NCBI GenBank assembly: GCA_905480575.1
Contig: CAJQQZ010000054.1
Coordinates: 31,210 to 95,209 of the forward strand
DNA: 64,000 nucleotides
From: an uncultured Alphaproteobacteria bacterium
GTDB lineage: Bacteria > Pseudomonadota > Alphaproteobacteria > UBA7985 > CAJQQZ01
Direction: 5' to 3'
The position numbers and the translations under genes were made by a program. How positions within the stretch are numbered: position 1 is the stretch's first letter; the number at the start of each line of letters is the position of its first letter. Shown piece after piece: positions 1-64,000 of this stretch. The notes beneath the pieces were generated by a model. It worked only from the letters and a program-made list of their open reading frames with translations, was not told where the DNA came from and ran no database searches.

Positions 1-212
1 TGGACAATGACGTTGCGCTCGAAGCCCAGGTAATCCCTCAGTTCAAACAGTTTCTCTTTGGGCGCATCACAAGGTGTGTATTTGCGCTCCGGCGCGTAAG
101 GAAATGTCTTCGCCGGACCGAAGACATGGCAATGGGCATCGACCGCGCCTACTGGGGCAACAAAGGTTGGCTTGGCAGGGTTTGGGTGAAAGGGAAGGTA
201 ATCGGGATCCAT
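1..212 (-). CDS. ligI: 2-pyrone-4,6-dicarboxylate hydrolase (LigI), N-terminal fragment running off the window edge
   Basis: Reverse-strand translation from the ATG (revcomp of cat at 210-212) gives MDPDYLPFHPNPAKPTFVAPVGAVDAHCHVFGPAKTFPYAPERKYTPCDAPKEKLFELRDYLGFERNVIV. This closely matches the LigI N-terminus, including the AIDAHCHVFGP metal-binding motif. Confidence 0.65.
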   Translation of the reverse strand, partial: MDPDYLPFHPNPAKPTFVAPVGAVDAHCHVFGPAKTFPYAPERKYTPCDAPKEKLFELRDYLGFERNVIV

Positions 213-216
213 GTCT

Positions 217-1278
217 TTACTCCGAAGCGAAAATGGTGCCGTCAAACAGCTTGCGAGCTGTGCGAAGGATGGCGGTGGAAGCAACAGTGCCTTGATCATC
301 TATGTGAGCGACGACTGTTGTTTGTCCGATAGGGTGTTCTATAGCTAGATTTTTTTGTGAACCGTCTGGAATGTCGGCCATTGCAAAAGCTGGGCTGTTT
401 TCAAGAAGGCAAGCAGTTGCCACCGACACTGCACCCAAAACGCCAATAGAAGCATGACAGCGATGAGGGATGAAAGTGCGAGTGGAGATCGTTCTGCCCT
501 TTCTAGCAGGTGAAACCATCGTCATTTTGGGAACCGTTTTGTCTTTCACATCACCCAAATTCATGAGCGGGCCACAAGCCAAACGAAGTTTTTCAAGTTT
601 GTCACGAAGCGCTGAATTGGCTTCTAGCTCTTCACGAGTTTCAGTGCCCTTGATACCCATGTCAGAGGCCAACATGACAACGCAAGGCATACCGTTGTCG
701 ATCATCGTTACAGGCACCCCTTCGATGAGGTCGACTTCATTGCCAGTTGGCAGTAAAGCACCACAGCTTGATCCTGCAGTGTCCTTGAACTCAATCGCAA
801 CCGGGGCAGACGTACCAGGCACCCCGTCAATCATTGCGTCGCCAGCATAGGAGACAGAACCATCAGGCGTTTGGACAGTTGAAACCGCGACTTGAGCCGT
901 GTTTTCCATGAAAATGGAAACTCTCGTTTCGCCGATCTCAGGTTTGACAAGTCCGCGCTCAATCGCGAACGGTCCGACGCCTGCCAGGATATTGCCGCAG
1001 TTCTGAGCGTCCGTAACGACGGCTTTATCGACCATGACCTGAAGGAACAGATAATTCACGTCCACGCCGGGTCGATTGGACGGTGAAACAACCGCGACTT
1101 TAGAGGTCAAGGGATCCGCGCCACCCATACCATCAATCTGGCGATCATCAGGAGAGCCCATGACGGAGCGCAAAAATCGGTCGCGTGCTTCCTGATCCTT
1201 CGGCAAGTCAGAGGCTAGAAAGTAACCACCTTTGGAGGTGCCACCCCGCATCCACATGCAGGGCGCGGAGCTAGACAT
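217..1278 (-). CDS. ligU: PrpF-family 4-oxalomesaconate tautomerase (LigU/GalD-like)
   Basis: ORF 217..1392, with the start moved to [20 protein letters not shown], the typical PrpF-family N-terminus. About 353 aa. Its ATG overlaps the stop of the upstream aldolase (ATGTCTAG) and it sits between ligI and ligK. Confidence 0.75.
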
Positions 1279-1942
1279 ACTTGAGACCTTTTTCAGCGAG
1301 GCGGTCGCGCATTTTATACATATCGAGACCAAGAACGCCTGATGCCAGTTGTTGGCGTTTGGCTTCTTCGTTGGCGACCCGTTCTTGGGCATTCTTTAGA
1401 ACTGTTTCCGCTTCCTCACGCTTAACCACGCAAACCCCATCATCATCAGCCACGATGATGTCACCAGGATCAACAGCGGCGCCGGCACAAACGATTGGCA
1501 CATTTACAGAACCGAGCGTCTCCTTGACGGCACCCTGAGCGTGAACCGCCTTTGACCAAACAGGAAACTTCATTTCGGTAAGGTCTTTGATATCCCTCAC
1601 ACCGGCATCAATGACCAGGCCAACACCACCGCGCGCCTGCATAGAGGTTGCCAGTAAGTCACCAAAGTAGCCGGCGTCTGACGGAGAGGTAACAGCTAGT
1701 ACCAAGATATCGCCTGCATGAATTTGTTCGATGGCCACATGAACCATCCAGTTATCGCTGGGTGGGGCGAGGATGGTCACGGCAGAGGCAGCAAGACTGG
1801 TGCCGGAATAGATAGGACTCATGTATGAAGCCATCAGGCCTTTGCGACCCTGCGCCTCATGGACTGTGGCGACCCCACATTCACCGAGTGCTTTGATAAC
1901 TGCCGGATCGGCACGGTCAATGTTTTGCACGACGACAGCCAT
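1271..1942 (-). CDS. ligK: 4-carboxy-4-hydroxy-2-oxoadipate / 4-hydroxy-4-methyl-2-oxoglutarate aldolase (RraA-like class II aldolase, LigK/GalC)
   Basis: 223 aa, RraA fold. Near-collinear with Sphingobium LigK ([30 protein letters not shown]-terminal [12 protein letters not shown]). Confidence 0.85.
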
Positions 1943-2676
1943 TAGAGTTCATCCACACAAGTCGGGTAAATCGCTTGGAAACCTTCAGCGTATTTAGCAG
2001 GGCGACCGCCTGCTTGGCCGCCGGAGTTGCGACGGAAATGATTGCCGCGGTTTTCCGCAACGTTAGTGTAATAGTTCCAGAGGTGCTCCTGGCCTTGCAT
2101 ACATTCGATGGCCGCTCGTTTCTTGTCCCAGACATCAGTGATATCGAGGAACACGTTGGGCTTCCATCCCATCTGCTCGGTTTGATGAGGCTCAAAGAGG
2201 TAAAGCTGTGGAGCACCTAAGACCTTTTCACCGGGATTGTGGCCCCAAGCCTGCGCGATCATCCGACACTCCATGGCCACTTCAGTGGCGTACATGTGGT
2301 CAGTATTGTACGGGTCATATTGTGAGTGGGACATCATGAATTTTGGCTGTACCGCGCGAATGATATCAACCAGTTTGAACTTGGCTTCGCGGTCTAGATT
2401 GAGCGGGTAGTCGCCCAAGTCCATGAAAAGGATATCGTGGACATCGAGCGCTTTGGCCGCTGCTTCGGCTTCTTTACGGCGCTCTGTTTTGACTTTCTCT
2501 AGCGTACAACCCTCTTGTTTCCAGAGTTTGGCAGACTCACCGCGTTCACCATAAGAAAGACAAGCCACTGTAACGTCGTAGCCCTTGGCTTGATGCAAAG
2601 CGATGGCACCACCGGCGCGCCAAACAAAATCAGCGGCGTGGGCGGATATTACTAAAGCGGTTTTCTTGTCACTCAT
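1942..2676 (-). CDS. galB: 4-oxalomesaconate hydratase of the PIG-L/LmbE zinc-hydrolase family (GalB-type)
   Basis: 244 aa. The N-terminus [23 protein letters not shown] has the LmbE-like fold and resembles Pseudomonas putida GalB. Its stop overlaps the ligK start. Confidence 0.7.
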
Positions 2677-2721
2677 TTTAAACTCCTGAACATCAAATCT
2701 GTTCGTACTATGGCGGAGCGT

Positions 2722-2736
2722 ATAGGAAAATCCTAT
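2722..2736. promoter_or_regulatory. LysR-type T-N11-A operator (ATAGGAAAATCCTAT) in the divergent galB/lysR promoter region
   Basis: Perfect inverted repeat ATAGG-N5-CCTAT, 70 bp upstream of the LysR start and between divergently transcribed operons. Confidence 0.5.
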
Positions 2737-2805
2737 TTCAAAGTCGCGACAGGCTATAAGTTTTGGCTATATCCGGTTGCCAATTGACGGTAAACAGTTT
2801 GGGTA

Positions 2806-4056
2806 ATGGATCACCTTAAACTCAACATCCGGCATCTGAGAGCCTTTTGCGAAGTTGCTGAATGCCACTCGATCAGCTTGGCCTCTGGCCGCGTGCACAT
2901 TTCACAACCAGCAATTTCTCAAGCTTTGAGCAAGCTTGAAGCCCAGCTTGAAACCGCGCTGTTCCGTCGTCGCAATTCTGGTATGCATTTGACGGTATCG
3001 GGCGAGCGGTTTTTTGCACGTGCTTCAGCAGCACTTAATTTTTTGGAAGACGGTTGTTTGCTTGCCTTGAAGCAAGCAAAGGGACTGCGAACCAAAGAAA
3101 CCGCTGATTTTGTTCTGTTGATCACGACAGCGCAATTGCGCTCGCTTTTAGCACTAGCCGCGACGTCGAATTTTTCGTTGGCAGCAAGAGCCATATCAAT
3201 TTCTCAGCCCGCTTTGCACAGAACGGCGAGAGATCTTGAAAAAGTGACGGCGCTGGTTCTGTTTAAGACCGCTACGCAGGGGGTTGAATTAACACCAGCG
3301 GCAGAGGTGTTGGCACGATATGCCAACCTAGCTTTTGCTGAACTCAATCAAGCCTTGAGTGAAATCGCTGAATTGTTGGGTAAAGATCGAGGAACGCTGG
3401 TGATCGGTGCCTTACCTTTGGCCCGTTCATTCTTGCTGCCCAACACAATCAATGAGCTTCTTGAACATATCCCTGATGTGAACGTTTCAGTCGTGGACGG
3501 TCGTTATGATGATCTGCTCCATGGCTTGAGGTATGGAGAGCTGGATATGATGATCGGGGCGTTGAGAGATCCGCTGCCAGTCGATGATATCCGTCAGGAG
3601 GCTCTGTTCAGTGATCCGTTGGTTGTAGTGACGGATGTTAATCACCCTCTTCAGAATAAAGAGAATCAATTATCGCTCACTGAGTTAAACTCTTATCCTT
3701 GGATCGTTCCGAGAATAGGTACACCAACGAGAGCTTTTTTTCAGAAACTGTTTCAAGAAGCAGGCGCATTGGAGCCCAAAAGGTTGATTGAGACCAGCTC
3801 GATGGCCTTGGCACGAGGGCTCGTCATAGGCAGCGAACGACTGGCGATCATGTCCGCGCAACAGGTTCATTTTGAAATCAACCAGGGGCTCTTTGCTAAA
3901 CTGAATGTGGATACGGCGTCAACATCACGTGATATTGGCCTGACTTTACGCGCTAATTGGCGACCGACGGAAGCACAAGCTTTGCTCATAAAACTGTTGA
4001 AGCAATCGGTTGTTCGGGAATTTGGTAGCGGCGAAGGCTATTCAAAAAATGAATAG
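2806..4056 (+). CDS. LysR-family transcriptional regulator with tandem duplicated N-terminal HTH domains (416 aa)
   Basis: Residues about 7-66 and about 107-165 each carry a LysR HTH signature (…ISQPAISQALSKLE… and …ISQPALHRTARDLE…). A periplasmic-binding-fold effector domain follows. Confidence 0.8.
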   Translation: MDHLKLNIRHLRAFCEVAECHSISLASGRVHISQPAISQALSKLEAQLETALFRRRNSGMHLTVSGERFFARASAALNFLEDGCLLALKQAKGLRTKETADFVLLITTAQLRSLLALAATSNFSLAARAISISQPALHRTARDLEKVTALVLFKTATQGVELTPAAEVLARYANLAFAELNQALSEIAELLGKDRGTLVIGALPLARSFLLPNTINELLEHIPDVNVSVVDGRYDDLLHGLRYGELDMMIGALRDPLPVDDIRQEALFSDPLVVVTDVNHPLQNKENQLSLTELNSYPWIVPRIGTPTRAFFQKLFQEAGALEPKRLIETSSMALARGLVIGSERLAIMSAQQVHFEINQGLFAKLNVDTASTSRDIGLTLRANWRPTEAQALLIKLLKQSVVREFGSGEGYSKNE

Positions 4057-4129
4057 CTTAAACCTCAAACGAACTTTACGGGCTTGGCACTAGAGTGATA
4101 GGTCTTGAGAAATCAAATGAGAGTTTATC

Positions 4130-5023
4130 TTGAGCAATAGAAGACAAATCGCACTGATTGGATTTGGGGAAGCGGCAACTGCCTTTGTTAAAGGCTGGGG
4201 CCAGCGCTTGAACGCTAATTTCTCCGCCTACGATATCAAGACCGAAACAGAGGCAAGCAAAGCTAGGATGCTAGTGAATTACGCTGAGCATTCTGTAACA
4301 GCTGGTTGGTCAAACGCAGAAGCGGTCGAAGGTAAAGAAGCAGTTTTTTCTTTTGTAACGGCCGACCAATCTTTGAAGGCTGCTGTGGCTACCGGAAACG
4401 CTATCGAGAAGGATGCCTTTTTCTTTGACTGTAACTCTTGTTCACCCGGTACAAAAAAACAAGCAGCGGCTTTTATCGAAGCAGCCGGTGGGCGCTACGT
4501 TGATGTTGCTGTCATGGCACCAGTCTATCCGGCGTTGAACAAAACACCAGTTTCAATCTGTGGACCCCATGCGACGGAGGCCTTTGAACTCATGACGGCT
4601 TTGGATATGAATCCAACCTTGGTTGAGGGCGGTGTTGGCGTCGCCTCATCTACTAAGATGGTTCGTTCCATCATGATGAAGGGGCTGGAGGCGCTGATGA
4701 TGGAATGTGTCCTCGCTGGTCGAAAGGCTGGTGTTGACCGTGCGGTTCTAGAGTCGCTTGAGAAAACCTACCCTGGGTTTGGCTGGCAGGAAAAAGCCGC
4801 CTACATGGCGGAACGTGTCATGGTCCATGGCAAACGTAGAGCAGCAGAAATGCGAGAAGTCACCAAGACGGTCGAAGAACTTGGCCTGGTCAGCCGCATG
4901 GCTCCAGCCACAGTTGATTGGCAACAGGCTATCGGTGATCTTGAATTGGATCCAGCGGAAGACGATTACCCTTCACGGGCAGATAGAATATTGCAGGCTC
5001 TGCAGCCTGACAAAGAAAGGTAA
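4130..5023 (+). CDS. NAD(P)-binding oxidoreductase, 6PGDH-N-like / DUF1932 family
   Basis: Probable TTG start. Rossmann motif IALIGFGEAATAF at the N-terminus. Lies 4 nt upstream of ligA. Confidence 0.6.
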   Translation: MSNRRQIALIGFGEAATAFVKGWGQRLNANFSAYDIKTETEASKARMLVNYAEHSVTAGWSNAEAVEGKEAVFSFVTADQSLKAAVATGNAIEKDAFFFDCNSCSPGTKKQAAAFIEAAGGRYVDVAVMAPVYPALNKTPVSICGPHATEAFELMTALDMNPTLVEGGVGVASSTKMVRSIMMKGLEALMMECVLAGRKAGVDRAVLESLEKTYPGFGWQEKAAYMAERVMVHGKRRAAEMREVTKTVEELGLVSRMAPATVDWQQAIGDLELDPAEDDYPSRADRILQALQPDKER

Positions 5024-5027
5024 AGAT

Positions 5028-6259
<1,232 letters not shown>

Positions 6260-6265
6260 AAACAT

Positions 6266-7213
6266 ATGCGTATTTGTGTAGCGGGTGCCGCAGGTGCCTT
6301 CGGAAAGAAACACCTCGATGCTTTGAGCGCCATTGATGGTGTTGAAGTAACGTCAATCGTGGGACGAACAGAGGAAACAATTGTTCCTTTTGCCAAAGAA
6401 CGCGGTATTGGGCATGCCACCACCGATCTGAACGAAAGCTTAGCGCGTGATGATGTTGATGCTGTGATCCTGTCAACACCAACACAGGTGCATGCCGCCC
6501 AATCCATCGCTTGTATGAGAGCAGGTAAGCATGTGCTGTGCGAAATTCCCATGTCGGACAGTTTGGCTGATGCAGAAGAAGTGGTGAAGGTTCAGGCTGA
6601 AACCGGTGTTGTGGGTATGGCGGGTCAAGTTCGCCGCTTTAACCCTTCGCACCAATGGATTCACAACAAGGTCAAAGCTGGCGCGCTTAACATTCAGCAG
6701 ATGGATGTTCAGACTTACTTCTTCCGTAGAACCAATACCAATGCCGCTGGCGGTCCACGAAGTTGGACGGACCATCTTCTGTGGCACCATGCTTGCCACA
6801 CCGTTGATCTGTTCATGTATCAAACCGGCGATGTACCAACTGAGATTTTTGGCCTTCAGGGTCCCAAACATCCAGATCTTGGCATCGCCATGGATATGAC
6901 GATTGGTATGAAAAATCCATCCGGCGCTTTGTGCACCCTGTCTCTTTCATTCAATAACGATGGACCGTTCGGTACTTTCTTCCGATATATTTGTGATAAC
7001 GGGACCTATGTTGCTAGTTATGATGATCTGTATGACGGTTGCAATAACCCGATTGATTTGTCCGGCGTCGCTGTTTCCAACAACGGCATTGAGCTCATTG
7101 ATCGTGAATTCATTTCAGCTATCAGAGAGGAAAGAGAACCAAACGCTTCTTTCCGCCAAACACTGCCAGCGATGAAGGTTCTTCATCAGATTGAAAAGAC
7201 AATGGGGGCCTAA
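6266..7213 (+). CDS. ligC: 4-carboxy-2-hydroxymuconate-6-semialdehyde dehydrogenase (Gfo/Idh/MocA family, LigC)
   Basis: 315 aa. The N-terminus MRICVAGAAGAFGKKHLDAL and internal blocks (RRFNPSHQWIHNK, SWTDHLLWHHACHTVDLF, LSLSFNNDGPFGTFFRYICDNGT) match LigC along its length. Confidence 0.9.
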   Translation: MRICVAGAAGAFGKKHLDALSAIDGVEVTSIVGRTEETIVPFAKERGIGHATTDLNESLARDDVDAVILSTPTQVHAAQSIACMRAGKHVLCEIPMSDSLADAEEVVKVQAETGVVGMAGQVRRFNPSHQWIHNKVKAGALNIQQMDVQTYFFRRTNTNAAGGPRSWTDHLLWHHACHTVDLFMYQTGDVPTEIFGLQGPKHPDLGIAMDMTIGMKNPSGALCTLSLSFNNDGPFGTFFRYICDNGTYVASYDDLYDGCNNPIDLSGVAVSNNGIELIDREFISAIREEREPNASFRQTLPAMKVLHQIEKTMGA

Positions 7214-10200
7214 ATTGAAGTTCTTTTCCAGCAAAAACCGTCCTGTCCATCTCGGCGGACTGCCGCTGGAAAATCTTGCTCGAACTCAAGGCTCAATCGA
7301 ACTAGAGGGGGTGCCAGCGATGGTGCCCCTTTCTTTTTCCAGAGACAATGGTCCTCAATCGATTGTTGCTGCCATGGGTGAGTACCAGGCAATGTTGGAT
7401 GCCATCCGCATTGGTGTTGTTAACCCTAAGCGAGCTGAATGCCCGGACGACCTGACAGAGCGTGCCAACCATCTCAAAGGCTTCGGCTATTTTTGTGATG
7501 CCACGATGGTCGGTGTTTGCAAGCTGCCTGATGCGGCGCTACTGAAGCAACCGATCAGAAATCCAGCGATCGATCAGCTGGCTGAAGATTTGCGAACGAA
7601 ACAGACGACGACTTTGTCATCTGGCATCGATGTGATCATGGCTGACCTGAAGGAGTCGATGTCGGTAGCGCCTTCATCCATTGAGGGCCATAGCCATGCG
7701 GTTGTGTTCCTCTATGAATCGCCTAGGGAACCAGGACAGCAGGAGGACGGTTGTGAATGGATACAAGATGCTTTGGCCGAACGTTCGGCTCTTCGCGCTA
7801 ATGAAACTGCGTCGGTATTAGCCAACTATCTGCGTGTGCTTGGTTACCAGGCTCGCGCGCACAGTCTTTCGACCAGTGATGTGGATCTGAACAAGCTAGC
7901 GGTCGCAGCCGGTTTGGTGGTTTCGGAACAGGGAGAGATGACCGCTCCCTTTGTTGGTCGAAAATTCGGCCTGGCCGCACTGACCACTGATTTCGCTATG
8001 GCTGAGGATATGCCCCTGGCCAGTCAAGCCTTATCGAACACAAATCGAAAGCCGCCTTATGCCAAACGTGGCTTCATCCAAGGCCTTCATCCCTTTGAAA
8101 AGCTCAAACGTGTCGAGAAACCAACGACCTTCATTGATGAAGACCGGGTACCTCGTGTGCCTAAGCGTACCGATATGTTTGCGCGCTCCCTTTTCGGGGA
8201 CCTCGGTAAAGGCCCGCAAGAAAATGCCCGCAATGGCAAGTATGTTCTGAAAGCACCGACATCTGCATCTCAAAGACGGGCATTGGGCGCATTTATTCTT
8301 TTACAAGACGGCGAACCGGCACCTGAGATTGCTGAGTTCGCAACAGACGCAGAACGCAATGCCGCCAATGTCAAAGCTGCGGCCTACTTCCTGGGCTGCG
8401 ACGCTGTTGGCATTTCACGCTGCCCAGAGTGGACTTGGTATTCTCATAACGCCATTGGTGAGGATGTTACGCCGCCCCACGACCAGGCGATCTCGATCAT
8501 TATCGACCAGGGTTATGAGACCATGGAGGGGGCTTCGGGAGACGACTGGATTTCTTGCGCGCAATCCATGCGGGCCTATCTGCGCTTCTCCTTGTTAGGA
8601 GGCGTGATCGCCAAACATATCCGCAATCTAGGTTATTCTGCGAAGGCTCACACTGTTGTCGATGGTGACGTTCTCCAGCCACCCCTGTTACTTCTCTCAG
8701 GCATGGGCGAGGTCAGCCGAATTGGCGAGGTCATTCTCAATCCCTATCTGGGCCCAAGACTGAAGTCCGGTGTTGTCACAACAACCATGCCACTGGCGCA
8801 TGACAAACCGATTGATTTCGGCATGCAAACTTTCTGCGAAAGCTGTAACAAGTGCGCTCGGGAATGTCCGTCGGGCGCGATTACGGCTGGACCGAAGCTG
8901 ATGTTCAACGGTTACGAGATTTGGAAGTCTGATAGCCAACGCTGCACGACCTATCGCATCGGCACGGAAGGTGGCGCGATGTGCGGGCGGTGCATGAAAA
9001 CCTGCCCTTGGAACCTAGAAGGTTTGTTTGCAGAAGCGCCGTTCCGCTGGGCAGCCATGAACATGCCGAGTACTGCCCCCTTCCTTGCCAAGCTGGATGA
9101 TATGGTCGGTAACGGCGGTCTCAATCCAATAAAGAAGTGGTGGTGGGATCTAGAGGCTCAAGCGGATGGTCGTTTCCGACCCACAGAAAAAGAGGTTAAC
9201 GCTCGGGATTTACAAAAGGAGTTGGACCTCAAGTATGAGGATCAAACGTTGGCGGTTTATCCAGCCAATCTCGCGCCGCACCCTTGGCCCTTTCCATTCC
9301 TCATGGACCGCGAAAAAGGCATTGAGGCCTACCAAACTATGATCACCGCCGAAGAATACAAGCTTCGGCTTGCGCGCGGTGAGACGGAAGATTTGGCTCA
9401 TGAATATACCATCCCCGGTGATGCGCCGGTGGTAAGGGTTGTGATTTCAAAAGCTGAGAAAATGACGGACGATGTCACCAAATATGAGTTTCGTTCTGTC
9501 GATGGCAGTGACTTGCCGAAGTGGTCAGCAGGTGCCCATCTGGATATTGTTGTGGCGCCAGAATTCCTGCGCCAATATTCGATGTCAGGTGACCCCGCGG
9601 ACAAGTCCCTTTATCAGATTGGCGTCCTACGCGAAGATGAAGGCAAGGGCGGTTCAAAGCTGATGCATCGGATCTTTAGCGAAGGCCGTAAGATCTTTAT
9701 CTCCAAACCGATCAATCATTTCCCTTTAGATGAGGCTGCGACGAAGACCTTTTTGATGGGCGGCGGCATCGGTGTGACGCCAATGATTGCTATGGCCCAC
9801 CGGTTGCATCGCGTCGGGGCAGAATTCGAACTCCATTATTCAGCCAAATCAAGATCGACAGCTGGCTATCTGGAAGATCTCGAGGCCGTACCCTGGAAGG
9901 ATAAAGTCCACCTTCACTTCTCTGATGAGAACTCACGTGCAGATCTGCAGGCCGTTTTAGATGCCTTCAAGGAAGGGCATCATGTCTACACCTGCGGCCC
10001 AGACCGTTACATGAATTCGGTCATCGAGGCAGCGGAACAGCAGAATTTTCCAGAAGAAAACCGCCATCTGGAATATTTCTCGGTTCCAGAATTACCTGAC
10101 TATGAAAACCATAACTTCACTCTCAAACTGACGAAATCAGGCAAAACACTTGCGATAGCGGCGGACCAATCGATCACCGATGTCCTGAATGAAAGCGGCT

Positions 10201-10376
10201 ATGCAATCGACGTAAAGTGCTCCGATGGCATTTGTGGGGTTTGCCAATGTGGCTTGGTCGCTGGTGATGTCGAACACCGCGATTTTGTCTTGTCCAACAA
10301 GCAGCGGGAAAAGACGATCATTCTTTGTCAGTCCCGGGCTGCTGAACCGGATGGTGAAATAGAAATCGATCTTTGA
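7191..10376 (+). CDS. Self-sufficient (BhbA-like) catabolic reductive dehalogenase. The N-terminal RdhA module with two 4Fe-4S motifs is fused to a C-terminal FNR-like plus 2Fe-2S reductase of the phthalate dioxygenase reductase/VanB type
   Basis: 1061 aa. RdhA-type motifs CESCNKCARECP and CGRCMKTCPWN. The C-terminal 320 aa carry FNR-like FMN/NAD folds (GGGIGVTPMIAMAH, YTCGP) and a plant-type ferredoxin motif, CSDGICGVCQC. No TAT signal and no rdhB anchor. Overlaps the ligC stop by 23 nt (alternative TTG start at 7215). Confidence 0.75.
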   Translation: MKRQWGPKLKFFSSKNRPVHLGGLPLENLARTQGSIELEGVPAMVPLSFSRDNGPQSIVAAMGEYQAMLDAIRIGVVNPKRAECPDDLTERANHLKGFGYFCDATMVGVCKLPDAALLKQPIRNPAIDQLAEDLRTKQTTTLSSGIDVIMADLKESMSVAPSSIEGHSHAVVFLYESPREPGQQEDGCEWIQDALAERSALRANETASVLANYLRVLGYQARAHSLSTSDVDLNKLAVAAGLVVSEQGEMTAPFVGRKFGLAALTTDFAMAEDMPLASQALSNTNRKPPYAKRGFIQGLHPFEKLKRVEKPTTFIDEDRVPRVPKRTDMFARSLFGDLGKGPQENARNGKYVLKAPTSASQRRALGAFILLQDGEPAPEIAEFATDAERNAANVKAAAYFLGCDAVGISRCPEWTWYSHNAIGEDVTPPHDQAISIIIDQGYETMEGASGDDWISCAQSMRAYLRFSLLGGVIAKHIRNLGYSAKAHTVVDGDVLQPPLLLLSGMGEVSRIGEVILNPYLGPRLKSGVVTTTMPLAHDKPIDFGMQTFCESCNKCARECPSGAITAGPKLMFNGYEIWKSDSQRCTTYRIGTEGGAMCGRCMKTCPWNLEGLFAEAPFRWAAMNMPSTAPFLAKLDDMVGNGGLNPIKKWWWDLEAQADGRFRPTEKEVNARDLQKELDLKYEDQTLAVYPANLAPHPWPFPFLMDREKGIEAYQTMITAEEYKLRLARGETEDLAHEYTIPGDAPVVRVVISKAEKMTDDVTKYEFRSVDGSDLPKWSAGAHLDIVVAPEFLRQYSMSGDPADKSLYQIGVLREDEGKGGSKLMHRIFSEGRKIFISKPINHFPLDEAATKTFLMGGGIGVTPMIAMAHRLHRVGAEFELHYSAKSRSTAGYLEDLEAVPWKDKVHLHFSDENSRADLQAVLDAFKEGHHVYTCGPDRYMNSVIEAAEQQNFPEENRHLEYFSVPELPDYENHNFTLKLTKSGKTLAIAADQSITDVLNESGYAIDVKCSDGICGVCQCGLVAGDVEHRDFVLSNKQREKTIILCQSRAAEPDGEIEIDL

Positions 10377-10455
10377 TCACTTGGTGCTGAACTATTCGCT
10401 ACAGCTTTTGGCTCGCTTCGGTTAACATTTCTGGACGAACCAAAAGGAAGATTTG

Positions 10456-11256
10456 ATGACCGATAAACTGTTGGTGGAGAAGCACGGACACATTGCTGTC
10501 CTGACACTCAACATGCCGGACCTACGCAACCCGATCACCGACCAAGATGTTGTTGAGGCTCTGGTCGTCGCTTGCGAAGACGTTTCCCAGGATATGTCTA
10601 TACGCTGCGTGATTTTGACGGGCGCGGGCAAAGGTTTTTCCTCCGGTGGCAATCTTAAACACATGCAAAAAAAGTCAGGCATTTTCGGCGGTGATGCTTT
10701 GGCGGTCAAAGACGGCTACCGCAATGGCATTCAGCGCGTGCCAAAGGCGCTTTGGAATCTAGAGGTTCCTGTCATTGCTGCAGTTAACGGTCCTGCGTAC
10801 GGAGCAGGTTGTGATCTCGCAATGATGGCGGACATCCGCATTGCGTCAACTAAAGCGACTTTTGCAGAAAATTTCGTAAGGGTGGGTATCATTCCCGGCG
10901 ACGGCGGATCCTGGCTGTTGCCTCGGCAAATAGGCTTGAGCCGAGCCGCTGAAATGACCTTTACCGCAGAACCAGTGAAGGCCGACAAAGCTCTCGAATG
11001 GGGTTTGGTTTCTCAGGTCGTTCAGCCGGAAGATCTTATGACGGCTGCGTTGGAGCTGGCTGGTCGGATCGCCAAAAATCCACCAAAGCAGTTGCGGCTA
11101 TCAAAACGTTTGATGCGTGAAGCCTTGCATATGAAGCTGGAGCCTCTGTTGGAAATGGCCGCTGCCTATCAGGGTGCCTGTCACCAAACCAACGATCACG
11201 AAGAGGCGGTCAATTCCTTGATTGAAAAGCGCGATGCAGTCTTCAACGGTGACTAA
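10456..11256 (+). CDS. Enoyl-CoA hydratase/isomerase (crotonase) family protein
   Basis: Crotonase fold with GAGKGFSSGGNL oxyanion-hole region. RBS AAGGAAG upstream of ATG 10456. Confidence 0.8.
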   Translation: MTDKLLVEKHGHIAVLTLNMPDLRNPITDQDVVEALVVACEDVSQDMSIRCVILTGAGKGFSSGGNLKHMQKKSGIFGGDALAVKDGYRNGIQRVPKALWNLEVPVIAAVNGPAYGAGCDLAMMADIRIASTKATFAENFVRVGIIPGDGGSWLLPRQIGLSRAAEMTFTAEPVKADKALEWGLVSQVVQPEDLMTAALELAGRIAKNPPKQLRLSKRLMREALHMKLEPLLEMAAAYQGACHQTNDHEEAVNSLIEKRDAVFNGD

Positions 11257-11274
11257 AATCTGAGGAACGAACTT

Positions 11275-11895
11275 ATGACAAAGCAGACTAACTCAGCCTT
11301 GATTCTCATCGATATCCAAAATGATTTTTGCCCCGGTGGGAAGTTGGCCGTTGTTGATGGCGATCAGGTGGTAGCGGTTGCCAACAAGCTGCAGGTGCAG
11401 TTTGAGACAACGATCCTCACACAGGATTGGCATCCGGCTGACCACAAATCCTTTGCTTCAAACCAGAGCGGTGAAGCGTTCACCTTGATTGAAATGCCTT
11501 ATGGTTCTCAAGTTCTTTGGCCGGATCATTGTATTCAAGGTAGCCAAGGGGCAGCTTTTCATAAAGACCTAGAAACAGATGGGGCTGACTTGGTTATTCG
11601 TAAAGGTTTCCGTCCAGAAATTGATTCATATTCAGCCTTTTTCGAAAACGACCATGAAACTTCGACGGGGTTGGCCGGTTATCTGCGCGAACGCGCCGTC
11701 ACTAATCTTATGATGGCTGGCTTGGCCACAGATTTCTGTGTTCGCTATTCAGCGGTCGACGCTGCCAAACTGGGCTTTGAGGTCACAGTTGTGGAAGACG
11801 GATGCCGCGCGATCGACCTTGATGGTTCCTTGGACGCTGCCTGGGAAGAAATGTTGTCGTTGGGCATCAAGCGGATTCAGTCAGGAGATCTTTAA
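11275..11895 (+). CDS. Isochorismatase-family hydrolase, nicotinamidase/pyrazinamidase-like (PncA-like)
   Basis: ALILIDIQNDFCPGG N-terminus and catalytic Cys region ATDFCVRYS. 206 aa. Confidence 0.7.
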   Translation: MTKQTNSALILIDIQNDFCPGGKLAVVDGDQVVAVANKLQVQFETTILTQDWHPADHKSFASNQSGEAFTLIEMPYGSQVLWPDHCIQGSQGAAFHKDLETDGADLVIRKGFRPEIDSYSAFFENDHETSTGLAGYLRERAVTNLMMAGLATDFCVRYSAVDAAKLGFEVTVVEDGCRAIDLDGSLDAAWEEMLSLGIKRIQSGDL

Positions 11896-11899
11896 GCCT

Positions 11900-13243
11900 G
11901 TGCTGAGCGTTCTGAAAACCTCCTCCTTCCGTCACCTGTTCATGGCTCAGGTTGTAGCCCTGCTTGGCACTGGTCTACTGACGGTAGCGCTTGGCTTGCT
12001 GGCTTATGAGTTGGCCGGCGACTCTGCAGGATTGGTTCTGGGCACGGCCTATACGATTAAGATGGTGGCTTATGTTGGTTTGGCACCTATTGCTGCTGTG
12101 GTCACCTCTCGGATGAACCGAAAATCGGTTTTGATTTGTGCGGACTTGTGCCGGGCAGGGGTGGCGCTATGTTTGCCTTTCATTGATGCGGTTTGGCAGA
12201 TCTATATATTGATCTTTGTGCTCCAAGCAGCTTCCGCCACCTTCACACCGACCTTCCAGGCGGTCATTCCCGATATTCTGAAAGATGAAAAAGACTACAC
12301 CAGCGCTTTATCACTTTCCCGCTTGGCCTATGACATCGAGAACTTAGTGTCCCCCGCTTTAGCCGGACTGTTACTCACGGTGATCTCGTTCCATTGGTTG
12401 TTCTTCGGCACAGTATTCGGGTTTGTCGTTTCTGCTTTGCTCGTGCTTGTAACTGTGATCCCCCCCTTGCTCAAAAAAGCAGAAGAAGGGACATTTTGGA
12501 ACCGTGTGACGCGCGGCAGTAAAATCTATCTCGCGACACCGAGGCTACGAGGTTTGCTTTCGCTGAATCTCGCCATTGCTGCGACAGGATCAATGGTACT
12601 CGTGAATACAATCGTCTTTGTTCGTTCTAGTTTCGAAGGGTCAGAGCAAGATGTCGCCATTGTCTTTGCTTGTTATGGTGCAGGTTCAATGATTGCGGCT
12701 TTTGCTCTGCCATCTGTGCTTGAGCGGATGCGCGATTGGCCAGTGATGATGGTCGGTGGCCTTGGATCGACGGTTGTCACTTTGACTTTTGCGCTGATCT
12801 TCTTGACCAAAGGATTGCCGAGTTGGCCGGTTTTTCTCGCTACTTGGGCTGTGCTTGGGCTATTGGGCTCCCTAGTGATGACACCCTCGGGTCGCTTGCT
12901 GCGCCGGTCGGCACACAGTGAAGATAGGCCTGCGCTCTTTGCGGCACAGTTCGCTCTCTCTCATGCCTGTTGGCTGATTGCTTATCCAACTGCGGGATAC
13001 TTCGGTAAATGGTTTGGATTGGGCGCGACGATGGTTGTTCTCGCTGGTCTCGCACTATTGGGTTGTTGGGCCGTCTACTGGTTTTGGCCATCAAAACCAC
13101 AACAGGTACTGGAACACAGCCATGATGACCTGCCACCTGACCATCCGCATTTGGCCGATGCTGTTGTCAAAAACGGAAGGAGCGTTCATAGACATTACTT
13201 TGTAATCGACGATGAACATCGCGTTTGGCCCACGCAGGGTTAG
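11900..13243 (+). CDS. MFS transporter with His-rich C-terminal tail
   Basis: Twelve predicted hydrophobic segments. GTG start 4 nt after the upstream stop, with AGGAG upstream. The track ORF 11738.. extends spuriously into the upstream gene. Confidence 0.7.
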   Translation: MLSVLKTSSFRHLFMAQVVALLGTGLLTVALGLLAYELAGDSAGLVLGTAYTIKMVAYVGLAPIAAVVTSRMNRKSVLICADLCRAGVALCLPFIDAVWQIYILIFVLQAASATFTPTFQAVIPDILKDEKDYTSALSLSRLAYDIENLVSPALAGLLLTVISFHWLFFGTVFGFVVSALLVLVTVIPPLLKKAEEGTFWNRVTRGSKIYLATPRLRGLLSLNLAIAATGSMVLVNTIVFVRSSFEGSEQDVAIVFACYGAGSMIAAFALPSVLERMRDWPVMMVGGLGSTVVTLTFALIFLTKGLPSWPVFLATWAVLGLLGSLVMTPSGRLLRRSAHSEDRPALFAAQFALSHACWLIAYPTAGYFGKWFGLGATMVVLAGLALLGCWAVYWFWPSKPQQVLEHSHDDLPPDHPHLADAVVKNGRSVHRHYFVIDDEHRVWPTQG

Positions 13244-13366
13244 TTTTTCAGATGAACGAAAACCTTTCTAGATTTGAAATTTGGATGCTGAGACCCCTAT
13301 CTTTTTAATGGTGCTTGCCAACAGTTGTTGGTAGTTTTTCAGTTTTCTTGAACAGGCGTCTAAACC

Positions 13367-15013
13367 ATGACTCATGAAGCGCGAACGGCACTACAAGATC
13401 TCGACACCGCGGATCTAAAACAAGAACTGAGCAGGGCACTCAATGCCGCTCACCTTTTGGTGGGGAACATGAAAAGCGAGTTGGCGGAACGCAAGCTCTC
13501 ACCGGCTGACCAATATGTCCGACACGGCTTTGCTTGGTACGCCGCCTATGTTGAAACATTGGCCGCAACATTTCTTTGGATGGAAGAATTGGAGGCCAGT
13601 GGTCGCTTGGGCCGACTAGAGCGGCTTATTGGGATAGCGCTATTCGGTGATTATCTTACCCAATTGGCTCACGGTATTGCCATGAGCCAGGACGAGGTGA
13701 TTAGACCGGAAAGGCTTGGCTCGACTGAGGCCATGACTGCTTATCTTGCGACAGAATCGGTTCAGGCTTGTCGTCAATCTAGTACCGCTGATCTTGCCAA
13801 AGAAATCGTCGATCTTTGTGCTGACCAAGGTGCTTATGGCAACCAGGGACTGGACGAAACCTTTGCAATGATTGCTGATCAATTCCACGCTTTCGTTGAT
13901 GAAAATGTGAGTGAGCATGCGCAAAGTTGGCACTTAGAAAACCAGTTGATCCCAGACGGCCTGGTTCGCCAGCTCGCTGATCTCGGCGTCTTTGGTTTGA
14001 CGATTAGCGAGGACTTTGGCGGCACAGGTCTTGGCAAATTGGCTATGTGTATTGTGACCGAAGAGCTGTCGCGCGGTTATATCGGTGTTGGCAGTTTGGG
14101 CACCCGCTCAGAGATCGCAGGTGAACTTATCCAGATTGGTGGGACAGAAGAACAAAAGGCCAAGTACTTGCCAGCTATTGCATCTGGTGAAATTTTGCCC
14201 GTGGCCGTTTTTACGGAGCCTAACACTGGGTCTGACTTGGCATCGCTTCGAACAAGAGCGGAGAAGATTGACGGTCGTTACAAAATAACTGGTAACAAAA
14301 CCTGGATTACGCACGCCGGTCGTTCAGACCTTATGACTTTGCTGGTACGGACAAATCCGGATGAGCCAGGTCATCGCGGTCTGACGATGCTGTTGGCAGA
14401 AAAACAACGCGGCACGGATGAAGAACCTTTCCCAACGCCTGGAATGTCTGGAGGAGAAATTCATGTTCTCGGCTATCGCGGCATGAAGGAATATGAAATT
14501 GCTTTTGACGGGTTTGAGGTTCCAATAAACGCTGCCCTTGGCGGTGAAGAGGGTCAAGGCTTTCGCCAGTTGATGCAAACTTTCGAGGCAGCCCGTATTC
14601 AAACCGCCGCTCGTGCCATGGGCGTAGCCGTCAACGCAATGGAAGTATCCTTCGCTTACGCCCAAGACCGTGTCCAATTCGGCAAACCGATCATCGAGAA
14701 CGAACGCATTTACGGCAAGCTGGCGCGCATGGTTGTTGAGATCATGGGTGTACGTCAATTGACATACGCTGCCGCCCGCAAAAAAGACCAAGGCGGTCGT
14801 TGTGACGTGGAGGCGGGCATGGCCAAGTTGTTGGCGGCTCGACTGGCTTGGTCAGCGGCGGATAATGGTCTCCAGATTCATGGCGGCAATGGCTACTCTT
14901 TGGAATTCCCAATTTCCCGCATTCTTTGCGACGCACGCATTCTCAACATCTTCGAAGGTGCCGCTGAAATGCAAGCAGAGATCATAGCGCGTGGTTTGTT
15001 GCCGAAGATTTAA
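13367..15013 (+). CDS. Acyl-CoA dehydrogenase with an approximately 170-aa N-terminal extension
   Basis: ACAD core (FGLTISEDFGGTG, TEPNTGSDLASL, C-terminal IFEGAAEMQAEIIARG). 548 aa. Confidence 0.8.
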   Translation: MTHEARTALQDLDTADLKQELSRALNAAHLLVGNMKSELAERKLSPADQYVRHGFAWYAAYVETLAATFLWMEELEASGRLGRLERLIGIALFGDYLTQLAHGIAMSQDEVIRPERLGSTEAMTAYLATESVQACRQSSTADLAKEIVDLCADQGAYGNQGLDETFAMIADQFHAFVDENVSEHAQSWHLENQLIPDGLVRQLADLGVFGLTISEDFGGTGLGKLAMCIVTEELSRGYIGVGSLGTRSEIAGELIQIGGTEEQKAKYLPAIASGEILPVAVFTEPNTGSDLASLRTRAEKIDGRYKITGNKTWITHAGRSDLMTLLVRTNPDEPGHRGLTMLLAEKQRGTDEEPFPTPGMSGGEIHVLGYRGMKEYEIAFDGFEVPINAALGGEEGQGFRQLMQTFEAARIQTAARAMGVAVNAMEVSFAYAQDRVQFGKPIIENERIYGKLARMVVEIMGVRQLTYAAARKKDQGGRCDVEAGMAKLLAARLAWSAADNGLQIHGGNGYSLEFPISRILCDARILNIFEGAAEMQAEIIARGLLPKI

Positions 15014-15026
15014 ATCTCTTCGCTAT

Positions 15027-16208
15027 CTACTTCGATTGAAAAGCTGAAGAACAAGCAACTTGTGTCTTCATCGCTGCTAGATAAAGATCATGAAAATAAC
15101 GCATAGCATGTTCTGAAATGTCATGGGCTTCAGGATCGGTCACATACCAGCCTTGTTGGTAACCACGTTGATGCATGCCACGTTGAACGTTTTCACAAAG
15201 CGCTTTGTCTTCCGCTGAGACCGTTGGGAACCATTCGGCACGTTGATTGTGGCGCTGTTCCATTTCTGGGTCTGTTGGAGCAGGAGGCTTCAGAGTTACC
15301 GATTTTCGCATAGTGCTGTCAGGCGTGACGGGGGTTACTGTTGATAGGTAGAAACCTTTGGCACCGGGGAATTGCCCAATAAGAGTGTTAGGGAAAAGCC
15401 ACCAAAAATGCCCGGTTGTGATGTCGTGATTGCGGTCCAGCGGAAAGGCTTTGTTTTCTGCTTTATCGTCTGTTGGTGCGATCTGAAAAGTGTAGTTCTG
15501 ATTGAGAGCGAATGACGATTTGCCGAGATCCATCATGTCATTGAATTGATCATGGGCGTTCAAGCAGTGATGGCATTCCAAATAATTATCGACCAGGACT
15601 TTCCAATTGGCCTCGCAAGGATAGTCGATGTCTAATTGAACGGTTTCTTCAGGTCGCATAGATGGGAGATCAGGCTCAATCGATAATATTTGTTCCTCAA
15701 GCCCTGGAGCGAAAACAGAGAGCGGTTGAGCCTGTGGGTCTAAGTTGATGAAAATGAAATCAACTAGGTGATCCACACGAATTTCCGACAAACAGATTTC
15801 GTCGTTTGATGGACCGGCAAGTGTCTCCGAGCTGCGGGCACCGATGCGTTTACCATCGAGGGCAAAGGTCCAAGCGTGATAGGGGCAAGTAATTCGGCTT
15901 TTCTTGCCTGATCCTTCCACCAGTTGATGGCCTCGGTGGGGGCAGACATTGTAGAAGGCGCGGATTTTATCTTCACGATCTTTGACCAAAAATAAGTTTT
16001 GATCGAAGATTTTGATCGTAACGAAGGAGCCTGGGTCTGACAGTTCGCTGGCATGACAAGCATAAAGCCAAGAGCGGAAGAAGACCTTTTCCTTCTCTTG
16101 GTTGAGCTCATCCTTGGAGATGTAATAGATTGCCTCGAGAGTCCTTTTACGGTCCGTTTCAATCGTTTGGCAGTCTAGTTGATCAAGCATCGCTTTATCT
16201 CTCACCAA
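15027..16208 (-). CDS. Rieske non-heme iron oxygenase alpha subunit (aromatic ring-hydroxylating / demethylase type)
   Basis: Rieske motif CPHRGHQL…CPYHAW and mononuclear iron motif DNYLECHHCLNAH. 393 aa. No adjacent reductase or ferredoxin gene. Confidence 0.8.
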   Translation of the reverse strand: MVRDKAMLDQLDCQTIETDRKRTLEAIYYISKDELNQEKEKVFFRSWLYACHASELSDPGSFVTIKIFDQNLFLVKDREDKIRAFYNVCPHRGHQLVEGSGKKSRITCPYHAWTFALDGKRIGARSSETLAGPSNDEICLSEIRVDHLVDFIFINLDPQAQPLSVFAPGLEEQILSIEPDLPSMRPEETVQLDIDYPCEANWKVLVDNYLECHHCLNAHDQFNDMMDLGKSSFALNQNYTFQIAPTDDKAENKAFPLDRNHDITTGHFWWLFPNTLIGQFPGAKGFYLSTVTPVTPDSTMRKSVTLKPPAPTDPEMEQRHNQRAEWFPTVSAEDKALCENVQRGMHQRGYQQGWYVTDPEAHDISEHAMRYFHDLYLAAMKTQVACSSAFQSK

Positions 16209-16390
16209 CGTTTGGTGCAGTTAATCACAGATTGGGCGGATGACCAGCGAAAAATACACAGGCCGTTTCGCCGCCTCTTTTCCTATATCGTACGCCCCAT
16301 TGTCGGAGGCATACCATGCGGTGCTGTCGTTGACCGTAACGTGAATTGTAGAGAACAGAACCCAGTGCTAATTCTTAGTCAAATTCACCA

Positions 16391-16873
16391 TTGTTACGAA
16401 ATGGGTTTGCCATGACCGAAAATTCGCTTAACCGCCGCTCCGCGCTGTTGATGGCTGCTGGTGCCATGACGACTTTGATTTTCCCAACGCTCGGTTTTGC
16501 CAAGAGCCTCGTTTCAAAAACCAAAGCCGGTGTGGCCATCAAGGGTCATGACACTACTGCCTATTTTCAGAAGGGCTCTCATGGCAAAGGCAGCAAGACT
16601 CATGTCGTTGAATGGGAAGGTGCGAAGTGGCGTTTTGCTTCAGCGGAAGAGGCCGCTTTGTTCAAAACAAACCCTGCTGCTTACACGCCGCAGTTTTGTG
16701 GATTTTGCACCCGGGCGATGTCTTTTGGATCAAAGGTCCATTCCAATCCAAAGGTCTGGCGCATTTACAAGGACAAACTCTATTTGTTCGCGGCACCCAA
16801 AGGCGGTAAGTTCTTTGACAAAGGTCAGGATAAAATGATCGAGAAGGCCCAAGCTAATTGGGACAACCTTTAA
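16391..16873 (+). CDS. YHS-domain protein with twin-arginine signal
   Basis: NRRSALLMAAGA TAT-like signal. YHS/TRASH-like region GHDTTAYF…CGFC. Alternative start at MTENS (16412). Confidence 0.6.
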   Translation: MLRNGFAMTENSLNRRSALLMAAGAMTTLIFPTLGFAKSLVSKTKAGVAIKGHDTTAYFQKGSHGKGSKTHVVEWEGAKWRFASAEEAALFKTNPAAYTPQFCGFCTRAMSFGSKVHSNPKVWRIYKDKLYLFAAPKGGKFFDKGQDKMIEKAQANWDNL

Positions 16874-16888
16874 GCCACTAGAGGAAAC

Positions 16889-17563
16889 ATGGAACTTAAC
16901 GCCAATTTTGACGAGCGTGTCTCGGTACACTGTCATTCCAATCCTTGGGTGCCTTCCCCCATGGGCGGGGTTGAGCGCCGAATGTTGGATCGCTTAGGCG
17001 ATGAGGTGGCACGCGCCACAACCATTGTTCGCTTTGCACCTGGCAGCCAGTTCTCGCCGCATGTTCACGAGGGCGGAGAGGAATTCCTGGTTCTGGAAGG
17101 TGTTTTTCAGGACGAACATGGCGACTTCCCAGCGGGCTCATATATCCGCAATCCACCAACGACGTCGCACACACCAGGATCAGAAGCGGGGTGCACAATC
17201 TTCGTAAAGCTTTGGCAATTTGATTTGGCCGATAGAACGGAAGTGTTCCACAGACCTGAAGATCAAACCTTCAAAGCAATTGGTGCTGAGGTAGAGCAGT
17301 TCCTGCTTCACAAAGATGACAATGAAGCGGTCACAATGGAAAAGTGGGCAGCCGGGGCAACAGTTGAGTTACAAGCCCCAGACGGCTTGGAAGTTTTGGT
17401 CCTTGAGGGTGGTTTTAGTGAAGGTGAGGAGAGTTTTGAAAAATACTCTTGGCTCAGACTGCCACGGGGTGCATCGGTGACCGCCAAGGTTGGAACAGAA
17501 GGTGCCAAAGTTTGGGTGAAGCGAGGTCATCTTGCACGGCAGCCAAAAGCGCCTAATCCTTAA
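16889..17563 (+). CDS. Bicupin protein with ChrR-like (anti-sigma factor C-terminal type) cupin domains
   Basis: Two cupin repeats. The first, PHVHEGGEEFLVLEGVFQDEHGDFPAGSYIRNPPTTSHTPGSEAGCTIFVKLWQF, resembles the ChrR C-terminal domain. Confidence 0.55.
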   Translation: MELNANFDERVSVHCHSNPWVPSPMGGVERRMLDRLGDEVARATTIVRFAPGSQFSPHVHEGGEEFLVLEGVFQDEHGDFPAGSYIRNPPTTSHTPGSEAGCTIFVKLWQFDLADRTEVFHRPEDQTFKAIGAEVEQFLLHKDDNEAVTMEKWAAGATVELQAPDGLEVLVLEGGFSEGEESFEKYSWLRLPRGASVTAKVGTEGAKVWVKRGHLARQPKAPNP

Positions 17564-17566
17564 TCT

Positions 17567-18586
17567 CTAGTCAGTGAAGTGAGGCATAACTTCTTCAGCG
17601 AGCTGCTGAATGGTTTCCAGTGTTTCTGACTGAGTCATTCCGAAATTCAAATTTAGGATAATGCGGTTGACACCTAACTCTTGATAAGGCTTGAGCTTGT
17701 CGATCATTTCTTGAGGTGTGCAAATCAGCAAACCTTCGCCGAGATCTTCGGCCGTTTGTTTTCGCGGCAAGGGTTCGATCATGCCATTTTTGACGATGCC
17801 AGGCCCAGTGAAAACGTTGTCGAAGCGGCTGTAGTAGTCGTCGGCTTGCTGAATTTTCCGCCAACGATCTTTATCCGATGATGCCATGAAGGCGACACGT
17901 GATAGAGAGAGGGTCAGATCGCTACCCTTTTCTCCCAGCGCGTCCTTACCACGATTAAAGGCACTCACTTGATCCACCATATGCTGGTGATCGCCGGACA
18001 ATGGCGTGGTTTGAATATGGAAACCACGCTTAGCACAGGCTTCAATAGCCTCGGGAATGAGAACAGCCATCATGATCGGTGGACCTTCGCCGTTGATCGG
18101 TCTCGGCATAACAGTGAGTGGATCGAACTTGTAATACTTGCCGCCCCAGGAGACTTCTTCCTCACGCATCAGGGCTTGAAGCACATTCAAGGACTCGTCA
18201 AATTTCTCACGCGTCGAAGCCATATCAACGCCTAGACGTTCGACCTCAAAGGCATAAGCGCCACGGCCCACACCGAGCATCAGCCGTCCATCAGTCAACA
18301 TGTCAGTGACAATGACTTCGCCAGCATAGGTACGCATATCGTGGATAGGCAACACCACGACGGAGGTCATGATCTTCACACGTTTTGTCGCCGAGGCTAT
18401 CTTCACTGCCATTTGCAAGGGCGCAGGCTGCATTAAGATATTGATTAGATGGTGTTCGGTTAGCGAAACAGAATCGTAACCCAGCTCGTCTGCCAACACA
18501 GCTTGTTCAAGCATGTCCTTGTAAACTTGATCCCCACCGTAAGACTTGTCTGGGAAGTAGGAAGAAAGCTGAATTGAAAAATCCAT
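17567..18586 (-). CDS. LLM-class (luciferase-like) flavin-dependent oxidoreductase
   Basis: 339 aa TIM-barrel luciferase-like monooxygenase signature (LTEHHL…, GRLMLGVGRG). Confidence 0.75.
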   Translation of the reverse strand: MDFSIQLSSYFPDKSYGGDQVYKDMLEQAVLADELGYDSVSLTEHHLINILMQPAPLQMAVKIASATKRVKIMTSVVVLPIHDMRTYAGEVIVTDMLTDGRLMLGVGRGAYAFEVERLGVDMASTREKFDESLNVLQALMREEEVSWGGKYYKFDPLTVMPRPINGEGPPIMMAVLIPEAIEACAKRGFHIQTTPLSGDHQHMVDQVSAFNRGKDALGEKGSDLTLSLSRVAFMASSDKDRWRKIQQADDYYSRFDNVFTGPGIVKNGMIEPLPRKQTAEDLGEGLLICTPQEMIDKLKPYQELGVNRIILNLNFGMTQSETLETIQQLAEEVMPHFTD

Positions 18587-18886
18587 ATGAGCGGGCCTCT
18601 GTCATAACCGTTGCCACTATCAGAGAATTCCACTTCTTTGACAATTGAATTTCTGTCCTGCTTGCTTGATTTGGTTCACAGCGTTCAGTTTTGCTTAAAC
18701 AGCGATCAAAATATAATAAATGCGGGGGCCTGCGACAGTTAGAGCGATGGCCGCTCGAGCACTTAGTGCTATTTCCTTATTTGATCATCGGGTGCGACAA
18801 ACAGTATGGTTGTTAATGAATAAAATTAACATATCTTCATGTTTGAATGTTTCATCTGAAGCATGTTCGAAACAAGGGGTAGGGTT

Positions 18887-20446
18887 ATGAAGATTGGTGC
18901 TCCAAAGGAGACCTTTAAAGGCGAAGATCGTGTGGCGATGACGCCTCAGTCAGCCCAAGCATTACAGAAGCTTGGCTATGACTGTCTGATAGAATCTGGT
19001 GCTGGCGCTGCAGCGCGATTCAGCGACGAAGACTATGCTGCTGCTGGTGTGGAAGTCGTCAAGACGGCATCTGCACTTTGGAAAGCAGCCGACATTGTCG
19101 CGAAAGTTCGCCCGCCTTCTGACGCAGAAACCAAGAAACTGCGCAAAGGTCAGACCCTGATCTCCTTCTTCTATCCGGCACAGAACGAAGCTCTGCTCGA
19201 GAAGGTCAATAAAGCCGGTTCAACGCTGATCGCCATGGATATGGTGCCGCGCATCTCGCGTGCACAGAAGATGGATGCGCTGTCTTCTATGGCCAATATC
19301 GCTGGCTACCGTGCCGTCATTGAAGCGGGCAATAACTTCGGTCGTTTCTTCACTGGACAGATCACTGCCGCTGGAAAGGTTCCGCCGGCGAAGGTTTTGG
19401 TGATCGGTGCAGGTGTGGCTGGTTTGGCGGCTATTGGTGCTGCTCAGTCCATGGGTGCGATCGTGCGTGCTTTTGACGTTCGCCCAGAAGTGGCGGAACA
19501 AATTGAATCCATGGGCGCAGAGTTCCTCTTCCTTGATTTTGAAGAGAGCGGCTCAGGCGATGGTGGCTATGCTGCGCCTTCCAGCCCTGAATTCCGCGAG
19601 AAGCAACTGGCTTTGTTCCGCGAACAAGCACCGGATGTTGACATCGTTATAACAACGGCTTTGATCCCTGGTCGTGACGCGCCAAAGCTTTGGCTTGAAG
19701 ACATGGTCATGGCCATGAAGCCTGGTTCTCTGATTGTCGATTTGGCAGCAGAGCGTGGTGGCAACTGCGACCTCACACAGATGGACAAGAAGGTAGAGAC
19801 TTCCAATGGTGTGACCGTGATCGGCTACACAGACTTCCCAAGTCGAATGGCCGCTCAGTCCTCCACTCTATATTCGACCAACGTTCGCCACATGATGGAT
19901 GATCTGACACCGGAGAAAGACGGTCAAGTGTTCCATAACATGGATGACGACGTGATCCGTGGTGCAACGGCGGCGCATGAGGGAGAGGTTACTTTCCCAC
20001 CGCCACCGCCGAAAATTCAAGCCATTGCGAAAGCGGTTCCAAAAGCGCCGGAAAAGACAGCGGAAGAAATAGCCGCTGAAGAAGCGGCGGCCATGAAAAA
20101 AGCCGGCCGTTTCCAGACTTTGATTTTGATTGCTGGCGGTTTGCTGATGGCTTTTATCGGGGCTTTTGCACCAGCGAGCTTCATGCAGCACTTCATTGTG
20201 TTTGCCTTATCCTGCTTCGTAGGTTTCCAGGTAATCTGGAACGTCAGTCACGCCCTTCATACACCCTTGATGGCAGTCACTAACGCGATCTCCGGCATCA
20301 TCATTGTCGGTGCTTTGCTCCAGGTTGGTTCTTCCTCAACTATTGTCATGGTCTTGGCGGCGATCTCAGTATTGATTGCTTCCATCAACATTGTCGGGGG
20401 CTTTATGGTCACCCGTCGTATGTTGGCCATGTTCCAGAAATCTTAG
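18887..20446 (+). CDS. pntA: NAD(P) transhydrogenase alpha subunit, with fused alpha1 dehydrogenase domain and alpha2 membrane domain
   Basis: MKIGAPKE start with a GGGGTAGGG RBS. Alanine-dehydrogenase-like NAD domain ([17 protein letters not shown]) plus four C-terminal TM helices. Confidence 0.9.
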
Positions 20447-20462
20447 AGGTAGGAGAGAGCAC

Positions 20463-21836
20463 ATGAGTACAGGTATCGTTACCGCAGCTTACATTGCTGC
20501 TTCCGTTCTTTTCATCCTTTCGCTGGGTGGTTTGAGTAACCAAGAGTCCGCTAAGCGCGCTGTTTGGTACGGCATTGTCGGTATGGCGATTGCTGTTCTG
20601 GCGACTGTCTTTGGTCCTCTTGTTGAGTTAAGCACGATCCTAGTGGTGATGATTGCCGTTGGTGCCGTCATTGGCATTATCGTTGCGCAGCGTGTCGAGA
20701 TGACTGGTATGCCCCAGTTAGTGGCAGCACTGCATTCCTTCGTTGGTTTGGCTGCTGTCTTCATTGGCATTAACTCAGACTTCAACCCTCCTGCTGGATT
20801 GGCTGGCGCAGAACTGATCATCCATGAGGTTGAGATCTTCTTGGGCGTCTTTATTGGAGCCATCACCTTCACTGGCTCCATCATCGCCTATGGTAAATTG
20901 GCTGGGTCGATCAACGGTAAAGCTCTGACACTGCCGGGTCGTCACGCTTTCAATTCGATTATGGTTATCGCCTGCCTTGTCTTGGGCGCAATGTATATGA
21001 ACCACGCTGGTCCTTGGACATTGTATGCCATGACAGCAATCGCTTTCATCATTGGTATCCATATGGTGATGGCCATTGGTGGCGCCGACATGCCGGTGGT
21101 TGTTTCCATGCTGAATTCCTATTCAGGTTGGGCCGCAGCGGCGACCGGCTTCCTGCTAGGCAATGATTTGTTGATCGTGACTGGTGCGCTGGTTGGTTCC
21201 TCAGGTGCGATCCTGTCCTACATCATGTGTAAAGCCATGAACCGATCCTTTATCTCCGTTATCCTCGGCGGCTTTGGCGGCAGTAAAGGCCCGGCCATGG
21301 AAATTGATGGCGAGATGATCGCAACGGATGCAGACTCGGTGGCAGCCTCTCTTGATGAAGCTGACTCTGTTGTCATTGTTCCGGGCTACGGCATGGCAGT
21401 AGCACAAGCGCAGAGTTCCGTTTCAGAGCTCACCAGACGTCTTCGCGCTAAAGGCAAGAATGTCCGTTTTGCCATTCACCCCGTTGCTGGTCGTTTGCCG
21501 GGACACATGAACGTATTGTTGGCCGAAGCCAAAGTACCCTACGACATCGTGTTAGAAATGGATGAGATCAACGATGATCTGCCAGACACAGATGTGGTCA
21601 TGGTGATTGGGTCAAACGATATCGTTAATCCAGCAGCACAAGAAGATCCTAACTCTCCGATCGCAGGTATGCCGGTGTTGGAAGTCTGGAAAGCTAAGCA
21701 AGTGTTTGTTTCCAAGCGTGGTCAGGGAACGGGCTACTCAGGTGTCGAGAACCCGCTGTTCTTCAAAGAAAACACCCGCATGTTCTACGGTGACGCGAAG
21801 GCGTCGATTGACGCGCTGTTGCAGAAGATTTCTTGA
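20463..21836 (+). CDS. pntB: NAD(P) transhydrogenase beta subunit
   Basis: Multi-TM N-terminal domain plus a C-terminal NADP(H)-binding dIII domain ([10 protein letters not shown]…[12 protein letters not shown]). Directly follows pntA. Confidence 0.9.
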
Positions 21837-21860
21837 TCAAACAAAGATCAACGATCAAAG

Positions 21861-21888
21861 CCTCACTCTCACGAGTGGGGCTTTTTTT
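21861..21888 (+). terminator. Rho-independent terminator after pntB
   Basis: CCTCACTC-tcac-GAGTGGGG hairpin followed by CTTTTTTT. Confidence 0.7.
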
Positions 21889-21892
21889 GTAC

Positions 21893-22621
21893 CTATGCAC
21901 AAACGTCCGCGTAGGCTCTCACAGCATTTGCCCAACCATTTTCAACAGCCATGCAAGTGAGGTGATGACCAATAGAAAGCTCATGAAAAGGAATGGCATC
22001 CAGCAGCTTGGGCAAGTTCTCTACAGTGAGATCGTGGCCACCGTTGAGGCGCAGACCTAGTTCTGTCGCTCGGTCGGTTGCGGCTTTGATGGCTGCCAAT
22101 TCGGCGTCACTATTGCCGAGGTCAAAAGCGTGGGCATAAGGACCGGTGAAAATCTCAATAGCCTGAATACCGCCCTCAGCAGCAAGCTCCACTGATGCCG
22201 GGTCAGCATCGCAGAAAACAGCGACACGTGTATGAGCGCTCAAGCGATCAACGGTCTCTTTCAGCAAATCATGCTCGTCGCATGGTCTCCAGCCACGATC
22301 TGATGTGATCTCGTTTGGCATTACAGGCACGACGGTGAACTGTGTTGGTTTGATCACCTCTGACATTCGGATCAGTTCAGGGCGCAAATCACCTTCAATG
22401 TTAAACTCAATCTCACCGGACTGAATTTGAGGCAGCTTGGAGAGCGCAACAACGTCATCCAACCGAATATGGCGCTGGTCAGCACGAGGATGGACAGTCA
22501 AGCCTTTGGCGCCATTATCGATGGCCAGCTGGCCAAAGTGCAAAAGATCAGGGGCGGAACCTCCGCGAGAGTTTCTCAGCAGGGCGATTTTGTTTAAATT
22601 TACAGATAATAAAGTAGCCAT
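21893..22621 (-). CDS. pdxJ: Pyridoxine 5'-phosphate synthase
   Basis: Start at MATLLSVNLNKIALLRNSRG, 243 aa, PdxJ TIM-barrel signature. The track ORF extends upstream spuriously. Confidence 0.85.
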   Translation of the reverse strand: MATLLSVNLNKIALLRNSRGGSAPDLLHFGQLAIDNGAKGLTVHPRADQRHIRLDDVVALSKLPQIQSGEIEFNIEGDLRPELIRMSEVIKPTQFTVVPVMPNEITSDRGWRPCDEHDLLKETVDRLSAHTRVAVFCDADPASVELAAEGGIQAIEIFTGPYAHAFDLGNSDAELAAIKAATDRATELGLRLNGGHDLTVENLPKLLDAIPFHELSIGHHLTCMAVENGWANAVRAYADVCA

Positions 22622-22701
22622 GAGTTTAGAAATAGCGCGAGATTTGGACTGAATAAATACATAGAATCGAACAAAATCATCAGACCAATTTTCGGATAGC
22701 G

Positions 22702-23256
22702 CTAAGTAGTTTCTATTCCGAGCACTAAGTTTGCCCAATGATTGAGCTGCTTACGTTCCTCTCCTGAGAGTTTCTGCCCTTGTTTGACAGCCTTGCTTTT
22801 CAAGACAGAGAAAACACCGCCGACAGCAAAGGAAATAGCCTCGTTTGAAGGCCGGCTTCGCTTTAACGCCAACTCATAAGTCAACACTTCGCAAACAGAC
22901 CGTTGAAAACGAGCAAAGATAAAGTCATTCGCTGGACCATCCTCTTTGAAAAACTCGTCTTTGTCACTGATATGATCGAACAACCAGTCAAACGTGGCCC
23001 ATTCACCCTTTGGTGTTTTGTGGCTTTGAACAAAGGCTTTTGCGGTCTCCATGCCATGGAAGAAGCCGAAATCTAAGAGCTCAAACTTGTTGCCGAAATG
23101 AAGATAGAAGGAAGACCGAGCAACGTTTGCTTCTGCGCAAATCCCGCGAACGTTTATGCTGTCCCAGCTTTGTATTCTCGATTGATTGAGAAGTGCTTCC
23201 CACAGCAAGTTTTTGGTCTTTAGAATTCTGCGGTCTTCTTGTTTGTTTTCGGACAT
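22702..23256 (-). CDS. TetR-family transcriptional regulator
   Basis: N-terminal TetR HTH (ILKTKNLLWEALLNQ…ICAEANVARSSFYLHF). Divergent from the sterol-desaturase-like gene. Confidence 0.8.
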   Translation of the reverse strand: MSENKQEDRRILKTKNLLWEALLNQSRIQSWDSINVRGICAEANVARSSFYLHFGNKFELLDFGFFHGMETAKAFVQSHKTPKGEWATFDWLFDHISDKDEFFKEDGPANDFIFARFQRSVCEVLTYELALKRSRPSNEAISFAVGGVFSVLKSKAVKQGQKLSGEERKQLNHWANLVLGIETT

Positions 23257-23269
23257 TTATTTGCTCACT

Positions 23270-23342
23270 TGTCCATTTATGGACAGAATTTGAAACAGCG
23301 ATCTTCGCTCTCGGTCAAAAGCACACTAATGGACAAGTGTCC
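23270..23342. promoter_or_regulatory. Two operator-like palindromes sharing TGTCC/GGACA half-sites (TGTCCATTTATGGACA at 23270-23285; GGACAAGTGTCC at 23331-23342) in the TetR / desaturase divergent promoter
   Basis: Perfect inverted repeats, read directly from the sequence, between the TetR start (23256) and the hydroxylase start (23370). Confidence 0.5.
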
Positions 23343-23369
23343 GATAATTCAACCAAATTAGGCAAGCAT

Positions 23370-24278
23370 ATGAGCAATAAGGTTTCAGGCGCGGCGAGCT
23401 CCAATGACGGTAGAGTGAAGCTGTTACTACGTTGGGGACTTTATCCTTTGAGCTGGTTTGTGGTTCTAACGGCTTTCCACATCCTTCTTACACATGAGAT
23501 AAATCCGCGCTTGGTCTGGGCCAGTACGATTGGTTTGTTAGGGGTCACGTATTTGCTGGTTGAATGGCGGTTCCCTTATGAGCAGCGCTGGTCAATGAGT
23601 TTTAAGTCGTTCCTGGCCGATATGAAATTTGCGATCATCAACACAGCTTTTGTAACGGCAGTGTCAGCAACATTGGCGTTGTTTGCGATCTCCCTATCGA
23701 GCGAAGTTGTTGGTCCTGCAACCTTCTGGCCCGTGCCAGTACAATTGCTGCTCTGCCTTTTGATATTCGAGGCAATCAATTATTCCATTCATCGTCTGAT
23801 GCACGAGGGGAGGGGCGCGGTCGGTCGGTTTCTGTGGCGCGTTCATGCAGCACATCACCTGCCTCCTCGTCTCTACTTGATCATGCATGCCGTCTTTCAC
23901 CCCCTCAATGGCATTCTGATCCAGGTCGTGGCGTTGGTGTTGCCCATCTGGTTCATGGGTTACAATCAGGAAGTCGTTGTGATGTTTCTGATCATTAACG
24001 GCTTCCACGGCCTTATCAGCCACTTCAATGTCGATGTCAGAATGGGATGGCTGAACTATCTCTTTATCGGGTCGGAACTTCATCGTTACCACCACAGTGC
24101 CAAAGTGAATGAAGCCAAAAACTATGGTGCTACCCTATCACTCTACGACCAGCTGTTTGGAACTTTCTATTACAAGCCAGGTGCGGCCCCAAAAAATCTA
24201 GGTGTTAGTCCTAAGTCTGGGTTGCCACCTTATGAGCGCAGCTTCGACGTACTCAAGTTGCCATTTGTCAGGAAGTAA
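23370..24278 (+). CDS. Sterol desaturase / fatty acid hydroxylase superfamily membrane enzyme
   Basis: Histidine boxes HRLMHE, HAAHH, HRYHH. Multi-TM. Start at MSNKVSG. Confidence 0.75.
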   Translation: MSNKVSGAASSNDGRVKLLLRWGLYPLSWFVVLTAFHILLTHEINPRLVWASTIGLLGVTYLLVEWRFPYEQRWSMSFKSFLADMKFAIINTAFVTAVSATLALFAISLSSEVVGPATFWPVPVQLLLCLLIFEAINYSIHRLMHEGRGAVGRFLWRVHAAHHLPPRLYLIMHAVFHPLNGILIQVVALVLPIWFMGYNQEVVVMFLIINGFHGLISHFNVDVRMGWLNYLFIGSELHRYHHSAKVNEAKNYGATLSLYDQLFGTFYYKPGAAPKNLGVSPKSGLPPYERSFDVLKLPFVRK

Positions 24279-24287
24279 AGCTCAGTT

Positions 24288-25031
24288 CTAAAATCTGAGC
24301 TCTTCTTTGACTTGTGCTTGGAAGGATCGGCTGACAGGCAGTTCGGCATTGTCGACCATCTGTAGGAAGAGCTTGCCGTCTACTCTCTTAGGGCCAGCGA
24401 CTGCTTCTTTAGACACCCAATGTGAACGATGGATCTGCAAGCCATTGTAATCCTCGAGCTCAGCCAGCGCATCGGAAAAGCGCATCAGCAGCATTTCTTT
24501 ACCTTTGGAAGTGACGACCTCAACGTAGTGGTCCTGCATAGAGAGGTACGAAAGTTCTGTGCCGAGATGATGAGGGAGCCGACGAAAGAAGGGGATTTCC
24601 TTTTCAGCCGATTGCGGGCGAAGTTTTCGGATCAAAAAGTTGATTGCGCATGACACAGCTAAGGCGATCGGCACTACAATTAACAACAGATCGAAAAACC
24701 CGGGGACATTGGGGTCAGCACCCCAAACAGTCATGTTGACCAGAAAAACTACTGTTGTGACAGCAAGGCTCGTTAGGACGGTGTTAGAAGCAATCTGATA
24801 GATGGCTTTATCATCGGTAAAAAAAGTATTGGCCGCTCTGGTCACGATATCTGAGATGAAACAGATCAGCAGCGTTGATACGCCCCAGTATCCAATCCGC
24901 CCAGGCCACGACAAGATCTTGTCTGTGCCGAAGGGACTAACAACAATTAAAATTACAGCGACCGCAGCATAGATCACCAGCCGGGTCGGGGCAAAGATCG
25001 TTGCCTGCATTTCACGAAGCGTCAAATTCAA
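24288..25031 (-). CDS. Membrane-anchored LytTR-family DNA-binding regulator
   Basis: Four N-terminal TM helices plus a C-terminal LytTR domain (…GLQIHRSHWVSKEAV…). Confidence 0.65.
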   Translation of the reverse strand: MNLTLREMQATIFAPTRLVIYAAVAVILIVVSPFGTDKILSWPGRIGYWGVSTLLICFISDIVTRAANTFFTDDKAIYQIASNTVLTSLAVTTVVFLVNMTVWGADPNVPGFFDLLLIVVPIALAVSCAINFLIRKLRPQSAEKEIPFFRRLPHHLGTELSYLSMQDHYVEVVTSKGKEMLLMRFSDALAELEDYNGLQIHRSHWVSKEAVAGPKRVDGKLFLQMVDNAELPVSRSFQAQVKEELRF

Positions 25032-25169
25032 CTCCCGCCATTCACGTAGTTTTGGGGGCCTTTTACGAACGGTCGCTGGCCTGTCCCAAAAAGCCCCTTC
25101 ATAACAAGCCCACCGCTGAGTTACAGCGAAAACACTGTGAGTTTTATACCTAGCTATTAAGGAAATACC

Positions 25170-25601
25170 ATGCGTTTTTTAAAGACAGCTTTGATCACTT
25201 CTGGCGTTCTATTTGCAGGCACTGCGTTGCACGCTGCTGATCTGACCGTAACAGTTACCGGCCTAGAAACGCCAGGCGGCACGATCTCCGTTGGCGTCAT
25301 GGACGGTGCAGAAGGCTTTCCAAACAAGCGTAAAGCATTGACAGGTAAGCGCGTCGAAAACGCCGTTGCAGGCTCTAATAGTTTCACGATCGGGGGCCTC
25401 TCTGCCGGACGTTATGCCATCGCTGGGTGGTACGATGAAAACACCAACGGCAAATTCGATACCAATCTGATGGGTATGCCAAACGAGCCTTATGGTTTCT
25501 CAAACGATGCTCGCGGTTCCTTCGGTCCGCCAAGCTTCGAAGACGCCTCTTTTGTCGTTGGTGAAGAAAATCTTTCCATCACTTTTCAAATGGCAAAATA
25601 G
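25170..25601 (+). CDS. Secreted DUF2141-family protein
   Basis: Signal peptide followed by the DUF2141-like pattern (VGVMDGAEGFPN…YAIAGWYDENTNGKFDTNLMGMPNEPYGFSND). Confidence 0.6.
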   Translation: MRFLKTALITSGVLFAGTALHAADLTVTVTGLETPGGTISVGVMDGAEGFPNKRKALTGKRVENAVAGSNSFTIGGLSAGRYAIAGWYDENTNGKFDTNLMGMPNEPYGFSNDARGSFGPPSFEDASFVVGEENLSITFQMAK

Positions 25602-25616
25602 AGCGGGAGAGAAAAC

Positions 25617-27122
25617 ATGGATCGTCGTCAATTATTGCAAGGTTTTGCATTGTCTTTGGCCGCTGGAATGGTGACTGGTTCACCAGTCCTGGCTGCCGGA
25701 GACAACTGGAAAGAAGACTTTACCCGGGCACTCAAGCAAAAACCTTGGTTATTAGGTTACAAGGGCGTGGATCAAAACTTCAAAAAGACCAATCTAAAAA
25801 TCGACGGCAAGTTGCCGGAAAACTTGAAAGGTATCTTCTACCGCAATGGTCCCGCGCGTCACGAGGTTGGTGACCTTCGTTATCGGCATTGGTTTGATGG
25901 TGACGGTATGATCCATGCTTTTAACTTCGATGGTGAAAGTGTGACCCATCACGGGCGTTTTGTCGACACGATCAAAACTGAAAAGGAAACAGAGGCGGGT
26001 AGAGCGCTGTTCCAAACTTTCGGAACAGCAGGTTCCTCTCTCACATCTGGGTGCAGTGCCGATGAGGTTAACGTGGCCAACATCTCTGTTATTAAACATA
26101 ACGGGGAACTCTTGGCGCTTTGGGAAGGTGGGTCGGCTTATCGCCTTGACGGAGAAACGCTTGAAACACTTGGTCTCAAAACTTGGACAGAGGAGACAGC
26201 AGGTCTGCCGTTCAGTGCACATCCCAGAGTCGACCAAGACGGGACGCTGTGGAATTTCGGCTACGCGCCCATATTCGGCGCGTTGATTGTCTACCGAATT
26301 AGCCCTACCGGACAACTCATTGACAGGGCGCTGGTACAGAAGCCTGCGACGCCAATGGTGCATGATTTTCTGATCACTGAGAACCATCTTATTCTCATTC
26401 TACCACCTTACCACTTTGACAACGCGAGCGAAGGTGCCTTCGTTGATCGCTTTAATTGGTCGCCAGAGAAAGGCGGGCGTGCCTTGATCATTGATAAAAA
26501 TAATCTGGCGGCTCAGCACGAGATCGAGCTGCCACCGTTTTGGGTGTTTCACTTTGCTAACGCTTTTGAGGACAGCAGCGGTGACATCTGTTTTGATGCG
26601 CCGATCTATCAAACACCAGATGTCATGACCTCGAGTTTCAGAGAAATCATGCGTGGCAATGAGGTTGGGAGCGACAGTGCTCAACTCATGAAATGTCGCT
26701 TAAATCCTTTAACCGGCAACTTTGACATGACGGAGATAGAAGAGGCGGTCGCCTCTGAGTTCCCTAGGATCGACCAGCGCATGCAAGGTCGCCGTCACCG
26801 TTTTACGGCAGTTATGCGCGGACAAGAGGGTGCTGCCTACAAAGGGATCAATCAGCTTATGTCGATCGACCATCAACAACAAACCACTGAAAGCTATACT
26901 TTCCCAGCCACAGAGATGGCGGAAGAGCATGTCTTTGTTCCTGACCCCGACAGTATAGAGGAGGGCAAAGGATGGTTGATGGGAACGTCGCTTGATTACA
27001 AGCGAGGCAAGTCAGCGCTCAATCTGTTTGATGCTCAGCGGGTTTCAGATGGACCGGTTGCCCGTATGGAAATGGACTACGCAATACCGCTCGGTTTGCA
27101 TGGCAATTTCTACAGCAGTTAG
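25617..27122 (+). CDS. Carotenoid oxygenase (CCD/RPE65) family dioxygenase with TAT signal peptide
   Basis: MDRRQLLQGFALSLAAG…AAG twin-arginine signal. CCO-family blocks (FYRNGPARHEVGDLRYRHWFDGDGMIHAF, HDF, FHFANAFE). Confidence 0.8.
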   Translation: MDRRQLLQGFALSLAAGMVTGSPVLAAGDNWKEDFTRALKQKPWLLGYKGVDQNFKKTNLKIDGKLPENLKGIFYRNGPARHEVGDLRYRHWFDGDGMIHAFNFDGESVTHHGRFVDTIKTEKETEAGRALFQTFGTAGSSLTSGCSADEVNVANISVIKHNGELLALWEGGSAYRLDGETLETLGLKTWTEETAGLPFSAHPRVDQDGTLWNFGYAPIFGALIVYRISPTGQLIDRALVQKPATPMVHDFLITENHLILILPPYHFDNASEGAFVDRFNWSPEKGGRALIIDKNNLAAQHEIELPPFWVFHFANAFEDSSGDICFDAPIYQTPDVMTSSFREIMRGNEVGSDSAQLMKCRLNPLTGNFDMTEIEEAVASEFPRIDQRMQGRRHRFTAVMRGQEGAAYKGINQLMSIDHQQQTTESYTFPATEMAEEHVFVPDPDSIEEGKGWLMGTSLDYKRGKSALNLFDAQRVSDGPVARMEMDYAIPLGLHGNFYSS

Positions 27123-27134
27123 GGGAGAGTAACG

Positions 27135-27536
27135 TTGAACATAGAAGTCTTCAATCAAGCCTCGCTGGCAGTGCAGGTTCATATTATTCTGGCGCTCGTT
27201 GCGATCCTCGTGAGCCCTGCCATCTTGGTTTTGAAAAAGGGGTCCAAATTGCATAAATTGCTGGGCAAGTTTTGGGCCTTGATCATGCTGGGGTTGGCGC
27301 TGGGGTCTTTTGGTATCAACTCATTCGATATGCCTTATGGGGTCAGCCCAATTCATATCGTTTCAGTAATCGTTCTGATTTCCGTGCCTCTGGGTGTCTA
27401 TCACATTCGTAGAGGTAATCTACGGGGCCACAAACAGGCGATGTTGGGCACCATGATAGGCGGCATTTTGGGGGCTGGGTTACCGGCTTTACTCTCGCCT
27501 GACCGGGCCCTCAATCTTATGTTTTTCGGAAGCTAA
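27135..27536 (+). CDS. Small integral membrane protein (DUF2306-like)
   Basis: Four hydrophobic helices. Probable TTG start, 12 nt after the CCO stop. Confidence 0.45.
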   Translation: MNIEVFNQASLAVQVHIILALVAILVSPAILVLKKGSKLHKLLGKFWALIMLGLALGSFGINSFDMPYGVSPIHIVSVIVLISVPLGVYHIRRGNLRGHKQAMLGTMIGGILGAGLPALLSPDRALNLMFFGS

Positions 27537-27538
27537 CC

Positions 27539-28018
27539 TTGCTTTATCAAATTATTATCAACGTGCCGCTTTGGGTTTGGCCGCTTTTTATCGGGCTACT
27601 CGCTATCGGCTTATTGGGTACGAGATCACGCCAAGCACCGCTCATCCTTTTCTGGTTCCTACCGCTTCTGGGGGCACTAGCAGTGAATTCAATGGCTGCT
27701 TTCGGAGCCACTGTTTTGGCATGGGCCGTGTTCGCCGTTTTCTACATAGCAGGCGGTCTGTTTGGCTTTAACTATCAGAAGAAAATTGTGCTAGAGCGCA
27801 AGGGATCACGCGTTTCGCTCAAAGGCGAGTGGCTCACTCTAGTCACGATAATGATCATATTCTGGACCAATTTTGCCAGAGGTTTGATGACCGCGATTTT
27901 TCCGGACATCATAGCAAATCCAGCGACCATAGCGATTATCGCCGCGATCGTTGGTTCCGTCTCTGGGGTGTTTTTAGGCCGCTCGATACAAACGCTCTTC
28001 GGCAAAGTACCTGAGTAG
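27539..28018 (+). CDS. Integral membrane protein of unknown function
   Basis: Four to five hydrophobic segments. Contiguous with the preceding gene. Confidence 0.45.
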   Translation: MLYQIIINVPLWVWPLFIGLLAIGLLGTRSRQAPLILFWFLPLLGALAVNSMAAFGATVLAWAVFAVFYIAGGLFGFNYQKKIVLERKGSRVSLKGEWLTLVTIMIIFWTNFARGLMTAIFPDIIANPATIAIIAAIVGSVSGVFLGRSIQTLFGKVPE

Positions 28019-28020
28019 AA

Positions 28021-29091
28021 CTAGGCCGGAACGTTCCAAACCTGCCCCGGACGCAGGGCGCGGAAACGCTCTTCTGCAATAGCGTATTTGGTTTTGGCCG
28101 CTTTCAAATGGTTGATCTGATCGTCTATTGATTCATCCGTTAACTGAAAGGTTCCCCAGTGATGACCAAGGGTATAGCGAGCTCTGCAAAGCATATGCCC
28201 TTGAACGGCCTCGTCCGGATTTTGGTGCTGTGCTTTCATGAAATCACGGGGTTCAAAGGCGCCAAAAGGAAGAATGGCCAGGCGGAACTCACCGTATTTG
28301 GCAGCAGCCTCGCGGTAATTGTGGCCATCATGAAACCCAGTATCACCAATGTGATAGATGGCACCTCCTGGCGTCCCAATGACGAAGGCAGCCCACAGGG
28401 CATTGCGCCGATCGGTTGTGCCTCGAGCCGACCAATGATGCGTCGGTTCTAAGGTTACATTAACACCAGGAGTTAGTTCAATCTGGTCACCCCAATCACC
28501 GGCGACTGTACGTGCTCGGTAATACTTTTTATGAATGATCTTATCGTTACCCAAAGGGACGACGAACAAAGGATTGTGAGCCTTGACCAAACGGCCAATG
28601 GTTTTGATGTCGAGGTGATCGTAGTGATTATGGCTGATCAGGACGACATCTATGGGTGGAAGATTGTCAAAATCGATGCCGGGCTTGTTTACTCTGCTCG
28701 GACCAGCAAAGGCGACAGGACTAACACGATCCTACCACACGGGGTCCGTCAAGATATTGAGGCCAGCCGTCTGAATCAACGTGGTTGCTTGGCCAACGAA
28801 TGACAGCCTAAGCTGGGCACCTGCAACACGCACCGGTGGCTTGTCCTCAAAAGGGCTTGGGAAGGACTTGGGCCATTTTGGCCGGTCCGACAACAGCCAC
28901 TTCATCAGTTTCTTAAACCCCCTGGGATGTTCCCCACCAGGATTGAAAAACTGCAAGCCGTCAAAATGATCGGACTTGGGGCCAGAATAATAGGGATTGG
29001 TGTTGGTCTTTACGGCCCGATATCCGCCGCCAGTAAAAACGGCGGTAACCGACAATAAACCGAACCATTTAAAAAAAGATCTTCTACGCAT
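28021..29091 (-). pseudogene. MBL-fold metallo-hydrolase (TAT-signal, NAPE-PLD-like Zn hydrolase) interrupted by a single in-frame TAG at 28732-28734
   Basis: The same reading frame continues across the amber codon: …ILTDPVW*DRVSPVAFAGPSRVNKPGIDFDNLPPIDVVLISHNHYDHLDIKTIGRLVKAHNPLF… The HxHxDH zinc motif lies downstream of the stop. The track splits it into ORFs 28732..29091 and 28021..28590. Confidence 0.6.
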
Positions 29092-29178
29092 TCCTTCAAT
29101 AACAGCATTGGCCGGAGAAATTCAATTGCTCTTGATGAGAAATCGACTAACTTTCTTTTGGAACAAAAGGATCATTCG

Positions 29179-30630
29179 ATGTCAGACTTAGCTTTCCTCT
29201 CAGCATCCGAACTGGTTGCCAAAATAAAAACAAAGGAGATTTCAGCGCTAGAACTGTTGGAACATTTTTGGGCGCGCAAACAAAGATTAGATCCAGCCCT
29301 CAATTCCATTATTTTTGACCAGATCGAAAAGGCTCGAGAAAAAGCCAAGGAGGCTGACCAAGCGCTGGCAAAGGGCACTGACCTTGGGCCGCTTCATGGC
29401 CTGCCGATGACGGTCAAGGAATCGTATAATTGGATTGGCAGTCCGACGACCTGGGGCGTGCCAAGCTTGAAAGACAATTATCCAGCGACCAATGCAATAG
29501 CAGTGGATAGACTGGAAGCAGCTGGCGCGGTAATCTTTGGCAAAACCAATGTGCCTCTGCTGTTGTCGGATTGGCAAAGCTTCAATGACATCTATGGAAC
29601 AACGAGCTCACCCTGGGGAGAAGGGTTGATTCCGGGTGGTTCGTCTGGCGGCTCGGCGGCGGCTCTTGCGGCTGGTCTTACGGGACTAGAAGCAGGGAGC
29701 GACATTGGCGCTTCGATCCGAAACCCGGCCCACTACTGTGGTGTCTATGGCCACAAACCTACCTGGGAGGCTGTATCTCCAAGAGGGCAGGCGCTACCAG
29801 GTGTGTTGCCGAGCACGGACATCTCGGTCATTGGGCCTCTTGCTAGGTCAGCATACGATCTGGAAACGGCTTTGCAAGTGATGGTAGGTGGTGACGCAAT
29901 AGATTCACAAGCTTGGAAGCTAGAACTTCCAAACCCCAAACAAAAGAAACTCTCAGATTTCAAAGTCGCCGTTAAAATGGACTCCTTCGTTTCAGAAGTT
30001 GACCAAGAAATCCAAGAGAAGATTTTTGATTTGGCTCAGTTCCTGATCAAGCAAAGTGTGCAGGTTGATTTTGATGCTCGACCAGCTTTCTCCGACGAAG
30101 AGATCCACGATGTTTATATCGCGCTGCTGCGGTCGGCGACGTCACGGCGACAAACGGACGAGGACTATTTGGCAAACGTTGCGCAGGTCACCAACCTCGC
30201 GCCCGAAGACCAATCCTATCAGGCTAAACTCCTTCGCGCCTACGTCATGTCGCACCGCGATTGGTTGGGAGTGAACCAACGCCGTCACGAGTTGCGAATG
30301 ATTTGGAATAGCTTTTTTCAGGACTACGATGTGATGCTGTGCCCCGCTGCAGCTTCTTGTGCCCACCCCCATGACCAAGCGGGCGAGCGGCACGAACGAA
30401 CAATCCTTGTGAATGGCAAACAGGTTCCGACTACTGACCAATTGTTCTGGGCTGGTTATTCTGGCGTCACGCTAATGCCGTCCACGGTGGCACCCGCCGG
30501 TCAGAATGCGCAGGGACTGCCGATCGGTGTGCAAATCATCGGCGCACAATATCAGGACCTGAAGACCATCCGATTTGCGCAGTTGTTGGAACAGATCTAC
30601 GGGGGCTTCGTTTCTCCGCCGGGTTACTAA
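29179..30630 (+). CDS. Amidase (amidase-signature family)
   Basis: GGSSGGSAAALAAG signature plus Ser-cisSer-Lys context. RBS AAGGA upstream of ATG 29179. Confidence 0.85.
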   Translation: MSDLAFLSASELVAKIKTKEISALELLEHFWARKQRLDPALNSIIFDQIEKAREKAKEADQALAKGTDLGPLHGLPMTVKESYNWIGSPTTWGVPSLKDNYPATNAIAVDRLEAAGAVIFGKTNVPLLLSDWQSFNDIYGTTSSPWGEGLIPGGSSGGSAAALAAGLTGLEAGSDIGASIRNPAHYCGVYGHKPTWEAVSPRGQALPGVLPSTDISVIGPLARSAYDLETALQVMVGGDAIDSQAWKLELPNPKQKKLSDFKVAVKMDSFVSEVDQEIQEKIFDLAQFLIKQSVQVDFDARPAFSDEEIHDVYIALLRSATSRRQTDEDYLANVAQVTNLAPEDQSYQAKLLRAYVMSHRDWLGVNQRRHELRMIWNSFFQDYDVMLCPAAASCAHPHDQAGERHERTILVNGKQVPTTDQLFWAGYSGVTLMPSTVAPAGQNAQGLPIGVQIIGAQYQDLKTIRFAQLLEQIYGGFVSPPGY

Positions 30631-30635
30631 TTGGC

Positions 30636-31814
30636 ATGTTTAAGGACCGCGCCGTCATAGCGTTGGCAATCGCCGAAACCCTGATCTGGGCGGCGACGTT
30701 TTACGTTTACCCGGCCATGATCTTGAGATGGGAAGCGGCCTTCGGCTGGAGCCGTCTGGAGGTCACGGGTGCGGTCACCTTGGCCTTGTTTTTGTCTGCA
30801 GCAGCCTCGCCCTTTATGGGTAAACTCATTGACCGAGGGTTTGGTCCCATGATGATGACAGTCACTGCTTTTGCGGCAGCTGTCTTGTTGGCTCTCATTC
30901 CTTTGGTTACTCAACTGTGGCAATTCTATCTGGTGTCCAGTGTTATGGGTGTCATGTGGGCGGGGTGTCTCTACGATCCCTGTTTTGCTCTTGTTACCAG
31001 AGCCAGAGGCCTAGAGGCAAAGTCTGGTATTGTCCGCATCACCTTGGCAGCGGGCTTCGCCTCGACCCTGACCTTTCCAGCTTCATACTTCTTGTCGGAA
31101 AATTTTTCATGGCAAGTTAGCCTCTGGGTTTTTGCGGCGGTTGTTGTTTTTGTAACCTGTCCACTCATGGCTTGGGGCGCTAAGAAACTGGAGAATGAAG
31201 AACGCAGCGACGCTACCTTGAAGGCTGAAATCGCGTCCGAAAAAGCCTTCCTTTTCCTGCCCTATTTTTGGTTCCTCGCCTTCGCTTTTGCTTGCATCTC
31301 GCTTTTGCATGGCACAACGATCCATCATTTCTTACCGATTTTGAGCGAGAAGCAGGTTAGTGCTGATCAAGCGATATTGCTGGCTTCACTGATTGGCCCT
31401 ATGCAGGTCGCTGGTCGGATCGTCATGGTGATGGTTGAAAAACAAGTCTCCAATCATGGCGTCGCGATTGCTTGTTGTGTCTCGATTGGCTTGGCGATTC
31501 TGATTTTAGCGTCGGCAGGCAGCGCCTTTGCATTACTTGCCTTTTCAGTCGCTTTTTTTGGGGCTGCCTACGGAGTCGTATCAATCATACGCCCCCTGCT
31601 GGCTAGAGAAATTCTTGGCGGTGCAAACTTTGGGGCCAAGACAGGGATGCTGGCGCTTGTCTACTTAGTCGGATCCGGATCCGCGCCGTTTCTCGGATCT
31701 CTCATTTGGACACAGGGCGGCTATGATTTGGTGTTAGCGACAATGCTTGGTTTGGCCGTGATCGGATTGGTACTGTATTGGCTCGCTAAGCGGAGCGTGG
31801 CTCAGGCCTCGTAG
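30636..31814 (+). CDS. MFS transporter
   Basis: Twelve TM segments. Starts 6 nt after the amidase stop. Confidence 0.7.
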   Translation: MFKDRAVIALAIAETLIWAATFYVYPAMILRWEAAFGWSRLEVTGAVTLALFLSAAASPFMGKLIDRGFGPMMMTVTAFAAAVLLALIPLVTQLWQFYLVSSVMGVMWAGCLYDPCFALVTRARGLEAKSGIVRITLAAGFASTLTFPASYFLSENFSWQVSLWVFAAVVVFVTCPLMAWGAKKLENEERSDATLKAEIASEKAFLFLPYFWFLAFAFACISLLHGTTIHHFLPILSEKQVSADQAILLASLIGPMQVAGRIVMVMVEKQVSNHGVAIACCVSIGLAILILASAGSAFALLAFSVAFFGAAYGVVSIIRPLLAREILGGANFGAKTGMLALVYLVGSGSAPFLGSLIWTQGGYDLVLATMLGLAVIGLVLYWLAKRSVAQAS

Positions 31815-33439
31815 ACAATTTTCCCATCGACCATTGTCATGTCGATTTTTGCTTCTGGGATGGATTCAACACCCTCTGATACCAAATCATGTGAGATGAT
31901 GGCTAGATCGGCAAGTTTGCCGGGTTCCAGGCTGCCTTTAATGGCCTCTTCTTTGCCAGAGTAAGCAGCGTTGACTGTATAGCTTTCAAGAGCTTCCTGA
32001 ACCGTGAGGCCTTGCTCTGGGAAGAAACCGTTGTCTTCTCCAGGCCTCTTCCGCGCCATTGTCGAATAGAGGCAGTAAAATGGATCGATGTCTTCGATCG
32101 GCGAATCCGTGCCGTTCGAAAGGGGAATGCCCATGTCCTGCATCGTGCGAAAGACATAGGCGCGCTCTTTGCACCTCGCCTCACCCAACCGCTCCAACAG
32201 GAAATCGGCATCAGAGGCGACAAATGATCCCTGGATGGGTGCCAAGACGCCTAGCTGATTGAACCTTGGCAGATCATCGGGGTGAATAGCAGCCGCGTGT
32301 TCCAGCCGCCACCGCGCTTGCCGGACGAGGGGATGGGTCTCCGCGGCGCGCTGGTAGTGATCTAGAACCTCACGGACGGCTCTGTCGCCAATGGCATGGA
32401 TCGCCATTTGCAATTGATGCTCTATCGCCAGTTGAATGGTTTCAGCAATCTTTTCTTCGCTGTCGTAATAGAGCCCAATATCGTTCAGCTTATCAGCGTA
32501 AGGCTCGAGCATAAGGGCGGTGTTGGAGCCAAAGGCTCCGTCCATAAAACGCTTCAGCGCTGTGATTTTAAGCCAATTTTCCTTGCCTTGATGTCGAGCG
32601 GAAGCGAGGCGTTCCTTCAAACGTTCAGGCTCTTCATGAATAAAAGCCAAGACACGCACACCCAAGCCGTTTTCTTCTGCCCTATCGAGAAAGAAATCGT
32701 ATTCCTGGAACGTCGTCATCATGTCATGGAAAGTGGCGATGCCATGGCTATGCAAAGCATTGATTGCTGCATCCAATGTTCGATCATTGGCGGCTTTGAT
32801 CTCGGTTGCTGGTCGGGAAGAAAGAGCCTTCTGGTAAGCAGCATAAATGTCTTCCCGTGCTGCTTCACGAAAGACGCCGGTCAGTTCGCCATTTGCGAGC
32901 TTTAGCTTGTCGCCGCCTTCAGGATCGGGCGTATCTTTATTGACCCCCGCCAGTTTGATCGCGAGTGAGTTGACGATCAGAATGTGACCTGAGTTGTGGG
33001 TCAAGATGACAGGATGATTGGGTGCAATTAGATCCAGCTCTGCGTTGACTGGCAGTCCCTCTACAGCGTCAGCGGGCAGTTGGTCCCATCTCGCCTGGTG
33101 CCAGCCTCGACCATAAATCCACTGACCTTCTGGCGTTCGCTCGACCTCCTTTTTGACCTGATGCAGAATTTCATCCCAAGACTTAGCGGCGTCAAAGTTG
33201 AGGCAAAGATACTTTTGGCCGAGTTTCATGAGGTGCGCATGGCCTTCGATAAAGGCTGGCATCACCATTCGGCCCTCAAGCGCAATCTCTTTGGTTCGAG
33301 GACCTCGGTAAGTGGCCATCTCCTTGGCAGTTCCAACGGCTAGAATCTTGTTCCCTCCAATAGCCACGGCTTCGCTATGGGGGTTGCTTTTGTCCATGGT
33401 ACGAACGGAAGCTTCCGTCAAAATAAGATCGGCCGTCAT
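31802..33439 (-). CDS. Metal-dependent amidohydrolase (YtcJ-like amidohydrolase 3 family)
   Basis: 545 aa. N-terminal PAFIEGHAHLMKLG metal-binding motif. Convergent with the MFS gene. Confidence 0.75.
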   Translation of the reverse strand: MTADLILTEASVRTMDKSNPHSEAVAIGGNKILAVGTAKEMATYRGPRTKEIALEGRMVMPAFIEGHAHLMKLGQKYLCLNFDAAKSWDEILHQVKKEVERTPEGQWIYGRGWHQARWDQLPADAVEGLPVNAELDLIAPNHPVILTHNSGHILIVNSLAIKLAGVNKDTPDPEGGDKLKLANGELTGVFREAAREDIYAAYQKALSSRPATEIKAANDRTLDAAINALHSHGIATFHDMMTTFQEYDFFLDRAEENGLGVRVLAFIHEEPERLKERLASARHQGKENWLKITALKRFMDGAFGSNTALMLEPYADKLNDIGLYYDSEEKIAETIQLAIEHQLQMAIHAIGDRAVREVLDHYQRAAETHPLVRQARWRLEHAAAIHPDDLPRFNQLGVLAPIQGSFVASDADFLLERLGEARCKERAYVFRTMQDMGIPLSNGTDSPIEDIDPFYCLYSTMARKRPGEDNGFFPEQGLTVQEALESYTVNAAYSGKEEAIKGSLEPGKLADLAIISHDLVSEGVESIPEAKIDMTMVDGKIVYEA

Positions 33440-33562
33440 AGCGGTTTCCTTGCTGCCATGTGCTAATTGCAGGGCTGGTGTACGTTTTTGATGCTTCTAA
33501 ACTTTGTCCCTCGATGCCATATTCTGATCAAGACAACAACCGAACAAAAAGGACAGAATTCC

Positions 33563-33760
33563 ATGGCACAGGCAGCAACAGCAAATTTTCAAATCGATAC
33601 GTCAGCTGATAATCGCGTAGATGTTCTCGCTGCAATCGCTAACTTTTTCAGCTCTTTCAACCGCGCTTTAACAGCTGCGCAGTATGCTGAAGCCAAGTTC
33701 TACAGCAACCGCTGGAACGAGAAAGCAAGCCAGGAACTCCGCGTTCTTCTTAACAACTAA
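33563..33760 (+). CDS. Small hypothetical protein (65 aa)
   Basis: AAGGA RBS and a strong intrinsic terminator immediately downstream. No recognisable family. Confidence 0.4.
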   Translation: MAQAATANFQIDTSADNRVDVLAAIANFFSSFNRALTAAQYAEAKFYSNRWNEKASQELRVLLNN

Positions 33761-33793
33761 GAATTCAAGTTTAGTATCCTCCCTGATACTTTT

Positions 33794-33822
33794 GGCCGGT
33801 CCTTTGGATCGGCCTTTTTTTT
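33794..33822 (+). terminator. Rho-independent terminator
   Basis: GGCCG-11 nt loop-CGGCC followed by TTTTTTTT. Confidence 0.7.
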
Positions 33823-33994
33823 AGTCAGATAAAGTTTCTAGCAAAGGTTTGTGTCCACAAAGTCACAGTTGAATAGAAATGTAGTGTGTCATCATAGCGA
33901 AAGTGCGGATTAGTACTTCTTAGCAATTCAATTGTGTTATCCGGATTATTGAATGATCCAGCATTTTTAGCTGGCTCTGGGGGAAAATAACGAA

Positions 33995-35005
33995 ATGTTT
34001 GCTGTGTTTGGGAAAAAACTGATGCGTCCAGTGCTAACGGTTTTAGCGATTGGATTGCCCTTATCTGCCCCACATCAGGTAAAAGCGGACGATAACTTCA
34101 CAGTCGTGTTCAACGGCTTGGTAGACACTCATATTTACAAACTTAACTCTCACGTCAGAGTTGCCACTGGCCTGACCGTGACCCATACCGAATATGAAGA
34201 TTGGAACATCGATAATTTCAATACGAGATACGGCTTTACTGCCACAGGCGATACCGCGCTCGGCGCCTTTACAGCAAAGATTGAGGGCGAATTGTTAGGT
34301 GATCAACTTGCTATCATCCGACATGCCTTTGGACAAGTTGGTCCAATTCTCGCAGGTCAAACGGACTCACTTATGCGCGAAGGGATGCCGTTCCTTTCCG
34401 GCTCGGACGATAGTTTTTATACAATTGAATCCATTTCAGCGCCGACCACCTGGCGGCAAAGACAGCAGCTAAGATATACAACTCATTTTGGTGATGCGAC
34501 GTTGGCCGTTGCATTGGAAGACAATTTTCAAACCAATAGTGACTTTTTTGACATTACCGCCAATCTGCAGACAGAAGTTGGGTCAGCGAAGATCGCCGTT
34601 GCTGCTTTATATGACCCAACCCGTGATGACCAATTTGTGATCACTGGCTCCGCTTCTTTTAAGCTTGGCCCTGCGGATGCCTTCGTGACGGGTACTTTCT
34701 CCCAGGGGATTCTCGGACTGCAAGCGGTTGGTTGGCCTGACGCTTCGTCAATCGGCGTTGGGGTAGGCGCCCACATTCCTTTGGATGATAATCTGACTGC
34801 TTTCGTCGGTGCAGGGCGTGCGGAGAATCAAACCTATGAAAATACAATCAATTATTTTGCCGGTTCACTAACTTGGTCGCCGCTTCCTCAGCACGAGGTG
34901 GGTGGTAGAGTTCAGTACTCCGAATATTTTCATGGTAACTTCTCCGGTACGACATACGAGTATGATTATTTGCTCTTTGACACTTTCTGGCGATACAAGC
35001 TTTAG
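33995..35005 (+). CDS. Putative outer-membrane beta-barrel protein / porin
   Basis: Signal peptide, alternating amphipathic beta-strand pattern, aromatic-rich C-terminus. Confidence 0.5.
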   Translation: MFAVFGKKLMRPVLTVLAIGLPLSAPHQVKADDNFTVVFNGLVDTHIYKLNSHVRVATGLTVTHTEYEDWNIDNFNTRYGFTATGDTALGAFTAKIEGELLGDQLAIIRHAFGQVGPILAGQTDSLMREGMPFLSGSDDSFYTIESISAPTTWRQRQQLRYTTHFGDATLAVALEDNFQTNSDFFDITANLQTEVGSAKIAVAALYDPTRDDQFVITGSASFKLGPADAFVTGTFSQGILGLQAVGWPDASSIGVGVGAHIPLDDNLTAFVGAGRAENQTYENTINYFAGSLTWSPLPQHEVGGRVQYSEYFHGNFSGTTYEYDYLLFDTFWRYKL

Positions 35006-35063
35006 GCTGCGAAAGCTGATTTAGATTTCCCCACTTTCACTTTGAATTAGTCTAAGTGGGATT

Positions 35064-35690
35064 ATGACTTTATCGAGTTTATTTGCGATTTACTTAGCCT
35101 TTGCTATGGCTGCTATGTCGCCTGGCCCTAATTTGGTCATGGCTGCGACGTTGACAACGACCCAAGGTCGCTCATCTGGTTGGTCTGCCGGTGCAGGTGT
35201 CATTACAGCAAACTTCCTTTTCGCCCTCATAGCGATCTACGGGATGAGCAGTGTCGTGGCTGTTTGGCCGGGTTTCACTCATTTTGTCCGTTTGATCGGC
35301 GGCACATTCCTCCTCTGGTTTGCGTGGAAGCTTTGGAACTCGGCACGCGATGAACTCAACTGGCGAGAAGAAACAAGGGTGAGTGGTTTGCTTCAGGCCT
35401 ATGGTCTAGGTTTGATGACCAATCTTTCCAACCCCAAAGCGATGACGTTCTTCTTCTCGATATTTGCGGTACTAGTGCCAATCGACGCGACCAATTTAGA
35501 GAGAGCATCTGTGCTGCTTGGTTGCGGTGTCATCAACATCGCCTGGTACCTTCTTTTTGTCTACCTCTTTGGTGCCGGCTTTGTCCGAGCCCATTTACGG
35601 CCAGTCAAGTTTTGGCTCAATCGCTCTGCCGCTGTATTCTTGGGCGGCCTCGGCATCTGGATGATTGCAACCTTGATCAATTCCATTTAG
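35064..35690 (+). CDS. LysE/RhtB-family amino-acid exporter
   Basis: 208 aa, six TM segments, N-terminal AMSPGPN motif. Confidence 0.8.
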   Translation: MTLSSLFAIYLAFAMAAMSPGPNLVMAATLTTTQGRSSGWSAGAGVITANFLFALIAIYGMSSVVAVWPGFTHFVRLIGGTFLLWFAWKLWNSARDELNWREETRVSGLLQAYGLGLMTNLSNPKAMTFFFSIFAVLVPIDATNLERASVLLGCGVINIAWYLLFVYLFGAGFVRAHLRPVKFWLNRSAAVFLGGLGIWMIATLINSI

Positions 35691-35724
35691 CTTGCCTGAA
35701 ATTGTTTAGCTAAAGGGTTTCCCA

Positions 35725-36396
35725 ATGACGTTTTCCATTTCCGCCGTTTGCCCAGAGACAGGTCAGTTTGGTGTCGCAGTTACTTCCAGCTCGCTTTGTG
35801 TTGCCGCTCGCTGTGCCTTTGCCAGAGCGCACTACGGCGCTGTTGCCACGCAAAACATTACTGACCCAAGGCTGGCACCGCGTATCCTCGATTTGTTGTC
35901 TGAGGGCTATCAGGCTCGGGAAGCGTTGGATGCGATCATGGCTGCTCACGCGCGCCGGCAGTATCGCCAGCTTGCTGTCGTGGATCGTTATGGCAACACC
36001 GCAACACATACGGGCGCAAACACTCTTGGGACCAATGCAGTGGCGACCGGAAATGGTGTCGCGGCAGCGGGCAATTTGCTGTCTCATGTTGGCGTGCCGC
36101 AGGCCATGGTTGACGGGTTTAAGAATGCTTCTGGACAATTGGGCGACCGTTTGGTCGCAGGTATGTTGGCGGGCTTGGCATCCGGTGGCGAGATGGGCCC
36201 AGTCGCGTCGGCTGGCATGGTTATCGCTGACAAAGAGCAATGGTACATTGCTGACATTCGCGTTGATAAAGCGGACACTCCAATCGAAGACATGGCGGCC
36301 ACTTGGGAAGCCTGGAAACCTGAGATGCACGACTATGTGACCCGTGGCATAAACCCTGAGACCGCTCCTTCATATGGCGTGCCAGGTGATGAGTAA
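35725..36396 (+). CDS. DUF1028-family (Ntn-hydrolase-like) protein
   Basis: N-terminus MTFSISAVCPETGQFGVAVTSS is typical of DUF1028. Confidence 0.65.
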   Translation: MTFSISAVCPETGQFGVAVTSSSLCVAARCAFARAHYGAVATQNITDPRLAPRILDLLSEGYQAREALDAIMAAHARRQYRQLAVVDRYGNTATHTGANTLGTNAVATGNGVAAAGNLLSHVGVPQAMVDGFKNASGQLGDRLVAGMLAGLASGGEMGPVASAGMVIADKEQWYIADIRVDKADTPIEDMAATWEAWKPEMHDYVTRGINPETAPSYGVPGDE

Positions 36397-36988
36397 GCCC
36401 GTCATCGATTATTACTTCACGATCCAATCACCCTGGTCCTTCTTTGGACTCTCGCGCTTGCGTGCTGCTGCGGAAAAATCGGGCGCCACGGTAAACTACA
36501 AGGCTTGTAATCTAGGTGCCGTCTTCAGTGTGACAGGCGGCTTGCCCGTTAAGAAGCGTTCACCGCAACGTTTGGCCTATCGCATGATGGAATTGAAGCG
36601 TTGGAAGGTGAAGCTCAATCTTGACTTCAATTTTGAACCGGCGTTTTTCCCCTTTGATGATAATCCCGCCAACAAGATGATCATGGCCGCGACTGATGCT
36701 GGTTTGGATGTTGGCGATTTGGCCAATGCACTTCATCGTGGTGTCTGGTGCGATGACCTCAACATGGCGGAAGACGACAACCTCATTTCCGTGGCGACAG
36801 CCGCTGGTTATGATGGCCAAGCGCTGCTGCAAACCGTGCAAAGCGGGTCCTTGGATGCGCGCTATGAGGCTTTAACCCAGGAAGCCATCGACGCCAATGT
36901 TTTTGGGGCACCGACTTACGTGGTTGATGGTGAGAATTTTTGGGGCCAAGATCGACTTGATTTTCTGAAAGAACGCCTGTTAGGGTAA
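36392..36988 (+). CDS. 2-hydroxychromene-2-carboxylate isomerase-like (DsbA/GST-kappa fold)
   Basis: IDYYFTIQSPWSFFG N-terminus and C-terminal FGAPTYVVDGENFWGQDRLDFL. Start overlaps the DUF1028 stop. Confidence 0.75.
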   Translation, partial: SKPVIDYYFTIQSPWSFFGLSRLRAAAEKSGATVNYKACNLGAVFSVTGGLPVKKRSPQRLAYRMMELKRWKVKLNLDFNFEPAFFPFDDNPANKMIMAATDAGLDVGDLANALHRGVWCDDLNMAEDDNLISVATAAGYDGQALLQTVQSGSLDARYEALTQEAIDANVFGAPTYVVDGENFWGQDRLDFLKERLLG

Positions 36989-37021
36989 CTTCTGAATTTA
37001 GCGAACAGAAGAGTACAGAAT

Positions 37022-37855
37022 ATGCCAAAGGTCCTGAACCGAGACCAGATTGATTCTTATGAGCGCGATGGTTTCCTTTCTCCTGTTACGGTGATGTCAC
37101 CAGAAGAGGCGGGAGAGTTCCGCAAAGCGCTCGAAGAGGCAGAAGCCAAATGGCCTGAGGCATTTGAAGGGGCAGGACGCAACAACGCTCACCTCAATTT
37201 CAAATTTCTGGACGAGTTGGTGCATGATGCCCGTATCGTCGATGCTGTCGAGGATCTGCTTGGCCCGAACCTTTTGGCCTATGGGACAGTGCTCTTCATC
37301 AAAGATCCTAACACGCCGGGTTTTGTGAGCTGGCATCAAGATGCGACTTACATGGGACTTACACCACCTGCCTCTGGTGCTACGGTCTGGTTGGCTCTAT
37401 CACCGTCCAACCTAGAGACCGGTTGCATGAAGATGGTACCAGGAACCCACAAAGACGGCATCAGGTCTCACGTTGATACCTTCGCAGAAACCAACATTCT
37501 GACCCGTGGCCAAGACATCCAGGATGTTGACGAAAGCAACATTGTCGATCTGGTTTTGGAACCCGGTCAAATGTCTTTCCATTCTATGACCGTTATCCAT
37601 GGTTCTGAGCCCAACCTCAGTGACGAGCGACGGATTGGCTTCGTGATCCAGTGCTATATGAAGCCAGAGATGCAGCAGACCATTAAGCCAGTCTATGCCC
37701 AGCATGTTCGTGGCGAAGACCCTTTTGGCAACTTTCTGCCAACACCGCGTGCCTCCGGAAACATGATGCCTGAAGACGTCGCAAGACGCGATCACTGCAA
37801 CGAGATCTGGTCGGACATTCTCTATCACGGTGCCGAAAAGCGCCGAGATTTCTAG
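37022..37855 (+). CDS. Phytanoyl-CoA dioxygenase (PhyH) family Fe(II)/2-oxoglutarate oxygenase
   Basis: WHQD…H facial-triad pattern and PhyH-like length (277 aa). Confidence 0.7.
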   Translation: MPKVLNRDQIDSYERDGFLSPVTVMSPEEAGEFRKALEEAEAKWPEAFEGAGRNNAHLNFKFLDELVHDARIVDAVEDLLGPNLLAYGTVLFIKDPNTPGFVSWHQDATYMGLTPPASGATVWLALSPSNLETGCMKMVPGTHKDGIRSHVDTFAETNILTRGQDIQDVDESNIVDLVLEPGQMSFHSMTVIHGSEPNLSDERRIGFVIQCYMKPEMQQTIKPVYAQHVRGEDPFGNFLPTPRASGNMMPEDVARRDHCNEIWSDILYHGAEKRRDF

Positions 37856-37959
37856 ACGTTCAGAAAGCGTTTATTTTCAATTCATCAATCGTTCAGACTG
37901 TCTGTGCTTAATTGGGATCAACAAATGACCTGATTAAAGATACACGAAAGGACTGAACA

Positions 37960-38535
37960 ATGTTGAACCGCCGTCAAATATTTAGAGGTGCCGCCGCCGC
38001 AACAGCTGCGGTCACTTTGAGCACTCTTCCTGGCCTAGCTTTTGCCCAACACGCGATCTCGGCGGACCAGATTGAACGGTCGTTGAAAGTAGCGCCAAAG
38101 TTGCTGTTGCCTTTCAACAACCGTATCAAACGCAAAGAGCTGCGTCACCGCCAAGACTTGCGCATCGTCGCCCCGTCGATTGACATTCATGCGATCAATT
38201 TCGAGTTTGGCTCAGATCGTATTCCCCGCAATCAGCGTTGGAAAGTGCGCGAGATCGCCCGTGCTATGCGTCGGATGCTTCGCCGCGATCCTTACGAGGT
38301 GTTCCTGATCGAAGGGCATACAGATGCAGTGAGCTCTCATAGATTTAACCAACATCTGTCAGAGCGTCGTGCGGCCTCGTTGAAACGACTGTTGGTCCGT
38401 CGGTTTGGTATCAACCCCTATGCTTTGGAAACCGTTGGTTTTGGCGAAGAATACCTGCTCGTGCCGACCCCATATGAGGAATGGCGTAATCGCCGTGTAA
38501 CGCTACGCCGCGTGACTGACATCGTCACGGGCTAA
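37960..38535 (+). CDS. OmpA-family (OmpA_C-like) peptidoglycan-associated protein with TAT-like signal
   Basis: RRQIFRGAAAATAAV signal. OmpA-C motifs (IEGHTDAVSS…NQHLSERRAASLKRLLV). Confidence 0.7.
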   Translation: MLNRRQIFRGAAAATAAVTLSTLPGLAFAQHAISADQIERSLKVAPKLLLPFNNRIKRKELRHRQDLRIVAPSIDIHAINFEFGSDRIPRNQRWKVREIARAMRRMLRRDPYEVFLIEGHTDAVSSHRFNQHLSERRAASLKRLLVRRFGINPYALETVGFGEEYLLVPTPYEEWRNRRVTLRRVTDIVTG

Positions 38536-38539
38536 CCCT

Positions 38540-39166
38540 CTAATTTGAGCTCCAGTAATTGTCTAGGTAGGCTTGATATTGAACAGGGAGGTTCACTGGG
38601 CTGAAACTGCCCATCAGCCCGGAAACAACGATCACGCCTACCACCAGCCCGGCCCAAGGGAGCAGCACTTGCACCTTTGTGGCCGGTGCTGGCCATGAGC
38701 GGAACCGCAACGCACAAGCCAAGTGAGCAAAAATGGCGACAATTCCTAGAACGTAATAGGGGACGAAATACCAGACGAAAGGCGCTTTGCTGACAACACC
38801 AGCAGCCCAGTATGAGTTGGTGTCTAATGCATAGATCATCCGTGTTGCCACAGCAGCCGTCATGTGTTGCAGCAAGAAGAACGCAATATAACCACCGGAC
38901 AAAACCTGAAGCCAAGCCCAGCCGCCTTGAGGTTTCCCTCGACGAAAAATCAACATCAGCCCGATTATCATCTGGGCAAAGAAAAGTGCAAAGAGCAGAA
39001 TTTCTACTGGTAAGAAACGATAGATTATCCTGAGAGCCTCCATGACCGCCAAGTGATTGTCAATCCCTAAGACAATCGTCATATGGTTGATCAAATGCAG
39101 AACAATGAAAACTAGAAGCAACAAGGCGTTGGTTCTGTGTAGTTTTCTAAGCGTGTTATTCGCCAT
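38540..39166 (-). CDS. Integral membrane protein of unknown function
   Basis: Six hydrophobic segments. Immediately downstream of, and co-oriented with, an MFS gene. Confidence 0.45.
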   Translation of the reverse strand: MANNTLRKLHRTNALLLLVFIVLHLINHMTIVLGIDNHLAVMEALRIIYRFLPVEILLFALFFAQMIIGLMLIFRRGKPQGGWAWLQVLSGGYIAFFLLQHMTAAVATRMIYALDTNSYWAAGVVSKAPFVWYFVPYYVLGIVAIFAHLACALRFRSWPAPATKVQVLLPWAGLVVGVIVVSGLMGSFSPVNLPVQYQAYLDNYWSSN

Positions 39167-39167
39167 T

Positions 39168-40340
39168 TTAGGCTCCTGCTGGTTGACTCTTTTTGCCGAT
39201 CGCCAGCCAGATCAAGGCACCGCCAGCGAGCGCCAAGAATGGGAGCATGGCGTAGTTCACAGCAGACCAACCTTCGACGGCGTTGCCACCTGAACAGTTC
39301 ATCAAAAGGCCCGAGGACAGCGAAGCGAGCGTTACCATACCGAAAACCGCAAAATCGTTCATGCCTTGAACACGAGCACGTTCTTCGGGCGCATGGGCAG
39401 AAGCCAACATGGCCGTTCCGCCAATGAATGAGAAATTCCATCCGATCCCAAGCAAGATGAGCGCGATGAAGAAGTTCTCGAGCTCGACCCCTGCGAGCGC
39501 AACCGCCCCAGAGCAAAATAGGATTGCTAGACCGGCGGCTATGATCTTTTCAACCCCAAATCGGGCGATCAAATGCCCGGTAAAGAACGAGGGAATGAAC
39601 ATGAACAGCACATGCGCGGAGACGATATCAGCGGCATCGTTTGTGGTGAAACCACAACCAACCACCGCGAGGGGTGTGGACGTCATTGAGAGATTCATCA
39701 AAGAGTATCCGACCATAGCACAAATCATAGCCACCAAAATTCGAGGTGTTTTCAATAATTCGAACCGACTGCGCCCTTGATTTGTAGCAGTCTGTTTCTC
39801 TGGCTTCGGAATATCAAGGAAACGGAAAATCCATACGGAGCAGATGTTAATCGCCATCAGTGTGAGATAGCCACCAGCAAAAGGCACAGGTGAAAGAGCG
39901 TCCTGTGTAAATTTTACAAGCTGCGGGCCAGCGATGGCCGCAAACAAACCGCCGACCATAACGTAGGAAATGGCTTTCGGACGGAACTCAACGCTGGCCG
40001 TGTCGGTCGCCGCAAACCGATAGAAGCCATGAGCGGACATGTAGATGCCGATAAGGAAGGATCCCGCTAGGAAGATTGGAAACGAATCAACGTAGAGCCC
40101 TAGCGCACAAACGGCACCGCCTAGCGCACCACCCATTGAGCCAATGGTGAAACCCAAGGCGCGGCCATGATTCTGCATAAGATTGGCCATAAAGGGCGCA
40201 GTAACCATTGAACCGAAAACGGTCAAAGATATCGGGAGTGTTGCCCAGCACTTGTCGATGGAAAGCAGTTGGCCAGACAGTCCACCCAGCACAAAATGTA
40301 TTGGCATTTGTGCGCCCAAGATGGCTTGAGCGATGACCAA
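39168..40340 (-). CDS. MFS transporter
   Basis: 390 aa, 12 TM. Confidence 0.7.
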   Translation of the reverse strand: MVIAQAILGAQMPIHFVLGGLSGQLLSIDKCWATLPISLTVFGSMVTAPFMANLMQNHGRALGFTIGSMGGALGGAVCALGLYVDSFPIFLAGSFLIGIYMSAHGFYRFAATDTASVEFRPKAISYVMVGGLFAAIAGPQLVKFTQDALSPVPFAGGYLTLMAINICSVWIFRFLDIPKPEKQTATNQGRSRFELLKTPRILVAMICAMVGYSLMNLSMTSTPLAVVGCGFTTNDAADIVSAHVLFMFIPSFFTGHLIARFGVEKIIAAGLAILFCSGAVALAGVELENFFIALILLGIGWNFSFIGGTAMLASAHAPEERARVQGMNDFAVFGMVTLASLSSGLLMNCSGGNAVEGWSAVNYAMLPFLALAGGALIWLAIGKKSQPAGA

Positions 40341-40478
40341 GATGCCAACGTTCTTTTTGGCTCGACCGTGGTCGTATGTTTCTGATGCAGTTGAAATGGG
40401 TCTAACTTTCGTGAGGGACTTGTGGTCAATCTAGATTGGCTAACATGAAGAGCAAGAGGCGGGAAGTGCTATGCTGTC

Positions 40479-41378
40479 TCACCCCTCCGGCCGTTTGCCG
40501 ATCATTTGGCTGATGACAGGAAAATACTTGGCGCCGTGACCTGCTTCCGCCGTCCGCTCTAGGACCTTGCAAAGGTTCTCTGCGCCGCCAACAAAAAGCT
40601 CTGATTGATCCGCAAGCTGTAAGGCGTAAGCAACATCTTTGAGAGCGTACATGACGGAGAAGGCTTGTGTTGGAAAGTCCTTCGGAATGATGGCTTTCCT
40701 GGCATGATTGCGAAGCGCGAATGAATCCGCTGAAGCGGTCCCGAAAAACTCAGCCAGTTTGTCTGCTGCAACGCCGTTCTGCTCAGCGATGGCGAAGGCT
40801 TCTGACAGTGCATTTACCGTTTGAAACAGCACCATGTTGTTCATGATTTTCACAACCTGACCACAACCGGTATCACCACAGTGATTGATCTCCTCCCCCA
40901 TACACAGGAGGTAGGGTTCGATAAGTTTGAAATTCTCTCCACTCGCCCCCACCATGATGGACAGTGTGCCGTCAATGGCAGCATGCCGGGTTCTGGCTAT
41001 TGGCGCATCGATGTAGGTGACGTTAGCCTGCGAAAACTCATTAGCAATGTCTCTGGTCATCTGAACGGGGGTTGTGCCAAGGTCGACGACTATCTGACCC
41101 GGCATAGCGCCATCGATCAAGCCACGTTCCATTCGGCAAACCAGATCGACCTCCTTGCCGCTGGGTAGTGCCATAAAGATAATATCAGTTTGTGCGATCA
41201 GGTCTCGCAGTTCTCGGCAAGCCTTAACGCCGACATCCGCAAGGCTGGCCACGCGGTTTGGATCTTGGTCAAATGCGAAAACCGAGCAACCAGACTTCTT
41301 TGCAAGATTGCGGCACATCGGCATACCCATGACGCCAAGACCAATAAAACCAAGGTTTAGGGAAGTGTCGATCATTGC
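40479..41378 (-). CDS. NAD(P)-dependent 3-hydroxyisobutyrate dehydrogenase-family oxidoreductase
   Basis: Start at MIDTSLNLGFIGLGVMG. HIBADH-like length and motifs. Confidence 0.75.
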   Translation of the reverse strand, partial: AMIDTSLNLGFIGLGVMGMPMCRNLAKKSGCSVFAFDQDPNRVASLADVGVKACRELRDLIAQTDIIFMALPSGKEVDLVCRMERGLIDGAMPGQIVVDLGTTPVQMTRDIANEFSQANVTYIDAPIARTRHAAIDGTLSIMVGASGENFKLIEPYLLCMGEEINHCGDTGCGQVVKIMNNMVLFQTVNALSEAFAIAEQNGVAADKLAEFFGTASADSFALRNHARKAIIPKDFPTQAFSVMYALKDVAYALQLADQSELFVGGAENLCKVLERTAEAGHGAKYFPVISQMIGKRPEG

Positions 41379-41560
41379 TTGTTTTCCTGTTAAGCAGGGT
41401 GTTGAGAAGGGGCCAAGTCTGACCAACTTATCCTAACACCATTTTTCACTGGCGAACCAGTCCCTGCCGTCAAAGAAGTAGCGGAAGAAGACTGGTAGTT
41501 GGTCGAGCCATCAGGACAGCAAAACGGCCGAGCTTTGTTTGGAAACTTGTAGAGTCTTAA

Positions 41561-41962
41561 TCAGTGAACCTGGATGACCTTCAAATGAGTCATGCTGAAC
41601 GGGCTGTGTAATTGGGCGGTATTATTGGTGAAGATCAGCCGGTCATCCATTGAAATCGAAACCGCTACACTTACCTCTCTACCGAGTCTTGGGGCCTCTG
41701 GCATCTTTATGGAAAAGGGCATGCGAAGGCTACGGTTGATTAAGTAACTACCTGATTTCAGGCTTTGATTAGCGTCAGCCAAATTTGGATCAACGTAGTC
41801 AATGGTGATCGTAGCACCTGAGGGAACCAGGGCCTGACAGTCGCAAGAAATGGACGCCAGCCGCCCAACGGAAGGCATCGTGACATTGCCAGCCACCACA
41901 ATTTGTTGTGTGGCAACTAGCGCTGCCACTACTAAACCTGGTATGATGACTGATCTGAACAC
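41561..41962 (-). CDS. Secreted hypothetical protein (signal peptide)
   Basis: N-terminal hydrophobic signal. No recognisable family. Confidence 0.35.
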   Translation of the reverse strand: MFRSVIIPGLVVAALVATQQIVVAGNVTMPSVGRLASISCDCQALVPSGATITIDYVDPNLADANQSLKSGSYLINRSLRMPFSIKMPEAPRLGREVSVAVSISMDDRLIFTNNTAQLHSPFSMTHLKVIQVH

Positions 41963-42074
41963 GGTATTCTCCCTCGAGTCTCAAGATATTTGGAAGAATC
42001 GAAGAATCCAAGACCCCTTGTGGAGTTGTGGAACCAGTTAGACGCTAGATTTCTGTGGAAGACTTGTATAGTTT

Positions 42075-42260
42075 GCATTTTGCAAGGTGCTGGTCCCGCA
42101 AGGGGCCGGATAATTGGGAAGTTGGTACAGGTTTCACCCCTAAGCCAACGCTGCCCCCGCAACGGTAGAGAAGAGAGCTTGTCACTAAGCCACTGGGGTA
42201 ACCTGGGAAGGCGACAGGCGAGAGTTAAAAACTCACTTCTGAGCCCGGAAACCAGCCTTG
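42075..42260 (+). ncRNA. Cobalamin (B12) riboswitch
   Basis: Conserved elements in the RF00174 order: AGGTGC (42085), AATTGGGAAG, GCTGCCCCCGCAACGG, GCCACTG (42189-42195), GGGAAGGC (42205-42212), and the B12 box GAGCCCGGAAACCAGCC (42241-42257; 14 of 16 to AGYCMGGAGACCKGCC). Confidence 0.75.
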
Positions 42261-42383
42261 GAATTTGCTTTGGATGTTGCGGGCGGCGACTGAGGGCTGT
42301 CCGCACTCATTCGTGGCTGCTGACATACCTCTTCGTTTTCTCACAATTTCTTCTTTTGAATCCACGCAAGCGGGAGAATTGCG

Positions 42384-42662
42384 ATGTTGTTGACGACGTT
42401 GATTAAGGGTATGAACGAGCCAAAGGTTGCCGCTCAGTTTTTACTGACGGATGAAAAGGGTCGTACGCTCACGGCAGAAGAGGCCTTTTTTGGTTGGTTG
42501 ATGGCGTTACCCCATGAGACAACGCCACAGGTGGAAGCGCGATCAGCTTTGCAGACACTCGAAGCGCTTCCAAGCCCAAGCCAGAATCTCAAAGGGCTAA
42601 TTTTACTTTTCAAGCAGGCAAGTTTGCCGCCAGCCAGACGTCGGCGCGTTAGTCTTCACTAA
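42384..42662 (+). CDS. 92-aa hypothetical protein downstream of the cobalamin riboswitch
   Basis: GGGAG RBS 8 nt upstream of the ATG. No recognisable family. The 3' end overlaps a convergent minus-strand gene. Confidence 0.35.
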   Translation: MLLTTLIKGMNEPKVAAQFLLTDEKGRTLTAEEAFFGWLMALPHETTPQVEARSALQTLEALPSPSQNLKGLILLFKQASLPPARRRRVSLH

Positions 42663-42993
42663 AGATCGATAGATCAAGTTCTAACAGCTCGCCCATCCAA
42701 ATGGCGCGGTCGCGGTGGTCTTCCAGATGCTGTCCTGTGTCCGGGTGGGTGAAAACCGTTAGGCCCTGTCGGTTGAGTGCGAGCCAAGGAATCACTTGAT
42801 CGAACTTATCGGCGGGAACCGTCATTTGACAAGACCAGCGAGGGTGAGGCCCGACTGGCTTAGCATGCATGCGGCCCATCTTGATTTCAAACAGGTCGCG
42901 CATTTCTTCGCACAGCTTCTGGGCAAGATCATAGCTGCTATCGTCAAAGTAGATGTGAGCATGATAGCTCAGGATTTGATCAGTAGAGGTCAT
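42649..42993 (-). CDS. DOPA 4,5-dioxygenase-family (PF08883-like) small protein
   Basis: 114 aa with the YHAHIYF N-terminal motif. Confidence 0.6.
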   Translation of the reverse strand: MTSTDQILSYHAHIYFDDSSYDLAQKLCEEMRDLFEIKMGRMHAKPVGPHPRWSCQMTVPADKFDQVIPWLALNRQGLTVFTHPDTGQHLEDHRDRAIWMGELLELDLSIFSED

Positions 42994-42994
42994 T

Positions 42995-44047
42995 TTATCC
43001 TAACCATTCGATTGAACGACAATGCGGATCACCCACTGCCAGAACAAGCTCTTGCCCTTCTGGCCAGAGCCGTAGGCGTAATGTAGCCCTGTTATCATAT
43101 TCCGGGTCGATCTCATACCGTAACCAGGCCAAGGGGGCAGATGGCGCGGCGACCGCGCCAGTCTTTTCCATGTGTCGAATAATACGGTCTTGGCTAGCAC
43201 CAGGAAAATATTGGAACGCGATCGAGTGGATCAGAACAGAAACCTGGCCCTCTATTCCTAGAAGTTTCTCTTCGACCCAGTCTGCGGCGTCCATCCGATC
43301 AAGCTTTGGTGGCGTTTTCTCAGCAATGGCAATGGCCGCTGCGACCCGTTCTTGTCGCTCTGGCTGGTCTGGCCAGATGTAAGAGCGCAGTCTTTCTTGG
43401 TCCTGCTCGCTCGCGACATCCAAAGGATTTAGGTCTACACCTTGGCGGGCACTCACTTCGTATTTTTCTTGTGGTGGGCGTGACCCCTTCCAGCTGGTGG
43501 TTAGCGTGAGGTCCGACGTGCTATCTCCGTAGCTTTCACCGTCGTAAATGTAGTGAAAGCGGTCAGGGAACAGGTTGAGCCCAGCGTTGCTGCCAACCTC
43601 GAAAAGATTGAGTTGCAGCAATGTCTCTTTGGCCAAGACCATCAATCCAGCATTGAGCGCAATTGAGCGCGCCACTTCGTTGGTTTGAGGTGCCCATTGC
43701 AGCCAACGCAAGATTTCCGGCCCTTCCTTTTCCAAAACCTCAGAAACAGCTTCCCAAAGTTGGGCTCCTTTGGGCAACTGTCCAGGCGGATAGAGCGCCG
43801 CTAGCTTAGGATGGGTTCCGCGCTTAGCGAGAGCATGGAAAACGCCGGCGACGCGCAGGGTCAATACGTCATTCAGGGGATCAGAGTTCCCTGGCCATTC
43901 TAAGATGGCTTTGCCTGCTTGAGTGGATCTATTAACTCGCTCTGCGAAGGTTCGGCAGAACAAAGCTGTAAAAGGGGAGGCGAGTTTTTCGCACCATTCT
44001 GCTTGCACCGCGAAGGCGTCGCGAACTTGTTTTTCTTTTTCATCCAT
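42995..44047 (-). CDS. DUF2332-family protein
   Basis: 350 aa. Pattern and length resemble DUF2332. Confidence 0.5.
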   Translation of the reverse strand: MDEKEKQVRDAFAVQAEWCEKLASPFTALFCRTFAERVNRSTQAGKAILEWPGNSDPLNDVLTLRVAGVFHALAKRGTHPKLAALYPPGQLPKGAQLWEAVSEVLEKEGPEILRWLQWAPQTNEVARSIALNAGLMVLAKETLLQLNLFEVGSNAGLNLFPDRFHYIYDGESYGDSTSDLTLTTSWKGSRPPQEKYEVSARQGVDLNPLDVASEQDQERLRSYIWPDQPERQERVAAAIAIAEKTPPKLDRMDAADWVEEKLLGIEGQVSVLIHSIAFQYFPGASQDRIIRHMEKTGAVAAPSAPLAWLRYEIDPEYDNRATLRLRLWPEGQELVLAVGDPHCRSIEWLG

Positions 44048-44100
44048 GGAAACAAAGGTAAGCTATGCTGACCTTTCGTCAAGGCCCATCGTATAAAAAT

Positions 44101-44853
44101 TTAGAAGGAGACGTCTCGATAGAAAGCATTCATGAAGTAGAGCCCGTCTGATGGCGCGGTCATTCCTGCTATGGTTCGGTCCTTGGCTTCGAGAATGTCC
44201 TTCAGGTCCTCAGGTGTGAATTTGCCCTCTCCAACTTCCTTGAGACTGCCGGCAAAATTCCGGATCTGGTGGTACAAGAATGAACGGGCCGCAGCCTCAA
44301 TGATGATTTCCTGGCCTTCGCGATAAACATCGAGACGATCCAGAGTTTTGATCGGTGATTTTGCCTGGCAGTTGGCCGCTCTGAATGATGTGAAATCATG
44401 GCTGCCAACTAAATACGATGCCGCTTTTCTCATGGCGGGAACAGAGAGGGAGCGATGGACATTCCACGCCAGACCTTTGTCGAAAGTGAGAGGGGCCCGT
44501 CGATTAACTATTCTGTATTGATAGGCCCGGCCGATGCAGGAGAAACGCGCATGAAAATCACCAGTGACTTCCTGGACACCGACAATGGCGATAGGGTGAG
44601 GTCGCAGCAGAGCGTTAATAGCCTTAAACAAGCTGTGTGGGTCAGTTGATTTTGCAATATCAACGTGGGCATGCATGCCTTTTGCATGAACACCAGCATC
44701 GGTTCGCCCCGAAGACATGACCACAACTTTTTCCTGGCAGAACGAATGGATGGCCTCCTCGATCGCTTGTTGGACAGAGGGGCCATTTTCTTGACGTTGC
44801 CAGCCACAGAAGGGCCGACCGTCATATTCTATTTTGAGCAGGTAGCGGGTCAT
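44101..44853 (-). CDS. truA: tRNA pseudouridine(38-40) synthase
   Basis: YLLKIEYDG…GWQRQ…[11 protein letters not shown] catalytic-Asp motif. Confidence 0.9.
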
Positions 44854-45761
44854 CAGTTCCCCAATTCTGTGCCCTTTGGCACGGGATTGCCTCTTAGGAA
44901 ATCAATTGCCGTCATGGCACCTTTACCCTGTAACTGGATGCGTTCAAGTTTCAGGGCTTTTTGACCACAAGCCACAACCAGATCGTCGGTCAGGATTTCT
45001 CCCGGTTTGCCTGTTCCTTCAACAATTGATGCTTGTAGGATTTTGAGAATTTTGCCGTCCAACTTTGTGCTGGTTCCAGGCCACGGGAAGAAGGCGCGGA
45101 TTTTTCTTTCCAGAACATCGGCTGGTTGAGAAAAGTCCAGTTGGCCTTCTGACTTTTCCAGTTTGTGAGCGTAGGTAATTCCTTCCGCATCTTGAGGTTC
45201 AGAACGCCACTCACCAGTCTTAATTGACTTAACGAGAAGATCGGCACCCAATGTTGACAAAAGGTCGTGCAAAGACTGTCCTGTTGTCTCATCTGTTAGG
45301 TCGGTTTCGCATCGGGCGATGACGGCCCCGGTATCTAGGCCTTTGTCCATCTGCATGATACATACGCCGGACTTGTCATCGCCTGCTTCCATAGCGCGTT
45401 GGATCGGTGCAGCGCCTCGCCATCTTGGCAACAGTGATGCGTGGACATTGATACAACCAAGCCTCGGCGCGTCAAGAATAGCTTGTGGGAGGATCAGACC
45501 ATAAGCGACAACAACAGCCAGATCGGCGTCCAATACAGCAAAAGCTTGTTGCTCTTCTTCTGATTTGAGCGACAAAGGGTGACGTGTCAGCCAGCCTTTG
45601 CTTTCTGCAAAAGCCTGAACGGGGCTCAGCTGTACTTTGTGACCTCTGCCCGATTTTCTAGGCGGTTGAGAATAGACCGCTACAATCTCGTGACCGGCTT
45701 TGGCCAAGGCCTCTAGGCAGGGCACGGAAAAGTCCGGTGTTCCCATGAAGATGATGCGCAT
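44853..45761 (-). CDS. fmt: Methionyl-tRNA formyltransferase
   Basis: [15 protein letters not shown]-terminus, 302 aa. Confidence 0.9.
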
Positions 45762-45772
45762 GGCCGGAGATC

Positions 45773-46306
45773 CTATTCCAAATCAGCAGCACGTGCTTTT
45801 TTGATCTTAAGTGATTTCTTAAGCATCATATTGCGTTTGAGAGCCGAGATGTGATCCGTAAACAGGATACCGTTCAAGTGGTCGATTTCATGCTGTATGC
45901 AGGTCGCCAGAATGCCGTCAGCATGGACAGATTGCTCCACACCGTCGCGGTCCAAAAAAGTAACTTTCACTTCGGCAGGTCTTTCAACGTCCGCGTATTG
46001 GTCTGGTATGGAAAGGCAGCCCTCTTGATAAACGTTGAGCTCTTCGCTCGACCAAGTGATCTTTGGGTTGGCCATCACGATGGGCTCTTTTGGCGCGTCT
46101 TCATCTTCCTTTTGAGCCACGTCCATCACAAGGATGCGTCTTAAATCACCGACCTGATTAGCGGCGAGCCCGATGCCTTGCGCTTCATACATTGTATCCA
46201 GCATATCATCCATGAAACTGCGAACGGCGTCATCGACAACATCGATGGCTTGCGCTTTTTTCTTGAGGACAGGATCGGGTGCTATGACGAGGGGAAGAAC
46301 GGCCAT
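45773..46306 (-). CDS. def: Peptide deformylase
   Basis: GIGLAANQVG, EGCLSIP and HEIDHLNG motifs. Confidence 0.9.
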   Translation of the reverse strand: MAVLPLVIAPDPVLKKKAQAIDVVDDAVRSFMDDMLDTMYEAQGIGLAANQVGDLRRILVMDVAQKEDEDAPKEPIVMANPKITWSSEELNVYQEGCLSIPDQYADVERPAEVKVTFLDRDGVEQSVHADGILATCIQHEIDHLNGILFTDHISALKRNMMLKKSLKIKKARAADLE

Positions 46307-46473
46307 TTGTACTTACTTTTTAAACACTAACAGGGTTTTGGCTACACCTAGGTGGTGACGGCAATTGGGTCAAGGCCCAAGGCGATTTAGCGAAAAAGAT
46401 TGAATTTCCACACATGGATCTCAATATAAGCTAAAGATAAATTCTAAACATCATAAACTCGGGGGAACTGAGC

Positions 46474-47427
46474 GTGCTTGAAGGCTTTTCGATTTTTGTC
46501 GTCGTATTATTCGTATTTGTCATTTTCATCGTATTTGCAGGCGTCAAGTCGGTGGCTCAGGGCCGAGAATATACGGTCGAGCGGTTTGGTCGCTACCGGG
46601 TTTCTTTGAAGCCGGGTTTGAACCTTATCATCCCTTTTGTTGATCGCATTGGCCGAAAGGTCAACATGATGGAGCAAGTGCTGGATATTCCAACTCAGGA
46701 AGTCATCACACGCGATAACGCCATGGTTTCTGTTGATGGCGTGGTTTTCTATCAAATCCATGATGCCGCTAAAGCTTCTTACGAAGTCAATAACTTAGAA
46801 CTAGCAATCATCAATTTGACGATGACTAACATTCGTACTGTCATGGGGTCGATGGAGCTCGATGAGTTGCTCAGCCAACGCGACAAGATTAACGCCGCCT
46901 TGCTCCATGTCGTGGACGAGGCCACTAATCCTTGGGGTGTTAAAGTAACCAGGATCGAGATCAAAGACATTGCACCGCCAAGAGATCTGGTCGATTCAAT
47001 GGCACGTCAGATGAAGGCGGAACGTGAAAAGCGTGCCCAGATCTTGGAAGCTGAAGGTTTCCGCGCTGCGGCTATTCTTAAAGCTGAGGGTGACAAACAA
47101 GCAGTGGTCCTCGACGCGGAAGGTAACAAAGAAGCAGCATTCCGCGAAGCAGAAGCCCGTGAAAGAGCTGGTGAAGCTGAAGCCAATGCAACGGCCATGG
47201 TGTCTGAGGCCATATCGAACGGCGGTGTTAATGCAGTTAATTACTTTATCGCCCAAAAATACGTCGAAGCACTCAAGACGATGGGAACCTCTGATAACAG
47301 TAAGGTTATCTTTATGCCCATGGAATCTTCTGGGGTTATCGGTTCAATCGGCGGGATCACCGAACTTGTGAAGAACGCTATGCATGAACAGAGTGACAAC
47401 AGCGGCCCTTGGAACAGTAAAAAATGA
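46474..47427 (+). CDS. SPFH/band-7 (stomatin/paraslipin-like) membrane protein
   Basis: N-terminal TM segment, SPFH domain, Glu/Ala-rich coiled coil. Confidence 0.85.
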
Positions 47428-47438
47428 GGCTAGAGCCG

Positions 47439-47900
47439 ATGAACGACTTTCTTTCGGTTTTGAATGACCCTAATCATTGGCACTGGTTTGTCCTGGCTAT
47501 CATCTTGATTACGATTGAAGTGGTGGCACCTGGTTCCTTTTTCTTATGGATGGGTGTCGGTGCAGCCGTCACGGGCCTGGTGGTTTTGTTGTCGCCAGAA
47601 TTGGGCTTCACTTGGCAATTGTTGATCTTCTGTGTTGCAGCTTTAGTTGGGCTGATCGCGGGTCGTCATTTTTTTCGAAAAACAGCGGAAAACGAAGGAA
47701 GCTTTGGTCTTAACGAGCGCGGTGCTCAAATGGTTGGAAAGACCTTCATTGTGGCTGAAGCCTTCGTCGGCGGTCGCGGGAAAATCAAGGTTGGTGATTC
47801 ACTCTGGATTGCTTCAGGACCAGACGCTGAACAAGGTGATAGTGTTAAAGTCTTAGCGGTTAATGGTGTCATGGCCGAAGTTGAGAAAGTAGACCCTTAG
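47439..47900 (+). CDS. NfeD-family membrane protein (SPFH partner)
   Basis: Two TM helices plus a C-terminal OB-fold-like region. Overlaps or abuts the SPFH gene. Confidence 0.75.
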   Translation: MNDFLSVLNDPNHWHWFVLAIILITIEVVAPGSFFLWMGVGAAVTGLVVLLSPELGFTWQLLIFCVAALVGLIAGRHFFRKTAENEGSFGLNERGAQMVGKTFIVAEAFVGGRGKIKVGDSLWIASGPDAEQGDSVKVLAVNGVMAEVEKVDP

Positions 47901-47918
47901 GATCTTTTGGCGAAGCAA

Positions 47919-48854
47919 TCAGGCCTTTCTTTTAGGGAAGTTGATGGCGATCACCCCAAGAATAGCCAGAGAAACGCCAACAGCGACCATGGGCGTCAAC
48001 GTTTCGCCGAGGATAATCACGCCAAGCAACACCGATACACCTGCTCTCAAAAAGGCCTGGCTAGCGGTTCCAAGCGAGCCCAGGGTTTTGATCAAGCGAA
48101 AATAGATCAAGAATGCAAAGACGGTGCTGAACAAAGTCATCGCAGCTGCCGCTAGCAGAGATTCAGTACTGGGTGTCAGTGCCCAAGGTTGTTCCAATAG
48201 CAAAGCAGCCGGAACTAAAAACACCGTTCCCCAAAGAACCGTGCAAGTGGCGGTTACGACCGGGGCCAATCCGGAGAACCGTCGTCCGTTCAGAGCCGCA
48301 AAGGCATAGAGAATGGCGCCGGCTAGAGCCGCTAGCTGCGCTAACACCTGTTGACCTAAACCAGCCAAGACATCAACCCCTACAATGAGGACCACACCCA
48401 CAAGTCCAAGTGTGGCACCGATCAGCTTGAGCCAGCTGATATTTTCTAAGCGCCCCAAACAAAGTGAAATGAAGAAGACAAACAGTGGTGAAGTAGAATT
48501 CAAAACGCCGGCCAAACCGGAATCAATGTATTGTTGGCCCCATGCCAATAGCGTCCAAGCGCCAATCGCGTTGAGGAAAGATTGGACCAGCAGATGTCCC
48601 CAAGTCCTCACTTCGCGGGGGAGCTTTTCTTTCTGCCAGAACAGGACAAGGAGCAGTAGGACCGAGGCTCCTGTTACCCGAATGGCGATGAGGCTGAAGG
48701 GTGGAATGGTTTCTACCGCGATCTTCATGAAGAAGTAAGACGAACCCCAAAGCACCGCCAGGACGGCCAGCAAGAACAGTTCAAATCCAAAGTTAGTCTT
48801 CGGGTCGGCCATATGTGCTATTCCATCTGCAATCAAGAGCAAGCGGCTTAGCAC
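47919..48854 (-). CDS. EamA/DMT-family transporter
   Basis: Ten TM segments, two EamA repeats. The true start is probably the internal MADPK. Confidence 0.75.
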   Translation of the reverse strand: MLSRLLLIADGIAHMADPKTNFGFELFLLAVLAVLWGSSYFFMKIAVETIPPFSLIAIRVTGASVLLLLVLFWQKEKLPREVRTWGHLLVQSFLNAIGAWTLLAWGQQYIDSGLAGVLNSTSPLFVFFISLCLGRLENISWLKLIGATLGLVGVVLIVGVDVLAGLGQQVLAQLAALAGAILYAFAALNGRRFSGLAPVVTATCTVLWGTVFLVPAALLLEQPWALTPSTESLLAAAAMTLFSTVFAFLIYFRLIKTLGSLGTASQAFLRAGVSVLLGVIILGETLTPMVAVGVSLAILGVIAINFPKRKA

Positions 48855-48948
48855 AAAAGATCAAGAAAGTGCTTCGATAAAGGTCGAACTAAGGATTGAC
48901 GATGAGAGCTTTATGCATGCGATTGATTTTGGCAGGTAATCGAGGTGC

Positions 48949-49419
48949 TTAGAAAGCACCCATCTCCAGGCTCGCTGCCATCAACAGCCCCAATTGTTCG
49001 GCTTCCTCCAGCCAGTTGTCGTTCCATTTGCCTTTGAACAGCAGCGGTTCTTGCACCATTTTCCATCGAAGGCCGGTTGTGATGGTCTCTATGCCTTTGC
49101 GTGTACCGGTGCCGTCCAGTCCGGCACGAATGTAGACTGCCATCGGCAAACCCTGTTTTTCTTCCAAGACAGGGTAGTAACAACGATCAAAAAAATCCTT
49201 GAGCGCGCCCGACATATAGCCAAGATTTTCAGTGGTGCCCAAGATGATGGCATCTGCAGCGAGCACGTGCGCCGCTTGGGTTTCGAAAGGGTTGAGAGTT
49301 GTAACGGTGACACTATCCACATCAGGAGAGCTGGCACCACGCTGTACAGCATCTCTAAGGGCTTGTGTGTTGGGTGAAGGTATATGGCCAACAATGAGAA
49401 GTTGCTTATCGGGCATCAA
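48949..49419 (-). CDS. Flavodoxin-like fold NAD(P)H-dependent FMN reductase family protein
   Basis: 156 aa. LLIVGHIPSPNT N-terminus typical of NADPH-dependent FMN reductases. Confidence 0.55.
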   Translation of the reverse strand: MMPDKQLLIVGHIPSPNTQALRDAVQRGASSPDVDSVTVTTLNPFETQAAHVLAADAIILGTTENLGYMSGALKDFFDRCYYPVLEEKQGLPMAVYIRAGLDGTGTRKGIETITTGLRWKMVQEPLLFKGKWNDNWLEEAEQLGLLMAASLEMGAF

Positions 49420-49754
49420 ACCTGGGCCTTGGCTGAATCAATGACAGAAGGGATAGCCGTCTCGAATATTTCAATGAGTTCGGGGTCCATAAAGCTATAA
49501 TCGTCAGGAATGTCGAGAATGTAAATCTTTGCTTTGTTAACAAGACTGCCGAACTGTTGCAAAATTTGTTGGCGATGCTTTGGTTCCATGACGATGATGA
49601 GATCAGCCCAGGTCAAATCGGCCTCATTGATTTTTCGCCTCGCGCTGGCCGCAGTTCCGGCGGACCGGGCATTGAAGCCAGGCTTTCGACGCCAAAGGTT
49701 CTCCGCCGTTGGGCTGCGCCACTTGTTACGACTGCAAATGAAGAGCAAATTCAT
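49416..49754 (-). CDS. Low-molecular-weight phosphotyrosine phosphatase-like protein
   Basis: CX5R P-loop: LFICSRNKWRS. Confidence 0.6.
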   Translation of the reverse strand: MNLLFICSRNKWRSPTAENLWRRKPGFNARSAGTAASARRKINEADLTWADLIIVMEPKHRQQILQQFGSLVNKAKIYILDIPDDYSFMDPELIEIFETAIPSVIDSAKAQV

Positions 49755-49774
49755 GGGGAATCATCAATCCTCGG

Positions 49775-50233
49775 TCAGCCCCATTTGCCGGTGGTTCGAA
49801 ATTGGCTTTGAAAAATTGTTTCAACTTGGCGAATAAAGTTCTCTTTTTGATTTCTATCCACACCCTCGATTGTCTCTACTTTGACCAGCAAGTCCAAGGT
49901 GGATTGCGCTTGCTCAGAGGAAAAAGAATCAATGCTCCGATTGAGAATTTTATCGAGATTGTTCTTAACGTCGTCCCCACGGCCATAAAGATAACTACAG
50001 GACAGCAGCAGTTCTGTTGCTGCTTTGAGCGACAGAGAAAACTCTGATTGAAAGAGCATGATCAATTGCTGCTTTTCTTCCTTGCTCACCTCTCCGTCGA
50101 TCTTGGCAACAGCAAAGGCGAGCAGTGCGGCGGCCTCCATCGGGTCTTCGATCGAATAGATAGGATCTCCGCCAAGCTCGCCTTCGCTGCCAAGAGAAGG
50201 GATTAAGCCAACCAATGTCGACCCCACTGTCAT
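49775..50233 (-). CDS. TerB-like (tellurite-resistance TerB / DjlA-N fold) protein
   Basis: AKIDGEVSKEEKQQL pattern. Probable internal start at MEAAALL. Confidence 0.5.
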   Translation of the reverse strand: MTVGSTLVGLIPSLGSEGELGGDPIYSIEDPMEAAALLAFAVAKIDGEVSKEEKQQLIMLFQSEFSLSLKAATELLLSCSYLYGRGDDVKNNLDKILNRSIDSFSSEQAQSTLDLLVKVETIEGVDRNQKENFIRQVETIFQSQFRTTGKWG

Positions 50234-50459
50234 CCAATCGTTTGAGAAGGATCAGTATAGTGACGATGGTCCCAAGGATTCCCAAAATTATGTGCATCGT
50301 TCGTGGCTCAGCTGTAAGGTTGAATTCGCTAGAAAAAATCTATCGGGGATGTTCTAGCATTCCAGCCCTAGTTTGTCTCGCGGTGCCTGTTAGAAGAAGT
50401 GGTTGCGCAATTCACGCCTTTCTGTAGAGAGAAAGTCAGAAACATAGGAGTGCAAAGAA

Positions 50460-51974
50460 GTGACCAAAAAACCGAACATCCTTATTCTTATGGTCGACCA
50501 GGCTAATGGAACTTTCTTTCCTGATGGCCCCGCCGATTTTTTACATGCGCCAAATCTGAAGGCACTGGCTAAGAAGTCCGTTCGTTTTTCTAATGCCTAT
50601 TGTTCATCGCCCCTCTGTGCGCCATCACGAGCCTCCTTTATGGCGGGGCAGCTTCCGTCTCGAACCCGTGTCTATGACAACGCGGCTGAGTATGCTTCAG
50701 ATATTCCAACCTATGCACATCACCTTCGCAAACTTGGCTATTACACTTGTTTATCAGGCAAGATGCATTTTGTTGGGCCGGACCAGTTGCATGGTTTCGA
50801 AGAACGCTTAACCACCGATATCTATCCGGCTGATTTCGGCTGGACTCCGGACTACCGCAAACCGGATGAGCGTATTGATTGGTGGTATCACAATCTGGGT
50901 TCTGTCACCGGGGCGGGCGTTGCTGAGATTTCCAATCAGATGGAATATGATGACGAGGTCGCTTACAACGCCAAGCTCAAGATCTATGATCTCGCACGCT
51001 CGAGCCGTGACCGTCCCTTCTGTTTGACGGTCTCCTTCACCCATCCTCATGATCCTTATGTGGCTCGAAAGAAATACTGGGATCTTTATGAGGATAAGAT
51101 GCCGGAAATAGCGGTCCCCAAGATGGCCTATGAGGATCACGACCAACATTCGCAACGCATCTTCCGCGCCAACGATTACACGAAGTTTGATATTACCGAA
51201 GAGGACGTTTACCGGTCTCGCCGCGCCTATTTCGCTAACATCTCATACATCGATGACAAAGTGGGTGAACTCATGGAAGCCCTACGCAATTGTCGGATGG
51301 AAGATGATACGATCATCGTTTTCTGTTCCGATCATGGCGATATGCTGGGTGAACGCGGCCTTTGGTTCAAGATGTCATTCCTGGAAGGGTCAGCCCGTGT
51401 GCCGCTGATGATTTCATCACCAGACATGAAGCCCCAAACCATTGAAGCCCCGGTTTCTTTGTTGGATGTCACACCAACTTTGGCGGATTTGGCTGGTGCG
51501 GATCTTAGCGAGGTTGCTCCCTGGACAGATGGCGAATCTCTGTTGCCGTTGACAGAGGGAGTTAAGCGAAAGTCGCCTGTCTTGATGGAGTATGCGGCCG
51601 AGGGGTCAAACGCACCATTGGTTGCTATTCGGGACGCACGTTGGAAAATTATTCACTGTGAACTTGACCCGCCACAACTCTTTGACATGGTCAATGATCC
51701 GCATGAGCTAACCAATCTGGCGGATGATCCTGACCACGCCGAAATTTTTGAGGAACTGATGGATCAGGTGAAAGCTCGTTGGGACATGCAGGCCTTTGAT
51801 TCAGCTGTGCGCGAAAGCCAGGCCCGTCGCTGGGTGGTCTATGATGCGTTGCGTAATGGCGCTTATTATCCGTGGGATTTTCAACCCTTACAGAAAGCAT
51901 CAGAGCGTTATATGCGCAACCATCTTGATCTCAACACTCTTGAGGAAAATCAAAGATTCCCTCGGGGTGAGTGA
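50460..51974 (+). CDS. betC: Choline-sulfatase-like type I sulfatase
   Basis: GTG start. Formylglycine motif SPLCAPSRASFMAGQ. The overall N-terminal sequence (MTKKPNILILMVDQANGTFFPDGPADFLHAPNLKALA) closely resembles BetC. Confidence 0.75.
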   Translation: MTKKPNILILMVDQANGTFFPDGPADFLHAPNLKALAKKSVRFSNAYCSSPLCAPSRASFMAGQLPSRTRVYDNAAEYASDIPTYAHHLRKLGYYTCLSGKMHFVGPDQLHGFEERLTTDIYPADFGWTPDYRKPDERIDWWYHNLGSVTGAGVAEISNQMEYDDEVAYNAKLKIYDLARSSRDRPFCLTVSFTHPHDPYVARKKYWDLYEDKMPEIAVPKMAYEDHDQHSQRIFRANDYTKFDITEEDVYRSRRAYFANISYIDDKVGELMEALRNCRMEDDTIIVFCSDHGDMLGERGLWFKMSFLEGSARVPLMISSPDMKPQTIEAPVSLLDVTPTLADLAGADLSEVAPWTDGESLLPLTEGVKRKSPVLMEYAAEGSNAPLVAIRDARWKIIHCELDPPQLFDMVNDPHELTNLADDPDHAEIFEELMDQVKARWDMQAFDSAVRESQARRWVVYDALRNGAYYPWDFQPLQKASERYMRNHLDLNTLEENQRFPRGE

Positions 51975-51986
51975 CGTTCAGTTTGA

Positions 51987-52250
51987 TCAGATGCGCCGTT
52001 CGCTCTTTGGGCGGCGCAAGTACAGGAAGATTCCATAAAGAGAGATCAAAGCCCAAAAGAACTCAATCAAGAAGCCTGACCAATTCCATTCGAAATACAA
52101 AGAAATAATGATCAGGATCGACCCCAAGCCATTCACGATTGAAAAGCGCAGTTGAGCGCTGCTCCAACGTTCAATTTGGATCATCAGGTAAGCGAAAACG
52201 ATGCAAAAGACGCCAAAAGTGCCAACGATGTCATGCCATGCAACGTCCAT
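51987..52250 (-). CDS. Small membrane protein (87 aa) immediately downstream of the Kef-type antiporter gene
   Basis: Three hydrophobic helices. Confidence 0.4.
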   Translation of the reverse strand: MDVAWHDIVGTFGVFCIVFAYLMIQIERWSSAQLRFSIVNGLGSILIIISLYFEWNWSGFLIEFFWALISLYGIFLYLRRPKSERRI

Positions 52251-54092
52251 TTATTCTTCTTCCTCTGACATTTCCATGTTTTGAATAGCCTCATCCAATA
52301 GGCGGTTTCTTTCTTCAGACAGAGCCATATAGCTGGTGTTGTTCAAAATATCGATAGTGGGGTCCCATTCTTTTGCCAGGATCTTCAGTGACGCGCGGTC
52401 GTGCTTGTAGAAGACATAAGACACCTGCCGGGCTTTACCGCGGGAAAGGCCTAGGTTTTCCAGCGCGTAGCGACCGGCTCGAATGGACGAATCGAAAGTC
52501 TCACGCACAACGTCGCTGGCACCAGCATTAAACAGAGCGTAACAATGAGGACGATCAAAAGCTCGTGCAATGATATGTAAATCAGGTCGCTCTCGCCTTG
52601 CGTATTCCACCATCTTTGTTGTGCGCTCCCGGTCATCAATAGCGACGACCAGAACGCGAGCCTCTTGGAGGCCAGCTGCCATCAACAAATCTGGTCGGGT
52701 TGCGTCACCGTAAAACCCCTTTAGCCCGAATCGACGCATGCCATCCACCAGGTCGCTTTGATGGTCCAATACAACGGATTTAATACCGTTAGTCAGCAAC
52801 ATGCGGTTGACGATCTGCCCAAATCGACCGTGGCCAGCGATGATGGCTGGCGCTTGGTCATCAATCTCATCATTTTCACGCTCATCATGGTTGATCATTC
52901 TTGGCGCAATTAGCCGTTCATACAGAATGAAAAGTGCCGGTGTTAAAAGCATGGAAAGCCCAACAATTAGCGACAGAGTTTTTGCGAGATTAAGGTCCAG
53001 TACAGCATTCCCAACGGAAAAATTAATTAAAACAAACGCGAACTCACCTGCCTGGGCCAGACCTAGGGCAAACAACCAGTTATCCCCTCGCGGAATTTTG
53101 AAAGCTTTGGCAATGGAAAGGAGGACTGATGCTTTCAGCACAATGAGCCCCAATGCTAACAAAAAGATCAGAGTAAAATCAGCAAAGAGAACCTCGAAAT
53201 CGATCCCGGCTCCAACGGTGATGAAAAACAAACCAAGCAGGAGCCCTTTAAACGGTTCTATGTCCGACTCCAGCTCGTGGCGATACTCATTGTTGGCCAA
53301 CACCACGCCAGCAAGAAAGGCGCCTAAGGCAGGCGACAGCCCAACCAGTTCCATAAGCAACGAAATCGATATGACCAAAAGCAGGGCTGCGGCAGTGAAG
53401 ATTTCTCTCAGTTGGGACTTTGCGATGAAACGAAAAATAGGCCGGGTTAAAAAATGCCCAGCCAAAATCACGGTTGCGATTGCTGCAAGAATAATCAGGG
53501 CAGTTGCCCAACCTGGTAATCCGGCCACTAGATTGTAACTGTGGGTCTGTCCACTATGATCACTGAACACTGTCAGTTTCGTGGTGGCCAGCAAAGGTAA
53601 CAAAGCCAGCATGGGAATAACGGCGATATCTTGGAACAGCAAAACCGAAAAAGTACTACGGCCTCCAGCGGACTTCATCAGGCCTTTTTCGCTGAGGGTT
53701 TGCAGGACGATTGCCGTGGAAGAGAGGGCAAAGATCAAACCGATCGCAAGCGATGTTTGCCACGCGAGACCAAAGAAAATGCAAAAGCCAGTTATGAGCG
53801 CTGTGGTGATTCCAAGTTGAAAACCACCGAGCCCTGTCAGACGGAATCTCATGCGCCAGAGAACAGCTGGTTCCAGTTCCAGTCCAACCAGGAACAGCAT
53901 CATTACAACCCCGAATTCTGCAAAGTGTTGCAGATCTTTGGTTTCTGTTCCCACTAAACCAATGACGGGCCCGATGATGATCCCGGCGAGCAGATAACCC
54001 AATACGGAGCCTAACCCCAAGCGTTTGGCTATTGGAACGGCAATGACAGCGGCGCTCAAATAGACAAAGGCTTGGAACAATAGAGATTCCAT
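52251..54092 (-). CDS. CPA2-family K+/H+ antiporter with C-terminal RCK/TrkA-N domain (KefB/KefC-like)
   Basis: 613 aa. Na_H_Exchanger membrane domain plus a Rossmann RCK (IAGHGRFGQ). Confidence 0.85.
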   Translation of the reverse strand: MESLLFQAFVYLSAAVIAVPIAKRLGLGSVLGYLLAGIIIGPVIGLVGTETKDLQHFAEFGVVMMLFLVGLELEPAVLWRMRFRLTGLGGFQLGITTALITGFCIFFGLAWQTSLAIGLIFALSSTAIVLQTLSEKGLMKSAGGRSTFSVLLFQDIAVIPMLALLPLLATTKLTVFSDHSGQTHSYNLVAGLPGWATALIILAAIATVILAGHFLTRPIFRFIAKSQLREIFTAAALLLVISISLLMELVGLSPALGAFLAGVVLANNEYRHELESDIEPFKGLLLGLFFITVGAGIDFEVLFADFTLIFLLALGLIVLKASVLLSIAKAFKIPRGDNWLFALGLAQAGEFAFVLINFSVGNAVLDLNLAKTLSLIVGLSMLLTPALFILYERLIAPRMINHDERENDEIDDQAPAIIAGHGRFGQIVNRMLLTNGIKSVVLDHQSDLVDGMRRFGLKGFYGDATRPDLLMAAGLQEARVLVVAIDDRERTTKMVEYARRERPDLHIIARAFDRPHCYALFNAGASDVVRETFDSSIRAGRYALENLGLSRGKARQVSYVFYKHDRASLKILAKEWDPTIDILNNTSYMALSEERNRLLDEAIQNMEMSEEEE

Positions 54093-54239
54093 CGGGACTC
54101 CTTGAAATTAGATGATTTGAGACCAAGCTTAGACAGTCATCAATAATAATCAACAACTATGGCATTGATGAGGGCTCGGACTGTGCTAAATTCAGACCTG
54201 TAAAATTTTTAGACCGCTATTCAGAAAAGAACCGGCCCA

Positions 54240-55955
54240 GTGCGCAAATATCTCGATATTGATTTGAATTCCCAATCCATTTCCGAACGTGAGTTAAAGG
54301 GACGAGAGCTCACAGAAGCTGGTCGTTACTTTATTGCCAAAACTTTATTGCAGATGGGCACAGCCACAGTTGATCCTCTGGGTGCCGATAATCCGCTGAT
54401 TTTTTCTGCTGGTCCCTTTGCGGGAACGAACTTTTCCAACGCCAACCGTCTAAGTGTTGGCTGTAAGTCTCCGTTGACCGGTGGCATCAAAGAAGCCAAT
54501 GCAGGGGGTACTTTTGCCTTTGCTATGGGCCAACTTCATATTGCCGGTTTCACACTTCACGGCAAGTCTGACGAATGGGTCATCATACATGTTCCAAAGG
54601 AAGGTGATATTACTTTCTCATCTGCTGATCCCTACATGGGCAAGGGTGTGATTGAGACCGCCGCTATGCTGCATGAAGTTTACGGAGAGAAAGTCTCTGT
54701 CGCTATCTGTGGCCCGGTTGGGGAATACGAGGGGCTACTGGGAGGCATCTCCGTGAGTGATGCTGAGAACCGCCCGGTTCGTATTGCAGCGCGCGGTGGC
54801 GTCGGCGCGGTTATGGGTTCTAAGAAAGTGAAGGCGATCATTGTCGACAAAGACAAAATGCCAGTCCTACATGACCGAAAGAAGGTTATGGGCGGTGTGA
54901 AGTCTTACGGCAAGCTGTTAAATGAATCAGTCCCAGTCCAAAGCTTGAGCAAGTACGGAACAGCCATGGTAGCTGACTTTACTAATCAGGTGGGCGGTTT
55001 GCCGGTTCGCAATTTCAGTTCAGGCCAAATGGTGGATACCTCCAAAGACGGTCCGTTGAAAGTTGGTGGCAACTTTATCCATGATTTGAATTCAAGCCGC
55101 GGCGGTACTGTCTCTCACGCTTGCATGCCTGGTTGCCTTATCAAGTGTTCAAATATCTATGTCGATAAAGACGGCAAGGATATGGTTTCACCTTTAGAGT
55201 ATGAGACCATTGGCCTGTTAGGTACCAACTGTGGCCTGTCGGATCCTGATGAGATTGCACGTTTGAACTACACAGCCAATGACCTTGGCATTGATACTAT
55301 TGAGGTTGGCGCTATGCTTGCGACCTTGATGGATGCGGGTCAGGCAGAATACGGCGATGTTGAATTCATGGCCGCAGCACTGGAAGACATCCGTGAAGGA
55401 AATGAGCGCGGTCGTTTGCTGGCTGGCGGTACAGCGAGAGTGGGCAAGCACTATGGCATTAAACGTCTCCCCGTCATCAAGAAGCAGGCTATTTCAGCCT
55501 ACGATCCCCGTGTGATCGAAGTGACCGGCATCTCCATGATGTACACGGCACAAGGGGCCGATCATACGACTGGAAACGCACCGACTTTTGAATGCGATGG
55601 TAAGTCTATTAAAGAACTGGCCGTCGCCTCGTACGAAATGCAGATAAATTCCGCCGTTGCTGACTCGCTAGGACTTTGTGTTTTTGGCCGGTCCGTGACC
55701 GACGTGAATCGCAAGTTGATTGCGGACGCCATTAACGCCGCTTATGACTTGGATCTGGACGGTGACGACATCGTTAACTTCGGCGTTGAAGCAATCCGGA
55801 TGGAAAAGGAATTTAATAAGGCCGCTGGTTTCACCGAAGTGGACGATGAATTGCCTGAGTTCTTTAAGCAAGAAGCGCTGGCACCATCTGATAAAATTGC
55901 GCGGTTGCATGCGCCGGAAGTCAATGTGGCTCTAAGAGAAGTTATTGCGGGCTAG
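54240..55955 (+). CDS. Aldehyde:ferredoxin oxidoreductase (AOR) family tungsten/molybdenum-pterin enzyme
   Basis: AOR N-terminal domain pattern (LIFSAGPFAGT…KSPLTGG…ANAGG) plus a C-terminal domain. 571 aa. Confidence 0.75.
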   Translation: MRKYLDIDLNSQSISERELKGRELTEAGRYFIAKTLLQMGTATVDPLGADNPLIFSAGPFAGTNFSNANRLSVGCKSPLTGGIKEANAGGTFAFAMGQLHIAGFTLHGKSDEWVIIHVPKEGDITFSSADPYMGKGVIETAAMLHEVYGEKVSVAICGPVGEYEGLLGGISVSDAENRPVRIAARGGVGAVMGSKKVKAIIVDKDKMPVLHDRKKVMGGVKSYGKLLNESVPVQSLSKYGTAMVADFTNQVGGLPVRNFSSGQMVDTSKDGPLKVGGNFIHDLNSSRGGTVSHACMPGCLIKCSNIYVDKDGKDMVSPLEYETIGLLGTNCGLSDPDEIARLNYTANDLGIDTIEVGAMLATLMDAGQAEYGDVEFMAAALEDIREGNERGRLLAGGTARVGKHYGIKRLPVIKKQAISAYDPRVIEVTGISMMYTAQGADHTTGNAPTFECDGKSIKELAVASYEMQINSAVADSLGLCVFGRSVTDVNRKLIADAINAAYDLDLDGDDIVNFGVEAIRMEKEFNKAAGFTEVDDELPEFFKQEALAPSDKIARLHAPEVNVALREVIAG

Positions 55956-55957
55956 CG

Positions 55958-56419
55958 ATGGCGCTGGAAATCCAAAGTGAGGATCCAGCCGATCCAGAGA
56001 TAACGGCTCTCTTGAATGTTCATTTGGCGTTCATGAACTCTTTGTCGCCGCCCGAGTCTGTTCATGCTTTGGATGTTGAAGCCCTGAGGGCGTCAAACAT
56101 TACATTCTGGACAGTACGCGATCAGGATGCCTTAATCGGATGTGTTGCACTAAAAGAGCTCGACGGGTCTCATGGCGAAATCAAATCCATGCACACTAGC
56201 CAATCAAAGAGAGGGCAAGGCATTGCTCAATCCATATTAGAGCATCTGATTTCTGAGGCGAAATCCAGAGGGTACAAAAGGCTTAGTTTGGAAACTGGAA
56301 ATATCGAAGCTTTCTATCCCGCACATCGCCTGTACCGTCGCAATGGTTTTGTATCTTGCGAGCCTTTCGCGGATTATAAGCCAGACTCGTTTTCAATCTG
56401 TATGACCAGAGAACTGTAG
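55958..56419 (+). CDS. GNAT-family N-acetyltransferase
   Basis: Acetyl-CoA motif RGQGIAQSILEHL. 2 nt after the AOR stop. Confidence 0.8.
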   Translation: MALEIQSEDPADPEITALLNVHLAFMNSLSPPESVHALDVEALRASNITFWTVRDQDALIGCVALKELDGSHGEIKSMHTSQSKRGQGIAQSILEHLISEAKSRGYKRLSLETGNIEAFYPAHRLYRRNGFVSCEPFADYKPDSFSICMTREL

Positions 56420-56455
56420 CCAGTCTCTGGTCATAACCTGGGTATTCGTTCTAAC

Positions 56456-56944
56456 TTAGTTAAGCAGTGTTCTCTTCTGGTATGACGTCAGATGACCGGT
56501 TCTTTTTGCACCAAGATAAGACTGGAAGTCTCTGATCGCACGTCTGATCTGAGGTCCACTGACGCCATCAGGGTGGCCGGCGTAAAATCCCCAATCATTC
56601 AAAGCAATCTGTATGCGGCGTGTTTCTCTCTTTGAATAAGAATGTTTCTTGGGCTTGGAATATGAGGTGTAACTGCCGTGAGAATGGTCATGATAGGTAT
56701 ACTTGTGTTTGTGACTATACCCATCGTGATAGTGATGGCGTTTGTAGTGTTTAGTTCCGTGATTCTGTTTGTTGAGTTCATTTATGATGAGCGCGCCAGC
56801 ACCTACAGCTAACCCTATGCCTAGAACTTTACCGAGGCGTCCTGCTTCGGCAGTGTTCGGCGTTGAAAGCGAAGAGATCGCTACAACGGATGCGATGGCA
56901 AAGGCGGCAACGGTCTTGGAACTGAATGAAGATCTGCTGATCAT
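56456..56944 (-). CDS. Secreted peptidoglycan-binding (PG_binding_1) protein with a His/Tyr-rich low-complexity segment
   Basis: Signal peptide. HYKRHHYHDGYSHKHKYTYHDHSHGSY repeat. C-terminal IQIALNDWGFYAGHPDGVSGPQIRRAIRDFQ. Confidence 0.65.
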   Translation of the reverse strand: MISRSSFSSKTVAAFAIASVVAISSLSTPNTAEAGRLGKVLGIGLAVGAGALIINELNKQNHGTKHYKRHHYHDGYSHKHKYTYHDHSHGSYTSYSKPKKHSYSKRETRRIQIALNDWGFYAGHPDGVSGPQIRRAIRDFQSYLGAKRTGHLTSYQKRTLLN

Positions 56945-57057
56945 GAGCTTTCTCCTATTGGTGTGGTCGGATATGTTTCAATAGAGCTATCTTCTCACAC
57001 CACCTAAAACTTGCTAGTGATATAGATCACGTTTTCTGCATTTTCTGGAGGTTCGGC

Positions 57058-58062
57058 CTAGTTGTTACCCAAATAACTTTGAAGCTTTTGCCAAGTTTCG
57101 GAGTCGATTTTCATCCCAAGGGATTTAGAATCGCGAGAGGCTCTTTGTTTTTTAAGGCCAGGCAGAAAGGCACCATCTCCTTCCAACGTCGTTATCAAGT
57201 CAGTTATGCGCCGTGCGTAGCCAGGGTTCCCCATCTTCCCAGGGTCGATGGCTAACAAAAAATAGCCAAGGTTCGGCGTTTGCTCGCCTGTGTTAAAAGG
57301 GGCTGACTCGTAAGACCAATCGGCTCCTGTTACAGCGGCGGAGAGAACCTCTACCATTAGCGCCATGTTGGCACCTTTAGCACCTCCAAAAGGGAGGAAC
57401 AGTCCGCTCAACGCCTCTACAGGATCCGTTGTTGGTTTACCGTCTTTGTCTTGCGCCCAATTGTCGGGAATTGTTTCTCCCCTGTCTGCGGCTTGCTTGA
57501 TTGAAACGATAGCAGTTGCTGTTGAGGATTGATCAATCACCACACAACGGCCATCGCTGGCTGGAACCGCAAAGGCCATAGGATTTGTGCAGAAGCGGGG
57601 CGTTTTCCCGCCAGAAGCTGGCATCACCGCTGGCGCTGCATTGGCAAAGCACATCGCGACGAGGTTATGCTGTTCTGCCAAAATTCTGGGGTAATAAGAG
57701 AGCGCGCCGATGGTATAGCCGTTGCGGCTTGAGATTGCTGCAAGCCCAAATTCCTTCGCCGTTTCCGCCATTTGGTCGAGCGCTAAATCAACCCCCAGAT
57801 GCTGCATGCCGCCATTGGCATTTATGGTCTGAATAATCGGTGTTGTCCGAGTGATATCCGGTTTAGCTTGGCCGAGAATACGACCGGCGCTAAGCGCATC
57901 TAAGTAGTCAAAGAAATGAGCGAAGCCGACGGCTCTGTTTCCTTCTGCTTCGGCGGTGACGATTGAGAGTGCCAGCGCTTGCGCATGCTCCAATGAGGTA
58001 CCGCAGTTTCTTGCGGCTTTGTTGGCAATCTCTAGGGCGTCATCAAACGATAGATGGGTCAT
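57058..58062 (-). CDS. Ldh_2-family (malate/L-lactate dehydrogenase 2 / Pip2C-reductase-type) oxidoreductase
   Basis: Start at MTHLSFDDA. Ldh_2 family length and motifs. Confidence 0.7.
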   Translation of the reverse strand: MTHLSFDDALEIANKAARNCGTSLEHAQALALSIVTAEAEGNRAVGFAHFFDYLDALSAGRILGQAKPDITRTTPIIQTINANGGMQHLGVDLALDQMAETAKEFGLAAISSRNGYTIGALSYYPRILAEQHNLVAMCFANAAPAVMPASGGKTPRFCTNPMAFAVPASDGRCVVIDQSSTATAIVSIKQAADRGETIPDNWAQDKDGKPTTDPVEALSGLFLPFGGAKGANMALMVEVLSAAVTGADWSYESAPFNTGEQTPNLGYFLLAIDPGKMGNPGYARRITDLITTLEGDGAFLPGLKKQRASRDSKSLGMKIDSETWQKLQSYLGNN

Positions 58063-58242
58063 GGTTATCCCGTTGCAATGATGGAACAAGTTATTGTTCT
58101 TTGATACTTTCATAGGACAATCATCGGACTTTTTTGCAAGCCCTATTTGCAACTTCTTCTGACGGCAGGCTATAGTGATTTCAGTAATTCTCATTCGCTG
58201 AATTGGTTCCAATTCATCGGCGCAGTCAGGACATTTGAAACT

Positions 58243-59652
58243 ATGAACAAGCTAATCAATTCAATCGATACCAACGCTGACGGTTGGGATGGCCCTGGTG
58301 GCCCTCAAGATTTGTTCTTCACAAAAGATGAAACTTTCCGCTATCCACGCATCGTTCGCACCGATGATATCTACCTCTATGAGGACAACGGTAACCAGCT
58401 GATCGATATTTCTTCTGGACCAGTCGCGTCCAATTTAGGGCACAATAATCAACGCGTCGTGAAGGCCATCCAGGATCAAGTGGCAAAGCTGCCTTTTGTT
58501 ACCAACCGCACTGGTCGAACCAACGAGAACATTGAGCTGGCTGCGAAGCTCGCCGCTCTAGCCGGGGAAGGTTTTGAGCGTTCTTTCTATGTTTCAGGTG
58601 GATCAGAAGCCGTTGAAACGGCCATACAGTTTGCGCGCCAATGGGCTTGGGCTAATGGAGAAACAGAGCGCACCAAACTCTTCTCTCTTTTGCCCTCCTA
58701 TCACGGTGGAACGGTGGCTGCTTTAGCCCTTTCGGGTGATGAAGCGGTTGAGCCGATCTACAAAGATATGGCGGTAATGCCGGAGCGTATTTCGGCCCCG
58801 CTTTCATACCGTCCTCTAGAAGGCTTGACTCACGAGCAGAACGAAGATCGAATTCTTAGGCGCTTTGAAGATCGGGTAAATGAACTCGGTAGTGAGAAAT
58901 GCTTGGCGATCTTTCTGGAGCCTGTTGGCGGTTTGGCATCTGGCTGCAACGTACTGAGCCAGCGGTTCGTGAAAGGCGTTCGCGAGGTCTGTGATCGCCA
59001 CGGTATGATGATGATCTTCGACGAGGTTATGTCAGGTGCCGGCAGAACGGGAGCCTTTCTGACGGCGCACTATCACCCTGAGGCCAAGCCTGATCTTGTG
59101 GTCCTCGCGAAAGGTATTGGTTCGGGTTACATCCCGCTTGGCATCATGCTCGCGCCTGCATCAAAAGTGGATCGTTTGAGAGAGCTGACGGGGTTCAACT
59201 ATGGTCACACTTCGAACACCAATCCGTTGGCTTGTGCAGTCGGCATCGCAACCATTGAAGAATTGACAACCCGAAATCTTATTAAGAATGCGGCTGATAC
59301 GGGCGCTTACTTGGAAGAGCGGCTTTGGGCCTTGGCCGAGACTGTTCCCGTGATTGGCGATGTTCGCGGATTAGGATTTCTGCTCGCTCCTGAAATCGTA
59401 TGCGACCGTCATAATAAAACAATCTTTTCCGCTGAAGCAAAGGCACCGGACACGCTTCGTCAATTAGGATTTGATCATGGTTTGTCGATCTATGCTCGGC
59501 GCACAAACAATGGCAAGTATGGTGATTGGATCATGACATCGCCGCCTTTGACAACAACACGGAATCAAGTTGACGAAATGATTGATCGCTTGGATCAAAC
59601 CTTCCGTGCCTTTGTTGATCGAATGACGGTTGAAGGCCATAGAATTGGCTAA
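58243..59652 (+). CDS. Class III (omega) aminotransferase, PLP-dependent
   Basis: Start at MNKLINS. DEVMSGAGRTG PLP-lysine region. Confidence 0.85.
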   Translation: MNKLINSIDTNADGWDGPGGPQDLFFTKDETFRYPRIVRTDDIYLYEDNGNQLIDISSGPVASNLGHNNQRVVKAIQDQVAKLPFVTNRTGRTNENIELAAKLAALAGEGFERSFYVSGGSEAVETAIQFARQWAWANGETERTKLFSLLPSYHGGTVAALALSGDEAVEPIYKDMAVMPERISAPLSYRPLEGLTHEQNEDRILRRFEDRVNELGSEKCLAIFLEPVGGLASGCNVLSQRFVKGVREVCDRHGMMMIFDEVMSGAGRTGAFLTAHYHPEAKPDLVVLAKGIGSGYIPLGIMLAPASKVDRLRELTGFNYGHTSNTNPLACAVGIATIEELTTRNLIKNAADTGAYLEERLWALAETVPVIGDVRGLGFLLAPEIVCDRHNKTIFSAEAKAPDTLRQLGFDHGLSIYARRTNNGKYGDWIMTSPPLTTTRNQVDEMIDRLDQTFRAFVDRMTVEGHRIG

Positions 59653-59655
59653 ATC

Positions 59656-60453
59656 ATGCCGAGGCTCGCTGCAAATTTGACTTTGTTGTTTAATGAAGTC
59701 GCTTTCCCTGATCGTTTCCAGGCGGCAGCTGACGCTGGTTTTAAGGCCGTGGAATTCCTCTTTCCATATGAGTGGCCTGCTGGTGACATTAAGGCCTGCT
59801 TGGATGAGGCAGGGCTAGAGCTAGTACTGTTCAACGGTCCTCCTGGTGACTGGGAAGCAGGAGATCGAGGTTCAGCCTGCGATCCACGAAGAATGGCTGA
59901 GTTCCGCAAGAGTATTCTATTGGCGTTGGATTACGCCAAAATCCTTCAACCTCGCTGTCTTCATATTATGACTGGCCTTACCCCTGTCGACGTGTCGAAA
60001 GAACAAGCGCGAGAATGTTTGTTGACCAATCTTGCGTGGGCAACTGACCTCTGTTCGAAAGAAGGTGTGCGGGCCCTAATTGAACCACTCAATTTGCAAG
60101 ATAACCCAGGCTACTTTCTTAGCGACTTTGGGGATGCAATGGCCCTAATCGAAGAAACAAAAGCTAGAGGCGCCATTGCTCCGATGCTGCAATTCGACAT
60201 TTATCATTGCGCGAAGATCCATGGCGATGTGCTTGATTGGTTGAAAAGAACAGCAGGCGAAATAGGCCATTTTCAAATTGCTGATCCCTTCAAACGCCAA
60301 GAGCCCAACCCTGAAAATTTGCCGCTAGGCCAAATTTTTCAGACAATTGACCAACTCGCTGAAGGTACCTTTTTGGGCTGTGAATATTTTCCGAAGGAAA
60401 GCACCCAGGCGGGACTTGTATGGACAAAATCGCAACCCTTGATCTCTTTTTGA
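59656..60453 (+). CDS. Hydroxypyruvate isomerase-like TIM-barrel (xylose-isomerase-like fold) protein
   Basis: MPRLAANLTLLFNE…KAVEF N-terminus typical of Hyi/OtnI. Confidence 0.75.
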   Translation: MPRLAANLTLLFNEVAFPDRFQAAADAGFKAVEFLFPYEWPAGDIKACLDEAGLELVLFNGPPGDWEAGDRGSACDPRRMAEFRKSILLALDYAKILQPRCLHIMTGLTPVDVSKEQARECLLTNLAWATDLCSKEGVRALIEPLNLQDNPGYFLSDFGDAMALIEETKARGAIAPMLQFDIYHCAKIHGDVLDWLKRTAGEIGHFQIADPFKRQEPNPENLPLGQIFQTIDQLAEGTFLGCEYFPKESTQAGLVWTKSQPLISF

Positions 60454-60557
60454 CGTCGAATCAGAGCTGAAAACTCAAAAATCTTTGACGAAGGCCCCCA
60501 TTTTTCTTACGAATTTGTCGCAACAAGCTTGAAAATTGATAATGCCGAGGAGTGGCA

Positions 60558-61715
60558 ATGTTCAGTAAGTTCCTGACCGAGCGTCTGTTGAGGCTTTTGG
60601 AAAAAGCGCCGTGGGGTTCAATCACAATCACCCTACCAGACGGGACACGGCATGATTTCGAAGGGCCGATCGCGGGTGTAAGTGCTGACCTTGATATCCG
60701 TGATTGGCGTCTTGCCTCTTCTCTCGTGAAGCACGGTGATATTGGTTTCGCTCAGGCTTACCGTGATGGTTGGTGGGAAACAAGTGATCTATTTGCACTT
60801 CTTCGCTACGCCTATGACAACGATGAAACGCTGGGTACGTTTGCCAACGGCAATCCTATTATGGCGCTGGGAACACGCCTCATTTATGCTTTTCAAAAGA
60901 ATACTATCAAAGGAAGTCGCAAAAACATCCAGGCTCACTACGACCTTGGAAATGATTTCTACAAGCTTTGGCTTGATCCGACGATGACTTATTCTTCCGC
61001 CCTTTACAAAGATAAGTCGGAGGGACTGGAACAAGCTCAGTTGAATAAGTACGACCGTATTGTTGATCATTTGACGGGGTCAGGTTCAGTGCTGGAAATT
61101 GGCTGTGGATGGGGTGGATTTGCCGACAGAGCGATAAGTCGTGGTGACTACGGTATTAAAGGGCTTACACTTTCCGACGAACAACATGCCTATGCACAAC
61201 AACGCCTTGGCAGCAAAGCTGATATTGTTATCCAAGATTACCGCCACGAGACTTCTCGTTTTGACCATATCGTTTCAATTGAAATGTTTGAGGCTGTTGG
61301 CGAGCAGTATTGGCCAACATACTTTGGAAAAGTGAAAAATCTTCTGTCCGACAAAGGTAATGCCGTCGTTCAAACCATTACGATTGGTGATCAGTTTTTC
61401 GACAACTATCGTAAAGGCACCGACTTCATACGCTCCTACATTTTCCCCGGTGGCATGTTACCGTCACCGACGCGGTTTAAAGAAGAAGCTCAGAAGGTTG
61501 GCTTGCAAGTTGCTGACACCTTCTCTTTTGGCCACGACTACTCTCAAACCTTGTTGGAATGGTTGAAGACCTTCGATGCGAAAAAGTCAGAAGTGATGGA
61601 CCTGGGATTTGATGAAGGCTTCATCAAGATCTGGCGATTCTATCTGGCTGGTTGTGCTGCAGCCTTTACGTCTGAGCGCACAGATGTTTTGCAAGTCGAG
61701 TTAAAACACGCTTAA
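60558..61715 (+). CDS. Cyclopropane-fatty-acyl-phospholipid synthase-family SAM methyltransferase
   Basis: VLEIGCGWGGFA SAM motif and CFAS-like length. Confidence 0.8.
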   Translation: MFSKFLTERLLRLLEKAPWGSITITLPDGTRHDFEGPIAGVSADLDIRDWRLASSLVKHGDIGFAQAYRDGWWETSDLFALLRYAYDNDETLGTFANGNPIMALGTRLIYAFQKNTIKGSRKNIQAHYDLGNDFYKLWLDPTMTYSSALYKDKSEGLEQAQLNKYDRIVDHLTGSGSVLEIGCGWGGFADRAISRGDYGIKGLTLSDEQHAYAQQRLGSKADIVIQDYRHETSRFDHIVSIEMFEAVGEQYWPTYFGKVKNLLSDKGNAVVQTITIGDQFFDNYRKGTDFIRSYIFPGGMLPSPTRFKEEAQKVGLQVADTFSFGHDYSQTLLEWLKTFDAKKSEVMDLGFDEGFIKIWRFYLAGCAAAFTSERTDVLQVELKHA

Positions 61716-61807
61716 TTTTTTCAAAAGCAAAGACTTGTAAAAATCTATTTTGCCTAAGCAGCGAATTTGCTTAAACTCCTGTGATTCAAAATTCAGAGGG
61801 CTAAGCC

Positions 61808-63253
61808 ATGATTAGAACCGGTGAACAGTATAGAGAGTCATTGAGAGATGGGCGTGAAGTCTATGTCGATGGTGTCCGTGTTGAGGACGTAACAACCAAT
61901 CCCACCATCATGCCTTCTATCGAAAACCGGGCGCGTATCTACGATATGCAGCATGAGGCAGCCACTCAGGAAATTATGACGTTCGAAGAGAACGGCGAAT
62001 TGTTCCCTGTCGGTAATCAGATCCCGACAACCCAAGAGCATTGGCACCGCAAGCGTAAGGCTGTCGATACTGTGATGAAAGACATCGGTGGTGTCGTAAC
62101 GCGCGTGGGTGATGAAACCGTTGGTGAAATGTGGTCACTGGCCGATGGCGCAGATATCCTGAACGAGATTGACCCTCGATTTGCCACCAATATCAACAAT
62201 CATATCAAGTTGGCAGTTGAGAACGATCCGTTCCACGTTTCCGCTAATACTGACCCCAAGGGCGACCGTTCACTTCGTCCGCAAGATCAAGACCCAGACA
62301 TGCTCACGCACGTGGTTAAGGAAACGGATGCTGGCATCATCATCCGCGGTGCCAAGTATGAGACGGCGGCATCCTATTCAAACCAAGCCTTCCTGAAGCC
62401 AACGATTGCTAACTGGGGCGATGCGTCCATTTCTGACTATGCACTGGGTTGCATCGTCAAAATGAACGCCCCTGGTGTTAAGCACATTTGCCGTTCTGGC
62501 TTCCAGCGGAATGGAACAGAACGCGACTATCCTTTGTCAAACAAGTTCGATGAAGTTGATACCATCATGATTTTGGATGACGTGCTGGTTCCTTGGGAAG
62601 ACGTTCTTTTCTATCAGCACACAAGAGCAGCAGCCTTCATCAGAACCACTTTGCACAGATATTCAGCGATGCCTTTTGTTCAGCGTTTAGTGACTTACGC
62701 TGATATGATGATTGGTGCTGCGCTGTGGAACATCAAGCAAACAGGCCTTGAAAAGCAACCAGCGGTTCAAGAAAAACTGGCTCAGCTGGCGGTCTACCGT
62801 GAGGGCATAAACGCTCACCTGACGGCCGCCGTCGCTTTGGCCGAAAAGAGCCCAGGTGGCTTCCTTATGCCAAATCAGTCTATGTTGATGACCGGCCGTG
62901 TTCATGCGATTTCTAACTTGCCTGCCATGATGCACATCGCGCGCGAGCTTTGTGGTGGACAGATTTGTATCACACCAGATGTTGCCTCCTTTGAGGGCGA
63001 GGAGACAGGCAAGTGGTTGAACAAATATTACTCCATCAATGACGCTTGGCAGTCGGATGACCGTCGTAAGCTTTTGGCCTTCGCGAGAGACCTTCTAAAT
63101 TCTTCTTACGCTGGCCATCGTTTGACCTTCCATCTCTTTGCACAGTCACCGCCTTTTGCCCATTTGGCCGCTGTTTACAGAAACTTCGGCTGGGATGGTC
63201 CACTTGACTTTGTTAAGGATGCCGCAGGCCTTTCGGATAAAATTACGAAGTAA
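61808..63253 (+). CDS. HpaB-family (4-hydroxyphenylacetate 3-monooxygenase oxygenase component-like) flavin-dependent monooxygenase
   Basis: 481 aa. MIRTGEQYRESLRDGREVY N-terminus characteristic of HpaB/group D flavin monooxygenases. Confidence 0.8.
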   Translation: MIRTGEQYRESLRDGREVYVDGVRVEDVTTNPTIMPSIENRARIYDMQHEAATQEIMTFEENGELFPVGNQIPTTQEHWHRKRKAVDTVMKDIGGVVTRVGDETVGEMWSLADGADILNEIDPRFATNINNHIKLAVENDPFHVSANTDPKGDRSLRPQDQDPDMLTHVVKETDAGIIIRGAKYETAASYSNQAFLKPTIANWGDASISDYALGCIVKMNAPGVKHICRSGFQRNGTERDYPLSNKFDEVDTIMILDDVLVPWEDVLFYQHTRAAAFIRTTLHRYSAMPFVQRLVTYADMMIGAALWNIKQTGLEKQPAVQEKLAQLAVYREGINAHLTAAVALAEKSPGGFLMPNQSMLMTGRVHAISNLPAMMHIARELCGGQICITPDVASFEGEETGKWLNKYYSINDAWQSDDRRKLLAFARDLLNSSYAGHRLTFHLFAQSPPFAHLAAVYRNFGWDGPLDFVKDAAGLSDKITK

Positions 63254-63267
63254 CAGGAGTTTCAATT

Positions 63268-64000
63268 ATGAACTCGGTTTCGCGGAAGATGACAGCAGCA
63301 GAAGAGCTACTCGAGTCAGTTTCTGTGCCGTTTGAGAAGGCACATGCCATGCCGAAATCGGTCTATACTTCGGAGGAGTTTCTCAAGCATGAGATCGAGG
63401 ATGTCTTTGGTCAGGAGTGGTTTTGTGTTGGCCGTGCCTCGACCTTGGATAAACCAGGTGACTACCGAACTTTGGAGCTGGCGGGCCAACCCATCATGGT
63501 TATACGTGGCAAGGATGGTGAACTGAAGGCGCAATCGAACGTTTGTCTCCACCGCATGTCGACCCTGTTGGATGGCAGTGGTAATACGAAGTCAATTGTT
63601 TGTCCTTACCATGCTTGGACTTATGGCATAGATGGCAATCTTCGCGGTGCGCCGGCGATGACATTGAACGAAGGCTTCTGCAAAGAGCACTATCGTTTGC
63701 CGCAAGTGCGTTGTGAGGTTTGGCTCGGCTGGATCATGATTTCACTCAATCCTGATGCGCCATCGACCGCAGAACACTTCGGTGAAGTCGAGGCACTGAT
63801 TGAAGATTTCGGCATGGAAGACTACGTTGAAACTTTCTATGAGACTCACAATTGGAACACCAATTGGAAAGTGCTCGCTGAAAACTTCATGGAATCCTAC
63901 CACCTCCCTGTGTGTCATGCCGGAACCATTGGTGGGCTTTCAAAGTTGGAAGAAATGGATTGCCCTCCAGGCTTAGCGACTTTCAACTATCATTGGATAC
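63268..64000 (+). CDS. Rieske non-heme iron oxygenase alpha subunit, 5' partial (runs off the window)
   Basis: ATG 63268. Rieske motif CLHRMSTL…CPYHAW. Not in the ORF track because no stop falls in the window. Confidence 0.75.
   Translation, partial: MNSVSRKMTAAEELLESVSVPFEKAHAMPKSVYTSEEFLKHEIEDVFGQEWFCVGRASTLDKPGDYRTLELAGQPIMVIRGKDGELKAQSNVCLHRMSTLLDGSGNTKSIVCPYHAWTYGIDGNLRGAPAMTLNEGFCKEHYRLPQVRCEVWLGWIMISLNPDAPSTAEHFGEVEALIEDFGMEDYVETFYETHNWNTNWKVLAENFMESYHLPVCHAGTIGGLSKLEEMDCPPGLATFNYHWI

Follow-up and report, generated by a model that had tools for sequence, protein, structure and literature searches.

The window, which is the whole stretch of 64,000 nucleotides that was analysed, contains a gene (rdhA) that sequence comparison confirms as a new case of the known self-sufficient catabolic reductive dehalogenase type. 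The encoded protein is very probably a catabolic reductive dehalogenase of the self-sufficient BhbA/JtRdhA type, cytoplasmic and oxygen-tolerant, and its reaction product probably feeds protocatechuate cleavage. Enzymes of this type are well known; what sets the present case apart is only that rdhA is joined to the 3' end of a ligABC operon under LysR control. The genes of this region are as follows.

217-1278, minus strand: PrpF/LigU-type tautomerase (Pfam; boundaries taken over from identical contig L002)
1271-1942, minus strand: RraA/LigK-type aldolase (Pfam; boundaries taken over from identical contig L002)
1942-2676, minus strand: PIG-L-family protein (Pfam; boundaries taken over from identical contig L002)
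2806-4056, plus strand: LysR-type regulator (Pfam)
4130-5023, plus strand: DUF1932/NAD_binding_2 oxidoreductase, first gene of the presumed ligABC-rdhA transcription unit (Pfam)
5028-5417, plus strand: ligA, protocatechuate 4,5-dioxygenase alpha (NCBIfam PCA_ligA, 157 bits)
5417-6259, plus strand: ligB, protocatechuate 4,5-dioxygenase beta (PRK13366, 498 bits; Pfam LigB)
6266-7213, plus strand: ligC, CHMS dehydrogenase (Pfam GFO_IDH_MocA and OxRdtase_C; JGI names of LigC homologues)
7215-10376 including the stop codon, plus strand: rdhA-PDOR fusion gene (open reading frame; start alignment with L001/L003; TIGR02486, NpRdhA, PDR and BhbA matches)
10456-11256, plus strand: crotonase-family enoyl-CoA hydratase (Pfam/NCBIfam)
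11275-11895, plus strand: nicotinamidase PncA (Pfam/NCBIfam)
11900-13243, plus strand: MFS transporter (Pfam/NCBIfam)
13367-15013, plus strand: acyl-CoA dehydrogenase (Pfam/NCBIfam)

The three minus-strand genes at 217-2676 form a lower-pathway set that is divergent from ligABC-rdhA, and the PIG-L-family gene at 1942-2676 is presumably a GalB-type hydratase. The neighbouring genes and their NCBIfam/Pfam matches confirm the aerobic aromatic-catabolic context proposed in the initial annotation.

The fusion gene lies in an uninterrupted open reading frame at 7191-10376 on the plus strand, which has 1061 codons when counted from its first TTG. Chance is ruled out for this motif-bearing frame by its matches to the reductive-dehalogenase model TIGR02486 (209 bits; cut-off, 160), NpRdhA (E 2.8e-149) and phthalate dioxygenase reductase (E 2.5e-54). 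The frame reported in the initial annotation is real, but its start is not retained. Translation most likely begins at TTG 7215, giving a protein of 1053 aa, because this codon is kept in three of three sequences (window, L001 and L003) at 1-2 nt past the ligC stop codon and is aligned with Met1 of NpRdhA, whereas TTG 7191 is not kept in the two closest relatives (L001 has ATA there) and the upstream frame is displaced by a 1-nt indel. In the junction alignment with L001 and L003, GGGGG/GGGAG is located just 5' of TTG 7215. Amino acid residues are numbered from this codon. By this placement, the public gene calls for the window rdhA (P0001, 1018 aa; P0002, 1019 aa), which begin at an internal ATG at 7320, are about 35 residues short at the N-terminus. 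The gene is under purifying selection, with a pN of 0.10 for the whole gene and 0.04 for the catalytic core against the 84-85% relatives, and its synonymous sites are saturated in the same comparison (pS ~0.8). The protein is divided as follows.

7215-8084, plus strand, aa ~1-290: N-terminal vestigial (non-cobalamin) RdhA-like domain (alignment to NpRdhA; boundaries approximate)
8000-8020, plus strand, after PLASQA, aa ~267-272: site of a subclade-specific 18-residue deletion (alignment)
8112-8819, plus strand, aa ~300-535: cobalamin-binding catalytic core (F322, S451, M452, Y455, K517; HMMER alignment)
8835-9008, plus strand: two [4Fe-4S] motifs (C541, C544, C547, C551; C577, C590, C593, C597; Pfam Fer4_7 and Fer4_16)
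9414-10373, plus strand: phthalate-dioxygenase-reductase-like module (2PIA and CYP116B alignments; Fer2 and DmmA-like_N matches)

The RdhA-like part comprises ~725 aa with both 4Fe-4S motifs, close to the core of about 700 aa described before. Its best solved-structure match is NpRdhA from Nitratireductor pacificus pht-3B (4RAS, 6ZXU, 6ZXX, 6ZY1), to which it is aligned (E ~1e-149 for 4RAS and 6ZXU) in two stretches jointly covering aa ~1-716. F322, S451, M452, Y455, K517 and R581 of the window protein correspond to F291, S422, M423, Y426, K488 and R552 of NpRdhA in the HMMER alignment, R581 being located in the Fe-S region. The roles of these NpRdhA residues have been described (PMC7565698, PMC10463259), and all six are kept in the window protein and are invariant in 61 homologues. 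The motif CESCNKCARECP is located at aa 541-552 (nt 8835-8870) and CGRCMKTCPWN at aa 590-600 (nt 8982-9014), and the 4Fe-4S cysteines (8/8) are conserved across the fused and unfused relatives aligned. The predicted fold resembles that of NpRdhA (TM 0.84-0.85, E 1e-53), and its C-terminal part matches PDR and CYP116B reductase domains. The structure model has a pLDDT of only 72, which is moderate, and its confidence is lowest near the cofactor sites. The PF13486 profile, also suggested in the initial annotation as a check, gives no match to the window protein in the Pfam scan. This result is due to the limited reach of the profile and leaves the assignment standing, because PF13486 is likewise missing from the precomputed Pfam lists of 120 of 120 listed homologues.

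NpRdhA and the window protein both have a vestigial N-terminal domain, a concept that comes from PMC10463259. This domain of the window protein is aligned with NpRdhA residues 2-101 and then from residue 112 on, with ~42 extra residues between them. All fused proteins compared have an insert of ~45 aa at aa ~106-157, as does one unfused protein of 737 aa (P0126), but NpRdhA and NpRdhA-like unfused representatives lack it. This insert is probably the fusion-specific 'insert' of the JtRdhA paper (PMC10463259). The identity to the window protein is ~37% for NpRdhA in the fold alignment and 41-42% for the NpRdhA-like unfused representatives. NpRdhA is of the 'truncated' type, which has no reductase module and depends on separate redox partners, whereas the window protein is fused to its reductase.

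This fused module, previously described as of PDR/VanB type, consists of FNR-like and plant-type 2Fe-2S domains at the C-terminus. It is matched by residues 3-315 of phthalate dioxygenase reductase (2PIA; E 2.5e-54) and by the reductase domains of the CYP116B self-sufficient P450s (E 1e-62). RQYS is located at aa 786-789 in the FMN domain and GGGIGVTP at aa 849-856 in the NAD(P)H domain. The ligands of the plant-type [2Fe-2S] domain (C1002, C1007, C1010 and C1038) are conserved in all fused relatives, and CSDGICGVCQC is located at aa 1002-1012 (nt 10218-10250), so that all three motifs quoted earlier are present. The ~320 C-terminal residues are collinear with 2PIA and CYP116B (6KBH, 6LAA), with the FMN-NAD-[2Fe-2S] order and the Cys spacing in common. 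However, the 2PIA and CYP116B reductases feed Rieske oxygenases or P450 haem, whereas the acceptor of the window module is the Fe-S/cobalamin chain of the dehalogenase.

BhbA from Comamonas sp. 7D-2 (plasmid pBHB) is the 3,5-dibromo-4-hydroxybenzoate debrominase of bromoxynil catabolism. BhbA (WP_015585978) is collinear with the window protein over 100% of its length at 49.9-51% identity and shares all catalytic residues and cofactor ligands with it, which bears out the proposed BhbA-like fused architecture. Both genes are located directly 3' of protocatechuate 4,5-dioxygenase genes, bhbA following ligA-ligB-binding protein. However, bhbA is located in an IS-flanked pollutant-degradation island of a betaproteobacterial IncP plasmid, whereas the window cluster is located by housekeeping genes (pntAB, pdxJ, truA and fmt) on a contig of at least 64 kb from an uncultured marine alphaproteobacterium, and no transposase is found among the window ORFs scanned. 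Unlike pBHB, the window cluster includes lower-pathway genes and ligC, while the solute-binding protein gene that adjoins bhbA has no adjacent counterpart in the window. [quoted passage not shown] 2023, PMC10463259). By this description, both proteins have no TAT signal, a vestigial duplicated cobalamin domain, a Y/K/R core, two [4Fe-4S] clusters and a C-terminal PDOR with FMN and 2Fe-2S, and both hosts are marine alphaproteobacteria. JtRdhA catalyses NADPH-coupled debromination and deiodination of ortho-halophenols under aerobic conditions (PMC10463259). The view that few members are characterised and that the fused form is poorly described is outdated, since JtRdhA, a fused enzyme, was purified, kinetically studied and characterised in detail in 2023 (PMC10463259), the 'self-sufficient' and 'truncated' classes are already established (PMC10463259, PMC12219181), and fused homologues, for which reductive dehalogenase is the routine annotation, are present in at least 585 species genomes.

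By analogy with these homologues, NADPH would transfer a hydride to FMN of the C-terminal module, from where single electrons would reach the base-off cobalamin of the catalytic core by way of [2Fe-2S] and then both [4Fe-4S] clusters. The phenolate of an ortho-halogenated phenolic substrate would be gripped by Ser451, Lys517 and Arg581 with its halogen on cobalt, and the C-Br (or C-I) bond would be cleaved reductively with a proton from the Tyr455-Lys517 dyad. The likely substrates are brominated 4-hydroxybenzoate-type acids, such as 3,5-dibromo- and 3-bromo-4-hydroxybenzoate, and 5-bromoprotocatechuate may be a further one. As the gene order suggests, the debrominated product would probably undergo protocatechuate 4,5-cleavage, be it directly or following 3-hydroxylation. 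No 4-hydroxybenzoate 3-hydroxylase is found among the ~58 window ORFs scanned, which are mainly of at least 150 aa, so that these leave the conversion of 4-hydroxybenzoate to protocatechuate unexplained.

The product probably enters the protocatechuate pathway, because rdhA is located 1 nt past ligC (TAA-A-TTG) in the LysR-controlled ligABC operon; this junction is kept in L001 and L003. We infer, from gene spacing only, that rdhA is co-transcribed with ligABC. The order of LysR regulator and DUF1932 gene is also found in L001, L002, L003 and Paramylibacter kogurei (L084); in P. kogurei the matching LysR-controlled ligABC operon stops at ligC. The downstream block at 10456-15013 follows rdhA also in L001, L003 and L089. 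It may form one unit with rdhA; scanning for promoters and terminators, which gave little information, shows no terminator-like site in the gap from rdhA to the hydratase gene. It is possible, though rather unlikely, that the enzyme is a genuine self-sufficient debrominase placed behind ligC only incidentally, serving as a general bromophenol detoxifier or in another pathway, such as 4-hydroxyphenylacetate catabolism or that of the downstream CoA-dependent genes, instead of feeding protocatechuate cleavage. Of 82 related loci, only 5 have lig-pathway genes near rdhA, and the family shows no conserved neighbour. Because the other 77 have no lig genes within 10 kb, linkage to ring cleavage does not characterise the whole family. 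JtRdhA also has a broad substrate range, with 3-bromo-4-hydroxyphenylacetate as good as dibromobenzoate (PMC10463259), and the window contains both an HpaB-type hydroxylase gene (61808-63253) and the same-strand enoyl-CoA hydratase and acyl-CoA dehydrogenase genes downstream of rdhA. However, the HpaB gene is ~50 kb from rdhA, and the ligC-rdhA junction of 1-2 nt is kept in three diverged relatives. Moreover, extradiol-cleavage/oxalomesaconate-pathway genes recur with rdhA in three architectures, namely those of the window lineage, Oricola L008 (rdhA-DUF1932-extradiol dioxygenase-PIG-L-ligK-ligU) and pBHB (ligA-ligB-binding protein-bhbA), which argues for a debrominase that feeds protocatechuate cleavage.

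An 18-residue segment that every other aligned relative has, whether fused or unfused, is missing from the window protein and P0002, which also deviate from the remaining fused proteins at two pocket positions. They have Cys (C448) instead of Val at the position of NpRdhA A419, in the second-bromine pocket, and Val-Leu (V344, L345) instead of Ala-Arg at the positions of NpRdhA P311/M312. The pocket residues are F/F/D/S/V/A/S in BhbA and M/F/N/Y/V/L/C in the window protein. The substrate preference of the window enzyme could differ from that of JtRdhA, because of these pocket changes and the deletion. The same changes, and the fact that class III cobalamin enzymes also include QueG, which is no dehalogenase, would fit another cobalamin/Fe-S-dependent reduction by the RdhA fold, for example that of an aromatic or ring-cleavage intermediate. 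This possibility is very improbable, as every halophenol-binding and proton-donor residue is invariant and the window protein shares a 50%-identity cluster with P0121, a mainstream fused protein of 63% identity. Rhodobacteraceae homologues are generally 64-73% identical to the window protein. An identity as QueG (epoxyqueuosine reductase) itself, named earlier as an outcome that would overturn the assignment together with a missing RdhA match or lost core residues, is rejected, because the QueG model gives 23.5 bits (cut-off, 200), whereas the reductive-dehalogenase model exceeds its own cut-off.

The window protein has neither a twin-arginine (RR) motif in the sequence scan nor a transmembrane-like segment (maximum KD19, 1.18), and no rdhB gene is found beside rdhA. 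The flanking genes leave no gap for rdhB: the end of ligC is 1 nt away upstream, and the enoyl-CoA hydratase gene begins ~77 nt downstream. The earlier assignment to the cytoplasmic type is thus upheld. A respiratory, energy-conserving role, which would agree with the distant PceA homology over ~200 residues (E 3.9e-30), is effectively refuted by these three absences, by the fused NAD(P)H reductase and by the oxygenases spread throughout the window, which indicate an aerobic host setting.

The open reading frame at 7191-10376 is uninterrupted on the plus strand and contains all three iron-sulfur motifs quoted for it in the initial annotation. The frame itself is retained, and its start is corrected from TTG 7191 to TTG 7215 by aligning the ligC-rdhA junction with those of the two closest relatives, the loci L003 (85% identical) and L001 (83-84% identical). 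TTG 7191 is unconserved in this alignment, and a 1-nt indel alters the upstream frame. TTG 7215 is conserved in all three sequences, is located 1-2 nt past the ligC stop codon with GGGGG or GGGAG just before it, and is aligned to Met1 of NpRdhA, the unfused enzyme from Nitratireductor. Downstream of this codon, the substitutions between the window and L001 or L003 are found mostly at third codon positions. The conservation of TTG 7215, its position after ligC and its match to Met1 indicate that rdhA extends from 7215 to 10376 and encodes a protein of 1053 aa. In the public gene calls, the entry for this gene (P0001, 1018 aa) and that for its 84% identical relative (P0002, 1019 aa) begin at the internal ATG 7320, so that both database entries are without about 35 conserved N-terminal residues. 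A 12-bp hairpin at 7305-7332 spans this internal ATG. The motifs of the protein, numbered from TTG 7215, are as follows.

aa 541-552, nt 8835-8870, plus strand: 4Fe-4S motif CESCNKCARECP
aa 590-600, nt 8982-9014, plus strand: 4Fe-4S motif CGRCMKTCPWN
aa 786-789: FMN motif RQYS, conserved across the fused relatives including BhbA
aa 849-856: NAD(P)H motif GGGIGVTP, conserved across the fused relatives including BhbA
aa 1002-1012, nt 10218-10250, plus strand: 2Fe-2S motif CSDGICGVCQC
C1002, C1007, C1010 and C1038: 2Fe-2S ligands with the spacing of phthalate dioxygenase reductase (PDR), conserved across the fused relatives including BhbA

The window protein is a new member of an enzyme family that is known, well populated and characterised in part. 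Of the two HMMs proposed for checking its identity, TIGR02486 matches it with 209.1 bits (cut-off 160.35, E 1.4e-61), and PF13486 (Dehalogenase) gives no match at E ≤ 1. Pfam detects the Fe-S and reductase parts of the protein. PF13486 is found in the precomputed Pfam lists of none of the best 120 homologues, including those named reductive dehalogenases by NCBI, and because of this absence the miss is read as a gap in the coverage of this clade by the model. PF13486 is a single diagnostic model and does not define the family. The best solved-structure match is NpRdhA (4RAS, 6ZXU and related entries), which is aligned in two stretches over residues ~1-716 (E ~1e-149). The AlphaFold2 model built from 61 homologues (pLDDT 72, pTM 0.66) is of moderate quality, with low confidence at the cofactor sites, and is used for fold assignment only. 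When structures are searched with this model, the top 14 matches are NpRdhA chains (E ~1e-53, with TM 0.83-0.85 relative to the target); CYP116B and PDR rank next. The fold alignment of ~750 columns spans almost the entire NpRdhA chain, with the N-terminal ~290 residues of the window protein aligned to the N-terminal domain of NpRdhA. This N-terminal RdhA-like domain is a vestigial duplicate of the cobalamin domain, which would have lost cobalamin binding, as described in the literature (PMC10463259).

Two other assignments are rejected. The protein is not a respiratory RdhA of the PceA/CprA type, because it is homologous to PceA over only ~200 residues and has neither a TAT signal peptide nor RdhB, in agreement with the initial annotation. 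The RR motif is absent from the first 60 residues, and the maximum 19-residue hydropathy is 1.18, with no segment near transmembrane hydrophobicity. There is no room for rdhB in the 1 nt between ligC and rdhA or in the ~77 nt between rdhA and the enoyl-CoA hydratase gene downstream of it, and all ORFs flanking rdhA belong to other families. The possibility that the 4Fe-4S region instead represents epoxyqueuosine reductase (QueG) is dismissed, because the TIGR00276 match covers the Fe-S region only and, at 23.5 bits, is below the cut-off of 200.

The residues F291, S422, M423, Y426, K488 and R552 of NpRdhA are involved in substrate binding or catalysis (PMC7565698, PMC10463259). The HMMER alignment to 4RAS, in which the chain numbering is identical to the published NpRdhA numbering, indicates that they are kept in the window protein as F322, S451, M452, Y455, K517 and R581. 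All six are invariant in the alignments of 16 and 61 homologues. Y455, K517 and R581 correspond to Y426, K488 and R552, the catalytic tyrosine with its lysine and arginine partners. The cysteines for the two [4Fe-4S] clusters (C541, C544, C547, C551, C577, C590, C593 and C597) are present, and all eight are kept in every fused and unfused relative compared. The fused reductase is also present, because the last ~310 residues match 2PIA (residues 3-315) end to end (E 2.5e-54); this C-terminal part matches the reductase domains of the self-sufficient CYP116B P450s as well (E 1e-62 and 5e-55). The family, residue and module evidence as a whole supports the interpretation of this protein as a self-sufficient catabolic RdhA. 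In the comparison with the 84-85% identical relatives, the nonsynonymous differences per site are 0.10 for the gene as a whole and 0.04 for the catalytic core. The pN and pS values are reported instead of dN/dS, because dN/dS is not computable when synonymous sites are saturated, as they are between these relatives. Low pN combined with saturated synonymous sites indicates that rdhA is under purifying selection.

Self-sufficient catabolic reductive dehalogenases have reportedly been known since BhbA (2013). The predicted likeness of the window protein to BhbA, which is encoded by the plasmid pBHB of Comamonas sp. 7D-2, extends over the full length: a tblastn search of plasmids gives a collinear alignment to WP_015585978 of pBHB with 49.9% identity over 100% of the query, and global alignment gives 51% over 1046 aligned positions. 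This accession is the one given for BhbA by Fisher et al. (PMC10463259). Catabolic (cytosolic) RdhAs comprise a 'self-sufficient' type, fused to a phthalate dioxygenase reductase module, and a 'truncated' type, and the majority of them are fused according to the literature (PMC10463259, PMC12219181). JtRdhA, the fused enzyme from Jhaorihella, was purified with its cofactors and analysed by kinetics and spectroscopy in 2023; it couples NADPH oxidation 1:1 to the removal of bromine or iodine from ortho-halophenols, including under air, most effectively with 3,5-dibromo-4-hydroxybenzoate and 3-bromo-4-hydroxyphenylacetate, and is merely inhibited by chlorinated analogues (PMC10463259). JtRdhA is the only enzyme for which NAD(P)H-driven dehalogenation in the absence of partner proteins has been demonstrated (PMC10463259). 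The window protein would act by the same mechanism, by analogy with homologues such as JtRdhA. The marine Roseobacter debrominase Ros_A3X954 is not used as a comparator, because it belongs to a different, short type of RDase and is not comparable.

The fused form is widely distributed. More than 3,500 proteins are detected by the protein search at E ≤ 1e-20, and almost all of the best 120 are 1,018-1,129 aa long and 68-84% identical to the window protein, many of them named reductive dehalogenases by NCBI or JGI. A scan with one genome per species detects a relative in at least 585 genomes. The best 80 of these are nearly all from marine Alphaproteobacteria and include Ruegeria, Roseibium, Oricola, Nioella, Silicimonas and Shimia, as well as HIMB11, Planktomarina, Puniceispirillaceae and some Granulosicoccaceae. 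Upon clustering at 50%, the window protein is placed in one large cluster, the representative of which (P0121) is 63% identical to it, and only two more full-length fused clusters and a handful of unfused proteins of ~700 aa are found near this cluster. Given the number of species genomes and the routine naming of these proteins, the distribution of the fused form can no longer be called poorly described, as it was in the initial annotation.

The aerobic catabolic context proposed for rdhA is a protocatechuate 4,5-cleavage cluster, arranged as follows.

Opposite strand, divergent: PIG-L-family protein, LigK-type aldolase, LigU-type tautomerase
Plus strand, in this order: LysR regulator, DUF1932 oxidoreductase, ligA, ligB, ligC, rdhA
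Plus strand, past rdhA: crotonase, PncA, MFS transporter, acyl-CoA dehydrogenase

The entire arrangement is repeated in L001, L003 and the identical contig L002, and is also present on further metagenome contigs with identical LigC, several of which are from the SOLA coastal series; in the relatives, an Amidohydro_2 gene is located beyond the divergent genes. At least 21 public contigs of up to 605 kb, including L087, L088 and L089, encode LigC (6266-7213) with 100% identity. The number of these contigs and the SOLA origin of several indicate that the source organism recurs in marine samples. In Paramylibacter kogurei (L084), the LigC of which is 80% identical, the same cluster is found in the same order, but the operon stops at ligC and is followed by unrelated genes on the other strand. 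A further relative has ligABC without rdhA. These results indicate that rdhA was added to the 3' end of this operon in a lineage-specific manner. The GC and GC3 contents are 0.525 and 0.547 for rdhA, as compared to 0.49-0.51 and 0.46-0.55 for the lig genes, and give no compositional signal of horizontal transfer of rdhA. When the region 2600-16400 is scanned for promoters and terminators, the counts are at the level of shuffled sequence, and no terminator is detected behind rdhA.

Among 82 loci, lig-pathway genes are located within 10 kb of a fused rdhA only in L001-L003 and in the Oricola MAG locus L008. The gene order in L008 is rdhA, DUF1932, type I extradiol dioxygenase, PIG-L, ligK and ligU, and that in pBHB is ligA, ligB, binding protein and bhbA. 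The three differing architectures of the window lineage, L008 and pBHB support a functional link to extradiol cleavage of protocatechuate-like compounds in these lineages, but not family-wide. No pobA is detected among the ~58 window ORFs scanned, and the lig cluster of a relative (L085) carries a FAD_binding_3 gene. No paper linking RdhA, protocatechuate and Roseobacter was found in the literature searched.

Several other genes of this cluster are of note. The DUF1932/NAD_binding_2 oxidoreductase gene (4130-5023, plus strand) opens the ligABC operon, as it does in P. kogurei (L084 5868-6737), and a 41% identical homologue is located directly behind rdhA in the Oricola MAG (L008 13232-14113); it seems to belong to the conserved gene set of marine protocatechuate 4,5-cleavage clusters. 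The LysR regulator (2806-4056, plus strand) is unusually long (416 aa), with two Pfam HTH_1 stretches before the substrate-binding domain, and this long form is common to the relatives (407 aa in L001 and 411 aa in P. kogurei). The PIG-L-family (deacetylase-like) gene (1942-2676, minus strand), which we take to be probably a GalB-type hydratase, occupies the place of oxalomesaconate hydratase in the lower pathway, and is very well conserved, with identities of 96-97% to its counterparts in the 84-85% relatives and of 82% to that in Oricola.

The window protein and P0002, which represent the subclade in this comparison, differ from the other aligned relatives in three respects. Eighteen residues that the others have are missing after a conserved 'PL' at aa ~267. 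Cys (C448) instead of Val is found at the position of NpRdhA A419, and Val-Leu (V344, L345) instead of Ala-Arg at those of P311 and M312. L003 (85% identical) is outside the alignments and probably shares the deletion and the pocket changes, because its gene length is 1054 codons. A419 of NpRdhA forms part of the lining of the second-bromine pocket, and the A419M mutation shifts the preference to the mono-brominated substrate (PMC7565698). The deletion and pocket changes could mean that the substrate preference of the subclade is shifted. They provide natural variants at the equivalents of A419 and P311, the former of which tunes the preference between mono- and di-brominated substrates according to mutagenesis.

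A tentative and rather doubtful joint reading of these results is that a recurrent, uncultured lineage of marine Alphaproteobacteria captured a self-sufficient RdhA at the 3' end of a ligABC operon under LigR-type control, in apparent translational coupling to ligC, and that the enzyme, which has since diverged by the 18-residue deletion and Cys448, Val344 and Leu345, may be dedicated to natural algal brominated compounds of the protocatechuate or 4-hydroxybenzoate type. If so, debromination and ring cleavage would constitute one co-regulated module, with 5-bromoprotocatechuate as a possible substrate. The enzyme type itself adds little, because the fused class is known, has one characterised member and is common in marine Alphaproteobacteria. 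The added value is limited to the coupling of rdhA with ligABC at the operon level, in a marine lineage that is encountered repeatedly, and to a few pocket substitutions. Most of the hundreds of marine homologues are located in uninformative neighbourhoods, and this locus is one of the few in which the enzyme can be tied through gene order to a defined pathway, that of protocatechuate 4,5-cleavage. Because of this tie and because the host organism recurs in coastal metagenomes, the locus is a reasonable candidate for examining whether pelagic bacteria mineralise natural bromophenolic acids.

When the five ORFs on either side of rdhA are clustered across the 82 loci, no neighbour is universal, and the clusters give no clue to function. 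The largest neighbour clusters derive from ~18-20 loci that share one local gene order and are apparently mostly from Ruegeria. In these loci, a divergent LysR gene flanks the fused rdhA, and three genes for the Mo, FAD and 2Fe-2S subunits of a xanthine-dehydrogenase-family molybdoenzyme follow downstream. A DAO-type oxidoreductase and an SDR are also among these clusters. This block includes L012, L022 and L025-L028 (around position 10001-13204). The xanthine-dehydrogenase-family neighbours suggest a different pathway context for the same enzyme.

Elsewhere in the window, a lone Rieske oxygenase alpha subunit gene (15027-16208, minus strand) is convergent with the genes on the rdhA side. The plus strand carries at 42068-42274 a cobalamin riboswitch that RF00174 matches over its full length (100.8 bits). 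It is followed on the same strand only by a 92-aa ORF (42384-42662) with no Pfam match, past which convergent genes are located on the other strand, among them a DUF2332 gene (42995-44047). An RPE65-family oxygenase of the carotenoid/stilbene-cleaving type is encoded at 25617-27122 and a 4-hydroxyphenylacetate 3-hydroxylase of the HpaB type at 61808-63253, both on the plus strand. The same strand encodes a tungsten-type aldehyde:ferredoxin oxidoreductase (54240-55955), which would not be expected in a marine alphaproteobacterium that appears to be aerobic.

Follow-up and report, generated by a model that had tools for sequence, protein, structure and literature searches.

A Tat-signal carotenoid-oxygenase-family enzyme and its DUF2141 neighbor in a composite alphaproteobacterial locus

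A gene encoding a secreted DUF2141 protein lies immediately 5' of, and on the same strand as, a gene encoding a Tat-signal dioxygenase of the carotenoid-oxygenase (CCO) family in 80 of 82 non-redundant genome loci from alpha-, beta- and gammaproteobacteria and one Binatia, whatever the flanking genes. Over that many independent loci, the adjacency is more than chance. The pair was studied in a window of 64,000 nt (the whole stretch of DNA that was analyzed) on contig CAJQQZ010000054.1 of an uncultured Alphaproteobacteria bacterium (GCA_905480575.1), where it belongs to a locus that is a composite of three modules and not a single pathway. The explanation favored here, with a probability of about 0.6, is that an exported, polyene-cleaving CCO and its DUF2141 partner would be placed under LytTR control, next to an unrelated TetR/FA_hydroxylase unit. 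The features of the locus are the following:

22702..23256, minus strand: TetR-family repressor (PF00440, 27.7 bits), divergent from the hydroxylase gene
23266..23342, no strand: TetR/FA_hydroxylase operator region, with two inverted repeats having the half-site TGTCCA/TGGACA in common
23370..24278, plus strand: FA_hydroxylase-family membrane di-iron enzyme, 302 aa (PF04116, 91.8 bits)
24288..25031, minus strand: membrane-embedded one-component LytTR regulator (PF04397, 46.5 bits, cut-off 22.6, residues 159-245), divergent from the operon
25041..25070, plus strand: two direct-repeat boxes, TTCACGTAG and TTTACGAAC, candidate LytTR-binding sites
25170..25601, plus strand: secreted DUF2141 protein, 143 aa, with a Sec signal (PF09912, 110.6 bits in a profile search, cut-off 24.4 bits)
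25617..27122, plus strand: Tat-signal CCO-family dioxygenase, 501 aa (PF03055, 384.9 bits in a profile search, cut-off 27 bits, residues 52-499 covered)
25617-25700, plus strand: CCO signal peptide, about residues 1-28, N-terminus MDRRQLLQGFALSLAAGMVTGSPVLAAG
27135..27536, plus strand: short DUF2306 membrane protein, 133 aa, 4 TM helices (PF10067, 40 bits, cut-off 31.6 bits)
27539..28018, plus strand: DUF6622-like four-TM protein, 159 aa (homologs DUF6622), last gene of the operon

Three modules in one locus

The gene inventory of the earlier note and its short operon gaps are borne out: the DUF2141, CCO, DUF2306 and 159-aa protein genes are separated by 15, 12 and 2 nt, and each is preceded by a GGAG-like ribosome-binding site. 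Its proposal of one pathway extending over all seven genes is not, as the FA_hydroxylase, TetR, DUF2306 and 159-aa protein genes are found near a CCO gene only in L001, a single syntenic relative with a CCO 70% identical to that of the window.

The two small membrane proteins have their own associations. Each TM helix of DUF2306 has at its start one of the histidines H16, H40, H74 and H99, all four of which are invariant among 43/43 short-form sequences, and the family has been predicted to bind heme, with one fungal member needed for epoxidation (bioRxiv 10.64898/2025.12.11.692455; PMC12895699). The 159-aa protein has no Pfam match itself, and some of its homologs carry PF20327. Among 80 metagenome loci harboring the closest homologs of the membrane LytTR regulator, DUF2306 is encoded divergently upstream of the LytTR gene in at least 42 and a DUF6622-like gene lies beside it in at least 17, against a single locus with a CCO. 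The same order is seen in Thalassobius, with LytTR followed divergently by DUF2306 and a homolog of the 159-aa protein; among relatives, L001 alone has DUF2306 beside the CCO. DUF2306 and DUF6622 are partners of the membrane LytTR gene and not of the CCO, with which DUF2306 is co-transcribed here. LytTR, DUF2306 and DUF6622 form an independent alphaproteobacterial module, inside which the DUF2141-CCO cassette is located in the window.

The third module is the TetR/FA_hydroxylase pair, a separate, self-contained divergent repressor-enzyme unit unrelated to the CCO cassette. The two perfect operator palindromes reported previously exist as inverted repeats at 23270-23285 (TGTCCAT-TT-ATGGACA) and 23330-23342 (TGGACA-AG-TGTCC), both inside a 12-nt perfectly complementary pair (23266-23277 / 23328-23339). 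The operator arms are kept in L001 and the spacer between them diverges. Among the CCO loci compared, no FA_hydroxylase gene adjoining the CCO was found outside L001. Two identities were considered for this enzyme and rejected: the ornithine-lipid hydroxylase OlsE (119.5 bits, cut-off 475 bits) and the carotenoid 2,2'-hydroxylase CrtG (30% identity over 143 aa to the Qipengyuania protein).

The DUF2141-CCO pair and its export signals

The gap between the DUF2141 and CCO genes has a median of 12 nt and is mostly no longer than 30 nt. The co-occurrence of the two families across genomes, which the earlier note had put forward as a check, is strongly positive (80/82 loci). The pair is spread over hundreds of species of proteobacteria, among them the plant pathogen Ralstonia solanacearum, the loci counted being the 82 given above; 117 Ralstonia megaplasmid records contain the CCO, and in the one examined DUF2141 is encoded 17 nt upstream. 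No paper describing the pairing was found in the literature.

DUF2141 begins with a Sec-type signal (MRFLKTALITSGVLFAGTALHA/AD), and a hydrophobic N-terminus is present in 112/120 homologs. Its AF2 model is a beta-sandwich (pLDDT 90.7), for which a fold search of the PDB gave no close fold (best TM 0.46) and no functional clue. The protein harbors an EF-hand-like D-x-N-x-N-G-x-x-D loop, which probably binds Ca2+, and residues G80, D89, P104, E106 and P121 are invariant. DUF2141 is also found without a CCO in unrelated contexts (Flavobacteriales, Desulfurivibrio and others) and is therefore not a dedicated CCO subunit.

The twin-arginine signal noticed earlier on the CCO is real, and it is a trait of the whole clade. 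The Tat signal was defined by an (S/T)-R-R-x-F-L-K-like motif, a hydrophobic stretch and an Ala-x-Ala-type end, all of which are found in the window CCO as D-R-R-Q-L-L-Q, then GFALSLAAGMVTGSPV, then LAAG. The consensus RR-x-F-L-[QK] is found in 113/120 CCO homologs, and as many keep the RR-x-F-L motif together with the hydrophobic stretch and the Ala-rich end, the other positions of the signal region being variable. In the AF2 model of the CCO (pLDDT 89.3), residues 1-28 are disordered, with a pLDDT below 50, and the remainder is a seven-bladed beta-propeller. Given its Tat signal, the CCO would cross the inner membrane already folded.

That several genomes encode DUF2141 without a CCO could be taken to mean that both the adjacency and the RR motif are incidental, the CCO being an ordinary cytoplasmic enzyme and DUF2141 an unrelated neighbor held in place by synteny. 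This we consider highly improbable, since the adjacency persists in three proteobacterial classes and one Binatia although the flanking genes are entirely different, the gaps are short, the signal elements are retained within an otherwise variable region, and the alignment with the Synechocystis apocarotenoid-15,15'-oxygenase (ACO) starts only at CCO residue 37.

Active site and substrate class

The protein is predicted to be a periplasmic, alkene-cleaving iron enzyme of the carotenoid-oxygenase family. The absence of the four iron-ligating histidines, which had been named as a ground for refutation, can be dismissed: H202, H249, H312 and H495 are all present, align with H183/H238/H304/H484 of ACO and H167/H218/H282/H472 of LsdA, and are invariant in 32/32 clade members. 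The second-shell glutamates E170, E381 and E437 are likewise invariant in the alignment, E170 corresponding to ACO E150, and E381 and E437 to the ACO EFP and GEP motifs. Foldseek comparisons of the model gave TM values of 0.83/0.87 with 2biw and 0.77-0.89 with other CCOs.

The best sequence match in the PDB is the Synechocystis ACO (E 6e-53), at an identity of about 27-30% (about 27% in the structural alignment) that does not allow the regiospecificity of the CCO to be inferred. With 187.8 bits against a cut-off of 675 (NF052295-type carotenoid dioxygenases), the CCO was rejected as an ACO orthologue, ACO being nonetheless its closest relative. It was also rejected as a lignostilbene-alpha,beta-dioxygenase (LSD) equivalog, with 201.9 bits against 800 for NF053778 and 156 against 650 for NF053780.

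A stilbenoid substrate, one of those envisaged by the earlier note, is not supported by the active site. The phenol-binding pair Tyr101/Lys134 of LsdA is replaced in the CCO by Phe135/Trp169, the equivalents of F113/W149 in ACO, and these are conserved in the clade (F in 31/32, W in 32/32). The lysine of PbLSD and NOV1 at this position, Lys135, binds the stilbene hydroxyl and shuts the carotenoid tunnel (PMC6097328). Judged by the aligned residues, the active site is of the ACO type and not of the stilbene type, and stilbenoid substrates are unlikely because the Tyr/Lys pair is missing.

The corresponding alternative makes the CCO a periplasmic dioxygenase of the lignostilbene, isoeugenol or stilbenoid type, acting on lignin or plant phenylpropanoid alkenes before uptake and feeding aromatic catabolism. 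The NCBIfam LSD model does give its top score, but that score lies far under the equivalog cut-off, and ACO and the archaeal CCD are nearer to the CCO than any LSD (183 versus 116-135 bits), in agreement with the fold. LigB, LigC-like, PrpF, Rieske and HpaB genes are found in the window, and PadR-type regulators are encoded upstream in 3 loci; both would also suit a phenolic substrate, but the aromatic-catabolism genes are at a distance of 9-25 kb or more and do not recur as neighbors. Many hosts are plant-associated, and in L020 the cassette is paired with a second, LSD-like CCO, whereas throughout the clade Phe and Trp occupy the LsdA Tyr/Lys positions in exactly the ACO pattern. On this evidence, the phenolic alternative is quite improbable. 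A carotenoid- or apocarotenoid-like polyene is inferred as the substrate. A point against such a substrate is that no crt, rhodopsin or aldehyde-processing genes were found within the 64-kb window or among the recurrent neighbors of CCO loci.

LytTR control, proposed mechanism and known systems

The membrane LytTR regulator has three hydrophobic N-terminal segments and a C-terminal DNA-binding LytTR domain; the TTG start at 25031 is supported by a conserved N-terminal peptide, T-L-R-E. Its position beside the pair, as pointed out earlier, recurs. LytTR-type regulators flank 50/82 CCO loci: in 14, a membrane-LytTR gene lies divergently upstream of DUF2141-CCO, and in about 36, a LytS-like kinase and a LytTR response regulator are encoded downstream with overlapping stop and start codons, these genes being within the DUF2141-CCO operon in gammaproteobacteria. 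About 30 loci, including those of Ralstonia and Variovorax, have no adjacent regulator. A search of the literature found no known LytTR system tied to a CCO.

Measured from start to start, the boxes TTCACGTAG and TTTACGAAC have a spacing of 21 nt. The first precedes the DUF2141 start codon by 129 nt and the second by 108 nt, and the pair occurs once in the 64-kb window; the LytTR-DUF2141 intergenic region is 94% identical to that of L001. A TTCACG box is found upstream of DUF2141 in 13/13 membrane-LytTR loci, versus 1.2 in shuffles, and in 11/31 loci lacking an adjacent regulator, 112-189 nt upstream (9 of them within 112-137 nt). Box pairs spaced by 20-22 nt are enriched in every locus class. 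The consensus varies between lineages, and the boxes of gammaproteobacteria, TTTCGTCGCA, are similar to the AlgR site CCGTTCGTC (PMC4064291). These direct repeats are candidate LytTR-binding sites.

The same observations bear on the possibility that the cassette is a signal generator, with the CCO making a small aldehyde or ketone from a polyene of the envelope or of the host and this product being sensed by the membrane LytTR protein or the LytS-like kinase, so that enzyme and regulator would constitute a sensing circuit and not a catabolic or protective one. In about 36 loci, kinase and response regulator are co-transcribed right behind the enzyme genes, which is consistent with this, as are the 14 adjoining membrane-LytTR genes, the lack of conserved downstream catabolic genes among CCO loci, and the upstream repeat boxes, which suggest autoregulation. 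However, some 30 loci have no regulator at hand, the membrane-LytTR homologs adjoin a CCO in only 1/80 loci, so that their sensor domain is not specific to the CCO, and the kinase and the membrane LytTR protein have unrelated transmembrane domains (hhalign probability 20%). In addition, operon-adjacent regulators more often sense the substrate. We regard a signal generator as unlikely.

In the favored explanation, the CCO would cross the inner membrane via Tat, folded as a seven-bladed propeller with iron already bound, and would use O2 in the periplasm to split a lipophilic polyene at a C=C bond, yielding two carbonyl products. The substrate would most likely be a carotenoid or apocarotenoid taken from the cell's own envelope or from outside, the latter being more probable for non-pigmented hosts living with plants or algae. 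DUF2141 would act stoichiometrically with the CCO, for instance by extracting or presenting the membrane-embedded polyene, a role suggested by the tight coupling of both genes and by the translational coupling of DUF2141 to crtG in Sphingomonadales. LytTR-family regulators would bind the direct-repeat boxes upstream of DUF2141. Since the cassette sits inside a pre-existing LytTR/DUF2306/DUF6622 unit, the four genes 3' of the divergent promoter would be co-regulated.

A more far-reaching version, which appears rather unlikely, is that of a widespread periplasmic apocarotenoid-processing device, in which DUF2141 would present polyenes in a Ca2+-dependent manner and the products would feed LytTR-type membrane sensors. 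Hosts living with plants or algae would capture carotenoids, either from the environment or from their own envelope. If true, such a device would be a bacterial counterpart of plant apocarotenoid signaling and would also assign a function to DUF2141 where it is paired with crtG. The hosts concerned are Ralstonia solanacearum, Variovorax, Acidovorax, marine Rhodobacterales and Pseudomonadales, many of them probably non-pigmented.

Among known systems, the Synechocystis ACO/Diox1 (PDB 2BIW) resembles the CCO in its four histidines, three glutamates and Phe/Trp positions, and its O2-dependent cleavage of polyene C=C bonds is probably the chemistry of the CCO as well. By contrast, ACO is cytosolic and membrane-associated and has no signal peptide, whereas the window CCO has a 28-residue Tat signal, a conserved DUF2141 neighbor and LytTR-type regulation. 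The LSDs (LsdA, NOV1, PbLSD) have the superfamily, fold and iron ligands in common with the CCO, which nevertheless lacks their Tyr101/Lys134 pair and falls far under their equivalog cut-off; the characterized LSDs used as PDB references align with it only from about residue 58, past its signal peptide.

The nearest parallel to the pairing is the co-location of DUF2141 with crtG in Sphingomonadales (PMC5989583, PMC9241875), the FA_hydroxylase and DUF2141 genes overlapping by 4 nt in Qipengyuania. There too, a secreted DUF2141 protein is tightly coupled to an iron-dependent carotenoid oxygenase, but the partner is an integral-membrane di-iron hydroxylase of the FA_hydroxylase family and not a CCO. 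As for regulation, AlgZ/AlgR-type two-component systems and membrane LytTR one-component regulators have the LytTR domain in common with the window regulator, and their target sites are short direct repeats separated by about two helical turns, as are the candidate boxes here; a point of difference is that the transmembrane sensor domain of the window regulator is fused straight to the LytTR domain. Finally, the secreted polyisoprene oxygenases Lcp and RoxA act outside the cytoplasm, breaking C=C bonds in lipophilic isoprenoid polymers, and Lcp is exported by Tat; both are heme proteins unrelated to the CCO, and their likeness to it is functional only.

The locus and its conserved core

Gene calling and Pfam profiles place seven genes between 22.7 and 28.0 kb of the window:

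22702-23256, - strand: TetR gene
23370-24278, + strand: FA_hydroxylase-family gene
24288-25031, - strand: membrane LytTR protein, with a C-terminal LytTR domain and three N-terminal hydrophobic segments
25170-25601, + strand: DUF2141 protein with a Sec-type signal at its N-terminus
25617-27122, + strand: RPE65/carotenoid-cleavage-oxygenase (CCO) family protein, 501 aa, N-terminus MDRRQLLQGFALSLAAGMVTGSPVLAAG
27135-27536, + strand: DUF2306 protein, 133 aa
27539-28018, + strand: four-TM protein, 159 aa

The last four genes are co-oriented, with gaps of 15, 12 and 2 nt and a GGAG-like ribosome-binding site before each, and a convergent gene begins 2 nt past the stop codon of the 159-aa gene. With these gene calls, gaps and N-termini, the description of genes, short gaps and signals in the earlier note proved correct. 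The same locus is present in independent marine metagenome assemblies, and a relative whose CCO is 70% identical (L001) is fully syntenic with it. An Rfam scan of window positions 22600-29200 returned no RNA family. A consensus promoter and terminator scan gave counts equal to those of shuffles and was therefore uninformative.

The breadth of the clade was assessed by scanning a single genome for each species with peptide patterns specific to the clade, which returned at least 600 stretches and placed the CCO clade in at least 580 species-level genomes. The best 80 of these at least 580 relatives, together with four loci from other look-ups, gave 82 non-redundant loci, which span alpha-, beta- and gammaproteobacteria plus a single Binatia genome. 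The earlier note had asked whether DUF2141 and CCO genes occur together across genomes: in 80 of the 82 loci, a DUF2141 gene immediately precedes the CCO in the same orientation, the two exceptions being a truncated contig (L008) and a Curvibacter MAG (L058). The gap between the two genes has a median of 12 nt and is at most 30 nt in 51 of the 57 loci with a placeable start codon, and the genes flanking the pair differ wholly from lineage to lineage. In genome annotations, the CCO is called 'carotenoid oxygenase' and its partner 'hypothetical protein'.

Plasmid searches at the protein level located the CCO on 117 Ralstonia solanacearum-complex megaplasmids; at the nucleotide level they gave almost nothing. 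On the megaplasmid of R. solanacearum SL3022 (L177), DUF2141 lies 17 nt upstream of a CCO with the N-terminus MERRSFL. The pair (L177 4397-6563) has type III effector genes (hlk2) within a few kb. Genes RSp0153-0158 of Ralstonia GMI1000 were rejected as the locus, as they correspond to transposases or a deleted region.

The convergent gene of the window (28021-29091, - strand) encodes an MBL-fold protein (Lactamase_B_2/3) whose N-terminus, MRRRSFFKWFGLLSV, also resembles a Tat signal. One in-frame TAG at 28732-28734, where L001 has TCA (Ser), splits the gene, and L091 and L092, which are independent assemblies, show an identical split in their gene calls. Either the gene has become a fixed pseudogene in the population, or its stop codon is read through. 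In a few distantly related genomes (L003:1-1929, L030, L041), homologues of the MBL-fold protein lie within 4-8 kb of the DUF2141-CCO pair, accompanied in Sneathiella by a homologue of the window's amidase, but this recurrence is weak and may be due to chance.

A cassette within an older unit

The proposal that one pathway unites all seven genes was not supported, as homologues of the FA_hydroxylase, TetR, DUF2306 and 159-aa genes adjoin a CCO only in L001. A search for the FA_hydroxylase near other CCO loci added to L001 one distant match (L080). Sequence comparison also rejected this protein as an orthologue of the carotenoid 2,2'-hydroxylase CrtG or of the ornithine-lipid hydroxylase OlsE. 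The TetR/FA_hydroxylase pair, which carries conserved operators of its own, is most reasonably regarded as a unit apart.

The reverse test started from the regulator. Of the 80 metagenomic proteins most similar to the membrane LytTR protein, only one is encoded next to a DUF2141-CCO pair, and the family was rejected as a dedicated CCO regulator. A short DUF2306 gene lies divergently upstream of the LytTR gene in at least 42 of these 80 loci, and in 38 of the 60 with enough upstream sequence, and a homologue of the 159-aa protein is found in 17 of the 80. Some homologues of the 159-aa protein carry DUF6622. Thalassobius displays the plain arrangement, with the LytTR gene followed by divergent DUF2306 and 159-aa homologues. 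The window operon thus consists of an older LytTR/DUF2306/DUF6622 unit with the pan-proteobacterial DUF2141-CCO cassette set between its promoter and its genes.

This divergent module, with LytTR facing a short DUF2306 gene and often a DUF6622-like 4-TM protein (L093-L172; L176:2747-4462), is unrelated to CCOs. Its short DUF2306 proteins have four invariant histidines, H16, H40, H74 and H99, each at the beginning of a different TM helix. Haem binding has been predicted for the family (bioRxiv 10.64898/2025.12.11.692455), and a fungal member is needed for alkene epoxidation (PMC12895699). One possibility is that the short DUF2306 protein binds haem or a metal in the membrane and is controlled by LytTR; that it might act in oxidising lipophilic alkenes is speculation, which would suit the context.

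The enzyme, its predicted export and its proposed substrate

The window CCO scores 384.9 bits against PF03055, and its closest solved relative is the Synechocystis apocarotenoid-15,15'-oxygenase (ACO, PDB 2BIW; E 6e-53 in a PDB sequence search), which its predicted model (pLDDT 89.3) matches in fold with TM 0.83/0.87. The iron-binding histidines H202, H249, H312 and H495 and the second-shell glutamates E170, E381 and E437 are invariant across the 32 clade members aligned, the most distant of which is 39% identical. The main rival for the substrate, a phenylpropanoid, is the class handled by lignostilbene-type dioxygenases (LSD), and the active-site residues speak against it. When the LsdA sequence, taken from the PDB alignment, was aligned with ACO and the CCO clade, Tyr101 and Lys134, which hold the 4-hydroxyphenyl group in stilbene oxygenases, corresponded to Phe135 and Trp169 of the window CCO and to F113 and W149 of ACO. 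The first position is F in 31 of the 32 clade sequences and the second W in all 32. This lysine has been described to bind the resveratrol hydroxyl and to shut a tunnel left open in carotenoid-cleaving members (PMC6097328). The protein also falls far below the NCBIfam equivalog models for LSD, NOV2 and apocarotenoid 13,14-dioxygenase. Taken together, profile, fold, conserved residues and missed equivalogs predict a true CCO that is ACO-like rather than LSD-like and orthologous to no characterised enzyme.

In Candidatus Binatia (L020:7494-11686), a TetR gene and another CCO come after the DUF2141/Tat-CCO pair; this second CCO lacks a signal and is LSD-like (E 3.5e-86 to LsdA). This locus may therefore encode a putative periplasmic and a putative cytoplasmic alkene oxygenase side by side.

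Three observations bear on export. The motif RR-x-F-L-[QK] occurs in 113 of the 120 best CCO homologues, the exceptions being mostly apparent mis-called starts and one with KR; the alignment to ACO begins only at residue 37; and residues 1-28 are unstructured in the predicted model. A predicted Tat signal thus marks the whole clade, pointing to a periplasmic site. As far as the literature found shows, every carotenoid or stilbene oxygenase yet characterised from bacteria has been treated as cytoplasmic, and a review makes no mention of signal peptides or periplasm (PMC5133782).

The DUF2141 partner is a signal-peptide-bearing beta-sandwich (AF2 pLDDT 90.7). A PDB sequence search found no homologue (best E 0.81), and Foldseek with its model returned only generic beta-sandwiches (TM at most 0.46) and no functional clue. 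Its best-conserved part is the loop H-D-x-N-x-N-G-K-L-D-T-N...G-x-P-x-E-P-Y-G-F-S-N-D-A, whose positions 1, 3, 5, 6, 8 and 9 fit an EF-hand-like putative calcium site. In Sphingomonadales, DUF2141 adjoins crtG (PMC5989583, PMC9241875), and in Qipengyuania it overlaps an FA_hydroxylase gene by 4 nt; other DUF2141 genes are solitary, in unrelated contexts. The CCO pairing is a second, independent link of DUF2141 to carotenoid oxygenation after that with crtG, and from the two pairings and the solitary genes we infer that DUF2141 is a general secreted module which has on at least two occasions become coupled to carotenoid-acting iron oxygenases. This coupling is the best independent pointer to the substrate class of the CCO, though only a hint.

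No carotenoid-synthesis or rhodopsin genes were found in the 64-kb window, and none were visible among the recurrent neighbours of the CCO loci; conserved catabolic genes downstream were likewise not found. Plant- or algae-associated hosts are numerous, and Ralstonia, at least, is not known to be carotenogenic. For these reasons we infer, as the favoured substrate, an exogenous or envelope polyene of carotenoid or apocarotenoid type, whose cleavage products would be removed or used as signals.

Regulators, upstream boxes and significance

In about 36 of the 82 loci, mostly from gammaproteobacteria, the CCO is directly followed by a LytS-like kinase gene (PF06580) and one for a Response_reg-LytTR regulator, stop codons overlapping start codons. 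A membrane LytTR gene lies divergently upstream in 14 loci, as in the window, and a PadR gene is present at 3; the remaining loci, mainly betaproteobacterial, have no adjacent regulator. A sensor domain shared by the LytS-like kinase and the membrane LytTR protein was rejected (hhalign probability 20%, no homology).

Upstream of DUF2141, the window carries two boxes, TTCACGTAG and TTTACGAAC, which start 21 nt apart, 129 and 108 nt before the start codon, and form a pair unique in the 64 kb. A box copy at 25011-25019 was discounted because it falls within the LytTR gene, where it codes for the conserved peptide L-R-E. A TTCACG box precedes DUF2141 in 13 of 13 membrane-LytTR loci (1.2 expected from shuffles) and in 11 of 31 loci without an adjacent regulator, at 112-189 nt upstream, nine of them at 112-137 nt. 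The kinase/regulator loci instead carry (T/A)TTC(G/A)TC(G/C)C repeats, 21 nt apart and close to the AlgR site CCGTTCGTC; the repeats TTTCGTCGCA are candidate response-regulator sites. Three such boxes, GTTCATCGC, GTTTGCGCC and GTTTGTCGC, occur at 21-nt intervals upstream of the pair in the Ralstonia locus (L177). Degenerate box pairs at 20-22 nt spacing were found in 11 of 32, 6 of 13 and 15 of 31 loci of the three locus classes, against fewer than 1 in shuffles and 2-3.5 in real sequences at off-spacings. The natural reading of these sequence patterns is that LytTR-type proteins would control DUF2141-CCO through the candidate boxes.

The LytTR-DUF2141 intergenic region (window 25032-25169 versus L001:7426-7569) is 94% identical, compared with 72% for the DUF2141 proteins and 70% for the CCOs. 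This conservation far exceeds the need of two boxes alone, and the region has no Rfam match.

Elsewhere in the window, positions 217-7213 and 15027-16208 hold genes for a PrpF-family isomerase, a LysR regulator, LigB, a LigC-like GFO/IDH/MocA oxidoreductase and a Rieske oxygenase, which indicate putative protocatechuate- or gallate-type catabolism. These aromatic ring-cleavage genes are at a distance of 9-25 kb from the CCO and do not figure among its conserved neighbours. Positions 7191-10376 encode a multidomain iron-sulfur protein of 1061 aa, which combines 4Fe-4S dicluster, DmmA-like N-terminal and 2Fe-2S ferredoxin domains; about 540 residues in its N-terminal part have no Pfam match at E 1e-5. 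A ChrR-type cupin protein (16391-17563; PF12973, two domain copies) is preceded by a 160-aa protein with a weak YHS-domain match only, and no ECF sigma gene adjoins it. An aldehyde:ferredoxin oxidoreductase-family gene (tungsten or molybdenum AOR) lies at 54240-55955, in a host that is apparently an aerobic marine alphaproteobacterium.

The overall anatomy of predicted export, partner and regulators is well supported, and the clade stands out as large, predicted periplasmic and DUF2141-paired. Through it, an alkene-cleaving enzyme becomes linked to LytTR regulators, a class with few identified signals. Ralstonia solanacearum and Variovorax offer genetically tractable hosts for finding the substrate; should this be a host or algal carotenoid, the system would represent a new way for heterotrophic bacteria to read or use phototroph pigments. 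The searchable literature yielded no paper linking CCOs to Tat export, periplasm, DUF2141 or LytTR regulators, and none of relevance on CCOs with Ralstonia.

Follow-up and report, generated by a model that had tools for sequence, protein, structure and literature searches.

Organization of the Locus

The window analyzed here, a 64-kb stretch of DNA (positions 1..64000), carries a cobalamin riboswitch aptamer on its plus strand, the 3' end of which lies 109 nt from the ATG of a small open reading frame (ORF). This ORF runs toward a series of minus-strand genes, and another minus-strand gene diverges from the riboswitch on its opposite side. The features that make up the locus, together with a dehalogenase gene located elsewhere in the window, are as follows:

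7191..10376, plus strand: reductive dehalogenase fusion, 1061 aa
41561..41962, minus strand: gene for a 133-aa secreted-looking protein, divergent from the riboswitch; YscW-like (PF09619, E 0.014, sub-threshold)
42044..42058, plus strand: conserved block GCTAGATTTCTGTGG, just 5' of the aptamer
42068..42274, plus strand: cobalamin riboswitch aptamer (RF00174)
42150..42165, plus strand: aptamer core GCTGCCCCCGCAACGG, invariant
42189..42195, plus strand: GCCACTG, hallmark element of RF00174
42241..42257, plus strand: B12-box region GAGCCCGGAAACCAGCC, hallmark element of RF00174
42384..42662, plus strand: gene for a 92-aa orphan protein, under selection, with homologues in four further lineages
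42649..42993, minus strand: convergent DOPA_dioxygen-family gene (PF08883, E 9.4e-35)
next gene after 42649..42993, minus strand: DUF2332 gene (PF10094, E 3.4e-96)
beyond the DUF2332 gene: truA, fmt, and def, all over the NCBIfam cut-offs

The initial annotation had described a plus-strand ORF with a GGGAG ribosome-binding site, an end overlapping a DOPA-dioxygenase-like gene, and minus-strand DUF2332 and truA-fmt-def genes beyond, and this description was borne out. The ORF encodes 92 aa, a GGGAG Shine–Dalgarno (SD) sequence at 42372..42376 is positioned 7 nt 5' of its ATG, its final 14 nt are shared with the 3' end of the convergent gene, and the minus-strand genes belong to the families given above. 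Two readings had been offered for this arrangement: either a novel B12-regulated small protein is encoded here, or the riboswitch drives antisense transcription into the convergent genes.

The divergent gene at 41561..41962 encodes a product with a hydrophobic N-terminus, which is 70% identical to the corresponding neighbor in contig L014 and 34% identical to that in L009; a 132-aa gene is called at this position in L014 and L016-L018.

Genomic Context and Use of Vitamin B12

A cobalamin-dependent dehalogenase had also been noted in this genome. Indeed, the product of 7191..10376 matches TIGR02486 with 209 bits against a cut-off of 160. Its dehalogenase domain, with a 4Fe-4S dicluster, occupies residues ~426-640 and is followed by C-terminal flavin-reductase-like and 2Fe-2S ferredoxin domains, while the N-terminal ~420 residues gave no family match. 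The fusion is a 'self-sufficient', B12-dependent dehalogenase, presumably of the non-respiratory type. Because such a B12-dependent RdhA is encoded in the window, the organism can be concluded to use B12. The ~40 window ORFs scanned included no gene for B12 uptake or biosynthesis, the dehalogenase gene being the only B12-related one.

Elsewhere in the window, 54240..55955 (plus strand) encodes a member of the aldehyde:ferredoxin oxidoreductase family (AFOR_N, E 1e-52; AFOR_C, E 2e-59). These tungsten/molybdopterin enzymes are mostly known from anaerobes and would be unexpected in a marine alphaproteobacterial setting. A 336-aa ORF at 33995..35005 (plus strand) has no Pfam family at E 1e-5, and a 208-aa ORF at 38540..39166 (minus strand), which is multi-pass-membrane-like and lies directly downstream of an MFS transporter gene, has none at E 0.1.

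A Canonical Cobalamin Riboswitch

The cobalamin riboswitch, RF00174, was the sole Rfam family to reach its gathering threshold across the window, and this cmscan search of the 64 kb found no tRNA, rRNA, or further cis-regulatory RNA. The match scores 100.8 bits (E 4.9e-24), well over the gathering score of 31.5, and covers model positions 1-189 of 189, i.e., it is full length and not truncated. As stated in the initial annotation, the hallmark elements all occur in canonical order on the plus strand, with the CCCCCGCAAC core followed by GCCACUG and then by the B12 box. Judged by its sequence, 42068..42274 is a canonical AdoCbl-type cobalamin riboswitch that is conventional as a riboswitch and would be expected to bind this ligand.

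The window matches the full-length model of the RF00174 AdoCbl type with a P6 extension, of which the Escherichia coli btuB leader is an example, and, as in the RF00174 class at large, the aptamer belongs to the 5' leader of a gene on its own strand. The cargo differs: in place of the transporter, cobalamin biosynthesis gene, or B12-independent isozyme usually found behind RF00174 aptamers, the window has a gene for an orphan 92-aa protein. This gene fits none of the categories that make up the B12 regulon as known, namely uptake, biosynthesis, transport of cobalt, and B12-independent isozymes; belonging to that regulon is a usual, not a defining, feature of RF00174 cargo.

Within the conserved block just 5' of the aptamer, the hexamer CTAGAT (42045..42050) is invariant when the upstream sequences of the window, L007, and L009 are aligned, and may represent a -10-like promoter element, for which it is a candidate. 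A sigma-70 consensus scan recognized no canonical promoter at 42044..42058.

Coding Status of the 92-aa ORF

Homologues of the 92-aa protein were recovered at identities of 69% (P0002), 62% (P0124), 47-49% (P0125), and 45% (P0003); P0001, which stems from the same organism, is identical to it. Searching 5.8 billion proteins with a profile yielded five clusters for the whole family, the window's own included, and hmmsearch, run exhaustively against 1.84 billion cluster representatives, returned a single match. Scans of genome contigs and of metagenome contigs each returned one locus.

The same start codon and an intact reading frame are found in all five lineages (45-69% identity). Between the window and L002, differences at the three codon positions number 20/16/49, corresponding to 35 synonymous and 27 non-synonymous codon changes, and a third-position excess is seen in 10/10 pairs of the five lineages, with dN at 0.19-0.57 and dS saturated. 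The 21-nt context of the start codon and SD sequence, GCAAGCGGGAGAATTGCGATG, does not vary among the window, L002, and L009. Minus-strand ORFs overlapping the 92-aa ORF vary in length, as illustrated by 59 aa in the window versus 118 aa in L005. Because dN is well below dS, third-position changes are in excess, the start/SD context is invariant, and the minus-strand ORFs are not conserved, the ORF can be taken, on this comparative evidence, as a protein-coding gene under purifying selection.

Small hypothetical genes neighboring riboswitches are frequently annotation errors (PMC9943018), and the product of this one has no recognizable family or fold, as would also be the case if the ORF were spurious and the riboswitch were an orphan, a relic, or the source of a trans-acting noncoding RNA of the EutX/Rli55 type. 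Retention of the frame from the same start in five lineages argues against such a scenario, as do the low dN relative to dS, the conserved SD sequence 7 nt from the ATG, the differing lengths of the overlapping minus-strand ORFs, and an AlphaFold2 (AF2) model that is confident from just five sequences; we therefore regard a spurious ORF as very unlikely.

Pairing of the Aptamer with the ORF

An RF00174 aptamer is located ~110 nt 5' of the ORF in 5/5 lineages carrying the ORF. The orthologous aptamers score 105.9 bits in L002, 96.8 in L007, 107.7 in L009, and 82.7 in L006, where the contig end cuts the aptamer on its 5' side. L009 was found via its neighboring DUF2332 gene, independently of the sequence of the 92-aa ORF, and thus provides independent confirmation of the coupling between aptamer and ORF. 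DUF2332 homologues at ~52% identity lie in another neighborhood, with neither riboswitch nor ORF. The relatives' contigs originate from environmental metagenomes (SOLA is the label of several), and one comes from a metagenome-assembled genome labelled 'uncultured Alphaproteobacteria bacterium'. Of the two readings offered initially, that of a novel B12-regulated small protein is therefore supported by purifying selection on the ORF and by the presence of the aptamer in all five lineages, B12 regulation itself being inferred.

The second reading concerns the convergent genes. In the window, the terminator scan found no terminator between the 92-aa ORF and 42649..42993; plus-strand read-through antisense to the latter gene is thus physically possible in this genome. 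If the riboswitch acted in this way, the main role of its transcript would be to enter the DOPA_dioxygen/DUF2332/truA-fmt-def operon, which would be modulated through either antisense pairing or transcriptional interference, and the ORF would be incidental. The 14-nt overlap without an intervening terminator is consistent with such a role, and the same overlap is present in the L005/L007/L013 lineage. Moreover, in a survey of riboswitches, 190 cobalamin riboswitches were putatively antisense-acting versus 10,769 in the sense orientation; these cases are a small minority of all cobalamin riboswitches, and the class is enriched among putatively antisense-acting riboswitches (PMC9943018).

The geometry on which antisense action would depend is not maintained, however. 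Spacings between the ORF and the convergent gene in the five lineages are -14, -14, +55, +137, and ~+290 nt, and apart from the window only the L005/L007/L013 lineage has kept the overlap. A 137-nt gap containing two long inverted repeats separates the small ORF from DOPA_dioxygen in L009, a 55-nt gap leads straight onto DUF2332 in L006, which has no DOPA_dioxygen gene, and an insert of ~240 nt lies between the small ORF and the convergent DOPA_dioxygen gene in the L002/L004/L008 lineage. Purifying selection on the ORF in all lineages indicates that it is not incidental, and the convergent families PF08883 and PF10094 have no known link to B12; a literature search found no paper mentioning DUF2332. 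The single plus-strand terminator-like site beyond the ORF, at 43142..43160 in the antisense region, was considered as a transcript end and rejected, as this hairpin is not conserved in L005 and probably arose by chance.

A useful comparison is AspocR/pocR of Listeria monocytogenes, where, as in the window, the riboswitch transcript points to the 3' end of a convergent operon. Unlike in that system, a conserved coding gene under selection separates the riboswitch of the window from the convergent gene, the antisense arrangement is not conserved among relatives, and the partner differs in L006. Across the lineages compared, it is the small gene that invariably accompanies the riboswitch, whereas the antisense geometry is lineage-specific. 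Antisense transcription thus finds no support as a conserved function, and we judge it an improbable explanation for the locus.

In two of the lineages, the sequences between the small ORF and the convergent gene are as follows:

2242..2377 of L009, minus strand as read: inverted repeats in the gap, GCCTTTCGGG...CCCGAAAGGC and AGGCGTTTTTC...GAAAAACGCCT
304..557 of L004 and 3204..3244 of L008: ~240-nt insert; a 24-nt sequence containing both stop codons recurs in inverted orientation at its flanks

The L009 repeats may be bidirectional terminators and are absent in the window, where the genes overlap. The L002/L004/L008 insert holds a further 21-nt inverted repeat (GTTAGCTCTTATCAGACTTTTC ... 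GAAAAGTCTGAGAAAGCTAAC) and has the appearance of a small element that was inserted or of a terminator region that was duplicated.

The Expression Platform

The region between the aptamer and the start codon contains the following elements:

42267..42276, plus strand: candidate partner GCTTTGGATG of an L5 pseudoknot, directly 3' of P1; weak
42276..42290, plus strand: block A, GTTGCGGGCGGCGAC, a conserved 15-nt anti-aptamer sequence
42278..42305, plus strand: hairpin 1, TGCGGGCGGC / loop GACTGAGG / GCTGTCCGCA, the aptamer-independent pairing of block A
42344..42381, plus strand: SD-occluding hairpin (block B), in which the anti-SD CAATTTCTTC (42344..42353) pairs with GGGAGAATTG (42372..42381)

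Terminator scans of the window, L007, and L006 found no intrinsic terminator between aptamer and ATG. Hairpin 1 is part of the consensus that RNAalifold derives from four lineages, with a duplex of -17 to -20 kcal/mol; because no U-tract follows it, it does not qualify as an intrinsic terminator. In lacking a terminator and placing the SD sequence inside a hairpin, the window resembles typical proteobacterial cobalamin switches that act on translation.

A conserved candidate for a switching element is found 3' of the aptamer. The first 14 nt of block A (GTTGCGGGCGGCGA) are identical in four lineages despite saturated synonymous sites, and block A is complementary to the aptamer core or, alternatively, to 42296..42305. 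The duplex of core and block A is predicted at -23.3 kcal/mol in the window, and block A is the best partner of the core anywhere in the platform in 5/5 lineages. Compared with shuffled sequences, this pairing gives p 0.002-0.011 for four of the lineages and p 0.05 for L006, whose duplex is predicted at -17.7 kcal/mol. Enforcing the helix costs 0-4.6 kcal/mol over the minimum free energy (MFE) structure, and in L007 it is the MFE structure. In these models, block A carries the signature of a switching sequence. The comparison set comprises five lineages, three of which are fairly close, and covariation statistics are consequently weak.

In the btuB leader, an L5-L13 kissing interaction couples the aptamer to the ribosome-binding site. 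No convincing counterpart was identified in the window, which instead has the conserved sequence complementary to the aptamer core. RNAduplex places a partner of the 3' side of L5 (42139..42149) at the homologous site behind P1 in four lineages, and relative to shuffles this pairing is significant in L007 only (p 0.005), with the others at 0.05-0.64. The L5 to post-P1 pseudoknot was accordingly retained as a weak candidate on the strength of one lineage.

The SD hairpin is predicted in 5/5 lineages, with the L006 version being built from other sequence (CUGGGUC/GAUCCGG). Its stability is not significantly above that of shuffled sequence (z -0.5 to -2.1), and the probability that the SD sequence is unpaired shows no consistent difference between apo-like and holo-like states in thermodynamic models. 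This held for three kinds of constrained folding, in which block A was blocked, the pseudoknot partner was blocked, or the helix between core and block A was enforced, and a three-element model of SD control was set aside. The spacer at 42300..42360 is pyrimidine-rich and G-poor, a composition that would be compatible with Rho loading.

Proposed Regulation and Its Direction

Taken together, the locus is probably a cis-acting, AdoCbl-repressed switch, in which a canonical AdoCbl-type riboswitch forms the 5' leader of a monocistronic mRNA for a real 92-aa protein. In the absence of B12, block A would invade the aptamer core. Binding of AdoCbl would lock the core, block A would form hairpin 1, and the small protein would cease to be expressed. 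This shut-off would concern translation initiation; Rho-dependent termination or decay within the pyrimidine-rich spacer may follow. The small protein would thus be produced under B12 shortage.

The great majority of known RF00174 members are OFF switches, and nearly all characterized proteobacterial representatives act by ligand-induced shut-off. It is from this behavior that we infer the direction of the switch. The 92-aa gene is most likely a new member of the B12 regulon, repressed in cis by AdoCbl.

Several of the predicted structures would also suit the opposite logic, in which the riboswitch is activated by B12, hairpin 1 prevents formation of a longer terminator-like or inhibitory hairpin, and abundant B12 leads to production of the protein. 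With block A paired to another partner, the downstream strand of the window forms a long imperfect hairpin (~42285..42337) followed by a U-rich stretch, and in L007 the strand that becomes free in the apo-like state pairs as GGCCGC/GCGGCU, with CUUCCUUUUUCC behind it; in addition, modelling gives no B12-dependent rise in SD occlusion. None of these hairpins is called by the terminator scan, however, and neither their sequence nor their shape is conserved across lineages. The SD hairpin is predicted in both states, and an ON switch would depart from the prevailing behavior of the class. We consider B12 activation unlikely and favor repression by AdoCbl.

A Small Protein Family Without Recognizable Relatives

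The initial annotation had found no recognizable B12-related function in the 92-aa ORF, a statement that stands after the searches described here. Neither the 92-aa protein nor any other family member matches an entry in Pfam, NCBIfam, or PHROGs, and a PDB profile search with the protein returned no match (best E 1.8). An earlier AF2 model from three sequences was unusable (pLDDT 54.7), rendering Foldseek on that model meaningless. With five sequences, AF2 produced a model with pLDDT 83.7 and pTM 0.71, for which Foldseek found no match in PDB (best E 2.1, TM at most 0.37) or BFVD (best E 0.8). Across these searches (Pfam, NCBIfam, PHROGs, PDB, and Foldseek against PDB and BFVD), no link of the protein to B12 metabolism was detected, and a literature search found no paper describing the gene. 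The product represents a previously undescribed family that is confined to a single clade of Alphaproteobacteria, all uncultured and apparently marine.

In the AF2 model, residues 1-80 form a soluble helical core, and the C-terminal tail, the Arg-rich RRRRVSLH, has low model confidence. An Arg/Lys-rich tail is conserved in the family, with His as the last residue in 4/5 sequences. The core has a pI of 4.9-6.2 in 4/5 lineages and of 9.2 in P0002. Transmembrane segments are absent from the family, for which the maximum Kyte-Doolittle 19-residue window is 0.6-1.2. No conserved Cys or His was found among the family members, and neither metal-ligand residues nor a B12-binding motif was recognized in the 92-aa protein.

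CbtB provides a point of reference as a small protein of the B12 regulon, where it is the cobalt-transporter partner of CbtA. It is likewise a short protein encoded right behind a cobalamin riboswitch in Alphaproteobacteria. Unlike CbtB, the 92-aa protein matches nothing in Pfam or NCBIfam and has no hydrophobic segment and no His/Cys metal ligands, and its gene is without a same-strand partner. The lack of membrane segments, metal ligands, and a B12-binding motif, together with the conserved Arg-rich tail, leads us to speculate that the protein has a binding, adaptor, or regulatory role and is not a transporter or an enzyme. More tentatively, and as a possibility that we would not yet call probable, the 92-103-aa family may be the founding example of small binding, adaptor, or regulatory proteins that are induced by B12 starvation and that, through the helical core and Arg tail, rewire metabolism or B12 acquisition. 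If so, the output of this riboswitch would be a regulator instead of a transporter or enzyme.

Implications for Vitamin B12 Biology

Genes behind riboswitches have been a repeated source of new functions tied to the sensed metabolite. The riboswitch described here is of an already-known type; what is new is its clade-restricted, orphan small-protein cargo. The family is tiny, with its five sequence clusters, and its hosts are uncultured. The cargo is a conserved protein without a family or recognizable fold, and the uncultured marine bacteria that encode it possess a B12-dependent dehalogenase as well. In seawater, B12 is a traded and often limiting vitamin. A protein that would be made only under B12 scarcity may thus offer a concrete handle on how bacteria cope with limiting B12 in the sea.
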